Positions 1 through 55,989 of a DNA stretch of 55,989 nucleotides are shown piece after piece. The notes beneath the pieces were generated by a model. It did no database searches. It was not told where the DNA came from and saw nothing but the letters and a program-made list of their open reading frames with translations. Numbering within the stretch: position 1 is the first letter of the stretch; every line of letters begins with the position of its first letter. A program made the translations under genes and the position numbers. The stretch is from a virus (lineage: Duplodnaviria > Caudoviricetes), in the IMG/VR virus record IMGVR_UViG_3300022752_000086, positions 1-55,989 of that record. One strand, written 5' to 3'.

Positions 1-2
1 TA

Positions 3-2594
3 ATCCCAATCTCCACTAAACCAATATGTTGTTCCTGCTCCCGGTTCATTGTATTCTGCATGATAGCACGGAGGAGTTGCAGTAGGTATATTTGTGTCGG
101 CAAAAAGTGGAGTATTGTCAAAATTAGCATCAAATAAGCTGCTGTAAGTACATCCATTTAATTCATTTATAGTTCCATATCGTACACACCAATATACAGG
201 ATTTTCACACGATCTAGAACCATCAATAAAATCTAAAGTATTGGGACAAAAAGTTATAAAACCACTTTGAGTTTTTATTGGATACGGAATATGCTGAACG
301 TATATGGCACCACTGCCACCTAAATCTGCTCGCATTTCTTTATTTGTGCAGTGTGCACAATAACGAGTGGCAGTAAAAGGAATAGTAATAGGATATTTAT
401 TAATAATATCTCCAGTTATTCCGTTTCCTCCTCCTCCTATTGCGAGACAGCTACAAGGACTTTTAGTATAATTTAATGGTATAGTAATGGAAGATGTTGA
501 CTGTAATTCTCCATCAATACAAGATACAGGATATAGAATTAGATTAGCAGCAAAATCAACATCTCCGCCAAATTGTGTTATACAATCATTAATATTACTA
601 TTGATTGTCAGAGAAAAAGTTGTACCGTTTTGGAAAGCATCGGTACTACTTACAGTATTACCATTTGCACTAAAAACCAGATTAAAACAACCTAAAGACC
701 ACACATCTATTTCTCTTATTGCAATATCAGTATCAAGAATTTGTATTTTTCCTCCAATATAATACGTTGTATTAATTGGAGCATTCATTAGAGTAAAATC
801 AAGAGAAGTGGCAGGAGTACCAACATCAGAATTATAACTAACTAAAGTTTCTGTTTTTGTTGGGTCTATAGAATGTACTACATTAATAATGGGATTGCTT
901 GTATCAATACTAAGTGTTGGTTTAGTTCCTAACTCTCCATTTTCACATTCGCTTTCTGCGTTTGTTCCTGTATAGAAAGCACCACAACCACAATCTGCTC
1001 TGGTTGTAGATGTACAGGATCCTGCCTTTCTACACCAACCAGTTTCAGCAAATGCATCACAGCCCCCTGCAGCATTAAGTTCATCTTTAGTTTTATAATG
1101 GGGAACTCCCTGTAATTTATTAACACAATAATATTCAGTTTCTTGTGTTGCAGTATAAGTTCCATCTCCATTATCAACACAGCAAGTTACTGGACCTAAA
1201 CATCCGTTTGGACATACTAGTTCAGGAGTATTTGAATCGGTATTGGTGTTAGTTCTGCGTCTAGTACTAAAAAATCCCGGATACTTATCGTAAGTAGCAC
1301 ATTTATCTGCATATTGTTTAAAAGTTCCACCAATAGAATCACACCAATTTCTTGTTACGTTTATTCGTCGTGCAATTATTGCCGTATCTCTTCCGGATAA
1401 TGTTCCACTTACTGGATCTGTTATTATTATGTTTTCCGCATAAGGGGCATTAGTATAATCAATACAACCTGTTATTCCACAACAACACACACCCAATCCT
1501 GGAGAAACTATAAAAGCACCGCCATTGCAACCAGCTTCTGTGGTTCTGGACGAACACGGAGTTAATGCAGAAAATACACCGTTTAACTCATTACATTGAT
1601 TAACAGTTTTATCGTCTAAACAATTTCCATTAACACAACAAGATCCCCAATCTGCTATTGGTGGATTATTAGTTCCAGAGTAACTTATATTTCTTTGTAT
1701 AATAGAACCATTGAATGTAACACCACCATTATCAGACCATATAGAAACTACATGCAATCCTCTGCCAGATATTCCTGAATATTTTATGCCTGTTGTTTCG
1801 TTGTTAGAAAAATATAAATTTTTTGGAAGATTTAATACTGGTCCAAACTCAGTATTAATGATTAAAGTATATTCTTGACGAACGTTACTGAACGTATACC
1901 CTCCAGTAAATCCTGTTATTCCTAATGGTCCCTGTATATAAAATACCGAACTCTGTGAAAGATCTAGAACTATATTAGCAGGATCGCTTGCACCTCCCGA
2001 CCATATTGATTTGTGAAATAGTTTTGATTCTTTAAATAATGGGTTTAACATTGGATTTCCTACAGGTATTCCAGTTAAACCAAAATTTAAAATATCGTTA
2101 GTATTAACGTATATTCTAGTAGAATCTAAAGTATTTCCGTTGATATACGGAACGTAATTAGCAGAAGCAGAAATACCGTAACTACCCACAGAACTAAATC
2201 GTACTACTGCTTGTTCTCCCTCCAGACTAATAGTAGTATTAGCACCTGCACTTAAACCATAAAAATTAAAAGTTATTCCCGTAATCCCATTAAACGGACT
2301 AAAATAGGTATTTCCAGTTTCTCCAGATACACCAATAGTATTACTCCACGTTCCTGTTGTTCCGGTAAATCCAGTAAATGTATAATCAGCACCACTACTA
2401 ATATTAAATGTTATTGTGTTTAAATCTAAATTAGAAGAAACAGAGGAAATCCAATCACCAGTGCCTCCAGTATTACCAGTGGTTAATCCTGTTGGACCAG
2501 TATTACCAGTAATACCAGTTATACCAGTAAGACCGGTTATGCCCCTAGTGCTAAAATTTCCTGGTATTATTGAAGATCCTATTGTACTTGGCAT
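3..2594 (-). CDS. Collagen-like/Cys-rich putative tail fibre or adhesin, partial (>864 aa, runs off the window start)
   Basis: Not in the ORF track because no stop lies in the window. ATG at 2594 reads MPSTIGSSIIPGNFSTRGITGLTGITGITGNTGPTG. Later DWGSCCVNGNCLDDKTVNQCNELNG and GVCCCGITGC Cys repeats. Spot-checked as open at the window edge (..TYWFSGDWD). N-terminus resembles the two upstream ORFs. Confidence 0.8.
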   Translation of the reverse strand, partial: MPSTIGSSIIPGNFSTRGITGLTGITGITGNTGPTGLTTGNTGGTGDWISSVSSNLDLNTITFNISSGADYTFTGFTGTTGTWSNTIGVSGETGNTYFSPFNGITGITFNFYGLSAGANTTISLEGEQAVVRFSSVGSYGISASANYVPYINGNTLDSTRIYVNTNDILNFGLTGIPVGNPMLNPLFKESKLFHKSIWSGGASDPANIVLDLSQSSVFYIQGPLGITGFTGGYTFSNVRQEYTLIINTEFGPVLNLPKNLYFSNNETTGIKYSGISGRGLHVVSIWSDNGGVTFNGSIIQRNISYSGTNNPPIADWGSCCVNGNCLDDKTVNQCNELNGVFSALTPCSSRTTEAGCNGGAFIVSPGLGVCCCGITGCIDYTNAPYAENIIITDPVSGTLSGRDTAIIARRINVTRNWCDSIGGTFKQYADKCATYDKYPGFFSTRRRTNTNTDSNTPELVCPNGCLGPVTCCVDNGDGTYTATQETEYYCVNKLQGVPHYKTKDELNAAGGCDAFAETGWCRKAGSCTSTTRADCGCGAFYTGTNAESECENGELGTKPTLSIDTSNPIINVVHSIDPTKTETLVSYNSDVGTPATSLDFTLMNAPINTTYYIGGKIQILDTDIAIREIDVWSLGCFNLVFSANGNTVSSTDAFQNGTTFSLTINSNINDCITQFGGDVDFAANLILYPVSCIDGELQSTSSITIPLNYTKSPCSCLAIGGGGNGITGDIINKYPITIPFTATRYCAHCTNKEMRADLGGSGAIYVQHIPYPIKTQSGFITFCPNTLDFIDGSRSCENPVYWCVRYGTINELNGCTYSSLFDANFDNTPLFADTNIPTATPPCYHAEYNEPGAGTTYWFSGDWD

Positions 2595-2618
2595 GGTTCT
2601 TTAATATGTATATTTAAT

Positions 2619-5600
2619 TCAAATCGATACAGATTTGCCGTAACTCCATAATCTACGAACAATTTCTCCAGATTCAGCAATCCTTATAGACATTGCATTA
2701 GTATGATATTTTCCAGTATTCATATATTTTATACTACTATTTATCTCTAAACTAGGAGGTATCACACTCTGTCGATACTGGCCAGAAAAACGATATGTTG
2801 GCACTACACCATAAGTATATACTTTTCCTTTAGTAGACAGTGCTGAAATATGATATAGACCAAATCCTAAAGTAGATATAGAATAATTATACCATTGTGC
2901 TGGTACAGTATTCATAGAAAATTGATTAGAAGTAATATCATTAAAATAACTTGGAGCACCTCCACTTAAACAAATAACTGGGAATACTTTTCCTTCATTG
3001 GTTATAAACATAGCCTGATCTACACCCGCAACAACTTCTCGTATAGAACGGAATGAACGAATATATGAACTATAAGGATTAATAGAACATCCCCCTATTT
3101 GACCCCCACGAGAAAGATCATACAAATATTGTGGAATACCTGGACCAATCCATTGTCGGTTGTAGCTGATTTGAGGCAATACTAAACCAAGATCGGTAAG
3201 ATATAGCGCATATCCATTGCCTATAGTAGCATCAGTAAACACTGGAGCAAAATCTGTTTGTTTTTCTAAAGTAGCACCAAGTCCAATAACTCTTTGATCA
3301 CTAAGAACCAAAATACTCTGATAATTTGTATCATAAGTTCTTGTTAAAACTGGTATATGCGATTTGCCTAGAGTAATGATCGGACCTTCGCTCATGGGAT
3401 TAGCAACAAGACTATTATATGTTGCAAATTTCTTTTGGAATGAAAGTTGTTCGTATCTATTATCGCCCCATCCAAACAATACATCATGAACATTAGATGA
3501 TGGCATATATGGATACGTGTGCCATATTTCTCGTTCAAACGTATCTCTCCAAACTGTGGCATTGAAATATCCGCCAGCATTAATTCCTAGAGGATAATTA
3601 TTAATAACACCTGCTCTAAAACTAGTATTTGGAGACAGTCCATAGAAAGAATCTACATTTGGCTCACCATCTACACTTGCTGTACTGTAATAAGACCATC
3701 CCCATTTTCTACCATCAGTATAAGCATTTAGTAAATATTTTGAAGAATTTCTTAATTGTTTGGTATCAAATTCATAAAATGGAACAGACTGTTGATACGT
3801 ATTATCACCAAACGAATAAACTGGATTCATTCCTTCTATTTCTTTTCGTATAACAGCAGTACCTGTAGATAATGTATTAATATAATCGACAATATTTGTG
3901 GGAACTCCCTCAGACCATCCAGGAGTATCTAAACAATCATATTTAATACCAAAATTATCATATGCAAATGTCCAAGTTAGTGTAGAACCAGCACATTCAT
4001 CATTATAATATTTAAAACCAACAACATGAGTTGTGCCTGCAGCTAAATGCTTATATGCATTTCCAAAAATTATTCCAGACCTATTGTCTCCACTATAACT
4101 GGTTGTTGCTCTATCTTTAACAAATTGTTGTAAATTTCCTTTTATGCGTATACCACCACGGTCTGAAACTTGACTACTGCAACCAGTATCTCTTACTTGT
4201 GGGTCTAACCATGCCGTAAATTCTCTACCAAGACTCATATCAATAACATTTACATTTGGTATTTCTGTTTGACCATGAGTATTTCTACCCCAACATAATG
4301 GAGTTTTCATATAACGATCTACACCAGATAAATAAGAATTTTGATTTGTTGAGATACAATTATGATATCCCCCAGCCCATATTTCTTCTATCTCAGTATC
4401 ATTAACAAATAATTTATTTATTTCATACGCTGTTTTTGGCCAGACACATTGATTATCTGAATTATTTCCCCAACATAAAATTTTATTTTGTTGTTCTATT
4501 TCGTCTTTGTATAATAAACATGTATGTTCATCACCAGCTTGTAATTTAATTATATTAGTTCCACTAATTGAATCTATAGGAGTTACTAATGCAAATCTAT
4601 TAAATGGATCTATTATTTTTAATGTTCCATCTTTATGAATTAATGCTATATGAGAAGCCTCAGTATTCCAAGTGCCATCTATAATTGCTTTGGATCTGTC
4701 TGGTGTTCCATCTAAATTTCTAACTCCAGGATATATTAGATTCCATTTTGGATTATTATCATTATTGGACGGATCATATGATGTAATTCTCACATCATTA
4801 TCTGTTCCTATTGTAAAATAGAACATCTTATTTCGTTTAATATCATATGAAGGAGAAAGTGGATGTTTGATTGCAGATTGTATTTTAATTATTTCTTCAG
4901 TATCGTCTTTAGATTTATCTCTAGTATTAATATTAGAGATATCTAATCCATTAGTATCAGATGAATTATAATTTTTACCTTCTAAATTAAAATACGGACT
5001 ATCATATAATTCTGATGAATGCCTATCAGGAATACCAATATTTGTAATAAACCATTTAAATAATCCTGGCCCTGTTCTAGTAAATGCTATTCTTTCAGAA
5101 TAATTTTGTGATATAACACCAATTCTAGAAATATTAATATTTCTATAACAAGAACCACACTGTGCTAAAATATTTGAATCTTCATATAATTGTAATAATT
5201 CAACATCTGTATTATTTTTATAATATTCTTTGATTCCTTCTTTTTCATATGAAACAAATTGTGTATCATACGTATTATTAAAATTACCAAAAAGATAACC
5301 AGAATCTATAGTTAAAGTTTGTCCCAACAATCCATCGTCTCGTATTTGTTTAAAACTATCGATATTATCAAAAAGATATTCATATTTTGTTTCATTATTT
5401 TTATTAAAACAATATGGAATATAATTACCAAACACATTTGGTTGTGAAATCTTTAAAAAGTTATATGCTTTAAATTTAAATAATAATTTTTTATTAGGTA
5501 AACTACTCTGTGCTCTATATTGATTTTTTAGATCTACTAATGCACCAATTAATGGTTTTAGTTCTAAGAATAATTTAATAAATCTAGTTTGGCCTCCAAT

Positions 5601-8600
5601 ACTATATTTAAAATAACTAGACCAATAATTCCAAATAAATTCGCTATCAGTTAATAGATAAACATCACAGTTTTTTATTGGATCCCAACCTGTAGATTCG
5701 CAATAATCGTACCTATCTAAAAACCCTTTAAACCAAACATTTTCTATCCAAGCTATGTGAACAGGATCTGATATTTCATAGAATACTTCAAATTGTTTTT
5801 GACCATTTGATAATTCTGAAAGTTCTGTTATTCGAATTTTCATCTTTTTATTAAAAAGATTACTATTTTCAACAGATCTAGTAGCTGACCATAAAACAGG
5901 TGGATCCATAGATGTTAAGTCTGATGGTGTTGTTGGTATTGCAGCACTTAAAGAAGTAATAGAACCAATAGGTTCTTTATTATAATCAAATATAGTAGTA
6001 TTTTTAGTAGATGCTTTTGCAAATGATACCCATATTAATTTATTATCAAAGTCCCATCCACGTATAATACCATTATCGTGACCAGAATATAAATTGCCAA
6101 AATGATCACTTTCTAATACTGTTACTTTACTTTTAGGATAATTGTAACCAATTACATTAGTATATTGTAAAGAATCTAACAATAAATCATTATCTGGATT
6201 GGATGGATCTATTTCCAATATATCTCCAGTATTAAATCCAACAAATATTTCACATTTTCCATTTTTAGAACAGATAAAATCTGTTATTGTATTAGAAAAT
6301 GTTCTGGAGTATGATTGTGTTTCGTATGGTGTATCAGATTCTAATCTAATATCATCCATATTCCAGGTATTACTTATAGTGACAGAACCATCATCTATAT
6401 CATTTATAATAGTAGAAGGTATACCGATAATATTGTCGTTTTCGTCTACTACAAATAAATTTCCTTCCATACGCAAAGAATTATTGGTAGGATGATTATA
6501 CAATTCTGCAAGAGTTTCGTTTTCTCTGAAAAGAGTATCTCTAGATAGACGAACAATATATTTAAATCTTTTTAATTGTTCTCTTTCTTTTGCATAAAAA
6601 TGAAAAGCTATATTTACAGATGTATTATATTGTTTACATGTCAATATTATTCTATTAAAATATCGTAAAGCTTCTAAATCAATTGGTTGAGTATTCTGTG
6701 TAATTCTACTAATAATCTGACCAGTTTCTGAATTTATAGATTCTAAACGTAATATAAATTTCATTACCTTTTTAGATTTTTCTGTTAGTCTATGAGTTGT
6801 AATGGTATTTGATGTTGCTATTATTAATCGTCTAGATGAAGGAAATGCCCATTTTGCTTTAATAATTGGAGAAGATGTTTTAATGCTTTTTATAACTGTA
6901 ATCTTTTTATCCTGTATCATATCGTTAGCATCAAGCACTACTACTTCTCCGCTATCTAAATTATTCATACTTATTAATAAATATTTTTGATCAAAACTCC
7001 AATCTATATTTTTAATTTCTTTATTTTCAAAGGGTGTATTGAATATAGCTTCAAAACTAGCATCAAATATTGATTTAGCTGTAGTTTGTGGTATTAATTC
7101 TTCTGGTAGTTCGTCTTGTTTTGCATAAGTTGCTCCCCATACAACTATATTTTGATCATATAGCGAATATGTAAATCCTTTAAGCGTTCCTCGTTGTTGC
7201 TCAATATTTTCTGGAATATTATAACCGTCGCTAGTATTTCTTGTAGCTGAATTACCATAATATAAAGGAACAGTTACATTTAATAAAATATTACTTGGAA
7301 CTTTATTTTGTCTTAAACCAAAATATCCAGCATATACATTGTGGTATTTTCCAGCAGATGCTGTTATTAGTTGATAATCGTCTAAAGAAGTACTTGTTTG
7401 ACTGAGATCTCCATTGCCATATCCAGGTCCAAACACAGAACAAAAAGAAGCAGTTACACCTTCCATTTTAAGTACAAAATCATCATATTTTTGATATTTT
7501 ATATCTAATGATTTATTTGCTTTATTCTGAGGAGGCAAAGATACCTGACCATATTCGTTTTGGCCTCCAACAACAATAAAATTTTGGTATTTTGCAAAAT
7601 ATGTATTTAATGGTCCATATACTGTTGGGAATAATCCTGCAGCAACAGCACCATTGAAAAGAGTTACTCCTCTATTATCTTCCCAACTCAGTAATTTTAC
7701 TTTATTAGAACCATCGTATATTTGTGCTTCAATATACTGATTGTAATCGGGAGGATAATCTCTTTCAGGATCTCTAGTTAATATGATATTATGATCTGCT
7801 CTTGTAGAAACATGTTCTATATTCACATGTCTATAATCATTTAATAAACATGCTCTACAATTTATATTTGCATCTTCAAAACTGAGAGTTTGGGCTCCAG
7901 GTTCACCACATTCAGGTCTTCTTTCACTACAAGGACGCCATTTTCCATCGACTCTATTATCTTTAGTATACCACTCAGAATTATAACAATCTTCTAAAGC
8001 ACTATCACAATACTGGCAATCACAATCTGTAGCACAGCTATTGTAGCATGGGCATGGATCTTGAAGACATTGATTTCTTCTTTGATCTCGTATCCAAGAT
8101 TCTGCACTATGATCATTTTGATCGTATAATTCTATTCCTCCAAGATATCTTCCTTGAGGATTTGGATCACCATATGCGTATGAGATACCACCAAATACAT
8201 CTTTACAGCAATTTGGGAATAATCTAAGATTATTATCTGCAGTTAAACCTAAACGATTAGCACAATCCTGTATCTGATCTTCTGGTAATTCTATAGTAGC
8301 AATACCTGTCATGCCTCTGCCTTGGAATTCTGCTCCTCCCCAGGTAAATGCAACATAATTATTAGCATCAGAGATTAGTGATGCAAAATTATGTTTATTG
8401 CCTGCAGCATATACACGATGACCAAATTTTGAATTAGAAGTTTCAATAAATTTAGCACCCTCACCACCAATATTTTCTGTTGATTCGTTTTCTGAATTTT
8501 CACCTGCAGTTAAATATGTTTTTCCTTGTATTCTATATGCACAAGGTATAGATTGAATATAGATTCCACTTTCTATTGGTTTTAGTGGAGAATATTTAAT

Positions 8601-11600
8601 TGTTTGTACTGGTAGATAAAAATTATCACTAGAGAATATATCAGGTCTATCAGGATCTGATATAAAATTATGAGTATGGGCATAAATTGCTTGTATATTA
8701 CTATACGGATTAAAGAAAGTTTTATAACTTTTTTTATTCACTTCCGAAAAATCATAAACAGTATGATACATACCACAACTTATAGGAGCAGTTCTAGTTC
8801 CAACAAATTCTGGTGAAATATTTGCATTTAAAAATGCTGGTATCCAGGGTTTTTCTTTATATGTTTGTTTTCGTAAATCTCTGCCTTCTATTTTTTCAAT
8901 ATCTCCAAGCTGCCCTTGACTATTATCTCCCCAATTATAGTTACCGTAAACATTAAAACATACCCAAAGACTGTCATTTTTATCTGGTCTGAATCTAAAA
9001 ATATATTTATTTTCAATATACGGATTTGGTCTTCCTTTACAATTAATATCATCGTCACATAAATTATCACTTTTCCAAAAATATTTTAACTTTAACCATT
9101 TAGGAAAATGTAATCTATTTAAATATCCTTTTCTATTAAAAAAGCCATCTGCTAATTTTTGATCACCTTTGTCAGATACTGCTTGATTTTGTTCTGGAAT
9201 AATGTCTCTAAGATCAATAAAATCCAAAGCTTTTCCATCATTTTCTATATTTATTTCAACTATTTTTGTTTCTCCGCCTTCAACAACTACAACTTCTCTA
9301 GTAAAATCATTCCAAATATATTTTGTTGGAATAGCATCTGATAATGTAGAAAACTCTGAAGCATGATCAGTATATTCTAATGGATATGATGCTTCTGTAT
9401 TTGCATAAAACATACTTCCAAATAATGCCGTAGTATCTATCAAATATTCTTTACAACTATTTCTAGAATTAGTATCTGTTTCATCAATATTACAAGGATC
9501 TCCACATTCATTAAATGAATTTAAAATTTTTACCCATGGTTTTACTCTTGGATCTGCAATATCTAATTTACCACAAACTTTAATCATACCTCTAGCAGAT
9601 GCATGGTGATTACTAGCATCCATATTAAGAGTGTATACATTATAACCAAATCGACCACTTATAGATTCTAGTGGAGTAAATCCTTTCTTTATATCATTTA
9701 ATAAGATACAATCTGAACATTCTGGTAATGATTTCTTTAGATTGGAATCCGAAGCCCATATATTGTGGTGAAGATCAAAATAATCTACTCGCTCATTGGT
9801 ATTTGGATTCCATCCTAGTGCAAATGAATATGCATCTAGCCAATCGTATTCTTTAATTATTAATTGACCTGTAGTATCGTCTTTAGCAAATCCCCAATTT
9901 ATACCAAATTGAGATTTATATCCTGGTTTAAAATCAATAGGAAATCTATTATTACTTTTATATTGTCCGATTCCAAATGATAGTTCATTAGGATCTAAAG
10001 AACCATCTAGTATAGATTCTTTAAATATTGCATGCCATTTATAATGATCTCTGGGAGTATTACAATAAAAAGTAAATGCAGTTGCCCCATCAATAACATC
10101 GGACTCCTGAATCATAAAAAACTGTGTTGGTCCTATTCCATAATATCCATCTCTTTGAGTATTTTTGAAAAATCCTAAAGGATTAACAGACCATTTATCG
10201 GGGTCTCTTCTTGTTACAGTGGTTTCTCCAGTTGTTTCATCTACTATAGTTGTTATTGGTCTGTAACTGGGATAATCAAATTCACTATCAGACGGACCAT
10301 GGGTTACGGCTATTCCTCTATTATAATTTTTATTTTTATAAGCACTACCAAAATCAGCAAATATTGGTAATGGAATTCCAGTTATTCCATCTATTCTACT
10401 TAATGGATATGGAGTTAATTTTGTAATATCTGATTGATTATTCAAATATTTTTGATAATCAAAACCAGCATTCAATCCGTGACCGTCTATGAATTGATAT
10501 ATTTTTGCATCATCGTATTTTATATTAGGTCTATTGATATACCCAGAACCATAATTTAAAAATATACTAAGTTCTCTATTAATAGGATAACTAAAATTAT
10601 AATAAATTGGTCTATAATCTGCAACAAATATCTCTTCAAAAAATTCTGTAGCAGAGAATGTTGTATCTCCCCATGTGTCTAGTGTATCTTGTTCTATTTC
10701 GGCATCTGACCCAGAACTAGGTAATAATACAGTTTCTTGATCCTTTGCGATAACTATATTATTTTCTCCAACAATATTTCCTATATCTGAATCCATTTTT
10801 GCATTAGTGTGTTCATTAAAATTACTAACACCAATAGTTTCTCGTGGAGGAAAAGCACTTAATACAGAATAACCGGGATTTCTTTGCCCAGGAGATATTA
10901 TTGGTACTGTAGCTAAACTTTCAGAAGAACCAAATCCCCATCCGTATACAATACCATCTTCAGTTAAACCTATAGTATATTGATTTGCACAATTAATCTT
11001 AGTAAATTTATTTGTCTTACTATAAACTTCATTACATTGATTACTTCTATTATCTCCCCATAATATTAAAGATCCATCTGGTCTTATACCACCACTATGA
11101 TAATCTCCAGCAGAGAGATATATAAAATTATATTTCTTTTTTAATTCATCCGTTGGGATTACGGATTGGCCATAATGAGGATTTGATTGTTTTGCATTAG
11201 CAATAGCATCTTTTTCAGAACCTGCTCCCCACGCATATGCTTCTCCGGTCTCAGTTAATGCCATACTATGATATAAACCAGCAGATACTTGTTTTGCTTT
11301 AATTGGTTTACCATTTATTAGAGGTGGTTGTGTTTGGCCGTAATTTACAGTATTGGATATTTCTGAACCATATATTTCTGCGCCCCAACAATATACCTGA
11401 TAATCTTCATATTCTACACCAGCTATAGTTCTTCCAATATCATATGGTCCTTTGTATAAAATACCAACATTATGATAATTGTTTGCAGAAATCGATCTAA
11501 ATCGTAAAGGAATACCATCATCGGCCAAGGGCAACCCTATTTGACCGTAATTTTCTTCTATATCTGGATCTCCCCAAACATACGGTAAATAATCAATAGG

Positions 11601-14600
11601 AGAAGCAACACCATCAATTGGTGGATCATTTATAATACCAATAGTATGCCAACGACCCATTGACATTTCTTTAAATGATGTAAATTCATATAGATCACCA
11701 TCTAGAACAATACCAGCAGAATATTGATATAAATTCTTATAAGCAATATCATTTTCTATACGAGTTCCTAGTGTTTCGTTTTGATTATAACCATAACTGA
11801 TCCAATTTTCATCATATTTAACAAATGGACTGTCATCATCACCAACTTTAATATAATATTTTTCTATTTTTACAGCAGTACCAAGAGTATTTGTTAGTAC
11901 TTCTACTGGCAATACACGTATAGCAAACATGTCTCCATTATTTGGATCTACTACTAATTTTACTTTTTCAAAAAGTAAGTTTAGATTTCTTGGTTGAGTT
12001 TTATATCTGAATCCCCAAGGAACTACTCTTGAAAAATATCCAATATCATTATTATTCCATTTAATATCTGGAATAGTTTTTATAGCAATTCCTCTGAAAC
12101 CATCAGCAGCAATATCTCTACAGGAATATCCTGTATTATTTGGATCTTTTAATTTTTCTCGCCTTATAAATTGTAAATATTCTTTAAGAGTGGGATCTTC
12201 TAAAGAACCATAATGGCTTAATAACCATTCTATAGGTTTAGTAGATATTCCAGTAGTTCCTATTAAATCTGTTTTATAAATCTTTTCATTTATGTACGGT
12301 TCATTTTTTCCATCTCCATAGATTTTTAATTGTTTATATGGAGTATCAATTACTGCAATTGTTGTATTGGATGCACTTCCGGTTTTTAACCACTTTATAT
12401 CTGGAGACGGATATTCTGTTAATACAGGATCATTACCAAATCCTATAATATCACCAACTCCCAATACGTCATCCACATAACCTTTAAGAACTAAACTGTG
12501 TTCTTTTCCTGCAGATATTTTTTTAATTATTCTTCCCCTTTCCAGATTTGTTAATTCTGGTGGTATAGATTCTATATTATCTTTAATATCTCCAAATACG
12601 TAAGGACTATCGTCTTTATCGATAGCTAATGTTAAATTACCTTTGGCATAAACATGTTTAAATTTTTTATTTTGTAATATTGGATCTGTAGAAATATCGC
12701 ATACACCATTATAATTATTATCACATAAACAATCCACAGTACCATCTTCAAACAATATTACTACATGCTCATCACCCAGTGAAAAATCAACAACCTTTTT
12801 AGAAAATTGTTTAGTTTTTATCCAAGAATTTTCAGAAGTACCATATCCCCATCCAATATAACCATAACGATTTGGGGCAAGAGAATAGATAACTCCATTA
12901 TAAAATGGACCACTACCAATAAATTTAATATATTGTTCTATTTGTTTAACTCTTTCTGGTATTATTGACTGGCCAAAATCGTATTTTTTAGCATTTAGAT
13001 CATTTTGAGTTAAAGTTCCTGCACCATATGCAACTAAATTTTTTCTTTCATTAGTATTTTGTAATACTAAAGTATGAAAATGCCCACAACTAACTTCTAT
13101 AGCGTAATCGTTTTCATTGGAATATGTTATACTTTTTGCTTGATCAAAAGAAAAACTAGTTTGTGGTTTTTTTGGTATACCAACACCCCAACAAATAACA
13201 TCTCCTGGATTATATGAAATATCTCCTATAGTTAATTCTTCATCTGCTATTATACAAGAATGATAGAATCCACTAGAAGCTTGATAGCGATTTATATTTC
13301 TAGAGATAGTATCTATGAATAATGGTTCATTTGAATTTTTTATACTAAAAAATGGGTTTTCTGGACCTTTAGAAGCAATTACGGCTTTCCAAAACTCTGA
13401 TTGCTTTTTGGTATCAGAAACCGGACCATTTAATCCAGTAAATCCAGTACCATTTGGTATAGCCATAATATAACCTTTAGAACAAGCAGGAGATGTATCA
13501 AACGTTATTCCATTATCGTGTAGACATTCATCAGAGGCAACAATATACATTCCATGCCTGTGCCCAAGAGTAGCTGCAAGAATTCGTCTTGATAAAATAC
13601 CATTTGGCCAAGCACCACAATATAAATCCGAAGAAAAGGCAGGATCTCTATTTGTTAATGTGGTATACGGATCACAAGCAAATGGAGAAACATCATTTCC
13701 ATATCGATCTTTATTAATTACTATTAATTCACTATTATTCCATGTTCGTAAATAACCACCATTTCTATTAATTAATAATATTTCTCCCGATTCTCCTGAA
13801 TACATTTTATTTAATACGTAATTTTTATCAGAAGCTGTAGTTGAAGTTAATATAGTATAATTTTGAAGTTTACTATAATCATTCATAAAAAATAGATCAG
13901 GTTTCATGGTATAATATGCCATATTACCTGAAGTTAGTAGATTTGTTATTTCTTGTTTAATAAATCTTGGTTCATAGTATTTTTCTACAATTTCATTTTT
14001 TGTTTTTTCGCAGATATTAAACAAACCGTCAAATGCATATTGTCTAGATGTCCAAAGAGGATCCTTTGTAGGACGATTAGAGCAAAACACATTATTTTCT
14101 ATTACGGTTGATTGTATAGATGGATATGATGCTACTTCATCTACGCGTGTAAATGTACTCTGATCAAATTTTAATATTAATTGTTCTTTTAATATCTGTT
14201 TAGAACAACCCAGCAAATCGTCTTCATCATTTGTTAAATTTTGATCAGAATCTAGATCTGCACATGGATTTATGTTTTTAAATATAGGAAATAATTGTGT
14301 TTTATTATCTTCGGTTTGCCATACGTATTGCTGAGTTTCCTTATAAAAACAATGATTACTTCCTAAAAATTGTTGTGCGGTTAGTCCTGTAAAACCAGAT
14401 CCTCTTGTGATATACGCTAAATTTAAATCAACAAAATCACATTCATCTCCCGAAATACAATTTATACATGTGCGATTATTTGCTTTCCATATTATGGATC
14501 TATAATGAGATGCTCCTTTTCTGCATCCGTATAAATTAGAACATCCAGATAATGGTTTTTTAATAGGATTTCCATCATCATCTAATCTTTCTGGATTTTC

Positions 14601-17600
14601 TGCTGTTGGAAGACCGTATGTGCCGTCATCCAATAAAAGTATATCTTTATATGTTTCTAAATCACTATCCCACGTTATACCAAATGGATACGCTGGATCT
14701 GTTTCGTCTGTTTGATATCCACCATATAACCATAATGCACAGTTAAAATCAACCTCTGGATCGCACGGCTCCGTTGAATGATATGTCCTAGGAGAAATAC
14801 ACCAAGGTCTAGAATCTCCTGGCCTTCCTGGATCTTTACATGTTTCATATATTTGATTTGCTATAAATGTTCCACCTTTAAAACATACTGGTTTTTCAGA
14901 TGGATTTTGCATTCCAGTTATGCCTTGGGTGATAAACATAGCATATCCTGGTTCTCCACCAAATTCACTGTATCGTTTAAATGGTCTTTTGCCTACTATG
15001 GTATTTTTAATAGTCTCGAATTCAACTTCATTCATCACTCTACAACTAAAACAACCACTATTTACTCCATCGTTCCATAAAGATTTATCTTGACTATAAT
15101 CATAGAATTTTTTATAGTTACTTAAATCTATATTTGTATTGTAATGAAATAAAGCTATTCCTGTTAAACCAGAATTTGATGGTTTTTTATTTCCAGTGTC
15201 TACTCCACCAGGTTCTGTTTCTAATGATTCGTTAAAAATATGATCAAGATATGTTGTTCCTGCACAGCCATATGAATTTAATAGTAAATAAATATTTTCG
15301 TTTCTATCTACAGCAAAGAAAGGTATTTCTACTGCAGAAAGATTTATTTCTTGTTGATTTAATTGTTTATTAAATCTTTCAACTGCACTTGGCAGTCCTT
15401 TCTTTATTAGATTTGTACCAGTATCCGCAGTAATTCCTATAATACCATCATGACCCCATGCATATAATTTATTATTTTTACCAAGAGCTGCAATTGAATA
15501 CGGAGAACATGCTATAAGTTTTGTTTTAACTGTATTTAATTCTAGTGGTTTTGAAACTAATTCTCTATTCAAATTTTTTCTTATCTGCCCGTAAATAGTA
15601 TCATCAAAATCACTTATTCTTGAGTCTCCGCTTATATTATTTAAAGTAACTCCTCGGAAAGATCCCCAAGTATACACATCTCCAGTATCTGTTAATGCTG
15701 CAGTAAAATAATATCCGCATTCTAATTGTATAACTGTTTTATCATTTAATGATTCAGGAACTGTGGATTGGCCATAATTAGGCCAATTATTAAGCGAATC
15801 TGCAGTAGTTCCTGCGCCCCAACATAAAACTTTACCATCATCTGTAAGACCACATGTATGATAACGACCAGTAACAACTCTAACAAATTTTCTATTAGTC
15901 TGTGGTGTATTTAATTGATTAAATGAGTTACTACCCCAGGTTACTATTTTACCATCAATTCTAAGAGCAGCAGCATGTAAACCAGTAGCAGACACATCTA
16001 AAAATTGACCACTTGGTAATGGAAATAATGGAAAGTCGTATTGTTTATAATAATTTGCAGGAGAACCACTACCAAATAAAGTTCTATCAGAACGTTTTAT
16101 TCCTATAAAATAATCATAATTAGGAGTTGGTATTGCTAAATTGTATCGTCTACCAAAATCTGAAAGAATAATAAATTTTTCTCTAGGATTAGCAGTGCCC
16201 AAAGTACCATACCATATATTTGCTTTTCTATCAATTAAATTTTCAAAAACACTCTTAGCAAATGATTTACTATAAAGTTTTGTTTTATCTTTTTTTAGTA
16301 TTGGTATTTTTGTTACAGGATCTAGGGGTGGTGTATTATCTATAAATTGATCACAAGTTTGATAAGCTATGGGTTTTGCTAAAATCAATATATGATTTTC
16401 GCCTATAGCAATATCATCCGCAAACCAATCTTCTATATTATCTGGATTTGTACACTCTGTTTTAGGTGTTCTTATTTGTATTATTTTAGAACCAATAAAT
16501 TCACCCCAACATAACACATTTCCATCTTCCATTATACCACAACTATATTCTGAAGGATATGTTTTACTAGCTAGCTTTATTATTTTTTTTTTTGTTAAAG
16601 AGCCACCACAGTCTAAAGCATCACAAGTAGCTTGTACAAAACTACAATCTGCTCCTGCAGGAAGTGCAAAATATTTAAATCCTAATGCTAAACACTGTTC
16701 TCTAGACAAATTTTGAGTACAAGTAGCACTATTACTAACACCCGTATCATTATTAGTGCCGCATGTACAGCAGGCACCATTTTCTGGTATATCACTTTTA
16801 CAAGACAAATCGTTTCTTCTGTCAGAGCATGATATAGTTTTAAATGAACCACTTAATTGATTGCATTGTTGTTGTGTAATGTAATCATAACAGACTGTAG
16901 AATTTATTTCAGAGGCATCAGTATTACAGAAACAACAAGAACCCATACTCGGAATATATGGATAATTTATTGCCCCTTCAGTTTCAAATAATAGATTTGA
17001 ATCGTTTACAATTACAGTATCTACACCATCATTGAATTTAAAAGTATTTTTACTATACCAATTTTTATCTGTGTTGTCATAATAAAATTGAGAAATACTA
17101 ATATTTGTATTTTGTACAGTTATACCACTACTAGAAGTATTAATATTATCTGTTAAACTTTGTAAAAATAAAGTTATACCTGTATTTTCAATCCAATCGT
17201 AAGTTATTCCAGTATTATAAGTAAAACCAGATAATGATATTGCACTTGATCCACTGGCTCCAATTAATGATTTATTTTGTAAAGATCGTACTGCCGCAGT
17301 ATTAGGTGCCTCTATAACAAAATCATTTCCTTGATACGAAAGAGTAATTCCTACTCCCTCTATAACTTTAAATGTTGTTGTTATACCAACAACACTTTGA
17401 ACTAATAAGAAATTCTGTGTTAGATCAGAAGAAGGAACTGTGCCTCTAAATTCGTAATACTGATTGGCTATAGAACCATAACTAGTCGGAGCAGAACCAG
17501 TATTTCCAGTTAATCCATCTATTATTAATGTAGTACCATCGGGATCATTTAGTGTGATAATAACTTTATCAGAACCGCTTTTTGATAAAGAGCTTATACT

Positions 17601-17744
17601 ATAACCAAAAGGTCCTGTATTTCCTGTTGGGCCAGTGTTACCGGTATTTCCTTGTGGTCCTGGAGGCCCTTGCGGTCCACGTCCTCCTGCTCCACCTGGA
17701 ACATAAATTGTTTGTATTGTGCTATTACCAATATTACTGGGCAT
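2619..17744 (-). CDS. Giant 5041-aa virion fibre/adhesin-like protein (collagen-like, GACC Cys repeats, many RCC1/BLIP-II repeats, WD40-like segment)
   Basis: GPQGPPGPQGNTGNTGPTG near the N-terminus; GSCC/GACC repeats; repeated RCC1 units such as VSATGLHAAALRIDGKIVTWGSNSFNQL and LSAGDYHSGGIRPDGSLILWGDNRSNQC; WD-like LYSGHDNGIIRGWDFD. Lies in the tail operon. Confidence 0.75.
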   Translation of the reverse strand: MPSNIGNSTIQTIYVPGGAGGRGPQGPPGPQGNTGNTGPTGNTGPFGYSISSLSKSGSDKVIITLNDPDGTTLIIDGLTGNTGSAPTSYGSIANQYYEFRGTVPSSDLTQNFLLVQSVVGITTTFKVIEGVGITLSYQGNDFVIEAPNTAAVRSLQNKSLIGASGSSAISLSGFTYNTGITYDWIENTGITLFLQSLTDNINTSSSGITVQNTNISISQFYYDNTDKNWYSKNTFKFNDGVDTVIVNDSNLLFETEGAINYPYIPSMGSCCFCNTDASEINSTVCYDYITQQQCNQLSGSFKTISCSDRRNDLSCKSDIPENGACCTCGTNNDTGVSNSATCTQNLSREQCLALGFKYFALPAGADCSFVQATCDALDCGGSLTKKKIIKLASKTYPSEYSCGIMEDGNVLCWGEFIGSKIIQIRTPKTECTNPDNIEDWFADDIAIGENHILILAKPIAYQTCDQFIDNTPPLDPVTKIPILKKDKTKLYSKSFAKSVFENLIDRKANIWYGTLGTANPREKFIILSDFGRRYNLAIPTPNYDYFIGIKRSDRTLFGSGSPANYYKQYDFPLFPLPSGQFLDVSATGLHAAALRIDGKIVTWGSNSFNQLNTPQTNRKFVRVVTGRYHTCGLTDDGKVLCWGAGTTADSLNNWPNYGQSTVPESLNDKTVIQLECGYYFTAALTDTGDVYTWGSFRGVTLNNISGDSRISDFDDTIYGQIRKNLNRELVSKPLELNTVKTKLIACSPYSIAALGKNNKLYAWGHDGIIGITADTGTNLIKKGLPSAVERFNKQLNQQEINLSAVEIPFFAVDRNENIYLLLNSYGCAGTTYLDHIFNESLETEPGGVDTGNKKPSNSGLTGIALFHYNTNIDLSNYKKFYDYSQDKSLWNDGVNSGCFSCRVMNEVEFETIKNTIVGKRPFKRYSEFGGEPGYAMFITQGITGMQNPSEKPVCFKGGTFIANQIYETCKDPGRPGDSRPWCISPRTYHSTEPCDPEVDFNCALWLYGGYQTDETDPAYPFGITWDSDLETYKDILLLDDGTYGLPTAENPERLDDDGNPIKKPLSGCSNLYGCRKGASHYRSIIWKANNRTCINCISGDECDFVDLNLAYITRGSGFTGLTAQQFLGSNHCFYKETQQYVWQTEDNKTQLFPIFKNINPCADLDSDQNLTNDEDDLLGCSKQILKEQLILKFDQSTFTRVDEVASYPSIQSTVIENNVFCSNRPTKDPLWTSRQYAFDGLFNICEKTKNEIVEKYYEPRFIKQEITNLLTSGNMAYYTMKPDLFFMNDYSKLQNYTILTSTTASDKNYVLNKMYSGESGEILLINRNGGYLRTWNNSELIVINKDRYGNDVSPFACDPYTTLTNRDPAFSSDLYCGAWPNGILSRRILAATLGHRHGMYIVASDECLHDNGITFDTSPACSKGYIMAIPNGTGFTGLNGPVSDTKKQSEFWKAVIASKGPENPFFSIKNSNEPLFIDTISRNINRYQASSGFYHSCIIADEELTIGDISYNPGDVICWGVGIPKKPQTSFSFDQAKSITYSNENDYAIEVSCGHFHTLVLQNTNERKNLVAYGAGTLTQNDLNAKKYDFGQSIIPERVKQIEQYIKFIGSGPFYNGVIYSLAPNRYGYIGWGYGTSENSWIKTKQFSKKVVDFSLGDEHVVILFEDGTVDCLCDNNYNGVCDISTDPILQNKKFKHVYAKGNLTLAIDKDDSPYVFGDIKDNIESIPPELTNLERGRIIKKISAGKEHSLVLKGYVDDVLGVGDIIGFGNDPVLTEYPSPDIKWLKTGSASNTTIAVIDTPYKQLKIYGDGKNEPYINEKIYKTDLIGTTGISTKPIEWLLSHYGSLEDPTLKEYLQFIRREKLKDPNNTGYSCRDIAADGFRGIAIKTIPDIKWNNNDIGYFSRVVPWGFRYKTQPRNLNLLFEKVKLVVDPNNGDMFAIRVLPVEVLTNTLGTAVKIEKYYIKVGDDDSPFVKYDENWISYGYNQNETLGTRIENDIAYKNLYQYSAGIVLDGDLYEFTSFKEMSMGRWHTIGIINDPPIDGVASPIDYLPYVWGDPDIEENYGQIGLPLADDGIPLRFRSISANNYHNVGILYKGPYDIGRTIAGVEYEDYQVYCWGAEIYGSEISNTVNYGQTQPPLINGKPIKAKQVSAGLYHSMALTETGEAYAWGAGSEKDAIANAKQSNPHYGQSVIPTDELKKKYNFIYLSAGDYHSGGIRPDGSLILWGDNRSNQCNEVYSKTNKFTKINCANQYTIGLTEDGIVYGWGFGSSESLATVPIISPGQRNPGYSVLSAFPPRETIGVSNFNEHTNAKMDSDIGNIVGENNIVIAKDQETVLLPSSGSDAEIEQDTLDTWGDTTFSATEFFEEIFVADYRPIYYNFSYPINRELSIFLNYGSGYINRPNIKYDDAKIYQFIDGHGLNAGFDYQKYLNNQSDITKLTPYPLSRIDGITGIPLPIFADFGSAYKNKNYNRGIAVTHGPSDSEFDYPSYRPITTIVDETTGETTVTRRDPDKWSVNPLGFFKNTQRDGYYGIGPTQFFMIQESDVIDGATAFTFYCNTPRDHYKWHAIFKESILDGSLDPNELSFGIGQYKSNNRFPIDFKPGYKSQFGINWGFAKDDTTGQLIIKEYDWLDAYSFALGWNPNTNERVDYFDLHHNIWASDSNLKKSLPECSDCILLNDIKKGFTPLESISGRFGYNVYTLNMDASNHHASARGMIKVCGKLDIADPRVKPWVKILNSFNECGDPCNIDETDTNSRNSCKEYLIDTTALFGSMFYANTEASYPLEYTDHASEFSTLSDAIPTKYIWNDFTREVVVVEGGETKIVEINIENDGKALDFIDLRDIIPEQNQAVSDKGDQKLADGFFNRKGYLNRLHFPKWLKLKYFWKSDNLCDDDINCKGRPNPYIENKYIFRFRPDKNDSLWVCFNVYGNYNWGDNSQGQLGDIEKIEGRDLRKQTYKEKPWIPAFLNANISPEFVGTRTAPISCGMYHTVYDFSEVNKKSYKTFFNPYSNIQAIYAHTHNFISDPDRPDIFSSDNFYLPVQTIKYSPLKPIESGIYIQSIPCAYRIQGKTYLTAGENSENESTENIGGEGAKFIETSNSKFGHRVYAAGNKHNFASLISDANNYVAFTWGGAEFQGRGMTGIATIELPEDQIQDCANRLGLTADNNLRLFPNCCKDVFGGISYAYGDPNPQGRYLGGIELYDQNDHSAESWIRDQRRNQCLQDPCPCYNSCATDCDCQYCDSALEDCYNSEWYTKDNRVDGKWRPCSERRPECGEPGAQTLSFEDANINCRACLLNDYRHVNIEHVSTRADHNIILTRDPERDYPPDYNQYIEAQIYDGSNKVKLLSWEDNRGVTLFNGAVAAGLFPTVYGPLNTYFAKYQNFIVVGGQNEYGQVSLPPQNKANKSLDIKYQKYDDFVLKMEGVTASFCSVFGPGYGNGDLSQTSTSLDDYQLITASAGKYHNVYAGYFGLRQNKVPSNILLNVTVPLYYGNSATRNTSDGYNIPENIEQQRGTLKGFTYSLYDQNIVVWGATYAKQDELPEELIPQTTAKSIFDASFEAIFNTPFENKEIKNIDWSFDQKYLLISMNNLDSGEVVVLDANDMIQDKKITVIKSIKTSSPIIKAKWAFPSSRRLIIATSNTITTHRLTEKSKKVMKFILRLESINSETGQIISRITQNTQPIDLEALRYFNRIILTCKQYNTSVNIAFHFYAKEREQLKRFKYIVRLSRDTLFRENETLAELYNHPTNNSLRMEGNLFVVDENDNIIGIPSTIINDIDDGSVTISNTWNMDDIRLESDTPYETQSYSRTFSNTITDFICSKNGKCEIFVGFNTGDILEIDPSNPDNDLLLDSLQYTNVIGYNYPKSKVTVLESDHFGNLYSGHDNGIIRGWDFDNKLIWVSFAKASTKNTTIFDYNKEPIGSITSLSAAIPTTPSDLTSMDPPVLWSATRSVENSNLFNKKMKIRITELSELSNGQKQFEVFYEISDPVHIAWIENVWFKGFLDRYDYCESTGWDPIKNCDVYLLTDSEFIWNYWSSYFKYSIGGQTRFIKLFLELKPLIGALVDLKNQYRAQSSLPNKKLLFKFKAYNFLKISQPNVFGNYIPYCFNKNNETKYEYLFDNIDSFKQIRDDGLLGQTLTIDSGYLFGNFNNTYDTQFVSYEKEGIKEYYKNNTDVELLQLYEDSNILAQCGSCYRNINISRIGVISQNYSERIAFTRTGPGLFKWFITNIGIPDRHSSELYDSPYFNLEGKNYNSSDTNGLDISNINTRDKSKDDTEEIIKIQSAIKHPLSPSYDIKRNKMFYFTIGTDNDVRITSYDPSNNDNNPKWNLIYPGVRNLDGTPDRSKAIIDGTWNTEASHIALIHKDGTLKIIDPFNRFALVTPIDSISGTNIIKLQAGDEHTCLLYKDEIEQQNKILCWGNNSDNQCVWPKTAYEINKLFVNDTEIEEIWAGGYHNCISTNQNSYLSGVDRYMKTPLCWGRNTHGQTEIPNVNVIDMSLGREFTAWLDPQVRDTGCSSQVSDRGGIRIKGNLQQFVKDRATTSYSGDNRSGIIFGNAYKHLAAGTTHVVGFKYYNDECAGSTLTWTFAYDNFGIKYDCLDTPGWSEGVPTNIVDYINTLSTGTAVIRKEIEGMNPVYSFGDNTYQQSVPFYEFDTKQLRNSSKYLLNAYTDGRKWGWSYYSTASVDGEPNVDSFYGLSPNTSFRAGVINNYPLGINAGGYFNATVWRDTFEREIWHTYPYMPSSNVHDVLFGWGDNRYEQLSFQKKFATYNSLVANPMSEGPIITLGKSHIPVLTRTYDTNYQSILVLSDQRVIGLGATLEKQTDFAPVFTDATIGNGYALYLTDLGLVLPQISYNRQWIGPGIPQYLYDLSRGGQIGGCSINPYSSYIRSFRSIREVVAGVDQAMFITNEGKVFPVICLSGGAPSYFNDITSNQFSMNTVPAQWYNYSISTLGFGLYHISALSTKGKVYTYGVVPTYRFSGQYRQSVIPPSLEINSSIKYMNTGKYHTNAMSIRIAESGEIVRRLWSYGKSVSI

Positions 17745-17774
17745 ACTATAATAGTAGTTATATTAAATTAATTA

Positions 17775-20603
17775 TCACAGTTTTGGTAATTTCCATATTT
17801 TACTCTGTGAAGGATATCGTTCATCACAACGCAAAATTCTTATAGGTCTTAATTTATTTTTTTGTTGTCTGCTAGATTTATTAGTAGTATAATAGTCTAT
17901 ATTTCCTGTTTCTGATATTCCTATATCGAATGCCACAGTACCAGAAGCAGGAACTACTGCATCCTCATATTTTCCTTCTTCTTTAGTGTAATCAAATGAT
18001 CCTGTAGATGTCCAATAATTTCCATTTAATGGCTGATAACCTTTTTCTAATAGTGCTAGATTTATATTAAAATCTGCAGTATTGAGAGTTTTTGCTGCAA
18101 TAAATGCCATTTCATCATGACTTGGAACAAACCAATCAGAAAGGTATATTGGATTTCCAGTAATACCTTGATTTTCTGAAGTTATTCCTGTTGATAGTTG
18201 ATCGATAATATTAAATATATTAGGAGTAGACGGCATATATCCTGTCATTCCTAATGAAGTAGCTTTCAAAGAATACATAGCTCTTAAAGAATTATATAAT
18301 CCATTAGATCTAAACCAATTTCCGTGTAATGAATAATGAGATTTATTGAATACTTTTGATTCTCCTAATGGTTCATATCCTAAAATATCATAACAACTTT
18401 TAAAGTTTTCGTTTATAAACTCTAAATTATCAGATAAGGTAGAACCAGTAACCCCACGATACCAATATCCTTCATTATAATTTATAATATCATTTATATA
18501 AGAAATCCCTCGATATTCTATTTCAGAGTATACACCAAAATTTGTTATTGGTCCCCATGAAGAGTATCCATTCAATCCCCAGTGAAAGGTATTATACATA
18601 GTAGTTTCTGTTAAAGGATTTTTTACAGTATAATTACCATCAGTAGAAATATCATTAGGATAAACAATAATCAGATAACCACCAGCATCTTCTTGACAAG
18701 AAATATCAACCATATTAGCTTCTGGTTCTAGTTCTGAAGTAAACAGCGATGATTGAAATTTAGTTTCTGTTGTAAATGCGTAATTATTCTTTGAAAATAA
18801 AGAAGAACATCCTAATATTTTGCTAATACCTGGAGTAAATCGCCCAACTATTACGCCTCCACCAAATTCATTTCCTGGAAGCAGTCCTTCTGTATTTGTT
18901 GAACTACAGATATCATCTGCACTACAAATAACATTATTACATGTTTTATTATAGCCTGTAAAAATTCCCCCAGAATTTATACAATTTGCATATGTTAATT
19001 GTTGGCAAGAACCATCAATACAGCATGCACCAGTAGAACCAGAGCATATACTAATACCATTTGTGATACATTTAGAGAAATTTCCGTGATAAAAACCGCC
19101 ATTGGCTATACATTCTGAATTAGATAACTGAAAACAGTTTCCTGTACCATCACAACATGCACCAGTAAATATATCCAAAGAACAATCAACATCAGCACAC
19201 GACAAATTAGTTCCACCAAATTTTGCAACTATTCCTGGAACATTATTAAACTGTAAACAATCAGAACATAGTATATCATCATGGCATACTATAGCAATAC
19301 CATTATTAATACAGCATGGTCCTTTTTGATTACAAACAAATTGTCCTGTAGATCCGCATGTTGTTCCCGAACCATGAAAATAACCATAACAATCGTTTAC
19401 ACTACGTAATTCACATGTTCCATCATTTTTACAACATGCACCCAATTCATTAGAATTTACTGCGGAAGAAGAATAAAAAATATTTTCTTCTGTTGGTTTT
19501 ATTGTGCCACCAGGACCAAGCATTGAAGTATCGGTGCATGTTGGCGTGTAACCAAAAGCTAAACATTTAGCATCAGAATTAATGTATTTGCTTGTAGCTA
19601 ATGCAATACTAGAAATAAAATTAATAACAATTAAACTAGAACAAGTAGTTCCTTGAATATCAGAACAGAATCCAATTTGTTTTGTGCTATTTCTTGATAA
19701 TCTATTAAAAAATGGACTGATTCCTTGGGTAAACCAACCAATGTCAGATTCAGTCGTTCTTGTTTTAATAGTATGTGCAATATCAAAACTTCCAGGTTCA
19801 GTTGGACTGTTTCCTTTTGCATTTTCTACGTATAGTGTAAAAGAACCAAAGCCAAATTGAAACGCATCTTTGGTGTTGTATATCATTACACTTGTTAATA
19901 ATCCTGGATTTCCTCCATTATTCATATCTAAGTGAATGGCTTTTAATAGCGGTTTATTGGATGAAGGTTTAGGATTAATTGCTATTCTTAAGCCAGTAGA
20001 TAAATTTCCAAGTGTTTGAACATAATCGTCATAATAACTGGAGTCTGTGTGTGGATATGAGGTAGTATTATTAATTTCATTTGCTTGAACAAATAAAGTA
20101 GCAAATCCTCTAGTAATACCAACCAGAGTTCCGGAACCATTTAAAAATTTTACAATGTTATTATTTTTATTTGCACTACCACTAACACTAACCGATGTTG
20201 TTGACGGATTTGCTGTTACTATTACTTTAGAACCAACAGTTCTTACAGTTTGTCCTTCAAATTTTATAGGTCTCAGATTTATTATCGGTTTAATACCACT
20301 TAAATCTACAGAATGTACTAAACTAATTCCAGATCCTACAGTTACAGCATCTGCAAGATATACTGCTGGTCCTGTTTTTCCTTTTGCTATACCTGATGCT
20401 GCAGCAGAAGTTCCGTCTGAAAAATTATTCCAGAGAGACATACCAAATAAAGATATTCCCACTAAATGTGGACCAGTATCTCCCGTTGGACCCGGAGAAC
20501 CAATAAATCCTATATTTCCAGTAGGACCAGTAGGACCAGTATTACCTATTCCTCTAGATCTTAATCTATCAATTATACCAGAACCGATATAGTTTTTTGC
20601 CAC
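17775..20603 (-). CDS. Collagen-like/Cys-rich fibre protein with C-terminal DUF1566 (Lcl-C)-like domain, 942 aa
   Basis: GTG start; GNTGPTGPTG repeats; four GACC/GPCC Cys repeats; C-terminal PGNEFGGG..DWFVPSHDEM..YWTST..LRPIR motifs. Confidence 0.7.
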   Translation of the reverse strand: MAKNYIGSGIIDRLRSRGIGNTGPTGPTGNIGFIGSPGPTGDTGPHLVGISLFGMSLWNNFSDGTSAAASGIAKGKTGPAVYLADAVTVGSGISLVHSVDLSGIKPIINLRPIKFEGQTVRTVGSKVIVTANPSTTSVSVSGSANKNNNIVKFLNGSGTLVGITRGFATLFVQANEINNTTSYPHTDSSYYDDYVQTLGNLSTGLRIAINPKPSSNKPLLKAIHLDMNNGGNPGLLTSVMIYNTKDAFQFGFGSFTLYVENAKGNSPTEPGSFDIAHTIKTRTTESDIGWFTQGISPFFNRLSRNSTKQIGFCSDIQGTTCSSLIVINFISSIALATSKYINSDAKCLAFGYTPTCTDTSMLGPGGTIKPTEENIFYSSSAVNSNELGACCKNDGTCELRSVNDCYGYFHGSGTTCGSTGQFVCNQKGPCCINNGIAIVCHDDILCSDCLQFNNVPGIVAKFGGTNLSCADVDCSLDIFTGACCDGTGNCFQLSNSECIANGGFYHGNFSKCITNGISICSGSTGACCIDGSCQQLTYANCINSGGIFTGYNKTCNNVICSADDICSSTNTEGLLPGNEFGGGVIVGRFTPGISKILGCSSLFSKNNYAFTTETKFQSSLFTSELEPEANMVDISCQEDAGGYLIIVYPNDISTDGNYTVKNPLTETTMYNTFHWGLNGYSSWGPITNFGVYSEIEYRGISYINDIINYNEGYWYRGVTGSTLSDNLEFINENFKSCYDILGYEPLGESKVFNKSHYSLHGNWFRSNGLYNSLRAMYSLKATSLGMTGYMPSTPNIFNIIDQLSTGITSENQGITGNPIYLSDWFVPSHDEMAFIAAKTLNTADFNINLALLEKGYQPLNGNYWTSTGSFDYTKEEGKYEDAVVPASGTVAFDIGISETGNIDYYTTNKSSRQQKNKLRPIRILRCDERYPSQSKIWKLPKL

Positions 20604-20606
20604 GTA

Positions 20607-21716
20607 TTATAGTCCTATTCTGGTCTTTATTAATGCTATATCGCTTTCTATCTGAGTAATTTTAGTTTCTAAATCCGTAATATTTCCAAGAACCATAGTT
20701 CCACCAACTTCTAATTGATCTATAGCCAATTGTGTTGGTACAGTTACTCTAGTTAATGGTGCTTTATTTAACCAATATTTCATTAAAGTTCCATCTGATA
20801 GTCTTTCTGGTGTTTTTATTGGTAAAGTAAAATCCGTAATTGATGATCCAATTATTTGAAATGTTATTGAACCTATAGTGCAATAACCATTGTATATGGG
20901 CAATGAACTGGATGTTCTGCTTATTTTAACAGTAGTTCCAGAAGCAGATATAACAGCACCTATAGAACCATTACCTGATGGATTATTTTGTGTTACTGTT
21001 GAACCAACAACTATAGAACCAATATTTGCAGAAGACGCCATTGTCAGTTCAACATAATGAACTCCACTCTTAACACCAAACTGAGAATATAATATAGGAT
21101 TTTCGGATACAGTTAACATCTGGTTTGGTTTTGATAAATCTATATAATTTTCTCCAGGATTTCCGGAGGTTTGTACTAAAGTACCTACAGATTCTTCTCC
21201 TAATTGTAGCTGGGCAGCATTACCCATTTGATAACCCATATAATTTACAACTACACCATTAAATTCTCCATGTTTAGCTACTTGTATAACAGGCTTTACT
21301 ATAGCAATATTTGATCCAGTTGGTATTGCTACTTCTCCTGTCAATCCACCAGGAACAGTCCAATCTAAAAATAATATATCAATAAACGTATCTTCAGTAC
21401 TTGGGATAGCACTTAAACGAGAAGTCGGATAATTTATAGATCCATGTACTACTACATTATATTTGTTACCAGATATACTCTCAACAACACCAAATACTTC
21501 AGCATTTGCTTCCAAATTTGCCTGAGATCTATAATAAGTTTCATCATTGGGATTGTATCGTATACAATCACCAGCAGCAATTGAAGGATCTACGTTATAA
21601 TTTCCAGCACCACTACCATCTAGAGTCACTACCATTCTACTTGATGGTTGTTGTAGTACAACAGTTGGAGTGAATATTCTTGCGTTTTGTGATGAAGACG
21701 ATCTATTAGTACTCAT
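20607..21716 (-). CDS. Putative tail fibre/baseplate-associated structural protein, 369 aa
   Basis: Shares the AxNAEVFGVV..G.I..FL..TV.GG.T..KP.I domain with the 802-aa ORF; C-terminal coiled coil (LETKITQIESDIALIK). Confidence 0.55.
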   Translation of the reverse strand: MSTNRSSSSQNARIFTPTVVLQQPSSRMVVTLDGSGAGNYNVDPSIAAGDCIRYNPNDETYYRSQANLEANAEVFGVVESISGNKYNVVVHGSINYPTSRLSAIPSTEDTFIDILFLDWTVPGGLTGEVAIPTGSNIAIVKPVIQVAKHGEFNGVVVNYMGYQMGNAAQLQLGEESVGTLVQTSGNPGENYIDLSKPNQMLTVSENPILYSQFGVKSGVHYVELTMASSANIGSIVVGSTVTQNNPSGNGSIGAVISASGTTVKISRTSSSLPIYNGYCTIGSITFQIIGSSITDFTLPIKTPERLSDGTLMKYWLNKAPLTRVTVPTQLAIDQLEVGGTMVLGNITDLETKITQIESDIALIKTRIGL

Positions 21717-21728
21717 ATTTCCTCTTTA

Positions 21729-24137
21729 TTATATGATCATTCGATCAAAATCTGCATTAGCTACCCAATGGAATTTAATTCTATCACCAGAATATGCACC
21801 ACCATCAATAACAACAGTAAATGTTTCTGGTTTAAGCATATTCACGTAAATATTATTAGACAATTTAGCATTTATTCTATATGGAGAAGTTATAGCCCAT
21901 GGAACTTTGATATTAGTTCCACTGTTTGCATTTCTTAAATCTTGTCCAGCAGAAATATTATATGCTTCTCCAGAAACACCACTGGCAGTAGAATATATCT
22001 GTACTGCTTTAGGAGCAGCATTCATTTTTATTGGTAATTTTATCGAATATTCTGTATTAGCAATAAGATTTAATAGATCTAAACTTGCTTCATTTAAATT
22101 ATTATCTGATGTTGTTTGTGGTAAATTTCCATAACTATACGATGTCTGGTAATAACGTTTACATTCATCTAATTCTTTGTCAAATTCTGTATATAAAGGA
22201 TGAACTGGAGTACTTCCTAAATTGAATCTAACTTGAGCAAGATTGTATGTTGTTGTGTTGGGGAATTCAAATCCAATACCAAACCAACCTTCTTCCGTGG
22301 AAGATAATGTTATACCATTATTTAATTTAAAAGTTACTGAATACTCTGCCCAATCTGCAGTTAATGTTATTCCTGGACTATTTGCAATAATTCTAGATTC
22401 TATTGCTGTTGTTAATCCCAACACGCTGGTATACGAATCGGTGTATCGATTATAAAAAGTATCTACAGTGGCACCACTAACTCCAGCTTTTGCATAGAAT
22501 GAAATTGTTCCAGTTTGACCGTTTAAGTATCGTGCACCTTTAATGATATTTTCTAACTTCGGTCGTTGCACTAAACTGCCTGTTGTTTTTGTAGTAAATG
22601 TATTTGAATATGTAATGTAATGTACGGGAGAACCAAGAACATCTGTTTGAGTTGCAGTGAAATTGTTTCTGCTAAAACTCATACTAATACTAGTACAACC
22701 ATGAGTACTAGCAAACCAACGATCACATAGTGGAGTAAAATATGTTCCAAGACTGGATAAAGTAGCTCCAGAATATGAGGTATTTCCTCGCTGCCATACT
22801 CTAAATGAACCGTTTACTAATAAATTATTCGATGATATTAAAGTTAAACCACCAGTTACACCTTCATAAATCACAACAGAAGAAGGTAATAGAGAAGATA
22901 CTCCACCACCAGTATCAAATTCTGTATGATTTAAAACAAATCTTACAGTGTTCTCTGCATCATTATTACGTAGTATTGTTGCCCATGAAGTGTTTGTTGG
23001 ATTTGTAATCAGTTGTGGTTCAAATAATGAAGATGTGGTATTTAATTTATAAATTCCACCAGTTATTCCAGTCTTCTGGTAGATTGTAGAATCTAAATCA
23101 TCAAAAGGTACGGTAAAATTACCACCTCTTGTAAGAACTTCTAGTATGACAGTATTTCCATTGTCTGATAATACAGAAGAAACTGCACCTATACAATAAT
23201 TTCTTAGTGATAGAATAGAAGCAGTTCTTAATATAGCAATATTAGAAGTGGTATTATTATTGGAACCACCTGCCAATTTTAGGTCTGCTGAAGTGAAAGG
23301 ACCAAACGGAGAATTAGATCTGTCTGTTGCTGTGATATTTTCGCCCATGTAATAAACAGGATCTCCGGGCTTAATTGGAGCAGAACCATTCTTTAATGCG
23401 TAAGCATCAACAGTATAATTGACACTTATAATTATTTTATTGTCTAGTTCTGCAGTTATGCCTGCACTAATACCTTCAATTATGAAACCGCGATACGGTA
23501 ATATCACACCAGTATCACCAGTAATACCTAAAATTATTGGTTTTGATACATGACCGTATGTTGTTGGTTCTATTGAAGTTATACCACCAGCAACTGTTGG
23601 ACTTAAGAAATATGCTATTCCTGGAGACAGTGTACCACCAACAATTCCTAAAGCATTTTTTACAGTATCACTAAATGAAGAATTATCAATTTTTCCTGAA
23701 ACAGCAACTAATGTGCTTGCCGCATCTTCTCCAATAACTACACCAAATACTTCTGCATTATCTGCACTGTCAGCTTTAGCTAGAGTTAATCCACCAGTTT
23801 CTAAAACAGCAACAATGTTTCCTGATGTAAGACCAACTAATTTAGGAGTATATGATACTGTTGTCGTATTTACTGATAGACTTGCTACAGATAATGAGCC
23901 ACTTATTGTGGCATTTCCTTGAATAGCAACATTTCCACTAAATGTTGCTCCGGGTAATGTTGTATCTAAACCAATAACATTTTTACCATTAGCATATGTT
24001 AATGTTATTCCTGTACCTGCAGAAATTCCAGTAACGCCTATTCCGTCCTGTACATTTGCCCAATTTATAATTTCATTGGTTTTGTTAAACCAATCTTTAA
24101 ACGTTTGTCCTGATGTTAGTGGATTTATAGTTGTCAT
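21729..24137 (-). CDS. Tail fibre protein, 802 aa
   Basis: N-terminal TFKDWFNKTNEII anchor typical of T4-like fibres; NLLVNGSFRVWQRG..DRW..ISFYAK..ELDECKRYYQ domain common in phage tail fibres. Confidence 0.7.
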   Translation of the reverse strand: MTTINPLTSGQTFKDWFNKTNEIINWANVQDGIGVTGISAGTGITLTYANGKNVIGLDTTLPGATFSGNVAIQGNATISGSLSVASLSVNTTTVSYTPKLVGLTSGNIVAVLETGGLTLAKADSADNAEVFGVVIGEDAASTLVAVSGKIDNSSFSDTVKNALGIVGGTLSPGIAYFLSPTVAGGITSIEPTTYGHVSKPIILGITGDTGVILPYRGFIIEGISAGITAELDNKIIISVNYTVDAYALKNGSAPIKPGDPVYYMGENITATDRSNSPFGPFTSADLKLAGGSNNNTTSNIAILRTASILSLRNYCIGAVSSVLSDNGNTVILEVLTRGGNFTVPFDDLDSTIYQKTGITGGIYKLNTTSSLFEPQLITNPTNTSWATILRNNDAENTVRFVLNHTEFDTGGGVSSLLPSSVVIYEGVTGGLTLISSNNLLVNGSFRVWQRGNTSYSGATLSSLGTYFTPLCDRWFASTHGCTSISMSFSRNNFTATQTDVLGSPVHYITYSNTFTTKTTGSLVQRPKLENIIKGARYLNGQTGTISFYAKAGVSGATVDTFYNRYTDSYTSVLGLTTAIESRIIANSPGITLTADWAEYSVTFKLNNGITLSSTEEGWFGIGFEFPNTTTYNLAQVRFNLGSTPVHPLYTEFDKELDECKRYYQTSYSYGNLPQTTSDNNLNEASLDLLNLIANTEYSIKLPIKMNAAPKAVQIYSTASGVSGEAYNISAGQDLRNANSGTNIKVPWAITSPYRINAKLSNNIYVNMLKPETFTVVIDGGAYSGDRIKFHWVANADFDRMII

Positions 24138-24143
24138 ATTATT

Positions 24144-24842
24144 TTATGATACGTTTTGTATTACTCCGCCATTTAATGTGACTAAATCGTAAGTAATTGG
24201 TGTTCCTGCTTTTGTAAGTACTTTAAATATTGGAAAAAAGTTATTTGCAGTTGCTGTTGCGTCTTCGGAATATCCGATGACATTTATTCTTATTCTATCT
24301 GCCCCTGATGTTTTTATTGAAGATCCACCACCAGAATTATCAGAAAGATTAGTATCAGCTGTATAATCTACTGCAGTAAATACGTCTAGATATAATCCAT
24401 ATTGTGTTCCATTTATAGCAGCAGACGGGAAGTTTATAGAAGAACTAAATGTATTTTTATTCCATATCCATATTCCAAATCCACTAGTACTAGTACTAGT
24501 AGGAATATTAACGTAGAACCAACCTGGTGTAATTGTTACCGTTCTAGTAGTACCAGTTCCAGATATTGTAAAATAATTAGGATCTAGAGGAGTTGCACCT
24601 GGCCAAAAAGGCATTCCTTTGTCTTGCCAATTACTGATACATGTGTTCGTCAGTGTTTGTTGTAAATAAAATTGTTCTTGTAATTCATTTAATTCTGATG
24701 CTTGAAGGGGAAATCCAGGCTTAAATCCTATTAAATAATAATTTTTAGGCCCTCCAAAAGTAGTATCATAGTTACCATTAATTCTACTGAAATAAGGAGA
24801 AGACGATAGTGGTAAAATATCAAATGGTGGTATTGAAATCAT
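24144..24842 (-). CDS. Short DUF4815/VrlC-like virion structural protein, 232 aa
   Basis: PYF..KNYYLIGFKPGFPLQASELNELQ and GADRIRI match the DUF4815 N-terminal signature; position after gp8 as in cyanophage-like T4s. Confidence 0.7.
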   Translation of the reverse strand: MISIPPFDILPLSSSPYFSRINGNYDTTFGGPKNYYLIGFKPGFPLQASELNELQEQFYLQQTLTNTCISNWQDKGMPFWPGATPLDPNYFTISGTGTTRTVTITPGWFYVNIPTSTSTSGFGIWIWNKNTFSSSINFPSAAINGTQYGLYLDVFTAVDYTADTNLSDNSGGGSSIKTSGADRIRINVIGYSEDATATANNFFPIFKVLTKAGTPITYDLVTLNGGVIQNVS

Positions 24843-24849
24843 AGTTATA

Positions 24850-26631
24850 TTAATATGTAGTTACTTTTATATTAAAGTTTAAAGTTACACTGTCGCTCAA
24901 ATTATCAATATTTAAATTGACTTTTTGGGGAGAAAAATATTGATTATTTTTTCCTAAATCTGGCTTTGTAACACTTAAAATCTGACAAGGATTTCCTAAA
25001 ATAACAATTCGGTCACCAACATTAACCGGTGATACAGTAGTATCTGATATATCATTAGTTTCTACTTGAAATCCCGGAATACTTCCACTAACTGGATGTG
25101 GTATATATCCATAATTTTTGCCAGAAATTAGTGTTTTGTTAGTTCGTATAGCACTAACATAAATATTATAATTTTCTAAACTGGTATTATCTGCAGTATA
25201 ACAATCTTCAGCATTTTCACTCACACAATCAATAGGACCAGTAATTTCTGTTGCACCACCAAGTCCTTCTATTGCTGGTGGAAGTGATTCTACTTGGGTT
25301 TCTTCATCCACATCTAATACAGCAGCAACAAATCTAGTCTGTAGATTTTTTACTTGTGCAGATTCTGGAGCATACTCTGTAATAGTTTCGTCTGTACGTG
25401 ATCTTAAATTATTTGTTAATGCTATTTTTGTAAAAATACTATTATAACTAATATTTTTAATATTTTCTACATTAACTTGAGAATTAACTAAAAAGGATTT
25501 TGTTTTTAGAATACTTTCTGGAATTTCAAAAACATCTAACGGATATGTATAAAGAGTTATAGCATTCACTAATGCTGTATTAGTTTCTCCCGTGATCGTA
25601 AAACTGGGATAAATATAATTTTTTCCAGTTTCTTCTACACTAATACCAACTACTTCATAACTATTATCATTAATTTGAGAAGTTATTAATCTAACTTTTG
25701 CGTTACCATCAGAATGTGGATCTACTATATTTAAATATGGATTAGCAGAAGATACTGTACGATTTTCTATACAAATACCTGATAAATTTATATCTGCTTT
25801 AAAAATACCATTATAATGTGATTGATAATCTTTTAATATATTTAATTGAAATTGTTTAGTAGTATTAGGTGGTAATGTTGATGATATTGATTGTAGTGTA
25901 TCTAATAAACTAGTAATTTCATATGAAGGATCACATATTGCTGTAGCTCCAACACCTCCAGAAAATTTATAATAAAGATCTAATTTTTGTGCAAGATCAT
26001 AACATTCATAACAATATGAATTTGCAGAAGCATGTACTAAATCTCCTGCCATATATGATATTCCTGTTATTTTATCTGTTGTTGCTGTTTTATAATATAA
26101 ACAACACTTTCCAGACTGAGTTATTCCTCCAGAACAGACTGACGAATATATAGATGTAAAATTAGAACCTTGTACATTTACATTAAAATCTGGAAGAGGA
26201 AAATCGGAATCTGTTATAAATCCTTCTTTGGTATAATCTATAAAATATAATGGTAACCACGAATAACCATCACTACCAGTAACAGCAACAGAACCCGTAT
26301 TTGTTGGAGGAACAGAAGTCAAATAATCTCCGGATTGATCTTTTCTGTTTTTTGGAGTATTACCCACACATAGATATAAAATATTTTGATTTACACAATA
26401 ATAAGGATTTGCTTCAGGATCTAATCCCGGTTCCCACGGATAAAAAACTTTTCCAGATTCCCATTTTATGTGTTTTATTACTGATGCTGTTTGTGACTCT
26501 GGTACCTTTACTGCAATAAGTGCATCTTCAGACTCAAATACGTCTGGTGTATTTGTTGGAGCACCTCCTAAAATCAACCAAAGATTTTTAGTATCTAATT
26601 GTAATTGTTCTGTTGTTATAGGTTTGTTCAT
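24850..26631 (-). CDS. gp8: Baseplate wedge subunit gp8-like, 593 aa
   Basis: VIKHIKWESGKVFYPW..YYCVN..YLCVGN..PTNT..SDGYSWLPLYFI; synteny gp25-gp6-gp7-gp8. Confidence 0.8.
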   Translation of the reverse strand: MNKPITTEQLQLDTKNLWLILGGAPTNTPDVFESEDALIAVKVPESQTASVIKHIKWESGKVFYPWEPGLDPEANPYYCVNQNILYLCVGNTPKNRKDQSGDYLTSVPPTNTGSVAVTGSDGYSWLPLYFIDYTKEGFITDSDFPLPDFNVNVQGSNFTSIYSSVCSGGITQSGKCCLYYKTATTDKITGISYMAGDLVHASANSYCYECYDLAQKLDLYYKFSGGVGATAICDPSYEITSLLDTLQSISSTLPPNTTKQFQLNILKDYQSHYNGIFKADINLSGICIENRTVSSANPYLNIVDPHSDGNAKVRLITSQINDNSYEVVGISVEETGKNYIYPSFTITGETNTALVNAITLYTYPLDVFEIPESILKTKSFLVNSQVNVENIKNISYNSIFTKIALTNNLRSRTDETITEYAPESAQVKNLQTRFVAAVLDVDEETQVESLPPAIEGLGGATEITGPIDCVSENAEDCYTADNTSLENYNIYVSAIRTNKTLISGKNYGYIPHPVSGSIPGFQVETNDISDTTVSPVNVGDRIVILGNPCQILSVTKPDLGKNNQYFSPQKVNLNIDNLSDSVTLNFNIKVTTY

Positions 26632-26632
26632 A

Positions 26633-27754
26633 TTAGCATCCGGTACAAGTTATATCCATATTTGGGAAATTTCCTTCAACAGAAGGATATAATTCCCAGA
26701 AGTCTTTTATATTTATAGAACCAAAACTAACACCAATAGGATACTTAGTTGGATCAGAAATAGCAAAACTCCATGTTGGGAATTTGTAAGTAGGAATAGG
26801 CGGAGAATCAGCACATCCTTCACATCTATCGGGGGAATTTGCTTCAGTACTATTTAAAGTATAATAAAAATAATTTCTTATTTTTGGAGTTTCGTAAATA
26901 GAACTTGAAAAAATTTCTCTTATTTGATTAAAAATAACTTTTGATTCTTGATAATAATCTTTAAATCCTAAAGGATGCAGCATAGGTCGAATTAATGTCT
27001 GCAGTCTATCTTTAGAAATAGTATCGCCTTCATTTTTAATATTAACAATGTAACTATATTCATTCCAATACGTAGAATCTCGTAGAATACTATAATTCAA
27101 TCTTCCTGAAGTAGCCAAAGGAGAAAATAAAGAAATTTCAGAACTAACACCCGCATTTAATACCATTAAATATTTTTTAGGATTTACGATATAAATATCG
27201 TCCGGAGTTACACTAAAAAATAAAGATATTAAATATTTAAAAGAAAATTCTGATCCTTTAATACTATATAATTTTTTGTATAGTCCATTTAATAAAGTTT
27301 TTAATTCTTTAGTTGATACATCATTTTTGAGTGCTGAATCTGATAATGATGGAATAAATATTTTTGAATATAAAAAGAATAAATCATCTGGTAAATCATC
27401 TATTTTCTTTAAATTTTCTAATTCAAAAAAACCAAATATTGGAGTTATATTTTGTTTGGTTGAACAAGCCAACCAATTATAATATTCTTGAACCATTTCT
27501 ATTAAATTTGGTCCAGTTTGTCCAACGGGTTTTTTATTTGCCCAATGAGGAAATTGTGCTTTTATTTCATAAGGATATTCACAAGTTTTTCCTAATTCAA
27601 ATATTGGTCTAGGCACATAATTTAAAAAATCATTACCAGAAGTAAAAGATGCTCTTTCTATTACTTTTACTTCTTGTTCTACCAGCTGGGCATCATCAAT
27701 ATTAACTTGATTAATTCTGGTTTTGTTTATTTTTGATTTATTCCATAGTAACAT
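26633..27754 (-). CDS. gp7: Baseplate wedge initiator gp7-like (compact), 373 aa
   Basis: QFPHW..EYYNWL..LYSIKGSEFSFKYLISLFF..LRDSTYWNEYSYIV..MLHPLGF; lies between gp6 and gp8. Confidence 0.7.
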   Translation of the reverse strand: MLLWNKSKINKTRINQVNIDDAQLVEQEVKVIERASFTSGNDFLNYVPRPIFELGKTCEYPYEIKAQFPHWANKKPVGQTGPNLIEMVQEYYNWLACSTKQNITPIFGFFELENLKKIDDLPDDLFFLYSKIFIPSLSDSALKNDVSTKELKTLLNGLYKKLYSIKGSEFSFKYLISLFFSVTPDDIYIVNPKKYLMVLNAGVSSEISLFSPLATSGRLNYSILRDSTYWNEYSYIVNIKNEGDTISKDRLQTLIRPMLHPLGFKDYYQESKVIFNQIREIFSSSIYETPKIRNYFYYTLNSTEANSPDRCEGCADSPPIPTYKFPTWSFAISDPTKYPIGVSFGSINIKDFWELYPSVEGNFPNMDITCTGC

Positions 27755-27764
27755 GTTTGTTCCA

Positions 27765-29459
27765 TTATGTTGTAATTTCTGGTATTAGTGTATAAACTGT
27801 AGCCAATCCTGGATTTAATAATTTAATATTTCTTGGACTAATTCTAAGATTTACTCCACCAACTGTGAGATGATTTTTATCAATATACAGATCTCCTGTT
27901 TCGTAATTTATAGAACCAGCATCTCCTAAAATATTTCCTGATAAATCTTGTATAATAATTTTTCCTATATTACCAGAAACTAATTTGTCTTTAAAAATAC
28001 AAGTTTCACCGCTGGGTAATAAAAATCTATCAGACGTTAGAACGGTTCCAGGGACACTACTTGTTGGTAATTTTAATTGATTATTAAGATTTACTATATT
28101 ACTAAATGAGGTTATTGTTAATTCTATACTAGTAGCAATAATATCCAATAATTTTGTGCTAGAAAATGTATTGTTTATATAGATTATAAAATCACTTAGC
28201 GAAAATAATTTATTAAATTTATAACCATCATTATAAAATTTTTGTATAGCATTTTTTATTATTGATAATGGTTGTATTCCACTATATCTAAATGTACTAT
28301 AAATTGTTATAAACTTTGGTGGAACAAATTCCGGTGTTACAGTTATTACTCCTTTATCTTTTAATAGTGATGTGAGAGTTTTAACCATATCAGAAGTAAT
28401 ATCTAATTTTGCTAAAGAATAATATACTTTTCCTGGTATGGGAGTATTTAATTCTTCTCCACCCCAAACCAATATCTGTTCTTGAGTTGTTATATCATCT
28501 GGTAAAAAGCCACTATTCATTATTACACTATAATAATCATCTTTAGTTATAGCTCTATCAGATGATGCAAATAATTTTGGAGCAAATGTTTTTATTAAAT
28601 CTATATTTGGAGCACCACCACCACTACTAAGGCTGGATTCAATAATAGTACCAGAACCACTAGTAATAGTAGAACCATTTGCAATACTTCCAGAAGGAAT
28701 TATATACGAAATTTTAACTATATCAGATGAAGTAATAGTTCGTGCACCAGGAAATGAAAATGTTTCATTCAATCCCGGTTTACTGAATAGTAAATAAAAA
28801 CCATCTGGTCTACGCTCTATAAAGTAAATTTTATCTGTAGATGATTTTATTTTTGGAGCATATGCATTATATAAAGACCAATATTCTCCATTTACCTGTA
28901 CACCAATAGTATAGATATCGATATCAAATCCTCCTACTCTGTACGATTGAGATTCTAGATCTAAAATTCCTGTAGCAGGACTACCCTCTCCAGAAATTTG
29001 TTTATCTTTTACTATATTTGCAGCTTCATATATTGTAACTTCAACTGGTTCTACAGAATTTAATATGTATTGTTTTGTTGTATAAAAATTAAAATTATTT
29101 CCAGCAGAATCAGAACCAAAAAATATACTAGTATAAGGAGTTAGTATTATATCATTACCAGTAATTTGTAAAATTGCTTTTGAAGCATTTACTCCATTAA
29201 TCACATATCCCAGTGGTTTAATTGATGCTAAAATATTATCTGGAATTTGTGATGTTTCTAAAAAACTCTCATTTGCTATAATATTAGCATAATACCCATA
29301 AAACATAGTATTATAAGCCAACACATCCAATAAAGTACTTAATGCGGTAGAATCAAAATTATAACTATTAAAATTTTCTTGTGATCGTAAATAATTTACT
29401 AAAGAATTTTTAATTTCTCTAAAGTCTAGTGATGCTATATTAATTGGTGGGTTTGCCAT
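27765..29459 (-). CDS. gp6: Baseplate wedge subunit gp6, 564 aa
   Basis: LDFREIKNSLVNYLRSQENFNSYNFDSTALSTLLDVLAYNT..ANESFL and APKLFASSDRAITKDDY..VWGGEE. Confidence 0.92.
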   Translation of the reverse strand: MANPPINIASLDFREIKNSLVNYLRSQENFNSYNFDSTALSTLLDVLAYNTMFYGYYANIIANESFLETSQIPDNILASIKPLGYVINGVNASKAILQITGNDIILTPYTSIFFGSDSAGNNFNFYTTKQYILNSVEPVEVTIYEAANIVKDKQISGEGSPATGILDLESQSYRVGGFDIDIYTIGVQVNGEYWSLYNAYAPKIKSSTDKIYFIERRPDGFYLLFSKPGLNETFSFPGARTITSSDIVKISYIIPSGSIANGSTITSGSGTIIESSLSSGGGAPNIDLIKTFAPKLFASSDRAITKDDYYSVIMNSGFLPDDITTQEQILVWGGEELNTPIPGKVYYSLAKLDITSDMVKTLTSLLKDKGVITVTPEFVPPKFITIYSTFRYSGIQPLSIIKNAIQKFYNDGYKFNKLFSLSDFIIYINNTFSSTKLLDIIATSIELTITSFSNIVNLNNQLKLPTSSVPGTVLTSDRFLLPSGETCIFKDKLVSGNIGKIIIQDLSGNILGDAGSINYETGDLYIDKNHLTVGGVNLRISPRNIKLLNPGLATVYTLIPEITT

Positions 29460-29470
29460 TTTTACCTACT

Positions 29471-29854
29471 TTATATTGGATCTAATGTTAGATTTATTGT
29501 TTTATTTATTTTGGGTTTTAATAATAGATTTAAATTAATTTCTATATTTAATATATTATTTGTATTTACTCTATTTACATTAACATTTACTATTTCTACT
29601 CGTGGCTCTACAGAATTTACACGATTTTTAATATTACTTTCTAAAATTTCTTTATCAATCTTTGTAAAATCTTCATACAAATAATCAACAACTCCAACTC
29701 CATAACTCTTAAATGGTACTTGACCTTCACTGGAAAATATTATATTTTTTACAGATTGAATTATATCATTTGCATCATTTTTAATATTAATCCAATTACC
29801 GTTTGGTTTTTCAATTATTCCTAAATTAAAGTCTATATCTCTATATGTGGTCAT
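29471..29854 (-). CDS. gp25: Baseplate wedge subunit gp25
   Basis: YRDIDF..IIQSVKNII..GQVPF..YG.G..DYLYE..VEPRVEI; 127 aa, immediately upstream of gp6. Confidence 0.9.
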   Translation of the reverse strand: MTTYRDIDFNLGIIEKPNGNWINIKNDANDIIQSVKNIIFSSEGQVPFKSYGVGVVDYLYEDFTKIDKEILESNIKNRVNSVEPRVEIVNVNVNRVNTNNILNIEINLNLLLKPKINKTINLTLDPI

Positions 29855-29863
29855 TTACTTCCC

Positions 29864-30931
29864 TTATGATGGATTATTACTATTTCCATCGTTCTGTTTG
29901 ATTATTCGCCTTCCGTAAGTACTGAGTGATGGTTTATTGTATTTATTAGTATTATAACCATCTCTTATTAAATAAAGAGCCATTGTATGTTTTCCGCCTA
30001 TTATTATTCGCTCAATTCTGGTTACCATCCAGGTTCCACCAAATCTTTTATCAGTTAGAGCACTTCCAGCTTCGCTTATTTCATCTTTAATTGGTATTCG
30101 TATATTAACAAGACTGCCTATTTTTATTAAATATGATCCATTTACAGTTATCTTTATTTTTTGAAAATTATATAAATTTACTAATGCATTTCTTAATAAT
30201 GGTGTTTTGGGGGGTGTGTTCCAAAAAGTTGCATTTGTTTTAGAGTATTCTAAATATGCACCAAATAAAGGACCATTTATATCAGTATTTGTTCCTGATG
30301 CATCTGTTTGTACTTTAAATTCTAATGGTTTTGGAGCATCGCCATCCCAAACAAAATTATCATTTGATGTTAGAACCCCATATGTTTTGTCTAATACTAA
30401 TACGGGACCACTATTTCCTCCGCCATAGTATCCCAAATTATATGGATAAAATGTATTTTTAGGTATACTTCCAGTTATTCCATAATATGTAATTTTTACG
30501 TCTTTAAAATATTTGGTATCATAACCACTACCAGCAGATACTAAATTTTTTCCAAAACAATTATATGGACATTTACTATTAGAAAAATCTACACCAAACC
30601 AAAAAGGTTGTTGATATTTTTCTACTAAATTATCGGTTATCAGCTTACATTCGCTTATAGATTTTTTTAGAGACACCAATTCTGCATCAGTTTTTGGAAG
30701 TTCTTTGGGTTTATATTGATTTATAAAACAGTTGCAAGCAGGATCCCAATCCGGACAATTTATATTAGATACTTGACCATACGGACTAAAACATACAGAC
30801 TCTATAGTATTAATTGAAGATTTTTGTAAATTAAATGATATATTGGTACTCGCAGAAGAACCACTAATACCATTAAAAATACCAGTCTCGTCTGGTCTAA
30901 AAACAGAAGTACTAGTTATAGTTATAGCCAT
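29864..30931 (-). CDS. Protein carrying the C-terminal part of the baseplate hub (gp27/GPD-like), 355 aa
   Basis: C-terminal KIKITVNGSYLIKIGSLVNIRIP..DKRFGGTWMVTRIERII..HTMALYLIRDG resembles the end of T4-like hub proteins; Cys-rich N-terminal third. Confidence 0.6.
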   Translation of the reverse strand: MAITITSTSVFRPDETGIFNGISGSSASTNISFNLQKSSINTIESVCFSPYGQVSNINCPDWDPACNCFINQYKPKELPKTDAELVSLKKSISECKLITDNLVEKYQQPFWFGVDFSNSKCPYNCFGKNLVSAGSGYDTKYFKDVKITYYGITGSIPKNTFYPYNLGYYGGGNSGPVLVLDKTYGVLTSNDNFVWDGDAPKPLEFKVQTDASGTNTDINGPLFGAYLEYSKTNATFWNTPPKTPLLRNALVNLYNFQKIKITVNGSYLIKIGSLVNIRIPIKDEISEAGSALTDKRFGGTWMVTRIERIIIGGKHTMALYLIRDGYNTNKYNKPSLSTYGRRIIKQNDGNSNNPS

Positions 30932-30936
30932 TACAA

Positions 30937-33900
30937 TTATTTATACCAAGAAACACGTCGTATATTTACATCATATTTTCTATCAGCCATTGCAAATCCT
31001 GGACCAAGAAAATGAAAATATGGTTGCCATCTACTGTAATCTACACTAAAAACCACACCAGAACCAAATGAACCACTTTGTAGATCTAAGAAATTTGGTA
31101 TATTTAATGATGCATAACAATTAAACCATATAGCATTATTCATGGCATAGAATGTTCCTGGATATGCTGGAGCTCCTGCTGGGGTCTTCCAACAGCTCGG
31201 ACCACATCCTCTGGGAGGCCATATTGTGGTTCCACTATTGTTATTTGCTCCTCGTACAGAAGTAGACCATTTTAAAGAACCAGGAGCAAGATCTAATTGT
31301 GAGGTTATACAATCATATTTTCTGTAATTCCAACCCAATCTATCCATAAATTTACCAATACCAGAACCACCCAATGTATATGAAGCATCTGTTATCTCCA
31401 ATCCTGGACATGTTTCTGGTGTACATCCTGGATCATTAATAAAGAAAGATCCAATATTATCTCTATTAACTCCAATAAACAATGGAAGATCCCAACGTCT
31501 GTGCCTCCATTCCTGGATATTTTTAGACCAATTGTATTGGGATGCGCACTGTGGAGTATTATAATCCCATGCCCACCAATAATCTGCCCATACTGGTGTT
31601 ATTTTATTTCTTAATCTTCTGGTATAATTCTCAGGATTAAATGGATCACCATGCCAATCTCTAAATGATAAAGTTAATTTATTTCCTTCTGTTGCTCTAA
31701 ACATTGCATTATATAGATTTCTATACTTGTTTTTTCTAACATTAATAGAGTATCTATCAGGCATTATAGCTTCCGTTACTGCAGACGGCGGTTCGTTTAA
31801 ATATTTGTCACCAAAACAGCAAAATTTTAATATTTGTTTCTTTTTATTTTGTGTTCGTGGAAAATGTACACCATTTCTTATATTTGGAATGGGTCTACAC
31901 GGATCTGCTACCGGTCCTCCTTCACCATTAGCATTTGTATAATTAGTTAAAATATCAGGATTGCCCCAAACTGTATAATTCCAAAGAGCCATACTAGACC
32001 ACATAGTTCCACTAACAGTGCCTGCATACGGTTGACCTGGCCAACATTGATCTCTTAACTGTGTTGTATATTCTGCTTGTTTAGGAAACCAATTACATAC
32101 ACCAGTAACCAGATCTCCTATGGAATCTCCGCCCAACTGATTAGTCCAATATCCATCAGTAGAATTAACAAATCCCGCTCCTAACCAACCTTGAGGATGT
32201 GATGCTTCAAAAGGTATATCTCCACCAACTCTGTCTTTATCTTCTTTTGATGTTAAAAATGTAGAATATCCTCTACTACTCAACCAATCCGACCAAAACC
32301 CTCTAACTCCTGTTCCAGATAGTTTAAATACTGGTCTGCATCCTCCGAATCGTTGTATCCATCTCCATATTGTTCCTGTATCTGGTCCTTTTCCTGAATA
32401 TAATCGTATAGGATCAATAATATCATTACCATCGGATCCAAGATGGTATGAATCAGAGCCTTTCTTACACTCGTATCCATTTCCCATCATGCTTTTTTCC
32501 CATATTGGCCATATAGAAGATATATCAGATAATCCTATTAAAGACTCTTGACCACCTAAATCTAATACAGGAGTTTCTCCTGATTCTAGATAAGTTACGG
32601 GATTTGTGCAATTAGCGTATTTAACCAGAGCCGTTCCTCTTGTTTCTTGGTCTCCTATTATTAATTTTGCCTTTTCTTCTGGAGACAATTCTGTTGGTTC
32701 GATAAAATATTTTCGAATTATATCTGGTTTATTCTCTAATTCCTCCCAAACATTAATATCGGTTAATCCTTGTCTACTATCGCATGCGCATTCATCATTA
32801 AATCTTCCCCATCGATATTCATAATTTTTATATGTTTGTGCTGGCTTAATAGTACTTGTATTATTTGGATACTGATTAAATGTACCAGTAACTTCCACTG
32901 TCACGTAAAGTCCATCATTTAAATGCGTTAAGCTTTGATTGTCAATGTTTACTCCCCTACCAAACATTATAGTTTCTCCGGGGGCTAATTCTATTGGAAA
33001 CATTAATCGTATTCGATTACGCTTTTTTCCACTACTAGATAAAAATCTATCAGATGCTAGTCCTAACCAAACTCCTCTAGAATTCAAATTTCCTATTTCT
33101 ATATCTGTTATAGAATTTCCAGTTAATTCTGGAATTATATTTTGAATAGCATTAGATAAATCTTGATTGTATAAATCAAATCCCCATGCAGCAATTTGCG
33201 CTCCAGTAAATGGAATTGCACACGAAGAACAACCAGTTTCTGTGTCACCACATAAAGGTTCTGGTTTTTTTAATCCATTTATTTTCCAATTTGTATAAGC
33301 TATATCTTTAGTACTAAAAAATACACCAGGTGGTGGAACAGTAAAACTTATCAGTGATTGATTTTGATTAACTCTAAATTCAAAATAATGACCAATTCCA
33401 CTAACACCACTTACATTTTTATTAAATGGATATTCAAAATCTATAGAATCTTTTATATATCTAGATTTATGAAATTCTGAAAGAGATCTTCCTGGCATAA
33501 AATTATATGCAAAAGATCCTGGATACCCATTATTAGCTATAGTCCTAAACATTGGATTATTTTTATTAAATATACTGAACAATTCAGTATCAACATATCC
33601 TTCCATGTTATATTTTGTACCTATATCACCACCGTGCGCGGGCACAACAACTAAAGGATAATCAATTTCTGTATAATTTGAAACTTGTGTTTCTTTTCCA
33701 GCAATATCTCTAAATGTCCAGGTATTTACTCTATTATCTTCTTCTAAAGAAGCCCAACGAGGAATAAAATATCGATTTAATGATGGCCAAGATTCTTCTA
33801 TTGGTGTTGATGGTTCACCAAAAGAATTTAATTTCATAAATTTATTATTATAATATTCACAATTATTATCATAATTTTTATGTGTATATTTTGTAAATCT

Positions 33901-36900
33901 AATTTCTTCAATAAAGGCTCCAGCGGGAGATAATATTATAAAATAAAATGGTTTACTTGGATCTAAAGGTTTTTGTTTTAATTCTTCATTTCTTACTTCT
34001 ATTGGAATAAAAGTCATAACTCTTTTCTTTATTTGAGTTACTTCTCCTACTTTCCAGCTTTCAGAGCTTACTGGTATTCCATCTCTATAAACTATTTCTT
34101 CTTGATATACTATTTTATTTTTTAATTGGGGTTTTATTTTTACAATTTCATCATCTTCTGCTTTTTCTGTCCTGTTTATTATAATTTCATCGGGTAAAAT
34201 ATTACCAAAAACTTTTGCAGCACAATTATATCCGTATACATCACGTATTGGTGGTGCAATACTATCACATTCCCACACACCATCACTATTAAAACCACAA
34301 CCAGCACATAATTCTGAATTATAATTATTTTCACAACCAGTACAACCTAAGCGACCTTTCCAGCCAGTAATAGCAGAACTGGGAGGAGAAATTCCTTTAA
34401 AACATGGATCACACCAATGTTGAATTACATTATTAGGTCCACCATAACAATATTTGTTTCTACAATAATACGATAGTTGTGAAGGAAATCTTCCTGGTGG
34501 TATTTCTATAATATTATGTGTAAAAGTATTAGGAGGAGCAAACCAATAATTAATTCTTGGTTTATTTGGTGCATTTTCCCATGTCCAATAATTTGTTGCA
34601 TTGTAATTATAATCATTAAAAGCTTTAGTCGCAGCACTTTCAAAATTTACCCAAGGCTGTTCGTGACCACCAGCAACGCCATTTCCATTTCCTACTAATT
34701 GATTAAATTCCATCCATGCATACGATTTATCGGTTCGTTTAATATCTAATCGATCATCAAATCCAATATCATTTAATATTACTCCTTGATGGCCGCCAAC
34801 TTTAAGACTATCTGTAGCATAATCAGACCAAACACAATCGCATGTAGCTCCTGTAAATGGTTTTAATCGTTGGTCACCTCGTGTACCAATTAATCTTACA
34901 GATATGCCGTCTGGCTGTTCTGTTGTTTTTGATGGATAAAACTTTAAATAATCTATTTGTTTATAATTTCCATCACTTTGTTTTTTAAATTTTCTTATTG
35001 TTACTTGTAAATCAAATAATAATCTGGAAGCAGTACCAGGATCAAATTCAGGATCGTGCCAATCATTTTTATTTAATGCACTTCCCATAATAATTCTGGG
35101 AGAATCTGCATATTCTCCAGTGTCTGCTCCTGGAGCAGACACTTGATGTTTCCATGAAATCTTCTTTCCTTTGTCTATTTCTCCAATATACGGATAATCA
35201 ACTCCACCAAGTTTTGATGGAGTTTGAATGATAATATTATGATCTGTACCACAAGATAATGCAGTTATTTCTGTATATCTACCACCATATGCTGCTAGTA
35301 TTCCTTGTAAACATTTTGTGCTAGTAGAATCACCACTAACTGTGTGGTATATTTCACTGGTTATTTTATTCACATTTGGTGGATATTTTGTTAAACTTAC
35401 AACAGTTCTATCTGGACCTAAAGCGCATTTAAAACTATATCCAGAAATTTTTCCTGGTTCTTTTATAGCGTAAATATCTAAACCAGCAAAATTTTTATTT
35501 ACAGAATTTGTGTAGTAATTGGGTTGAAAATATCTCATTCCTAAATTACTAATCTGTCCATTACTATCATCTCCCCAACCATCAAACATTAATCCACGAC
35601 CATTTCTACAGCATTCATAACCATTATGATAACAACACGGATAATCTCCATTACTATCTGGAATTATTGGACAATCTTCACCAATTCCTTGTGTTGTATC
35701 TGGTATCGGACTGCCTGTAGAATCCAAACAAGGACATGCTACTTCATATGGCATACATTTAGGAGGATCTCCATTCCAATCTCCTTCACCATTTTTATTC
35801 CAATTTTTACGTCTTGCTACAAATTCATTCAAGTACTTTTCACGAACAAATACTGTGTGATTTGCTATAGAAGAAGTGAATACTGGTATTGTATTCTCTA
35901 TGCCGCTGTCAGGATCATCATATGATACAGAAAATGCATCAAAATAATCTTTTGTTAGTAAATTTAATGGATATAGATTAGGTGTTTGTTCTTCTCCATC
36001 TACCAAAAGATTTCCCCAGTAATTTGGGCAGCATTGATTTACATAATCGGCTGATTTATTATACGGATCTCCAGGCATACCTAATCCCCAAGAAAAAATT
36101 CTAGTCTCTATTTGATCTGGAAACATTGCTTGGGGATTTACTCCATAGATTCGTTGTGCTACATCAGTTAAATCTGCTTTTGCTATTTTAAAGTAATTAC
36201 TAGAATAACCAACAATATGACGTTTACCTGCCCAGATATCAACATAAGTTAATTCTGTTGATATTGGATCATTCTGTGTACCAAATTCGTCTACTCCTTC
36301 TTCAAAGGCTAATACCGCATTATACAAAGCTGCTCTGGGTCCCCAGAAAGGTATAATTTCGTCTTTACGAATATTATATGTCGTTTCTCCTATCTCCAAA
36401 GAAGCATCTTTTATTGCTCGTCTAGGTTTTATACGTAAACGGGGTTCTGAACTGCCCCATAGTATTATTTTATTGTCTTCTTTCAACACAACACAAAAAT
36501 CACCACCAGCACATAATTTTTTTGAATTAGCTACAGATTTTTTTATTTCTTCTGGTAATTGTTTTAATGAAGAACTAACATTTCCCCATAGAGTTATTCC
36601 ATATTCGCCACCATAACCTATAGCTACAGTCCAATCGGGACCACATGATATTCGAGTTGTAATATCAAAATTTAACATCTCTGTTTCTGTTCTATTATCG
36701 GCAGTTAATCCCCAACAGATTGCTCTACCATGTTCATTGGTTGCACAATTATGATATTCTCCAGAACTTAAACTGGTGTAGTTATAGCCGCTGGGAGTGC
36801 TTGCCAATGACTCTTCGTTTTGTGTCAACCCCTTACATCCAATTTTATCACATTGTGATGTTCCAGCTGTATCATCACATTTTATTAATGACTTTTCTTC

Positions 36901-37680
36901 ATTAAAATATTGATTAAAAATATCAACTCCCCGATAACCTATAACATTTCCTGGATGTATAGCATTCCACCAACTAATCCAATACTTACCAGGATATGCT
37001 GTACTTGTATGAAGATTTTTATCGTGTGAAATTTCTCGTATATCAAAATTTCCAATCTCTGCTGAAGTTTTTGGAAAATAATTATATTTTTCTACTTGTT
37101 TACCAGGGAAAAGATCTGAAGGAATTGAAGACAATACCAATCCTTCAGATTTTGTAGGATTTTCATTACCATTTTGAAATGGCCTTCCTACACTGGGATA
37201 ATGTGTTATTAATTTATACCAAGGATTATCACATCTTGCTATATTAGTTTCTGCTGCAGCTATTTTTTCAGATAATGGCCATGTTGGTGCAGCCTCTAGA
37301 TCGTCTGGAGCATGTTCTATATAATCTCCATATGGATTTGGAATACTTCTAGGACTTTTACTAGAATATATCCAAATAGGATCTTTAACATCCCATTCGT
37401 ATGCAGGATCTGCTAAATCTCTATTGAATACACCAGATCCTCCATTTCGTATAATTTGTTCATAACTTATATGGCTCGGCGGAGATTTTGCTCCTTTAAA
37501 ATCTTTAAATATTTCACGAAACCATAACGGTTTCCCCCAAGTAGAATCAAAAGAAGTGTTTAATAAAGGAGTACCACAACCAGAAAGATATTCACGACCA
37601 CAAGGTTTTCTGGTTACTTCATACTTTTCTTCTGGTTTTTTTGTTGCAGGTCCACAGCAACATGATGAATTAGGTTTCAT
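30937..37680 (-). CDS. 2247-aa Cys/Trp-rich protein with RCC1-like repeats
   Basis: Starts MKPNSSCCCGP; LSSGEYHNCATNEHGRAICWG, ISCGPDWTVAI and LCAGGDFCVVLKEDNKIILWG repeats; many Cys clusters. Confidence 0.65.
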   Translation of the reverse strand: MKPNSSCCCGPATKKPEEKYEVTRKPCGREYLSGCGTPLLNTSFDSTWGKPLWFREIFKDFKGAKSPPSHISYEQIIRNGGSGVFNRDLADPAYEWDVKDPIWIYSSKSPRSIPNPYGDYIEHAPDDLEAAPTWPLSEKIAAAETNIARCDNPWYKLITHYPSVGRPFQNGNENPTKSEGLVLSSIPSDLFPGKQVEKYNYFPKTSAEIGNFDIREISHDKNLHTSTAYPGKYWISWWNAIHPGNVIGYRGVDIFNQYFNEEKSLIKCDDTAGTSQCDKIGCKGLTQNEESLASTPSGYNYTSLSSGEYHNCATNEHGRAICWGLTADNRTETEMLNFDITTRISCGPDWTVAIGYGGEYGITLWGNVSSSLKQLPEEIKKSVANSKKLCAGGDFCVVLKEDNKIILWGSSEPRLRIKPRRAIKDASLEIGETTYNIRKDEIIPFWGPRAALYNAVLAFEEGVDEFGTQNDPISTELTYVDIWAGKRHIVGYSSNYFKIAKADLTDVAQRIYGVNPQAMFPDQIETRIFSWGLGMPGDPYNKSADYVNQCCPNYWGNLLVDGEEQTPNLYPLNLLTKDYFDAFSVSYDDPDSGIENTIPVFTSSIANHTVFVREKYLNEFVARRKNWNKNGEGDWNGDPPKCMPYEVACPCLDSTGSPIPDTTQGIGEDCPIIPDSNGDYPCCYHNGYECCRNGRGLMFDGWGDDSNGQISNLGMRYFQPNYYTNSVNKNFAGLDIYAIKEPGKISGYSFKCALGPDRTVVSLTKYPPNVNKITSEIYHTVSGDSTSTKCLQGILAAYGGRYTEITALSCGTDHNIIIQTPSKLGGVDYPYIGEIDKGKKISWKHQVSAPGADTGEYADSPRIIMGSALNKNDWHDPEFDPGTASRLLFDLQVTIRKFKKQSDGNYKQIDYLKFYPSKTTEQPDGISVRLIGTRGDQRLKPFTGATCDCVWSDYATDSLKVGGHQGVILNDIGFDDRLDIKRTDKSYAWMEFNQLVGNGNGVAGGHEQPWVNFESAATKAFNDYNYNATNYWTWENAPNKPRINYWFAPPNTFTHNIIEIPPGRFPSQLSYYCRNKYCYGGPNNVIQHWCDPCFKGISPPSSAITGWKGRLGCTGCENNYNSELCAGCGFNSDGVWECDSIAPPIRDVYGYNCAAKVFGNILPDEIIINRTEKAEDDEIVKIKPQLKNKIVYQEEIVYRDGIPVSSESWKVGEVTQIKKRVMTFIPIEVRNEELKQKPLDPSKPFYFIILSPAGAFIEEIRFTKYTHKNYDNNCEYYNNKFMKLNSFGEPSTPIEESWPSLNRYFIPRWASLEEDNRVNTWTFRDIAGKETQVSNYTEIDYPLVVVPAHGGDIGTKYNMEGYVDTELFSIFNKNNPMFRTIANNGYPGSFAYNFMPGRSLSEFHKSRYIKDSIDFEYPFNKNVSGVSGIGHYFEFRVNQNQSLISFTVPPPGVFFSTKDIAYTNWKINGLKKPEPLCGDTETGCSSCAIPFTGAQIAAWGFDLYNQDLSNAIQNIIPELTGNSITDIEIGNLNSRGVWLGLASDRFLSSSGKKRNRIRLMFPIELAPGETIMFGRGVNIDNQSLTHLNDGLYVTVEVTGTFNQYPNNTSTIKPAQTYKNYEYRWGRFNDECACDSRQGLTDINVWEELENKPDIIRKYFIEPTELSPEEKAKLIIGDQETRGTALVKYANCTNPVTYLESGETPVLDLGGQESLIGLSDISSIWPIWEKSMMGNGYECKKGSDSYHLGSDGNDIIDPIRLYSGKGPDTGTIWRWIQRFGGCRPVFKLSGTGVRGFWSDWLSSRGYSTFLTSKEDKDRVGGDIPFEASHPQGWLGAGFVNSTDGYWTNQLGGDSIGDLVTGVCNWFPKQAEYTTQLRDQCWPGQPYAGTVSGTMWSSMALWNYTVWGNPDILTNYTNANGEGGPVADPCRPIPNIRNGVHFPRTQNKKKQILKFCCFGDKYLNEPPSAVTEAIMPDRYSINVRKNKYRNLYNAMFRATEGNKLTLSFRDWHGDPFNPENYTRRLRNKITPVWADYWWAWDYNTPQCASQYNWSKNIQEWRHRRWDLPLFIGVNRDNIGSFFINDPGCTPETCPGLEITDASYTLGGSGIGKFMDRLGWNYRKYDCITSQLDLAPGSLKWSTSVRGANNNSGTTIWPPRGCGPSCWKTPAGAPAYPGTFYAMNNAIWFNCYASLNIPNFLDLQSGSFGSGVVFSVDYSRWQPYFHFLGPGFAMADRKYDVNIRRVSWYK
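30938..30945 (-). promoter_or_regulatory. T4-type late promoter TATAAATA
   Basis: Exact consensus overlapping the last codons (TAT AAA TAA) of the 2247-aa ORF, 6 nt before the ATG at 30931. Confidence 0.6.
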
Positions 37681-37690
37681 AATATATTTT

Positions 37691-37698
37691 TATTTATA
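37691..37698 (-). promoter_or_regulatory. T4-type late promoter TATAAATA
   Basis: Exact consensus overlapping the stop of the 870-aa ORF, 10 nt before the ATG at 37680. Confidence 0.6.
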
Positions 37699-40306
37699 CT
37701 GAACACGTATTATCACACAAACCGTCATGAGCATTAACAACATCAAACACAAACAAATATTTAGCCTTTTCTGATTCAGATTTTGTTTCTTTACTAAGAG
37801 TTATTGTAGTTTCTGATGAACCCAACATAGGAGTAACTGTAATAGATGCTCCACCAGAACCAGCAGAACAAATACCAGTTAATCCTTGTTCTCCCTTTGC
37901 TATGGTTTGCATTATTTCTCTAGGTATAGCATGCATTTGTACTATTCTACCAAATGGCCATTTTTGAGAATCGGAGCATTCATTTGCAAATCTAAAAGTT
38001 CCAATAGGCATCATTTCAAATCCTTTAGGATATGAAGTTTTACATGTAGTTTTGGTATCGTCTATTGGGAATGCTAATCCTGGATTGGTGATAAAGAATT
38101 TGCAATCTTTAAGATTTGTTTTAACTGATGTTGGAATTTTAGACGTATCGAATCCTTTAGGAAATGTTAAACCAACACAATTTAATATTTCATTTATATT
38201 ATATGCCCTGGTATCCTTTGTGAGATATGTTTGTCCCGCTTTAGATTCTGAACCTTTTATATCATATTTCTTTATTTTATTTTCGTATTTTCTTGTTAAT
38301 GGAATTGTTCCTTCTAGGGCTCCTTTAGGTTTCACAAAAACAAATGGATACGATTCTTGATTTTCAAATTTAATAATCTCGTCTCCGGTTTTTAATATAG
38401 CATCCACATCTTCTCGTGGCCAGAATTCTACTTCTACCCATTTATACGCATAGATTCCTCCTGGATCTGCCTGAAATGATGTACCAGATAATCCACCATA
38501 AATTTTATCAGCACCAGTAAGAAGAGCAAAGAAATTTAATGGAACTTTACGTTCACAGCAAATATTATCAAAATAAAATTTCCATTTTTCATTTAATTTT
38601 TTAGCTTCTACATATTTTTGTCTATTTTCTTCTAATGGCCATTTTATTTTATTATAAATTACATGTAAAGCAGTTCCAGGTAATTCACAGAAATCAAATT
38701 GAGATTGCCAATATTCTTCTTCTAATCTATTAAGTTTATTAAAATTATATGTTAATCCCTGTTGATCTCCATTATAATCAATTGTTCCTACAGATTTGTA
38801 TGTAAATCCTTTATTATTCTTATCTAAAAAAGACCACCAAGGAGAATATTTTGAATTGTATTGAGCTGAATCATAAAACCCATATATCTCATCAGAAATT
38901 CTAAAAGCCATAGAATTAAAATCACTTTTAATACTAGTAATATTTAATTCTGAAGAACTGAACGGAGAGTATCCACGATTATCCAATGGCCATCGTTTAT
39001 TAGTAATAATAACATCATTAATACGTTTAATAGGACTACTGCGTTCGAGTATATCTTCTTTGTAAGAATATTTTATTAATTCTTTAGAATATTGTTCTTC
39101 TCCACTTAATATGTTTCTATACGGACTTTTCCAGTTTGGTTTAACTCTAATATATTCAGATACTAGTGCTCCACTTGCAATTAAATCCATAGGTTCTGTA
39201 TCTTTAATAACATCTAAAGAAATAATAGCTTCCATGTTCTGTGGATTAGAATCGGGGAAAAATAACGGAGTATCTCCTGAACTTTCTTGAACCATTTTAG
39301 CTATAGATTTAAAATTAAAACCATCAAGATCCTCCCAAAACATAAAATCAACAAAGTTTGGATCTTCTTTTAAACATGCATAATTTTTTACATAATGTAT
39401 TAATTGAGTAAGTCTTGGAATTGATGAATTTTTAAATGATGGATAGAAAAAATATTCAGGCTTTATCCAAATATCATTAGAGGTTGCATGTGATTTAAAT
39501 CCTTTAGGTGGTCTATTACTAAATGTTGATTTTCTTTCTTGATTATATCTTGTAATAAGGTTGCCAAAAAATGTTGGATTTTCTGCTGGCCATGTATTGC
39601 TTTCTTGAGGTAAAGTCATTACAATATTTCCATATTGATCTTTATCTTTTTCTACTTTTGTTTTAATTTTGATCTGATCATCTATTTTATCTGTTTTAAT
39701 AGTAGATGTTGTTTTACCATCATAACCAATAGTATAATTATATTCTGCTGATATAGGTCCTATAAAATTATCAAAAGTTTTTAATACTCTATCATAATTT
39801 ATACTGTGGCCAACAAAGTCAGAGTGAACAAATTCTTTACTAGAAAATCTAATATTAAGATAATTAGGAGTACCAACATCTCTATTTACGTCTTGACTAG
39901 CAATATCATTAATAGTTTCAATATCAACAATATTAAAAAATAATTTTTTTTTGTTTACTTTATAATTAAAATTGTTATCAATTGTATCACCAAAAGAAAT
40001 ATCCATTTCTATTTCTGCATTAGTTCTTATACCAAGATTATCAAATATATTACTTTTATCAACTAAAATTAAAGAACCACTAACATGAGGTTCTTCCATA
40101 TCTTCCACAAACGACAAAGAATATACACCAAGTGGATCTATGCTTTTAGCTTCTTTGATTAAATTTATTTCTAAACTTTGTTGTTCTGCTATGCCTTGAG
40201 CAAATTCTCCAGAAGAATTAGCTAACATTCCTGTAGATGCATTCCTAATAATTAAATCATTTATTATAACATTAGGATATTGAACTTGTTTTAATGAAGA
40301 TAGCAT
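37694..40306 (-). CDS. Baseplate hub (gp27-like) N-terminal part fused to an unrelated Cys-containing C-terminal domain, 870 aa
   Basis: FVEDMEEPHVSGSLILVDKSNIFD and FMFWEDLDGFNFKSI motifs; directly after gp53. Ends in CCER..FFALLTGA..YAYKWVEV..YPKGFEMMPIG..NAHDGLC instead of the usual hub C-terminus. Confidence 0.65.
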   Translation of the reverse strand: MLSSLKQVQYPNVIINDLIIRNASTGMLANSSGEFAQGIAEQQSLEINLIKEAKSIDPLGVYSLSFVEDMEEPHVSGSLILVDKSNIFDNLGIRTNAEIEMDISFGDTIDNNFNYKVNKKKLFFNIVDIETINDIASQDVNRDVGTPNYLNIRFSSKEFVHSDFVGHSINYDRVLKTFDNFIGPISAEYNYTIGYDGKTTSTIKTDKIDDQIKIKTKVEKDKDQYGNIVMTLPQESNTWPAENPTFFGNLITRYNQERKSTFSNRPPKGFKSHATSNDIWIKPEYFFYPSFKNSSIPRLTQLIHYVKNYACLKEDPNFVDFMFWEDLDGFNFKSIAKMVQESSGDTPLFFPDSNPQNMEAIISLDVIKDTEPMDLIASGALVSEYIRVKPNWKSPYRNILSGEEQYSKELIKYSYKEDILERSSPIKRINDVIITNKRWPLDNRGYSPFSSSELNITSIKSDFNSMAFRISDEIYGFYDSAQYNSKYSPWWSFLDKNNKGFTYKSVGTIDYNGDQQGLTYNFNKLNRLEEEYWQSQFDFCELPGTALHVIYNKIKWPLEENRQKYVEAKKLNEKWKFYFDNICCERKVPLNFFALLTGADKIYGGLSGTSFQADPGGIYAYKWVEVEFWPREDVDAILKTGDEIIKFENQESYPFVFVKPKGALEGTIPLTRKYENKIKKYDIKGSESKAGQTYLTKDTRAYNINEILNCVGLTFPKGFDTSKIPTSVKTNLKDCKFFITNPGLAFPIDDTKTTCKTSYPKGFEMMPIGTFRFANECSDSQKWPFGRIVQMHAIPREIMQTIAKGEQGLTGICSAGSGGASITVTPMLGSSETTITLSKETKSESEKAKYLFVFDVVNAHDGLCDNTCSV

Positions 40307-40311
40307 TGTTA

Positions 40312-42225
40312 TTAAATATTAAAATCACTTAATTTGTAACTAGTTACATTTCCTGATTGTAGATCTTCCGATATACGACTATCTATTTTTTGTAGTATTA
40401 CAGTATTTACATATAACATATTTTGCTTTAATTGATACGAATAATCTCTATATTTTTTATTCAATGTCATAAAACGTGAATCGTTTTCCGCATTTGAAAA
40501 ATTATTAATAAACACAGTTTTCCAAATATCTTTAGTTATTGGAATAATTTCATAATTTATTTGTATTTCTACTGTAGTATTCTTTATATCTTGTATTCCC
40601 ACTAAACAATTTTTTATTTGTTTAATTTCTTGCCCGTTTCGTAAAATAGTTACCACAGTTCCTGTGGGATCATCTATTATTAGGTCAGTGTTAGACAACA
40701 CTCCACCATAATATTTACAAATTAATCGTTTAAATCCATCATCTATTTCTTCTACTTTTCCTATAAATTTTTGGTATGTTCCTGTCAATCCCCGTAATAC
40801 TATATGGTGATCTCCTGAATAAATTCTATCGTAAGATCCATACGTGGTATAATTGCTTAATGTATAACCACTGGATGTGATACCGGCAACATTTGCTCCA
40901 GTAAATCCTGCCCTAGGAATTTTACCCCAACAAAACAATTCGTCATTAACTGTTAATGCTGCAGAATGACGTTTTCCTGCTGCTATTGCTTTATATTTTT
41001 TATCGGGTACTATTGTTTGACCATCTGCTGTAAGTCCCCAAGCGTAAACAGTACCGTCTGATTTTCTGGCAAGAGCGTGTCTATGTGTGGCAGATACTTC
41101 TACAAATCCGGTTCCACTAGGTACTTCTAATTGACCATATGCATTCTCACCCCATGCAATTAAACGACCATTCTTACTAATTATACCAACACAAAATTGA
41201 CTTCCACATGAAACATCGTCATATGTTATTCCAGTATTGGCTAAAGTACCACAATCCACTAGTGTTTTATCACTTTTTAGTATCACTCCACCAGGAGAAC
41301 CAGAATCACTAACATGATACCATGATGTCTTAATACCAACAGTGGAACCTGCTGCAGCATATAATGCTGGTTCTGTAGTATAATTTCCGTAAAATTCTAA
41401 TCTAGAATCACTGTTTATTGCTACTAATTTTTGTTGACTTGCCTCTATAAATTTATATAATGTTCTAACCGATTTTATATAATTTGGAGTAATAGTAGTA
41501 AAATCTGTACATGCAGGACAATTAAATAACACCAATGTGTCTTCTCTGCCCCAGCAATGTATTTGGCCATATTTATCTAACACACAGGTAAAATCTTTAC
41601 CTGCTGTTAATTGGGTGCTGTCTTTTTGAAAATCAAATTCTAATGGTACTATACTCTGTCCATAATGGGCGTAGTCGTCCATTTCTCCAGTTCTATTTAA
41701 TCCTTGAGCTACTGAAGATTCTGGTATAATTCCTGCACCAATACATTTTATTCCATATGGTCCTAATCCAGTTTCAAAAATAACAGTATCTCCTATCTGT
41801 ATACCAGATAAATCTACTCCATCATAAGAATCTATAACAGAATCTGAGTATAAAGTTTGTAATACTCCATTATATGTTATTCCTGATTCTTCTTTGGTTG
41901 GTAAAAATGGGGAAGTATTACCAAATTGTAATACTCGTGCATCAAAAGTGTCTAGATCTTTATTTGTTATTTGTTGTCCTAATATTTTGTTCCAATTAAA
42001 TGGATTTTTTATATTATTTAATAACATTAAAATCCAATAGTAATCAAATGAATTGTATAGTCTATACGATAATTGTTCTGGTCTTTCTCCAGGATTTATC
42101 TGTTCTGTTTTAATAAATTCTAAACTATCCACATCAATATTTACATCTTTAAATAGATTAGTTACTGTTTTAATACCCCCAGTAGCTCCAAAATCATAAC
42201 TTAATGTTGGGAAATATTTAAACAT
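40312..42225 (-). CDS. gp53: Baseplate wedge subunit gp53 with inserted RCC1-repeat domain, 637 aa
   Basis: MFKYFPTLSYDF..GERPEQLSYRLYNSFDYYWILMLLNNIKNP (gp53 LysM-like), then RCC1 repeats such as VSATHRHALARKSDGTVYAWGLTADGQTIVP. Confidence 0.85.
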   Translation of the reverse strand: MFKYFPTLSYDFGATGGIKTVTNLFKDVNIDVDSLEFIKTEQINPGERPEQLSYRLYNSFDYYWILMLLNNIKNPFNWNKILGQQITNKDLDTFDARVLQFGNTSPFLPTKEESGITYNGVLQTLYSDSVIDSYDGVDLSGIQIGDTVIFETGLGPYGIKCIGAGIIPESSVAQGLNRTGEMDDYAHYGQSIVPLEFDFQKDSTQLTAGKDFTCVLDKYGQIHCWGREDTLVLFNCPACTDFTTITPNYIKSVRTLYKFIEASQQKLVAINSDSRLEFYGNYTTEPALYAAAGSTVGIKTSWYHVSDSGSPGGVILKSDKTLVDCGTLANTGITYDDVSCGSQFCVGIISKNGRLIAWGENAYGQLEVPSGTGFVEVSATHRHALARKSDGTVYAWGLTADGQTIVPDKKYKAIAAGKRHSAALTVNDELFCWGKIPRAGFTGANVAGITSSGYTLSNYTTYGSYDRIYSGDHHIVLRGLTGTYQKFIGKVEEIDDGFKRLICKYYGGVLSNTDLIIDDPTGTVVTILRNGQEIKQIKNCLVGIQDIKNTTVEIQINYEIIPITKDIWKTVFINNFSNAENDSRFMTLNKKYRDYSYQLKQNMLYVNTVILQKIDSRISEDLQSGNVTSYKLSDFNI

Positions 42226-43085
42226 TATAAAATGTCTTTCTGTGATCTGATTGCTAAATAATCGAAACCATCATATACTCCCCAGTTTAGAGCGGGTTCT
42301 AGTTCAATAAAACTTAATTTTATATTTGTAGCCAGAGGATATTGTTTTGCGTATCCTTGAGATCCAGGTAATAATCCTGACTCTGTTACCGTATAAGGAT
42401 AATTTTGTATGGGCGATCTATTAATATCTACTCTTGCTAATACTGATGTTAATCCTTGGCCATCCATAGCAATATTACTACTACCAATAACATTTCCTAT
42501 ACCAAATACCCATATATCAGGATGATTCATGGTGTATATGGATTGTGTAAAATTTCCTGGATGTGCATTTGCCTGGAAAGCTGCAGCTATTCTTGCTGCT
42601 TGTTTAGCTGATTCTATTGTTTTTGCAACCAGATTAAACTCAAAACTATGAACACGACGACATCCTGGTTGAAGAACAGTTTCCATTTGGTCAAATCTCC
42701 ACACATTACCACCAGTGTAAAAACTTTCTTTTAATTCAGTTCTTGATACTGCTGCATCCTTATCTAATCCAATTTCTGCCGCTTGATTACTCTGTACTGC
42801 CTCGTCTGCTGCTGTTCTGTCGGGTCCAGTTGTTGGTTTTCCTTTTAACAAAGCCTCAATACCACGCATTTGGACTGAAGGACTGTTCCTATAGGGTATT
42901 GTGTTTAACGTATTAAAAGTTGTAGGGTACGGCAATGCTATAATATTATTTGGATATGCTCGTACTTGATTTGGAATGCGTTTAGACGCCCAAGTACTGT
43001 AATTTGCAGACCAAAATGTAATCCAAGCAGGTATATCGTATTGAGTTACATCGTCTCTTGCTGGAAATGAAAGTACTCTTGCCAT
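42225..43085 (-). CDS. gp48: Baseplate tail-tube cap gp48-like
   Basis: IIALPYP..RVHSFEFNLVAKTIESAK..HPDIW..SVLARVDIN..PLATNIKLSFIELE. Start moved to MARVLSFP (43085) because the longer track ORF overlaps gp4. Confidence 0.8.
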   Translation of the reverse strand: MARVLSFPARDDVTQYDIPAWITFWSANYSTWASKRIPNQVRAYPNNIIALPYPTTFNTLNTIPYRNSPSVQMRGIEALLKGKPTTGPDRTAADEAVQSNQAAEIGLDKDAAVSRTELKESFYTGGNVWRFDQMETVLQPGCRRVHSFEFNLVAKTIESAKQAARIAAAFQANAHPGNFTQSIYTMNHPDIWVFGIGNVIGSSNIAMDGQGLTSVLARVDINRSPIQNYPYTVTESGLLPGSQGYAKQYPLATNIKLSFIELEPALNWGVYDGFDYLAIRSQKDIL

Positions 43086-43088
43086 TGT

Positions 43089-43096
43089 TATAAATA
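43089..43096 (+). promoter_or_regulatory. T4-type late promoter TATAAATA for the gp4 operon
   Basis: Exact consensus in the 26-nt divergent gap, 15 nt before the gp4 ATG. Confidence 0.65.
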
Positions 43097-43111
43097 TATA
43101 GTCAAGATTAT

Positions 43112-43555
43112 ATGGCCTATAAAACAAAATACACCCCCCAAAACATTCAAAAATATGTTGGAAATCCCAATAATATTATTTGTAGATCATTATGGGAGAG
43201 AAAATTTTGTAAGTATTTAGATACTAATCCCAACATACTTCGTTGGTCTAGTGAAGAAATAAAAATACCGTATATATCAACTATAGATAAAAGCATTCAT
43301 CACTACTATCCTGATTTTGTTTTTGAGGCCAAAAATACAGATAAAATTGACACATTCATGGTAGAAATAAAGCCCAAAAAGCAAACAATAGAACCAAAAA
43401 GTAAAAAAAATAAGAAAACTTATTTACAAGAATCTATTACTTTTGAAATAAATAAATGTAAATGGGCAGCAGCAAAAAAATACTGTGAACAACATGGTTG
43501 GATTTTTAAAATAATAACAGAAGATCAGTTATTTAAAAACAACACTAAGGAATAA
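43112..43555 (+). CDS. gp4: Head completion nuclease gp4 (TnsA-like endonuclease fold)
   Basis: KYVGNPNNIICRSLWERKFCKYLD..WSSEE..IPY..HHYYPDF..VEIKPKKQT..KWAAAKKYC. Confidence 0.95.
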   Translation: MAYKTKYTPQNIQKYVGNPNNIICRSLWERKFCKYLDTNPNILRWSSEEIKIPYISTIDKSIHHYYPDFVFEAKNTDKIDTFMVEIKPKKQTIEPKSKKNKKTYLQESITFEINKCKWAAAKKYCEQHGWIFKIITEDQLFKNNTKE

Positions 43556-43557
43556 AA

Positions 43558-44184
43558 ATGGCAAATATTTACGGAATAGGTGCAAAAACAGATTCACCTG
43601 GATCAAAAGAAATAACAGGAATAATAAATCAAATAAGCAAATATGGTGCCCAACGCACTAATAGGTATTCTGTAGAATTTCAAAACTGCCCAGTAGAGAT
43701 GCCAGAAGCTACATCAGATTACCAATTTTTTGCTACTATGTGTCAATTACCAGAACGAAGTATACAAATATTTCAAGATAGTGTTGGTCCATATAGTCCT
43801 AATTGGGATATACCATTGAAATCAGAATATGATGATAATTATATCATTAATTTTTTAGTTGATGGACAATGGATTATTAGAAGATTTATAGAATCTTGGA
43901 TGGATTATGTTGTTGGCCCAATTTATGGTGGTGGATTTATTGGAGGAAGAACTCCATTAGGTGCGTCAATAATGCCATTGGGACAGGGAGATGGATCAGC
44001 CAATAGTTCGTCTAAAATTATAATTAAAGGATTCAAAACCAAGGATAATATTCAAAGTGGTAAATTAACACTTTATGGAGCTTGGCCTAAAACTATACTT
44101 CCAGCCACAATGGACACTAATGCAAACAATCAACCATTAATACTGAGTGTGGTGTTTTCTTATAGATATTATAGATTTGAATAA
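43558..44184 (+). CDS. gp54: Tail tube initiator gp54-like (gp19 tube family)
   Basis: RTNRYSVEF..LPERSI..NFLVDGQWIIRRFIESWMD..LYGAWPKTI..LSVVFSYRY; lies between gp4 and gp26. Confidence 0.65.
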   Translation: MANIYGIGAKTDSPGSKEITGIINQISKYGAQRTNRYSVEFQNCPVEMPEATSDYQFFATMCQLPERSIQIFQDSVGPYSPNWDIPLKSEYDDNYIINFLVDGQWIIRRFIESWMDYVVGPIYGGGFIGGRTPLGASIMPLGQGDGSANSSSKIIIKGFKTKDNIQSGKLTLYGAWPKTILPATMDTNANNQPLILSVVFSYRYYRFE

Positions 44185-44196
44185 GGCTATTAAATT

Positions 44197-44904
44197 ATGT
44201 TAATTAAATCCTTTCCAAAATATTCGGTTAAATTGCCTAGTGGTAAAAAAATTAAATATAGACCATTTACTGTTAAAGAAGAAAATTCTTTATTAATAGC
44301 AAAACAATCAGAAAATAATCAAAATGTATTACATACACTCATAGACGTAATGAATGCATGCATTGAAGATAATACTGAAGAGTATGAAATACAAGATTTT
44401 GAGGCAGCATTTCTTCATTTACGAAGTAAATCAATAGGTGAAATAGAAAAAGCAACAATAAAATGCCCAGACACTAAAGAACAAGTTAAAGTAACAATTA
44501 ATATTTTAGAAGATATGAAATATAATGAAAAAACAGATACACAGAATTCTATTATTCAGTTAGAAAATAAAATATTAATACGATTACAACAATTAAAAGT
44601 AAAAGATATTTTACAAAATCCTGATTATAATAAAACATTTGAAAATAAAATAAAATTTATAGCCAATAATATAATTAGTATTCAAAAAGACGATGAGCTT
44701 ATAACCGCAGAAGATATGTCTTTATCTGAAAAGGCAGAATTCTGTATGAATCTACAATCTAAAGATTTTAAAAAGTTATTAAAATATTATGAAGATACAC
44801 CTAAAACTTATTATATTTTAGAATATAAAACCAGTGATGGTGAATCTAAAAAAATAGAACTATCTGGATTATTTAATATAATTAGTTTTTTTTTAACTAT
44901 ATAG
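44197..44904 (+). CDS. gp26: Baseplate hub subunit gp26
   Basis: PKYSVKLPSGKKIKYRPFTVKEE..DFEAAFLHLRSKSIGE..KCPD..SGL..FF. Confidence 0.93.
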   Translation: MLIKSFPKYSVKLPSGKKIKYRPFTVKEENSLLIAKQSENNQNVLHTLIDVMNACIEDNTEEYEIQDFEAAFLHLRSKSIGEIEKATIKCPDTKEQVKVTINILEDMKYNEKTDTQNSIIQLENKILIRLQQLKVKDILQNPDYNKTFENKIKFIANNIISIQKDDELITAEDMSLSEKAEFCMNLQSKDFKKLLKYYEDTPKTYYILEYKTSDGESKKIELSGLFNIISFFLTI

Positions 44905-45044
44905 ACCTTGCTACTTATTTAAATGTATTATTTCAATTAACATATCTTCATAGATACTCTATACAAGATATACAAAATATGTTTCCGTGGGAAAGATTAG
45001 TATTAATTCAACAAATAGCTAATGAATTAGAAGAAAATAATTAA
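44886..45044 (+). CDS. gp51: Baseplate hub assembly catalyst gp51, open frame with no canonical start (-1 frame relative to gp26)
   Basis: Not in the ORF track. Frame reads FFFNYIDLATYLNVLFQLTYLHRYSIQDIQNMFPWERLVLIQQIANELEENN*; YS..I.NM.PWER is the gp51 signature. Confidence 0.85.
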   Translation, partial: FFFNYIDLATYLNVLFQLTYLHRYSIQDIQNMFPWERLVLIQQIANELEENN

Positions 45045-45965
45045 ATGGATAACGTAGGATTAAATTATCAAGAGTTAGTAAACTCACTTTTCTTTTCTGA
45101 TAAAACTTCTGTCAATAGACAGCCAGAAACTAGTCCTCAAAATTCTGTAGAAAAAGTTGATGAAGTTCCTATTAATAATTCTATAGAAAAAATTGATGGT
45201 ATAGCATTAGATAAAACAACTAAAGAAACAAATTCAAATAATGCTACTGTAGTTTCTACTGGAATCAACTATACAGATTTACGTAAAAAAGCAAAACAAA
45301 ATAATTTTTCAGAATTTAATGAATTATCACAAGATGAATATGAAAAATTATCAAAATCTGATAAAAAAATTTATGATTCTATAGTATCATTAAAAACAAA
45401 TTATACAGAAAAACAAAATAAAAAAGAAAACAAATCGGATCAAAAAGAATACGAATCTGCTAAAAAAATTACAACACAGACAAGAAATACAGATAATCCA
45501 ACATCAGCTTTAACGTATTCTACTATTTCAAACAATATTAAAAATGATCAATCTGTTTTGAAGTATATACCAAAATTAGAGTCTGGAGATATAGAAACTG
45601 CTGCATACGATAATATTAAAACCACAGACTTATCATCAAAATTTCGTAATACAGACACGACTTCTGCCCCAATAGCGTTACCATTTCAAATCTATACACC
45701 AGATAATTATTTAACATCAGATATACAAGAAGTATACAAATATAATATAAATGCTAGACTTAATACCAAAAGAGCAATACCAAAATCTATAAACAGACAA
45801 TCTTTCTCTATAGAAGATAGAATGATACCTATGGGTTCTGATAATGTGTCAATTGTAAAACAAGAAAATAGTCCTCCTATAATGGTTTCTCCAAGACCAA
45901 AAAATGTAGATAATTTAAATTTAATCTACAAAAAACAACCAATATGGAGACAAAAATTTGGATAA
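45045..45965 (+). CDS. Hypothetical hydrophilic protein at the position where a tape-measure/hub gene (gp29-like) often follows gp26-gp51, 306 aa
   Basis: Starts immediately after the gp51 stop; K/N/S/T-rich; function inferred from synteny only. Confidence 0.45.
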   Translation: MDNVGLNYQELVNSLFFSDKTSVNRQPETSPQNSVEKVDEVPINNSIEKIDGIALDKTTKETNSNNATVVSTGINYTDLRKKAKQNNFSEFNELSQDEYEKLSKSDKKIYDSIVSLKTNYTEKQNKKENKSDQKEYESAKKITTQTRNTDNPTSALTYSTISNNIKNDQSVLKYIPKLESGDIETAAYDNIKTTDLSSKFRNTDTTSAPIALPFQIYTPDNYLTSDIQEVYKYNINARLNTKRAIPKSINRQSFSIEDRMIPMGSDNVSIVKQENSPPIMVSPRPKNVDNLNLIYKKQPIWRQKFG

Positions 45966-45967
45966 TG

Positions 45968-45993
45968 AAAAGGCCCCTTTCGGGGCCTTTTTT
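45968..45993. terminator. Bidirectional intrinsic terminator
   Basis: AAAAGGCCCC-TTTC-GGGGCCTTTTTT between convergent genes; GAAA tetraloop on the minus strand. Confidence 0.92.
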
Positions 45994-45994
45994 A

Positions 45995-46864
45995 TTAGTC
46001 TTCAAGTGACTTTAGATATGATTCTACATCGACATCCTCATCTGGTTCTGCCTTTGGCAGAGGCTTACGACTAGAACGCACTACAGGCTCATCCTCAACA
46101 GTATCCTCAGAATCGCCCATATTGCGAACATCTCCACCTAGAGCATCAACCAGCTTGGTCTTAAGCTCAGGATAGCTCTTGAACTCCTTGGGATTAATAA
46201 ACTCCTTGAGAGCGTACTGCTTCTTCCAAAGAGCCTCAAGCTTGGCATCATCACCATCAAACAGTTCAGTGGCAGCACTAAACTCTGACTTGTCGTAGTT
46301 AACGTAACCGTCAACCTTACGGACCTTGAGTTTAAAATTAGCACCCTTCCAGAAGTCAAACGGATTAACAGCACTTTCGTCTTGGAATTCTGGATTCATC
46401 TGCTCTTGAATCTTCTCAAAAATCTTCTTGCCGTACTTAAATAGGAACACCTTGCCCTTGTTTTGAGGAGCTGCTGGATCCTCCACAACAAGAATATTGG
46501 AAATATAATTAAGCTTACGCTTGCGATCACGAGCAATACGCTTATCGCTTTCAGTACCAGAATTCCATAATTCAGAGTTTCCTTCACAAACTGGGCACTT
46601 CTCACCAAGGGTTGTGGGACAATTGTGAATAAACCAACCACCCTTACCCTTAAAGGCGTGAGAGTACAACTTAACCCATGGAATATCCTCTCCTTCCACT
46701 GCAGGAAGAAATCGAATAACTGCATATCCATTACTAGCAGAGTCCAGAGTAGGTCGCCAAAATCGGTCGTCCTTATAATCATTAGACTTGTTGCTCTTCT
46801 CCAACTCCTCTTGAAGCTTGGATGCCATTGACGTAGAATTCTTCTTTAGATCTTTAAATGCCAT
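45995..46864 (-). CDS. gp32: Single-stranded DNA-binding protein gp32
   Basis: DDRFWRP..NGYAVIRFLP..HAFKG.GGWFIHNCPTTLGEKCPVCE..NPFDFWKGANFKLK..NYDKSEF, acidic tail; AGGAG Shine-Dalgarno. Confidence 0.97.
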   Translation of the reverse strand: MAFKDLKKNSTSMASKLQEELEKSNKSNDYKDDRFWRPTLDSASNGYAVIRFLPAVEGEDIPWVKLYSHAFKGKGGWFIHNCPTTLGEKCPVCEGNSELWNSGTESDKRIARDRKRKLNYISNILVVEDPAAPQNKGKVFLFKYGKKIFEKIQEQMNPEFQDESAVNPFDFWKGANFKLKVRKVDGYVNYDKSEFSAATELFDGDDAKLEALWKKQYALKEFINPKEFKSYPELKTKLVDALGGDVRNMGDSEDTVEDEPVVRSSRKPLPKAEPDEDVDVESYLKSLED

Positions 46865-46884
46865 ATAATCTCCTATTGTCTGTA

Positions 46885-46912
46885 AATATACACCTTAATT
46901 TAGGCTTGTCAA
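46885..46912 (-). promoter_or_regulatory. Sigma70-type promoter for gp32
   Basis: TTGACA-N16-TATATT in the gp33-gp32 gap. Confidence 0.7.
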
Positions 46913-46915
46913 ATA

Positions 46916-47146
46916 TTAAATGGGTAATTTAGAACTTTTTGGTAAAAAATTCAAGTCTTGACCTTCTTGTTGAATTTTTTCTATAATAGGTTTGGTTAAG
47001 ACTTTAGGCATAGTTTCTATTGGTATGTCGTTTACTTCACATACGGCAACAATAGCATCAATATATGAAACTTTCCATTGTTCTACATATTTTTCTATTT
47101 GACGGCACAAATCACGTTGTTTTTCATTATCTAATAATAGTACCAT
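46916..47146 (-). CDS. gp33: Late transcription coactivator gp33
   Basis: IEKYVE..VSYIDAIVAVCEVNDI.IE..K.LTKPIIEKIQQEGQDLNFLPKSSKLPI; likely start MVLLLD (47146); adjacent to gp32. Confidence 0.9.
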   Translation of the reverse strand: MVLLLDNEKQRDLCRQIEKYVEQWKVSYIDAIVAVCEVNDIPIETMPKVLTKPIIEKIQQEGQDLNFLPKSSKLPI

Positions 47147-47182
47147 AGTTACTTTTATATATGTAAATTTTTTTATTTTTTT

Positions 47183-47190
47183 TATAAATA
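47183..47190 (+). promoter_or_regulatory. T4-type late promoter TATAAATA
   Basis: Exact consensus followed by GGAGA and the ATG at 47206. Confidence 0.75.
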
Positions 47191-47205
47191 ATACTGGAGA
47201 AATAA

Positions 47206-48513
47206 ATGCCAGATACAGATCCAAATTTAACAATAGACGTAACCGGTACTACAGGAAGTATTGCCACAGAATGGGTAACTACAGGTGGTATTACTAACGC
47301 GCACGTACAAATAGTAAAATTAGCATGGGGGGATACAAATACTGCTACTCGTGTGAAGACTTCAACACCACTACCAGTAACAGTTATTTCCAACTCTAGT
47401 ACTCTAGGTATTTCCGGTTCTGTGAGTGGATTGGGTACTTTCAAAATAGTAAATGGAATTTCTGGTGCCACAACTGGAGCAATAACAGTACAGGGTACTA
47501 CCGCATCAGGAACTGTTCCAGTTCAAGTATCAGGTTATGTCCAAGGAATTACCAGTGGAGTTAAAGTAGGAATTACTGGTGATGTAACCGTAGCTAATAC
47601 TGTGTATATTCAGGGTATTACTAGTGGAATTAATGTGGGAGTAACTGGTGGTAGAAGGCTTAATTATCTCACAGATAGTGTAACTGTAAATGGAACAGTG
47701 GGTGTTAGTGGTGGTAGATATCTGTTACCAGCTACTGATGGAGTTAAGATATATTCCGCAGTAGATGGTGGTGCTACTCTTCCATTTAAGATGCACGACG
47801 GTAGTGGTAATCCCATAACTTCTACTTCCGGGGCACTTGATGTCAAGATAATTGGTGCTGGTATTACAGCAACGGTTAATGTTTCTGCTATAGTAGGAAT
47901 ATCTCAAGCAGATCAATCGGTTCCATTGTTTGTTGCAGGAGCAACAGCAGGTCCTTCAGTGCGCGTAAAGGGCGGTTTGACCGGAGGTGCACTAGAAGTA
48001 GCATGGACATCAGCAATGCCTGTATCCATAGATCCAACCAGTGCAGTGAATTTAACCTTTGAAGATTCTAATATAACAGGAAGACTGGATACTATCATCA
48101 ATTCTTATATGGGTGATATGGAAACTGCTCTTACTAATATTCAGTCAGATATTGCCCTAATGAAGGGTAGAATGCCAGAAAATAGAACATATGACACCAG
48201 CACAACTATTAAATTAAGCGATACTGTATACACTGGAACTGTGACTGTTGGGATTACTGGTTCTGTAAAGATATTTAATGGTTCTTCTGCCCCATTAAAG
48301 AACGGTATTACCATCAAATCATTGGCACCAGTGAGCACAAGTGATGCATATTTGATACAAGTTGTTGGTAATTCTTCTGGTACAGGTATAGCAAGTACAA
48401 CTCCATATTATCTGTCACCGGGAGAAGTAATGTTCTTATCAATAAGCAATACAGATAAACTAACATTTATATCTAATGGAATATCTACTCGCTTCTCATT
48501 TATAGCATCATAA
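47206..48513 (+). CDS. G/T/V-rich repetitive putative virion fibre or decoration protein, 435 aa
   Basis: Repeated VQGITSGVxVGITG-like units, a short coiled coil and a small C-terminal domain (LKNGITIKS..YYLSPGEVMFLSISN); late promoter upstream. Confidence 0.55.
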   Translation: MPDTDPNLTIDVTGTTGSIATEWVTTGGITNAHVQIVKLAWGDTNTATRVKTSTPLPVTVISNSSTLGISGSVSGLGTFKIVNGISGATTGAITVQGTTASGTVPVQVSGYVQGITSGVKVGITGDVTVANTVYIQGITSGINVGVTGGRRLNYLTDSVTVNGTVGVSGGRYLLPATDGVKIYSAVDGGATLPFKMHDGSGNPITSTSGALDVKIIGAGITATVNVSAIVGISQADQSVPLFVAGATAGPSVRVKGGLTGGALEVAWTSAMPVSIDPTSAVNLTFEDSNITGRLDTIINSYMGDMETALTNIQSDIALMKGRMPENRTYDTSTTIKLSDTVYTGTVTVGITGSVKIFNGSSAPLKNGITIKSLAPVSTSDAYLIQVVGNSSGTGIASTTPYYLSPGEVMFLSISNTDKLTFISNGISTRFSFIAS

Positions 48514-48514
48514 G

Positions 48515-50197
48515 ATGGCACGTAACAACTACACAATACGTTCTAAACCAGTAGAAGAAAATGATCTTGTTTTAGCAAGAACAGATTCTTTCTATTTTTT
48601 AGAGTTTGTAGAATACGCTAAAGATATATTTGATTCAACAAAAATAAAATCAAAGCCTAGTGTAATTTTTTACACAGAAGATGCAATAAATAAAGTGATT
48701 TTAGATTATTCGTTAGCAAGTCCAGAAGATAAATTATTTTTAAAGACATTTTTTGCTAAAATGAGTGTGGATGAAGCTTTTAGTTTAAATGGTGGTCAAT
48801 ATTTAGATGATACAATTGCTGTAGATGCAGATATTTCTTCTTCTTTAAAATTTAAGAAATTTTCAGAAGATTTGGTATTTGCTGAAGTAGTATCTTCCAC
48901 TAATAAAGATGCAAATGTAGACCAATACATTTTAAATTATTTTATTAATACACCACAACTAAGCAAAGCTTCGTCTTTACAAGAATCTACTGATACAAAA
49001 ATTAAAGCACTAATATCTCGTAATCCAAAATACACAGCAAAACCTTTATTATATTTGGGATATCAACCAGGAGATATTATAGAAATAATATCACCTTCAT
49101 CTCAAAATAATACTAAAAAATTCATTGTATCCGATGCAGCATTTATCAACGATAAAGAAGTTATTTATTTGGAAAATGCAAATGATATGGTGGAAGAAAA
49201 TCTTACAGGAAAGATAGTATTAATTAATCTGTATATTAATAGTAAAGTGTCTATTACTGATCAAGCCATTTTAGATAATTCTAATACAGAATTGGGATGT
49301 GCTGTAGACTCTGCTAATGGAATTAGATTACCGTATCAAACACAAAAACAAGCAGCTATTAGAGGCAGTAATTACGTTTGGGTTGCTGGAAGTTGTACAG
49401 ACACAACAACCAATTTAAACCAAAGTATTACCACATCTCTTACTTCAGTAGATGCTCAATACGCAGCACAGGCACAAGAAATTTTTGATTCCAATGTTGC
49501 GTTTTTAAAGAATTCTCTTAATGTAACGAACAGTGATGCATTAAGTGCTTTTTTTAAAAAAAAAACTATAACGAATAGTACCAGTAATTTAATAAACGGA
49601 ACACTAGATACCGAATTTTTTACTGCAACTACTCCAGTTGATTTTACAGATCCTTTTGAACAATTTTTTGAACAAAATGTAATTAAATATTCTGTTCCTG
49701 TTGTATTGGACAGTAAAGTAAAATTACAAGCAACTACAGCATTTATTCCTGGTTCAATTTTACAGGATATAGCCGGTGTATCTGCCAGTAATTTAGTAAC
49801 AGTACAGACAGACACAAACATCTATAAAATATTAAATATTTCATATGAAGCAATTATTACAGACAATGATATTAAAGTAAGAACATTTGATGGAAATTTG
49901 TATAATCAAAATATACGTTTAAGTAAAAATATAATAACAACAATATACGAAACTAGTATGACTGGTAATGAATCAGAACGATTGGTATTTTCGTCTACTA
50001 AAGACACACTGACTCAAGTTTTGGATTTTGGCCAATACGGATACGCTTATGTTCAAATAGGAAGATATCACCTATTTATTCCAATAAAAGACGAAGTAAC
50101 TCCACTATATCTGTTCACTAATCCCACCAAAAAAACAAGTAATTCTTCAGTTGTGGGGGTGTACATTCCATCCGTAATTAAAAACTATTCCTATTAA
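48515..50197 (+). CDS. Hypothetical late protein, 560 aa
   Basis: Long ORF 1 nt after the previous stop; contains one degenerate Cys repeat (LGCAVD..YVWVAGSC). Confidence 0.6.
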   Translation: MARNNYTIRSKPVEENDLVLARTDSFYFLEFVEYAKDIFDSTKIKSKPSVIFYTEDAINKVILDYSLASPEDKLFLKTFFAKMSVDEAFSLNGGQYLDDTIAVDADISSSLKFKKFSEDLVFAEVVSSTNKDANVDQYILNYFINTPQLSKASSLQESTDTKIKALISRNPKYTAKPLLYLGYQPGDIIEIISPSSQNNTKKFIVSDAAFINDKEVIYLENANDMVEENLTGKIVLINLYINSKVSITDQAILDNSNTELGCAVDSANGIRLPYQTQKQAAIRGSNYVWVAGSCTDTTTNLNQSITTSLTSVDAQYAAQAQEIFDSNVAFLKNSLNVTNSDALSAFFKKKTITNSTSNLINGTLDTEFFTATTPVDFTDPFEQFFEQNVIKYSVPVVLDSKVKLQATTAFIPGSILQDIAGVSASNLVTVQTDTNIYKILNISYEAIITDNDIKVRTFDGNLYNQNIRLSKNIITTIYETSMTGNESERLVFSSTKDTLTQVLDFGQYGYAYVQIGRYHLFIPIKDEVTPLYLFTNPTKKTSNSSVVGVYIPSVIKNYSY

Positions 50198-50198
50198 T

Positions 50199-50206
50199 TA
50201 TAAATA
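50199..50206 (+). promoter_or_regulatory. T4-type late promoter TATAAATA
   Basis: Exact consensus in an 18-nt gap, 9 nt before the ATG at 50216. Confidence 0.65.
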
Positions 50207-50215
50207 AAAATAACA

Positions 50216-53200
50216 ATGGCATCATCATTTCCACAACCAGAAGAAACGTTTTTTAATAAACCTGTAAGAATTGATTTATCTAATGTTCCTTTTGGTAGAG
50301 AAATGAGTTTTTATATTGATACTAGAATATCTCAACCTAGAAAATATTTAAATAATTTTAGTGGTATAGGAAAAACTATACATCCCACTGAGAATGCAAG
50401 AGCTGTCAAAATAACTATACCTTTAAAATATCAAAATTATGGAAAATTTAGTACAGAGATATACTCATATTTTGATGATGGAACAGGAATTAGAGATGGT
50501 TCTCTTGCTCCACAATTTTTACAGTGTGTAAATGCTGTTGGTAGAGGAAGAGCTTCATACGCTGGCAATTTTAAAGGTCCATATATTAATGGTTATAGGA
50601 ATAATGGATGGATTGATCTAGGAAATAATACATTTACTTTTAATTCCTTAAAACAAACTACAGTAGACGATGATCTAGTGGATTTAGATAGAGAGTTTCT
50701 TCGTAAAAGAAATAGTAATTTTATATATTACATGATACAAGAAACAGATTTTATCTGGTTCTATAATGATATTGATAGTTCAATAAAACCAATGACATGG
50801 CTAGCTAATTCTTGGACCGGTGGTGTTTGGGAATCCCAAATAATCCCAGCCAAAGGAACTAAACCAGAAATTAAACCACTAGGATTTACTGAATTTAAAG
50901 TTAAAAATTTAAATACATTCTGGAGTGCATTTAGTCTAGTAAGAAGATATGTTAGCTGGGCTTATTTTATGATTCAAAATGTAGAAAATGTAAATCTTAG
51001 TAGAGGGTTTCCTGTTTCTATAGGTGATGATGTTTATGTTATGTTGGATCTTGAACATTTTTATAATGGATGGTGGAATGGACCACCAGAATTAGGATTT
51101 GGTAATGCTCCAGGCAAACCCAGATTTTTTGATACTACAACAGAAGAAGGAAAAATAGCAGAAAGCGCATATATTGATTCACTGGCTCAGGTGTTAGCAC
51201 ATGCTAAACAAATACTATTAAATCCCCGTGATTATATCTCTCAATTTATTAATTTAGAAGGAATTCCCGAATTTGTTTTAGAATTTTGGACAGATACTCC
51301 AACAAAAACATTCGTGGGACAATCAACTCCTACTATTAGTGAATTTGTAAATTTATGGACAGAATATATTGAAATGTTGCCATACAAATATAGATTTAAT
51401 TTTAAACTAGGTTGTTATTCAATACCTGATGTTTACGAGATGGATTTTGATAATTCTAAAGATGGTAATATTTCTGGTGGATGGTATGGTGAAGAGTTAG
51501 TTCCTACACCCGGTTCTCGTTCTGGAGTGGGAAAAGTATGGAATTTTTTAACTCAAGCATCTAGAGATAAATTGAATGATTTATATATTGAAAAATATAA
51601 ACGTTTATTAGATTTTTGTGATTTTTTATGTCCCCAAGTTTACATATACGAACCCACAAATCAATTTTGTGATTTTACTGGTGGTACTAATCCAGATATA
51701 CAATGGGATTTTTATCTAAAACAAGCAGGAAACAGAAATCAATTTGAGCAATTTACATACGATAATGTGAGACGAGCACATTTGTATAATAAAAAATATG
51801 GTTTTAATAAACCTATTCTGCCCATTTTAGCTTCTGTATATCCTAGTAGCTGGGAGTTTACAAATCTGTATAATACTTACGCAAAACGTGGTCCCTATAA
51901 TAAACAAAGACATGCAATTCCGGGCAATAATGACTTTATTACTGATAGATTTATTGATCTAGATACTCTTAAATCACAATTAAAAACCTGTTATGATGCT
52001 GTGGATAATCCATCATATATTAAAGGATTTTTCTGGTGGAATACAGGAATACCCAGATTAGTGGATAATTCTGGAGATTTAAATCCATTTATAGACGCTG
52101 ATCCATTTTCTACTGCAGATTTAAGTGGTGCAGACGAAAGTCGCAGAAGACGTAGAGTATATTCTCTGGATGTGGATCCAACCACACAAAATTCTATAGA
52201 AGATTTAGTAGATACTGGTCTTTCTTTTGATGAACGAGGAAATTATAAATGGACGCATCTTAGTCCTTGGAGTAATGTCAATTATAAAAAGCACAAAACA
52301 AAAGTAGTCAGAAAAGAATTAGATTTATTTGAAAAATTAAACGGTAGTGTTTTACAAACTAACAGAATTGGAACTATTCCAACTGAACAAGATCGTATTT
52401 TAATTATAAATCTATCCAATCTTGTTTTTGCAAGAGAAACTAATTTTAAATCTGATAATAGTTCGACTATAGTTCATCCAAAGGTGTATTCTGTAACTGG
52501 TGAGCTAAACAGTAAAACTGAATACGAAACTACTTACGGTAAATTTAGTTTGCATGCATCTTCACCTAATTATTCTGGTTATTTTTATTCGTGGATGCCT
52601 GAAAAATCACCAAAGACTGGACAAAAAATATACAATCCTAATTTATTATCTCTAGACAGACAGTATTTAAATAGTAAACAAAATAATATTATTTACTGTA
52701 TGATTGGTGATGCAGATCAAGAAATAGCGTATAATGATGTTACTGGCATTAAAATAGGAGATATTAAAAATCTGACTCCACAGCAATTAAAAAATTTAAA
52801 TCCATTTTGGTCTGCATTTTTAATTGCTAGACGCTATGTTAATTGGTGTTATGAAGTAATAACAAAGATAGAAAGCAAGAACACTGTAACATCAGGAAAT
52901 AGTCCTAAATCTATAGGTGATGTAATATATTTTGTATTAGCTCATGAAAAACTATTTCAACAATGGTGGTCTAGAGTACCAAAAACAGAAGAAATCGTAT
53001 ATAGTGAAGTATTAGCAGAAATTTTGGATGTTATCCGGGGACTTTTAACCACTCCTACAGGGGTTATAGGATTGAATGTTCCAATACCTTCGAATATAAA
53101 AGAGAAGTACATGAGTCATCCCAGTAAAACTGATTTTAATTTTATTGCAGAATGGGAAAAAATAATAGAACCTCTTCCCGCAAAATATAAAAATGTTAAG

Positions 53201-54130
53201 TTAGGAATTTACAACATTCTTGATGTTAGTCCAATTGATACTGATGGTAATCCCAATACTATTACTGCAGGATTTGATGGAGAAAAATACACCTTACCAG
53301 GAAATCCTATAGGATCTACCGGCCCTTGGAATAGTTTAACACCCAAAGCACGAGAAATTATTAATACTGCATTAGTGAATAAAAATGCAGTTCTTCTGGA
53401 TAAAGTAGATTTCTTGATTCCTAAAGTATACCCATTTGAACCCAATTCACATCCATTATCGTGTACCAAAATATATTCGTTCTATGAAAAAAACCAATGG
53501 TCTGGTTTAGATTTAATAGAACAGTACACTCAAGATTCTGTTATTAGAGCAGCACTATACAATAAACTGTATAATAAAACTCTACCTATATTCCCTATGC
53601 TTAACACAGCATACGAATACGATTCAAATGGTTCGCTGTATACCACATACTGTGGAAATTCTGGTTATGCGTTTGGTGGTGCGTGGTATCATACTTCTTC
53701 ATTAGGATTTCCAAACAGAGATCAGTACATATGGGGAAGACGGATAGAATTTGATATGCTTCAAGCACATATTAAAACATGCTATGATGCAATTTTCAAT
53801 GATCCCACACAGATAAAAGGATTTTTCTGGTGGAATAATGCTATACAAAAAGCAGTATCCCTTTCTAATAATTCTGATGTATACGTTTGGACTGCAGATG
53901 TAGATTCTCCCACATCTTATTATAGATACAGACGATACTATGCAGATGATTATGCTTGGAATTCAACCACAAGACAATACACAATCGGTGTATGGGATGA
54001 AGCAGCTTGGGGATTAAGTCTTGCAGATGACAAGAAAATTGTGGTAGTCACAAAAGATATACAAACTGTTAATAGTGTACGCGATATGCAGATTGTGTAC
54101 AGTACTGGATCTGCTGATATACAGCTATAA
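50216..54130 (+). CDS. 1304-aa protein of two tandem TIM-barrel glycoside-hydrolase-like domains
   Basis: Internal duplication (FWSAF..RRYV.W; LLD..DFL.P.VY..EP; P.L...Y; KTCYDA..IKGFFWWN twice). VMLDLE / DFLCPQVY / KPILP motif order recalls GH56-like barrels. Confidence 0.55.
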   Translation: MASSFPQPEETFFNKPVRIDLSNVPFGREMSFYIDTRISQPRKYLNNFSGIGKTIHPTENARAVKITIPLKYQNYGKFSTEIYSYFDDGTGIRDGSLAPQFLQCVNAVGRGRASYAGNFKGPYINGYRNNGWIDLGNNTFTFNSLKQTTVDDDLVDLDREFLRKRNSNFIYYMIQETDFIWFYNDIDSSIKPMTWLANSWTGGVWESQIIPAKGTKPEIKPLGFTEFKVKNLNTFWSAFSLVRRYVSWAYFMIQNVENVNLSRGFPVSIGDDVYVMLDLEHFYNGWWNGPPELGFGNAPGKPRFFDTTTEEGKIAESAYIDSLAQVLAHAKQILLNPRDYISQFINLEGIPEFVLEFWTDTPTKTFVGQSTPTISEFVNLWTEYIEMLPYKYRFNFKLGCYSIPDVYEMDFDNSKDGNISGGWYGEELVPTPGSRSGVGKVWNFLTQASRDKLNDLYIEKYKRLLDFCDFLCPQVYIYEPTNQFCDFTGGTNPDIQWDFYLKQAGNRNQFEQFTYDNVRRAHLYNKKYGFNKPILPILASVYPSSWEFTNLYNTYAKRGPYNKQRHAIPGNNDFITDRFIDLDTLKSQLKTCYDAVDNPSYIKGFFWWNTGIPRLVDNSGDLNPFIDADPFSTADLSGADESRRRRRVYSLDVDPTTQNSIEDLVDTGLSFDERGNYKWTHLSPWSNVNYKKHKTKVVRKELDLFEKLNGSVLQTNRIGTIPTEQDRILIINLSNLVFARETNFKSDNSSTIVHPKVYSVTGELNSKTEYETTYGKFSLHASSPNYSGYFYSWMPEKSPKTGQKIYNPNLLSLDRQYLNSKQNNIIYCMIGDADQEIAYNDVTGIKIGDIKNLTPQQLKNLNPFWSAFLIARRYVNWCYEVITKIESKNTVTSGNSPKSIGDVIYFVLAHEKLFQQWWSRVPKTEEIVYSEVLAEILDVIRGLLTTPTGVIGLNVPIPSNIKEKYMSHPSKTDFNFIAEWEKIIEPLPAKYKNVKLGIYNILDVSPIDTDGNPNTITAGFDGEKYTLPGNPIGSTGPWNSLTPKAREIINTALVNKNAVLLDKVDFLIPKVYPFEPNSHPLSCTKIYSFYEKNQWSGLDLIEQYTQDSVIRAALYNKLYNKTLPIFPMLNTAYEYDSNGSLYTTYCGNSGYAFGGAWYHTSSLGFPNRDQYIWGRRIEFDMLQAHIKTCYDAIFNDPTQIKGFFWWNNAIQKAVSLSNNSDVYVWTADVDSPTSYYRYRRYYADDYAWNSTTRQYTIGVWDEAAWGLSLADDKKIVVVTKDIQTVNSVRDMQIVYSTGSADIQL

Positions 54131-54189
54131 GTTCTTTATTAATATAATGCACCCTGGAGGGTACAAAGTATGTATGAGTTTTCCATTTT

Positions 54190-54197
54190 CATAAATA
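54190..54197 (+). promoter_or_regulatory. Near-consensus late promoter CATAAATA
   Basis: 7/8 match upstream of a GAGGTG Shine-Dalgarno and a small ORF. Confidence 0.45.
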
Positions 54198-54219
54198 ATG
54201 GAAGAAAGAGGTGAAACTT

Positions 54220-54327
54220 ATGAAACTAGTAAAATGGATTAAATCCAAAGTAAATGCTCTTCTAGTACAACTAGGCGTTAAATCTGCTCCTGTCTGCAAA
54301 AAGAAAACCTGCTGTAAAAAGAAATAA
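54220..54327 (+). CDS. Small basic peptide, 35 aa (MKLVKWIKSKVNALLVQLGVKSAPVCKKKTCCKKK)
   Basis: Below the ORF-track cutoff; strong GAGGTG Shine-Dalgarno, promoter-like motif upstream, hairpin downstream. Confidence 0.7.
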   Translation: MKLVKWIKSKVNALLVQLGVKSAPVCKKKTCCKKK

Positions 54328-54354
54328 GTAAAAGTAAAGACTGTTCAGTTAATG

Positions 54355-54395
54355 GAACAAAGGGCTCTCACCTGTGACGGTTGGAGCCCTTGTTC
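54355..54395. terminator. Long stem-loop between convergent transcription units (probable terminator)
   Basis: GAACAAAGGGCTC..GAGCCCTTGTTC arms (one bulge) with an inner ACC/GGT extension. Confidence 0.6.
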
Positions 54396-54396
54396 T

Positions 54397-54975
54397 TTAG
54401 AGAACTTTAGCACAGTAATCGTACATTACAATTCCAGATGCGGTTCCTACGTTTAGGCTCCGTACAGAACCGTATTGTGCAATGTAAACGGTATCGTTAG
54501 CAATTTCCAGTAATTCTTGTGGAACGCCTACCTGCTCCTGTCCAAAGATCATGACCACGTGCTTATCCTTGGGCCATGCATACGAGTCTAGACGAAGAGC
54601 ACCGGGGATGTTGTCTACAGCCACAAGGTGTAGATCCTGGCCTACTTCGTCTCTCAGAGCGTCCAGCGTCGTAGCCAGCCCTTCAAACGATCCAGCGTGT
54701 AGTAGGCGAACATAGTGATGAGTACCAACAGTGCCCCTACGATCATACTGCTTAGACCCGTAGACAACCACTTTCTTAGCCAGGAATGCATTACAGTTCC
54801 TAATGCAAGTAGCGATGTTAAAGTCGTTATAGAGATTGCTGCACAGAACAGAGAAATTATTCGTTCGTGAGTCAAGGTCTGCGAGAATCGCTTCATGCTT
54901 CCAGTAATGGTAGTGATCAATGATGTTTCGGGTTTCATTGCCAGTCCGGGAAGAAATTGGTGAAGTCAGGTCCAT
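54397..54975 (-). CDS. TrmH/SpoU-family (SPOUT) RNA 2'-O-methyltransferase
   Basis: NLYNDFNIATCIRNCNAF..MIFGQEQVGV..VYIAQYGSVRSLNVGTASGIVMYD are the SpoU motifs 1-3. Confidence 0.9.
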   Translation of the reverse strand: MDLTSPISSRTGNETRNIIDHYHYWKHEAILADLDSRTNNFSVLCSNLYNDFNIATCIRNCNAFLAKKVVVYGSKQYDRRGTVGTHHYVRLLHAGSFEGLATTLDALRDEVGQDLHLVAVDNIPGALRLDSYAWPKDKHVVMIFGQEQVGVPQELLEIANDTVYIAQYGSVRSLNVGTASGIVMYDYCAKVL

Positions 54976-55270
54976 CGTTGTTTCGCTTTTTTCGCTTCTT
55001 GTTTGGTCGTTGCAGATACTTGTAAAAATCTTTATCGTAATACTTAATGGTGAATCCGGGCCAACCTTCTTTATTTAAGGTTTGTGTTTCTAGCCGGATT
55101 CCGTGTTTTACTAGCCAAGCACCTAAATTATACTTTGCTTGTTTTACTGAACCTGGATACGTTTCTTTCTTAGGATTCCAATCACGATCATCCAGCTTAA
55201 GAAGAATACTAAATCCACAATCAATCAACTTTTTACCAAACCAAATTTTAAACTTATTAAACTTTTTCAT
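54935..55270 (-). CDS. Hypothetical basic protein, 111 aa
   Basis: Likely start MKKFNK just after the tRNA; weak internal repeat (FGKKLIDCGF / LGAWLVKHGI); overlaps the methyltransferase start by 41 nt. Confidence 0.5.
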   Translation of the reverse strand: MKKFNKFKIWFGKKLIDCGFSILLKLDDRDWNPKKETYPGSVKQAKYNLGAWLVKHGIRLETQTLNKEGWPGFTIKYYDKDFYKYLQRPNKKRKKRNNDGPDFTNFFPDWQ

Positions 55271-55272
55271 AA

Positions 55273-55343
55273 TGCGGGTAAAGGGAATCGAACCCTTGTC
55301 TACTGCTTGGAAGGCAGTCGTGCTACCATTATACCACACCCGC
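55273..55343 (-). tRNA. tRNA-Gly (anticodon TCC), CCA not encoded
   Basis: GCGGGTG TGGTATAATGGTAGCAC GACTGC CTTCCAA GCAGT AGAC AAGGG TTCGATT CCCTT TACCCGC A: acceptor, anticodon and T arms all pair. Confidence 0.93.
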
Positions 55344-55355
55344 GTGTTCTGTCAA
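55328..55355 (-). promoter_or_regulatory. Consensus sigma70 promoter overlapping the uvsE end and the tRNA
   Basis: TTGACA-N16-TATAAT with an extended -10 TGn. Confidence 0.6.
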
Positions 55356-55988
55356 GTACTTTTTTATGGCAAGATCCTTTGCCTTGGTTTCCAGCATGAC
55401 ATCATACAGCCTATCTGTGTTATATTCTGGAATAGGACCTTGGATGTAATCTGAATGGGCTTGAGGACGCTTGCCCGGAGCAGATTCCGAATAGTGAGTC
55501 TTGGGAATCTGGTCTTCCGGCCAAGTGGAAAACATCATGTCTATGGCCTCATCCACAGTCTCGGTTCCGCAGAAACGGTGATGATGGTAATCGTAAACCA
55601 GACGGACACCACAGCCAGCGTAAATGTTCTGGTACAGGTCTGTGGGAGACCACATAGACGCTTTGTCGTCGTTCTCGATAGTTAGCTGTTTTTGGAGTCC
55701 GGGATCCAAAAGTTTAAAGTTTTCACAGAATCTCTTGGCGGTATCGGCCTTCCCATCGTACACACCACCAACATGGATATTGATATTGAAATCGTCATCA
55801 TGACCAAGCAGATGGCCGATAAGCCAATGCATATTCAAACACTTGACCGACTTGTTTACAATCACCTTATCGGGGCTTGCAAGGCACGTATACGGCCCAG
55901 GATGGCACGACAGGCGAATACCGCCCAGTCGGGCAAGCTCGCCTGCTTCAACCAGTTCAAGCACGATATCAGTCTGATGCTCACGAGA
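55329..55988 (-). CDS. uvsE: UV-damage endonuclease UvsE/UvdE, 5' part outside the window
   Basis: RLSCHPGPYTCLASP..INIHVGGVY..LTIENDDK..VYDYHHH..PKTHYSES..AHSDYI..DVMLETKAKDLA; frame stays open to the window edge. Confidence 0.95.
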   Translation of the reverse strand, partial: SREHQTDIVLELVEAGELARLGGIRLSCHPGPYTCLASPDKVIVNKSVKCLNMHWLIGHLLGHDDDFNINIHVGGVYDGKADTAKRFCENFKLLDPGLQKQLTIENDDKASMWSPTDLYQNIYAGCGVRLVYDYHHHRFCGTETVDEAIDMMFSTWPEDQIPKTHYSESAPGKRPQAHSDYIQGPIPEYNTDRLYDVMLETKAKDLAIKKYLTEHAGVV

Positions 55989-55989
55989 C

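Follow-up and report, generated by a model that had tools for sequence, protein, structure and literature searches.

Gene Content of the Locus

The window, that is, the whole 55,989-nt stretch of DNA analysed, contains a T4-like baseplate and tail-fiber block, in which every gene from position 43127 down to position 3 is encoded on the minus strand. Upstream of the giant gene and on the same strand, a gp53-like gene (phrog_232, E 1.4e-15), gp25 (PF04965), gp6 (phrog_219, 1.4e-60) and the gene of a baseplate wedge protein (PF23786) were identified. The block also encodes an 802-aa protein whose matches are phrog_4492, “tail fiber protein” (3.2e-26), and annotated tail fiber genes of other myoviruses. 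Past this tail-fiber-like gene, at the far end of the block, lies the giant gene. A 232-aa ORF at 24144-24842 has a weak DUF4815 match (E 0.0004, below the cut-off). An exact TATAAATA is absent directly upstream of the giant gene, the nearest same-strand copy lying ~9 kb upstream.

RCC1 repeats are also found in two other proteins of the block, one of which is a fusion of a gp53-like N-terminus with an RCC1 propeller (Table 1). This fusion recurs in a relative (L009:4356-6200) whose gp6 is merely 34% identical. In the same relative, no ORF of giant size occurs within 10 kb downstream of gp6.

Table 1. Features of the giant gene and its neighbors in the window. Bounds of the RCC1 clusters are tile matches converted to nucleotides; the outer ends of clusters 1-3 were also taken from the blade profile.
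Feature	Nucleotides	Amino acids	Strand	Remarks
Giant ORF	2619..17744	5041 aa	(-)	ATG start; 566.6 kDa; pI 5.15; no transmembrane-like segment
Conserved N-terminal peptide	17697..17744	1-16	(-)	Pattern common to both flanking genes; alignment of four N-termini
Short collagen-like Gly-X-Y run	17598..17696	17-49	(-)	9-10 triplets by eye
Cys-rich region	16608..16937	270-379	(-)	aa 264-298 duplicated at aa 319-355; ORF 3-2594 has a related module
RCC1 cluster 1	15375..16551	~398-790	(-)	Pfam tile 3: RCC1_2 8.4e-35, WD40_RLD 4.5e-33; AF2 and Foldseek
Region without family	13815..15347	800-1310	(-)	Scattered conserved Cys; no Pfam, PHROG or NCBIfam match
RCC1 cluster 2	12480..13277	~1490-1755	(-)	Pfam tiles 7-9; blades at aa 1492-1536 and 1657
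RCC1 cluster 3	10875..11657	~2030-2290	(-)	Pfam tiles 10-12; five detected blades; PDB sequence matches RPGR, RCC1
Region without family, well conserved	8955..10877	2290-2930	(-)	100-aa blocks 60-83% identical to P0002, with a minimum of 52% at aa 2801-2900
Weak RCC1 blade(s), cluster 4	8757..8939	2936-2996	(-)	Pfam RCC1 19 bits, below cut-off; blade iE 1e-5
Cys cluster	7848..8264	3161-3299	(-)	Cys pattern kept in P0002
Region with a single relative	4545..8144	3201-4400	(-)	P0002 the sole relative among 1.84 billion representatives
Weak WD40-like signal	6843..7046	3567-3634	(-)	Beta-prop_WDR35_TULP_N E 0.0031, ANAPC4_WD40 0.0089
RCC1 cluster 5, C-terminus	2688..4574	~4391-5019	(-)	Pfam tiles 22-25; blades at aa 4403, 4457, 4723, 4962
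Upstream gene	17775..20603	942 aa	(-)	Similar N-terminal peptide; Gly-X-Y run aa 20-46; 34 Cys
Downstream gene, runs off the window	3..2594	at least 864 aa	(-)	Same N-terminal pattern; Gly-X-Y run aa 18-38; 35 Cys; Cys-rich module in common
gp53-like baseplate wedge N-terminus fused to RCC1 propeller	40312..42225	637 aa	(-)	Pfam Phage_gp53 1.2e-5, RCC1_2 8.5e-27; phrog_232 1.4e-15
RCC1-bearing protein	30937-37680	2247 aa		Among hub and wedge genes

The Giant ORF and Its Relatives

The giant ORF is a genuine gene and no assembly artefact. It had been described in the first-pass annotation as one uninterrupted ORF of 15.1 kb, and it is indeed a single ATG-started frame of 5041 aa on the minus strand. 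The open frame measures 5047 codons, with just six codons separating the upstream stop from the ATG. With the 0.085 stops per codon expected from the base composition of this strand, the probability of 5041 codons without a stop has a log10 of -195. A check of the assembly by read mapping had been advised, and the sequence passed it. In a second assembly of what is probably the source run, one contig of 50,685 bases spans window positions 1000-19500 without a single difference. Two runs of other lake studies, X2 and X3, are near-identical (30/30 bins covered; 29/35 and 38/48 pieces, respectively, at 99% or above). No DNA repeat inside the ORF exceeds 38 nt, and a collinear homologue of similar length exists. 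Reading the joints seen in the mapping as rearrangements was set aside; their sides are short, at 20-44 letters, and most derive from the downstream gene's Gly-X-Y repeat or from pieces of low likeness.

The homologue, P0002, is a protein of 5034 aa from another assembly, which aligns collinearly over 100% of the query with 64% identity and few gaps. The giant gene was found in these two lineages only. A tblastn search against 50,697 phage records returned RCC1 pieces in only three records for the first half of the protein and nothing for the second half, and megablast against phage GenBank gave no match. Relatives were retrieved neither from IMG/VR, scanned with aa 1-2600 and with an aa 1601-2400 alignment, nor in two scans of JGI metagenome contigs. 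The N-terminal 100 aa had no counterpart in two viral records, G001 and G002, that are only distantly related, and the N-terminal 385 aa matched none of the longer proteins searched (675-2000 aa). No homology to a tail-fiber, baseplate or receptor-binding family was detected in any part of the protein, by Pfam and PHROG outside the Gly-X-Y run or by tblastn against phages.

RCC1-Type Repeats

The repeats of the giant protein pass the curated cut-offs of the RCC1/RCC1-like repeat family (PF00415, PF13540, PF25390), in line with the RCC1-type assignment for which an HMM scan had been recommended. For aa 1-2600, WD40_RLD scored 245.8 bits (cut-off 150), RCC1_2 181.6 (22) and RCC1 46.5 (21.7). For aa 2400-5041, RCC1 reached 29.3 bits, above its cut-off, and WD40_RLD (68.6) and RCC1_2 (16.8) both stayed below theirs. 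When the protein was divided into 400-aa tiles, 15 of the 25 had an RCC1-type match at E <= 0.05 and ten had none. A blade profile detected 14 blades at iE <= 0.01, versus 0.05 per shuffled copy, and PDB sequence matches of the repeats reach 2.3e-16.

Five RCC1 clusters had been proposed from inspection of the sequence. Those at 15450-16550, 12450-13600, 10920-11660 and 2620-4550 are clear. The one placed at 7340-8950 is weak and shrinks to nt 8757-8939, where the score is below the cut-off; two further sub-threshold blades (aa 3114 and 3317) lie in this area.

Segment-wise modelling had been suggested as a way to count propellers. An AF2 model of aa 385-800 has a mean pLDDT of 60.7 and a pTM of 0.61. 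Confidence is high at model residues 190-310 (pLDDT 84-97) and falls below 50 at residues 33-189, so that about five of the seven expected blades are confident. A Foldseek search with this model retrieved UVR8, RPGR, HERC2, RCC1 and BLIP-II (E 3.5e-12 to 3.8e-9, prob 1.00), with a query-normalized TM of just 0.36-0.39 across 231-244 columns. Cluster 1 is predicted to be in part an RCC1-like propeller. The modelling covered this one of the five clusters.

The giant protein shares the repeat sequence family and the fold of the modelled blades with the seven-bladed propellers of RCC1, the HERC2 RLDs, RPGR, UVR8 and BLIP-II. These relatives are single propellers in cellular proteins, whereas the giant phage polypeptide has at least five repeat regions, in which many blades have diverged too far to be detected and closed rings are putative.

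Cysteine-Rich Modules and Regions without a Family

About half of the giant protein is without a detectable family. The Cys-rich region at aa 270-379 has no Pfam family at E <= 5. The Cys-rich insert quoted earlier for the area near 7850-8075 was located precisely at aa 3226-3246 (nt 8007-8069). The Cys pattern around aa 954-994 raised the possibility of a fibronectin type II or kringle-like module, an idea that was dropped since Pfam did not report such a module at E <= 5.

At aa ~3560-3635, two WD40 profiles match under their cut-offs, namely Beta-prop_WDR35_TULP_N (17.2 bits; cut-off 80) and ANAPC4_WD40 (16.7 bits; 22.9). An ESM Atlas search with aa 3490-4380 returned WD40-type propeller clusters at 0.92-0.94, which at the low recognition obtained serves as a lead only. 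For aa 2290-2930, the top ESM Atlas score of 0.80 is at chance level. An AF2 prediction of aa 1-1200 from a two-row alignment had a mean pLDDT of just 27.3 and was set aside.

Conservation between the two homologues is uneven. The least conserved blocks are aa 3601-3800 and 4001-4100, with 37-43% identity. At an overall identity of 64%, P0002 keeps 98 of 101 cysteines, 76 of 83 tryptophans and 321 of 397 glycines.

A Common N-Terminus in Three Consecutive Genes

The giant gene and both flanking genes open with peptides that resemble one another, and in each of the three a stretch of 7-9 or more Gly-X-Y triplets comes next. The upstream 942-aa gene has no match in phage GenBank. In the giant protein, the Pfam Collagen family (PF01391) matches the run at E 0.0053 and 16.9 bits, below its cut-off of 27.2. 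The “collagen stalk” of the first-pass annotation therefore exists as a Gly-X-Y run; “stalk” is an overstatement, because the run comprises just 9-10 triplets (~30 residues) and lies below the Pfam cut-off. Among 11 tiles scanned with NCBIfam, solely collagen-like adhesin models matched at this run, far below their cut-offs. Matches to tail-fiber PHROGs (phrog_5073, 6320 and 366) are gone once residues 1-49 are removed. A complex prediction with three copies of aa 1-260 gave a score of 0.26, compared to a mark of 0.42, in a run without controls, and is neutral as to trimers.

In T4-like cyanophages, runs of Gly-X-Y are a recognized sign of a tail-fiber candidate (PMC1079782). Such triplets occur there in the predicted fiber genes orf23 and orf28 of the T4-like phage P-SSM2. 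There the repeats may account for nearly half of the ORF (PMC1079782), whereas in the giant gene they are confined to the N-terminal end.

Possible Role of the Giant Protein

We favor the reading, at somewhat better than an even chance, that the giant gene encodes a very large fiber-like appendage of the virion of an uncultured freshwater T4-like myovirus. Its place in the virion and its binding to the host are inferred from the gene context and from the fact that propellers commonly serve in binding; its assembly into trimers and its site of attachment are likewise proposals. An adhesin function is plausible and the protein is regarded as a putative adhesin. The N-terminal peptide and the short Gly-X-Y run would gather three chains and dock them at the baseplate periphery, and the two flanking proteins, having the same kind of N-terminus, would take the same docking route. 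The remainder of each 567-kDa chain might form a string of beta-propeller units, with at least five RCC1-type regions and one that is probably WD40-like, separated by globular parts without a family and by cysteine-rich modules. The propeller faces could offer multiple binding sites for host surface molecules, with the C-terminal RCC1 region as the distal tip. The near-invariant cysteines may stabilize the particle outside the cell via disulfides or bound metal. Since ten of the 25 tiles have no family match, the protein may have other activities as well.

T4 fibers are trimeric beta-structured shafts with roughly 1000-1300 residues per chain. Like gp34 and gp37, the giant protein is likely a baseplate-attached host-recognition fiber, encoded where the tail gene block ends. 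Its 5041-residue chain differs from them in being an apparent string of propellers, and no homology to gp34, gp36, gp37 or gp12 was detected. A chain of monomeric propellers departs from the usual trimeric beta-helical fiber architecture, which counts against the fiber reading. A propeller as receptor-binding part has a precedent in the baseplate of Staphylococcus phage phi11, in which the receptor-binding protein has a five-bladed beta-propeller platform (PMC4901313). That propeller belongs to an unrelated family, however, and occurs once per chain in a siphovirus.

The giant protein might instead be a built-in part of an enlarged baseplate, such as a scaffold or shield around the wedge, with binding not being its main role. 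In Synechococcus phage Sf-CH1b, a cyanomyovirus, a 10,923-nt gene (SfCH1b_87, 3640 aa) directly follows gp6, and an 8,172-nt gene nearby, after the next wedge gene, encodes a DUF4815 protein (SfCH1b_89, 2723 aa). These very long ORFs also lie on the strand of gp25 and gp6 within a T4-like baseplate block. The RCC1-bearing 2247-aa protein among the hub and wedge genes of the window and the gp53-RCC1 fusion are in agreement with such a role. However, the 5041-aa protein is longer than the Sf-CH1b giants, consists largely of RCC1-type blades and shows no sequence similarity to these YHYH-domain and DUF4815 proteins (tblastn with both halves, in a collection including Sf-CH1b). Its gene is situated further downstream, at the distal end, past the 802-aa tail-fiber-like gene. 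The Gly-X-Y N-terminus common to the two neighbors suits interchangeable fibers better than a fixed wedge part. Such a built-in role is considered unlikely. Less probable still is a decoration fiber elsewhere on the particle, forming “hairs” or whiskers on the capsid, neck or sheath, which would raise the encounter rate with cells or particles and not trigger infection. Hairy fibers cover the capsid and the sheath of jumbo coliphage phAPEC6, whose genes include eleven for RCC1-like proteins (PMC7247149), and three genes with collagen-like N-termini could make such a set. In the available text on phAPEC6, though, the RCC1-like proteins are tied, speculatively, to DNA organization and not to the hairs (PMC7247149). 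Moreover, the gene order groups the giant gene with baseplate genes and not with head or neck genes.

The same proposal of a DNA-ordering role (PMC7247149) would fit a non-virion protein, intracellular or released, that happens to sit in the late block, for instance a host-takeover scaffold or a DNA-organizing protein. RCC1 families are filed in PHROG under “DNA, RNA and nucleotide metabolism”, a category inherited from the name of eukaryotic RCC1, and half of the giant protein has no assigned family. Like the phAPEC6 proteins, PHROG families 16766, 4219 and 7220 represent RCC1 repeats in proteins of large myoviruses; the giant protein matches them weakly (best E 9.2e-14, first half) and in the repeats only. 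Against a non-virion role stand the RCC1 module that this phage and a relative carry fused to a baseplate wedge domain, the 97% conservation of cysteines together with the collagen-like N-terminus, and the acidic pI of 5.15, which does not favor DNA binding. It is the most improbable of the readings considered.

A broader extension of the fiber reading can be put forward only tentatively, and on balance it is doubtful. The host-recognition apparatus of this lineage might be built of beta-propeller chains that replace trimeric beta-helical shafts. It would combine the RCC1 propeller on the gp53 wedge, the RCC1-bearing 2247-aa baseplate protein and three fibers docking by a common collagen-like cap, one of them being a 567-kDa chain in which six or more propellers are strung together and locked by cysteines.

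To our knowledge, almost nothing is known about host recognition by uncultured freshwater phages. If this extension holds, the giant protein would rank with the longest adhesin polypeptides of phages and have a distinct fiber architecture. A tail appendage without homology to studied fibers, with repeated protein-binding propellers and near-invariant cysteines, would, if confirmed, represent a new receptor-binding architecture. Phage RCC1 repeats, often labelled “chromosome condensation”, could then be structural baseplate modules, an idea that the gp53-RCC1 fusion makes directly testable. In the literature searched, no report on RCC1-type fiber or baseplate proteins in T4-like phages was found. 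The giant gene is present almost unchanged across lake samples from several studies (2015-2019), which makes the protein tractable for metaproteomics and for recombinant binding studies.

An Uninterrupted 15.1-kb Open Reading Frame

The giant gene opens with an ATG six codons past the preceding stop and continues for 5041 codons, a frame with a probability of ~10^-195 from base composition alone. Its 15.1 kb are free of tandem repeats and of direct repeats exceeding 38 nt that might have misled an assembler. The strongest evidence that the frame is real is a homologue of 5034 aa (P0002) from another assembly, which is collinear with few gaps (100% query coverage, 64% identity). Between the two proteins, 98/101 Cys, 76/83 Trp and 321/397 Gly residues are conserved, versus 89/217 Val and 189/393 Ser. 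This is the pattern of a folded protein.

Public sequencing runs support the assembly as well. From run X1, a 50,685-base Logan contig covers positions 1000-19500 with zero differences; because X1 may be the source sample, it counts as a second assembly but not as a second sample. Runs X2 and X3 come from other studies and cover 30/30 bins; 29/35 and 38/48 of their pieces, respectively, are at least 99% alike, and six single-base differences are listed for the two runs. The single uninterrupted frame read in the first-pass annotation is thus borne out by its ATG start, the homologue, this coverage and the lack of misleading repeats. X1 and a further run, X6, also contain many pieces of 90-95% likeness over positions 1000-19500, pointing to related strains.

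RCC1-Type Repeats and Other Modules

RCC1-type Pfam matches are strong in the first half of the protein and weaker in the second, occurring in 15 of 25 tiles of 400 aa. They group into five clusters. Four agree with the coordinates assigned from the sequence alone, but the fourth, placed at 7340-8950, is represented in the Pfam tiles only by aa 2936-2996, below the cut-off. A profile built on 400 blades from unrelated bacterial RCC1 proteins found 11 blades at iE <= 0.01 (0 in 20 shuffled copies). Iterated on the two giant proteins, the profile found 14 blades versus 0.05 per shuffle, and six additional matches had an iE of 0.01 to 1, against 0.75 per shuffle. Identity among the internal repeats is only 21-42%, so the duplications are old.

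Foldseek comparison of an AF2 model of aa 385-800 (47-row alignment, mean pLDDT 60.7, pTM 0.61) retrieved UVR8, RPGR, the HERC2 RLDs, RCC1 and BLIP-II with E-values of 3.5e-12 to 3.8e-9. The PDB sequence search returned the same families, and the repeats are therefore RCC1-type blades. The RCC1/BLIP-II propellers claimed earlier hold as far as blade type is concerned, but the model is confident for only part of the region (model residues 1-30, 190-310 and 350-380; residues 33-189 are poor).

A collagen stalk had also been proposed; the Gly-X-Y run exists, but is limited to aa 17-49. Two regions are rich in Cys: aa 270-379 carries an internal duplicate, and a related stretch occurs in the downstream gene (36% identity across 75 columns); aa 3161-3299 contains the string originally quoted. 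Pfam gives a weak WD40-like signal at aa ~3560-3635, echoed by Atlas feature matches of aa 3490-4380 to clusters of WD40-type propellers, which are a lead only. Pfam, PHROGs and NCBIfam gave no family for aa 50-260, 800-1310, 2290-2930 and 3960-4380, and P0002 is the sole relative of aa 3201-4400 among 1.84 billion representatives. The protein has a pI of 5.15 and no transmembrane-like segment.

Gene Context

From 43127 down to the window start, all genes share the minus strand, separated by tiny gaps. In the last three genes a short peptide, conserved among them, is followed after a few residues by 7-9 or more Gly-X-Y triplets; this common N-terminal cap offers the best hint of the way the giant protein is mounted. 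Phage GenBank contains no match to the 942-aa protein. The 2247-aa ORF, which sits among hub and wedge genes and opens with a three-cysteine run, matches a single family, RCC1_2, whose repeats are placed at aa ~300-416.

Minus-strand gene block, in order, and TATAAATA copies preceding ORFs
Feature	Position	Strand	Remarks
300-aa ORF		-	
gp53-like N-terminus fused to RCC1 propeller	40312-42225	-	637 aa
Tail protein		-	870 aa
Second giant ORF	30937-37680	-	2247 aa; RCC1_2 repeats; 60 Cys
Tail protein		-	355 aa
gp25		-	
gp6		-	
Wedge protein		-	PF23786
Two ORFs		-	593 aa and 232 aa
802-aa ORF		-	phrog_4492 'tail fiber protein', 3.2e-26; annotated tail fibres of Stenotrophomonas phages
369-aa ORF		-	
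942-aa ORF	17775-20603	-	34 Cys
Giant gene	2619-17744	-	
ORF running off window	3-2594	-	at least 864 aa; 35 Cys
TATAAATA	30938-30945	-	
TATAAATA	37691-37698	-	
TATAAATA	43089-43096	+	
TATAAATA	47183-47190	+	
TATAAATA	50199-50206	+	

The gp53-RCC1 fusion is also encoded by a 146-kb viral record of a relative (L009:4356-6200, plus strand, 614 aa), with a gp6 identity of only 34%. Carrying RCC1 propellers on the baseplate is therefore a clade trait. No 5000-aa ORF was found within 10 kb downstream of gp6 in this relative.

The window contains 7 copies of the motif TATAAATA, fewer than the 19.75 expected, and five of the seven stop 6-15 nt short of an ORF start on its upstream side. For T4-type late promoters this placement is expected, except that it is unusually near the start codons. 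At a similar distance, the giant gene has only a variant with one mismatch.

Possible Function

We judge it slightly better than an even chance that the giant protein is a baseplate-attached fiber. Its cap would trimerize and dock, and the chain would extend as beads of propellers and Cys-stabilized modules, whose propeller faces, above all in the C-terminal RCC1 region, may bind host surface molecules at high avidity. Rival explanations would make it a built-in baseplate component, a decoration fiber elsewhere on the particle or a non-virion protein. The giant multivalent adhesin of the first-pass annotation is plausible and partly supported: the parts list and gene context are observed, and from these we infer virion location, trimer formation and binding.

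Gly-X-Y runs are a recognized mark of fiber candidates (PMC1079782), propellers are found in receptor-binding proteins of phages (PMC4901313), and jumbo phage phAPEC6 has numerous RCC1-like proteins (PMC7247149). Our literature search found no description of RCC1-type fiber or baseplate proteins in T4-like phages. Giant baseplate-block genes are known from cyanomyoviruses, where those of Sf-CH1b reach 3640 aa and 2723 aa; the gene here encodes 5041 aa. This chain length is new, as are the chain of RCC1-type regions in a protein about half unrelated to anything known, the collagen-like cap common to three neighboring genes and the near-total conservation of 101 cysteines.

Virus and Habitat

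The window comprises an entire IMG/VR viral record, linear (55,989 bases) and ~25% complete by CheckV estimate, with a G+C content of 26-40% per 2-kb window, mostly about 30-34%. Judged by gene content, it belongs to a T4-like myovirus, with the gp6 baseplate wedge (phrog_219, 1.4e-60), gp25, a gp53-like protein, a hub protein of the T4 baseplate (PF12322, 5e-41), a protein for head closure and a single-strand DNA-binding protein of gp32 type (6.2e-111). Its closest cultured relatives, cyanomyoviruses and Pelagibacter phage HTVC008M, are distant (gp32 ~55%, gp6 about 26-27% identity). The public runs with this DNA come from four studies of lake-water and freshwater metagenomes (2015-2019), which makes this a freshwater rather than a marine phage. 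Positions 1000-19500 are near-identical in such runs from several studies between 2015 and 2019, with word shares of 1.00, 0.95 and 0.60.

Three plus-strand ORFs of 435, 560 and 1304 aa (47206-54130) have no Pfam or PHROG match; TATAAATA closely precedes both the 435-aa and the 1304-aa ORF. The right end encodes a SpoU-type RNA methylase (54397-54975) and a UvdE UV-damage endonuclease (55329-55964), both on the minus strand, together with a tRNA-Gly(tcc) at 55273-55343 (minus strand) that runs into the UvdE ORF at its listed end.

Follow-up and report, generated by a model that had tools for sequence, protein, structure and literature searches.

A gp27-type baseplate hub probably encoded by two genes, with a giant gene between them, in a tailed phage

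Two genes of an uncultured T4-like phage, here called H870 and C355, probably encode two polypeptides that jointly form one central baseplate hub subunit of the gp27 type, the result of a fission inside an ancestral insertion; we put the probability of this reading at about three in four. The two chains would presumably join into one fold in the virion. Contractile injection machines have their most conserved nucleus in the hub of the gp27/gpD/VgrG type, which normally consists of one chain; in its gp27 form this hub is a trimer that caps the tube and bears the gp5-type spike. The window, that is the whole stretch of 55,989 nucleotides analysed here, contains the following features, all on the minus strand.

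37694..40306, minus strand: H870 (P0001), the candidate first hub chain, an ORF of 870 aa with full-length homologs
30937..37680, minus strand: R2247 (P0002), a Cys-rich ORF of 2247 aa between both hub genes
29864..30931, minus strand: C355 (P0003), the candidate second hub chain, an ORF of 355 aa
38951..40267, minus strand: H870 residues 14-452, predicted N-terminal ~2/3 of a gp27-type hub fold (hhalign and a low-confidence model)
38456..38761, minus strand: H870 residues ~516-617, module WQSQFDFCELPG...ICCERK, common to the long single-chain forms (phmmer)
37697..38455, minus strand: H870 residues 618-870, C-terminal domain restricted to the split clade (alignment of 28 rows)
36397..36864, minus strand: RCC1-like repeats, R2247 residues ~273-428 (Pfam and PDB profile matches)
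30557..30799, minus strand: Cys-rich motif, C355 residues 45-125, which precedes the hub C-domain in single-chain forms
29924..30202, minus strand: C355 residues 244-336, predicted C-terminal part of the gp27-type hub fold (hhalign)
37691..37698, minus strand: late-promoter-like motif TATAAATA over the H870 stop, with 10 nt between it and the R2247 ATG
30938..30945, minus strand: late-promoter-like motif TATAAATA over the R2247 stop, with 6 nt between it and the C355 ATG
40312..42225, minus strand: upstream neighbour of 637 aa, a fusion of a gp53-like wedge protein and an RCC1-like propeller
29471..29854, minus strand: downstream neighbour, a gp25-like wedge subunit

H870 and C355 lie 6762 nt apart in the window and are two ORFs, not one polypeptide. 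An earlier, sequence-only reading of this DNA had given the same three ORFs, and every motif that it quoted was found in the translations: SGSLILVD, FWEDLDGFNFKS, CCER, FFALLTGA, YKWVEV and NAHDGLC in H870, the N-terminus MKPNSSCCC in R2247, and ITVNG, IGSLVNIRIP, RFGGTWMVTRIER and LIRDG near the end of C355. Its intergenic gaps of 13 nt (H870/R2247) and 5 nt (R2247/C355) were confirmed as well, as was an exact TATAAATA over the preceding TAA stop at both junctions.

Complementary halves of a single-chain hub family

That reading had claimed that a hub gene is split between H870 and C355, and profile comparisons uphold this claim, since the two proteins are complementary halves, which align in collinear order and without overlap both to phrog_350 and to the single-chain family. 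Of the 436 positions of the phrog_350 profile, H870 matches 35-101 and 175-277 and C355 matches 349-434, and a match over the length of the profile is reached only by the two jointly; in one relative (G001), positions 35-342 fall to the first gene and 338-432 to the second. The profile comparison proposed for complementary coverage, run as hhalign, likewise found non-overlapping halves. With the single-chain family alignment A5 (39/61 matches; reference P0112, 445 aa), the H870 family aligned at a probability of 97.6% and an E of 4.4e-12, P0112 residues 8-302 corresponding to H870 14-452, and the C355 family at 97.1% and 4.9e-11, P0112 345-437 corresponding to C355 244-336. Similarity to hubs is statistically supported for both halves, the C-terminus of C355 included.

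Relatives with an unsplit gene were also sought and were found. The search with C355 gave 99 other representative proteins at E<=0.001, and 20 of them are single chains of 1445-2118 aa in which both halves are present. Their order is a part equivalent to H870 ~57-590, an insert of 791-1412 aa, the Cys motif of C355 and finally its hub domain; in phmmer the matches to these 20 long proteins extend to H870 residues ~584-617.

H870 alone does not account for a full hub: its C-terminal 270 residues are unlike the hub C-domain and gp27 (E>0.3). Residues 600-870 gave no similarity to either (E 0.39-0.71), and for residues 618-870 there was no match to the long-form inserts or to Pfam; at the profile level, a separate hub C-domain of H870 in its YLFVFDVVNAHDG end is ruled out. 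Neither H870 nor C355 as a whole has a Pfam match.

The gp27 fold and known systems

The model of the single chain P0112 (pLDDT 85, pTM 0.85) shows that the phrog_350 single-chain family has a predicted gp27 fold. Among PDB structures it most resembles T4 gp27 chains (E 3.5e-19 to 2e-17), with a TM by target of 0.74-0.76 over ~440 columns, and next come the hubs of Mu, P1, pyocin, CIS and VgrG. The stretch between the two parts aligned with H870 and C355 comprises the lowest-confidence blocks of this model (pLDDT 63 and 52, residues 321-340). For H870 itself the model is poor (pLDDT 56.9); T4 gp27 is its sole match at E<=0.001 (E 8.8e-4), and this low-confidence model matches gp27 in part only, with a TM by target of 0.38.

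Profile comparisons with gp27 used an alignment of 6 gp27 sequences. The C355 family matched it at a probability of 72.6% and an E of 3.2e-5 (gp27 residues 307-371), and the A5 single-chain family was collinear with it over 302 columns (E 6.2e-4, probability 28%), while the match of the H870 family was weak (E 0.0097, probability 4%), its motif region corresponding to gp27 residues 163-207. Single-sequence hhalign against T4 gp27 was not significant and improved with the 6-sequence alignment; HMMER profiles searched against PDB sequences gave no usable match for H870, C355 or the single-chain family. In the ESM Atlas, all leads were below threshold (Phage_GPD 0.84 and 0.86, YqbQ 0.83 and 0.86).

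T4 gp27 (PDB 1K28, 2Z6B, 9MKB) is thus the best structural match of the single-chain relative, and, as in T4, the hub genes of the window sit among baseplate genes. However, T4 gp27 is one polypeptide, whereas here there are two, with extra domains at the break (H870 618-870, C355 1-215); sequence similarity to the hub proteins of the window is marginal, and the neighbours of the T4 gene are 51 and 28 instead of 53 and 25. T4 gp27 is paired with gp5, whereas a gp5 partner of the hub was undetected here: neither phrog_430, PAAR nor Syn33-gp5 gave a match in the window or in its two largest relatives, G001 and G002 (25%, 85% and 80% complete, respectively). HTVC008M served as positive control of this search; a Gp5_OB search matched nowhere and is therefore uninformative.

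Closer in sequence family are gp029 of HTVC008M (YP_007517895, 445 aa) and Syn33_016 (T4-like gene cluster 15), which both belong to phrog_350. In HTVC008M this gene lies directly downstream of gp53, as in the window, but the hubs of both phages are single chains of ~445-460 aa without insertion, and both phages encode a recognisable gp5. In 5 genomes tested, phrog_350 and the T4 gp27 family phrog_1135 were mutually exclusive. Since phrog_350 has the predicted gp27 fold, it is likely the counterpart of gp27, which is itself undetected in Syn33 and HTVC008M. The long insert-bearing hubs (P0023-P0097, 1445-2118 aa, and a fused ORF in locus L034) share the order of N-part, Cys motif and C-domain with the split pair and are the outgroups closest to the split clade; they are, however, one polypeptide, and their conserved insert of 791-1412 aa is missing from H870, C355 and R2247.

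A central baseplate component made of two proteins has a precedent in the T4 superfamily. In Sinorhizobium phage PhiM9 and Rhizobium phage P10VF, gp5 is reported to be split into two proteins (PMC4621102); the split described there affects gp5 (OB domain and beta-helix) and not the gp27-type hub, and no giant gene lies between the two parts. A full-text literature search yielded no report of a split gp27-type hub, and the split gp5 of PhiM9 was the nearest precedent found.

Conservation, origin and rival histories of the split

Scanning IMG/VR with the H870 alignment gave 31 loci, and the same scan with P0003 alone gave none. A C355 homolog lies downstream in 29 of the 30 loci with an H870 homolog, the contig of the 30th stopping within the gene. 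The halves are adjacent in 28 of these 29 loci, several of which are near-duplicates, with a spacing of -71 to +23 nt, and the giant gene lies between them in one (L004). These loci show that the predicted split hub is conserved in many relatives and not confined to this phage, and the earlier impression of an arrangement domesticated rather than broken agrees with them. In the phage genome collection, neither megablast with the region nor tblastn with P0001, P0003, P0100 and P0029 as queries found a match; only gp6 gave distant matches there, with ~26% identity to Kyanoviridae.

The tree of the N-part comprised 47 rows (15 split, 20 long and 12 minimal forms) and was rooted on the minimal forms. 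Split forms group in a single clade (SH-aLRT 100), which arises from within the paraphyletic long forms. The deepest fork in the split clade separates a giant-bearing group (window, L004, L039) from a giant-less one. P0006-P0008 join the giant-bearing group in the H870 tree.

The history that we favour, conditional on these comparisons, would begin with a hub of the phrog_350 type, such as the 'tail protein' encoded after gp53 in Pelagibacter phage HTVC008M, which occurs in cyanophage Syn33 too. Among uncultured T4-like phages, a large group has this hub with an insertion of 0.8-1.4 kaa in the loop at residues ~303-344 of the 445-aa form, and fission would have taken place within that insertion in one descendant lineage. 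H870 retains hub residues ~8-302 and has an extra C-terminal domain, while C355 retains the Cys-rich motif and hub residues ~345-437 and has its own late-promoter-like NATAAATA, the split pair remaining between gp53 and gp25. In the subclade of the window, the place between the halves is taken by a Cys-rich gene of 2.2 kaa, which is preceded by TATAAATA and has a short RCC1-like segment.

The sequence-only reading had instead proposed that a captured module split the gene. Such a history, in which insertion of a giant-gene cassette broke a single-chain hub gene and the sister subclade afterwards shed the giant gene cleanly (recombination between the two flanking NATAAATA copies being one conceivable route), appears unlikely to us, even if it has several points in its favour. 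Because the deepest fork parts giant-bearing from giant-less members, it needs one insertion and one loss, as many events as fission and later gain, and is therefore equally parsimonious; the same 8-nt motif stands at both junctions, and the identities of the R2247 homologs fall in tiers parallel to those of H870. However, in 28/29 loci the split hub does without the giant gene, and the giant-bearing clade is moderately supported in the C355 tree (92/68). Moreover, the ancestral insert of 0.8-1.4 kaa is missing in both subclades and a different C-domain is found in all split members, so that fission came with other rearrangements. That reading had also counted the extra domain of the first half as part of the captured module; the domain (CCER...NAHDGLC) is present in 28/28 aligned members of the split clade and so did not arrive with the giant gene.

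A different objection concerns the pairing itself, namely that C355 could be an independent baseplate or tail protein with a hub-like C-terminal domain, H870 being a truncated hub that acts alone. The C-domain also terminates proteins of 416-530 aa in which an H870-like N-part was undetected, so it may occur in other contexts too, and it matches phrog_24827 and phrog_1390, which are other 'tail protein' PHROGs. We nevertheless hold this to be very improbable, given the collinear, non-overlapping coverage of the single-chain hub, the 20 single-chain proteins that hold both parts in the same order, the strict adjacency in 28/29 loci and a gp27 match of C355 (residues 307-371) that is part of the fold to which the single-chain model aligns. 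It could also be thought that two fissions released the ancestral insert from inside the long hubs and that R2247 is this insert, as its position is exactly that of the insert and the split clade descended from insert-bearing forms. Yet the 20 inserts are mutually homologous, with BLAST matches in all 380 ordered pairs, while the R2247-family HMM finds no insert at E<=1 and hhalign gives an E of 0.96; R2247 also exceeds every insert in length. With no link from either HMM or hhalign, we rejected this origin, which has hardly any probability left.

The giant gene, promoter-like motifs and meaning of the probable split hub

R2247 contains 60 Cys (2.67%) and has 4 homologs of 2185-2329 aa; the gene is limited to the subclade of the window, L004 and L039. 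Its homolog occupies the same position in L004 and lies upstream of the C355 homolog in L039. The description of R2247 as an RCC1 protein holds for residues ~273-428 of 2247 and not for the remainder of the chain: Pfam gave one RCC1_2 repeat at 27.7 bits (cut-off 22) and WD40_RLD at 32 bits, below its cut-off of 150, and PDB profile matches to UVR8, HERC1 and RPGR (E down to 2e-21) concern positions ~302-428 only. Identities of the R2247 homologs are 48, 39, 38 and 36%, and those of the H870 homologs 54, 53, 40, 39 and 35%; these parallel tiers suggest a long vertical co-descent of the two genes. R2247 is most likely a late-expressed virion protein of the baseplate or tail tip.

Late expression is suggested by TATAAATA, which we take to be the T4 late-promoter consensus; late promoters of the T4 type are read by the gp55/gp33-modified polymerase. 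The window holds 7 copies, fewer than the 19.75 expected from shuffles, and 5 of them precede a same-strand ORF start by 14-23 nt. Their placement is non-random. At the two junctions the motif is unusually near the start codons (6 and 10 nt). L004 has CATAAATA where the window has TATAAATA over the H870 stop, and in 10/29 loci NATAAATA precedes the C355 homolog by 13-16 nt; it is also present in L039. The TATAAATA and NATAAATA motifs would act as late promoters. The scan for sigma-70 promoter-like sites was uninformative (59 vs 79 expected), and a terminator scan found none at the hub-gene junctions.

It can be imagined that the additions at the break site (the H870 C-domain, the Cys-rich N-part of C355 and, in the subclade of the window, R2247) form a novel type of tail tip on the gp27-type hub of this clade, in place of the gp5 spike-lysozyme, and that fission lets the separately made giant protein be clamped between the hub chains, although we consider this unlikely.

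With these results phrog_350, a 'tail protein' family of marine T4-like phages, gains a predicted gp27 fold assignment, and one loop of the hub appears to accommodate kilo-residue insertions. The two-gene hub would be made by an old and widespread lineage, one branch of which has a giant late gene at the junction, and it offers a natural test case of how much cutting and decoration the hub fold tolerates. The hub loop is thereby indicated as an attachment site for host-interaction modules in abundant uncultured aquatic phages.

Baseplate genes of the window

The window (an IMG/VR virus record of 55,989 bp, about 31% G+C, estimated to be 25% complete) comes from a T4-like myovirus, and its closest named phages are Kyanoviridae (HTVC008M and cyanophages), with a gp6 identity of only about 26%. 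The genes relevant here are as follows.

Minus strand: unassigned 300-aa ORF, baseplate operon, before the gp53-like gene
40312-42225, minus strand: gp53-like wedge protein fused to an RCC1-like propeller, 637 aa (Pfam RCC1_2, E 8.5e-27)
37694-40306, minus strand: H870, the 870-aa ORF, putative first hub chain, baseplate operon
30937-37680, minus strand: R2247, the giant 2247-aa ORF, baseplate operon
29864-30931, minus strand: C355, the 355-aa ORF, putative second hub chain, baseplate operon
Minus strand, after C355 in the operon: gp25, gp6, more wedge and fibre-like genes
Plus strand, divergent to the operon: gp4, gp48-like and gp54-like genes
45995-46864, minus strand: gp32-type ssDNA-binding protein gene (phrog_224, E 6e-111), placed between blocks of structural genes

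The ORF coordinates, lengths, protein motifs and gaps of 13 and 5 nt reported by a sequence-only reading all match the sequence, and two exact TATAAATA copies were seen, as claimed, overlapping the preceding stops before R2247 and before C355.

H870 and C355 as probable halves of one hub

The same reading proposed a two-chain hub and expected complementary, non-overlapping coverage, and profile comparisons agree with this proposal. Of the 436 positions of the phrog_350 family ('tail protein'), 35-101 and 175-277 are matched by H870 and 349-434 by C355. A full-length member of this family is gp029 of HTVC008M (445 aa, encoded directly after gp53; positions 8-433, E 8e-91), and Syn33_016 is another. 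We collected 61 gp029 homologs, aligned 39 of them as a single-chain family and compared this alignment, profile against profile, with those of the H870 family (28 sequences) and the C355 family (30 sequences). Residues 8-302 of the single-chain member P0112 (445 aa) correspond to H870 14-452 (probability 97.6%, E 4.4e-12) and residues 345-437 to C355 244-336 (97.1%, E 4.9e-11); the coverage is collinear and without overlap. Because the C-terminal 270 residues of H870 gave no similarity to the hub C-domain, the single-chain family or gp27 in profile comparisons, H870 alone does not cover a full hub at this level; the N-terminal 204 residues of C355 gave the same result (E 0.39-0.91 for both).

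The AlphaFold2 model of P0112 is confident (pLDDT 85, pTM 0.85), and its top PDB matches are T4 gp27 chains (2Z6B, 9MKB, 1K28, 1WTH) and a Klebsiella phage hub (E 3.5e-19 to 2e-17, TM by target 0.74-0.76, about 440 columns), followed by hubs of CIS, P1, diffocin, Mu, pyocin and VgrG. Residues ~303-344, which link the stretch aligned to H870 with the one aligned to C355, include the lowest-confidence blocks of the model. The sequence profiles seem to point the same way: the C355 family matched residues 307-371 in a comparison with six gp27 sequences (72.6%, E 3.2e-5), the single-chain family matched gp27 collinearly (E 6.2e-4), and the H870 family matched gp27 residues 163-207 weakly (E 0.0097). 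For H870 by itself the model has low confidence (pLDDT 56.9), and its only match at E<=0.001 is gp27, a partial one with a TM by target of 0.38. In the 5 genomes tested, phrog_350 and phrog_1135, the T4 gp27 family, are mutually exclusive.

An exhaustive HMMER search with C355 found 99 other representatives, of which 20 are single chains of 1445-2118 aa. These long forms begin with the H870 N-part (H870 residues ~57-590) and continue with an insert of 791-1412 aa, the C355 Cys motif and, at the extreme C-end, the C355 hub domain. In the two that were tested, the N-end aligns with positions 25-332 and 36-317 of phrog_350, respectively; at the related locus L034 the fused ORF adjoins gp25 and gp6. 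The long forms are independent proof that H870 and C355 correspond to the halves of one hub protein, into which the two chains presumably assemble.

The search also returned proteins of 416-483 aa (P0080, P0081, P0090, P0092, P0099-P0101) that end in the same hub C-domain and are matched neither by H870 nor by the N-terminal part of phrog_350; these could be hubs that have diverged strongly, or another protein reusing the C-domain.

History of the split and of the giant gene

Homologs of H870 (29-53% identity) were found at 30 IMG/VR loci, 29 of which have a C355 homolog downstream, the contig of the thirtieth stopping within the gene. In 28 of the 29 the C355 homolog directly follows the H870 homolog, with apparent gaps of -71 to +23 nt, and only L004 has an R2247 homolog (2329 aa) between the two. 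The set contains near-duplicates (L011/L012/L032, L005/L006, L022/L033, L014/L015). In L012 (3026-5290), otherwise like L011 and L032, the H870 homolog falls into two fragments (398 and 113 aa), a broken copy or assembly error.

We built a tree of the N-part, rooted on the minimal forms (short single chains without insert), with 47 rows, made up of 15 split forms, 20 long forms and 12 minimal forms out of 39, taking in 11 of the 30 loci. Since all split forms make one clade (SH-aLRT 100) nested among paraphyletic long forms, the tree indicates that the split goes back to a single fission in an insert-bearing ancestor. The first fork in this clade separates the window, L004 and P0006-P0008 from ten giant-less rows. 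In a C355 tree (28 rows; L006, L012, L027, L032 and L033 left out) the window, L004 and L039 form a group (92/68) whose sister comprises 24 giant-less loci. L039 is a metagenome contig in which genes for a third R2247 homolog, a C355 homolog and gp25 follow one another in this order; three further R2247 homologs exist as proteins without genomic context.

Because the first fork sets giant-bearing against giant-less groups, parsimony does not order fission and giant-gene arrival: fission may have come first and the giant gene later or, equally parsimoniously, insertion of the giant gene may have caused the fission, the giant being later lost. It is clear that the split today does not depend on the giant gene. 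The earlier claim that a captured giant module split the hub gene is therefore supported for the split itself but not for its cause, as the two genes mostly adjoin without a giant and the trees fit either order. We also considered R2247 as the old insert of the long forms and rejected this origin, the 20 inserts being mutually homologous but unrelated to R2247; the H870 C-domain has no relation to them either.

R2247 was described as a Cys-rich RCC1 protein; it has 60 Cys (2.67%), but RCC1-like repeats only at residues ~273-428, and outside them Pfam, PHROG and PDB profile searches found no family match. The RCC1-like domain is common among the structural genes of this phage and not obviously foreign, because it also occurs in the gp53-like neighbour and in a 5041-aa ORF. 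The G+C of R2247 (~0.29-0.37) resembles that of the window's other large structural genes. The function of R2247 is inferred solely from its position and the late-promoter-like motif.

The 5041-aa ORF (2619-17744, minus strand; 101 Cys), downstream in the same operon, has three short RCC1-like stretches with weak BLAST matches to R2247, and its flanking ORFs of 864 and 942 aa are Cys-rich (4.05% and 3.61%). In L029 (1172-9401) and L030 (1769-9887) the region matching the gp53-like gene is expanded to two ORFs of ~1350 and ~1390 aa.

The late-promoter-like motif and the spike partner

The window holds 7 copies of TATAAATA against 19.75 expected, about a threefold depletion, and for 5 of the 7 an ORF on the same strand starts 14-23 nt downstream (R2247, C355, gp4 and two ORFs of the plus strand), a placement that is not due to chance. 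Within the minus-strand operon the motif precedes only R2247 and C355. Copies cluster just before ORF starts, with a spacing to the ATG of 6-15 nt; if they are promoters, the transcripts would have a very short leader or none. In 10 of the 29 loci a NATAAATA motif precedes the C355 homolog by 13-16 nt. In L004 it stands before the R2247 homolog as well as the C355 homolog, and in L039 before the C355 homolog; the H870 and gp25 homologs are not preceded by it.

Full-text literature searches, which covered articles without their supplements, found no description of a split gp27-type hub. The closest precedent found is PhiM9 (PMC4621102), where the divided component is gp5, whereas in the window it is the gp27-type hub; passages of a paper on pelagimyophages point to strong divergence of gp5, without any mention of gp27 (PMC7029224). 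Searches for gp5 (phrog_430, Syn33 gp5), Gp5_OB and PAAR gave no match in three incomplete records, the window (25%) and its two largest relatives, G001 (153,850 bp, 85%) and G002 (146,037 bp, 80%); one of these searches recovered HTVC008M as positive control. As these spike components were not detected, there is room for a bold reading in which the added modules may replace the gp5 spike.
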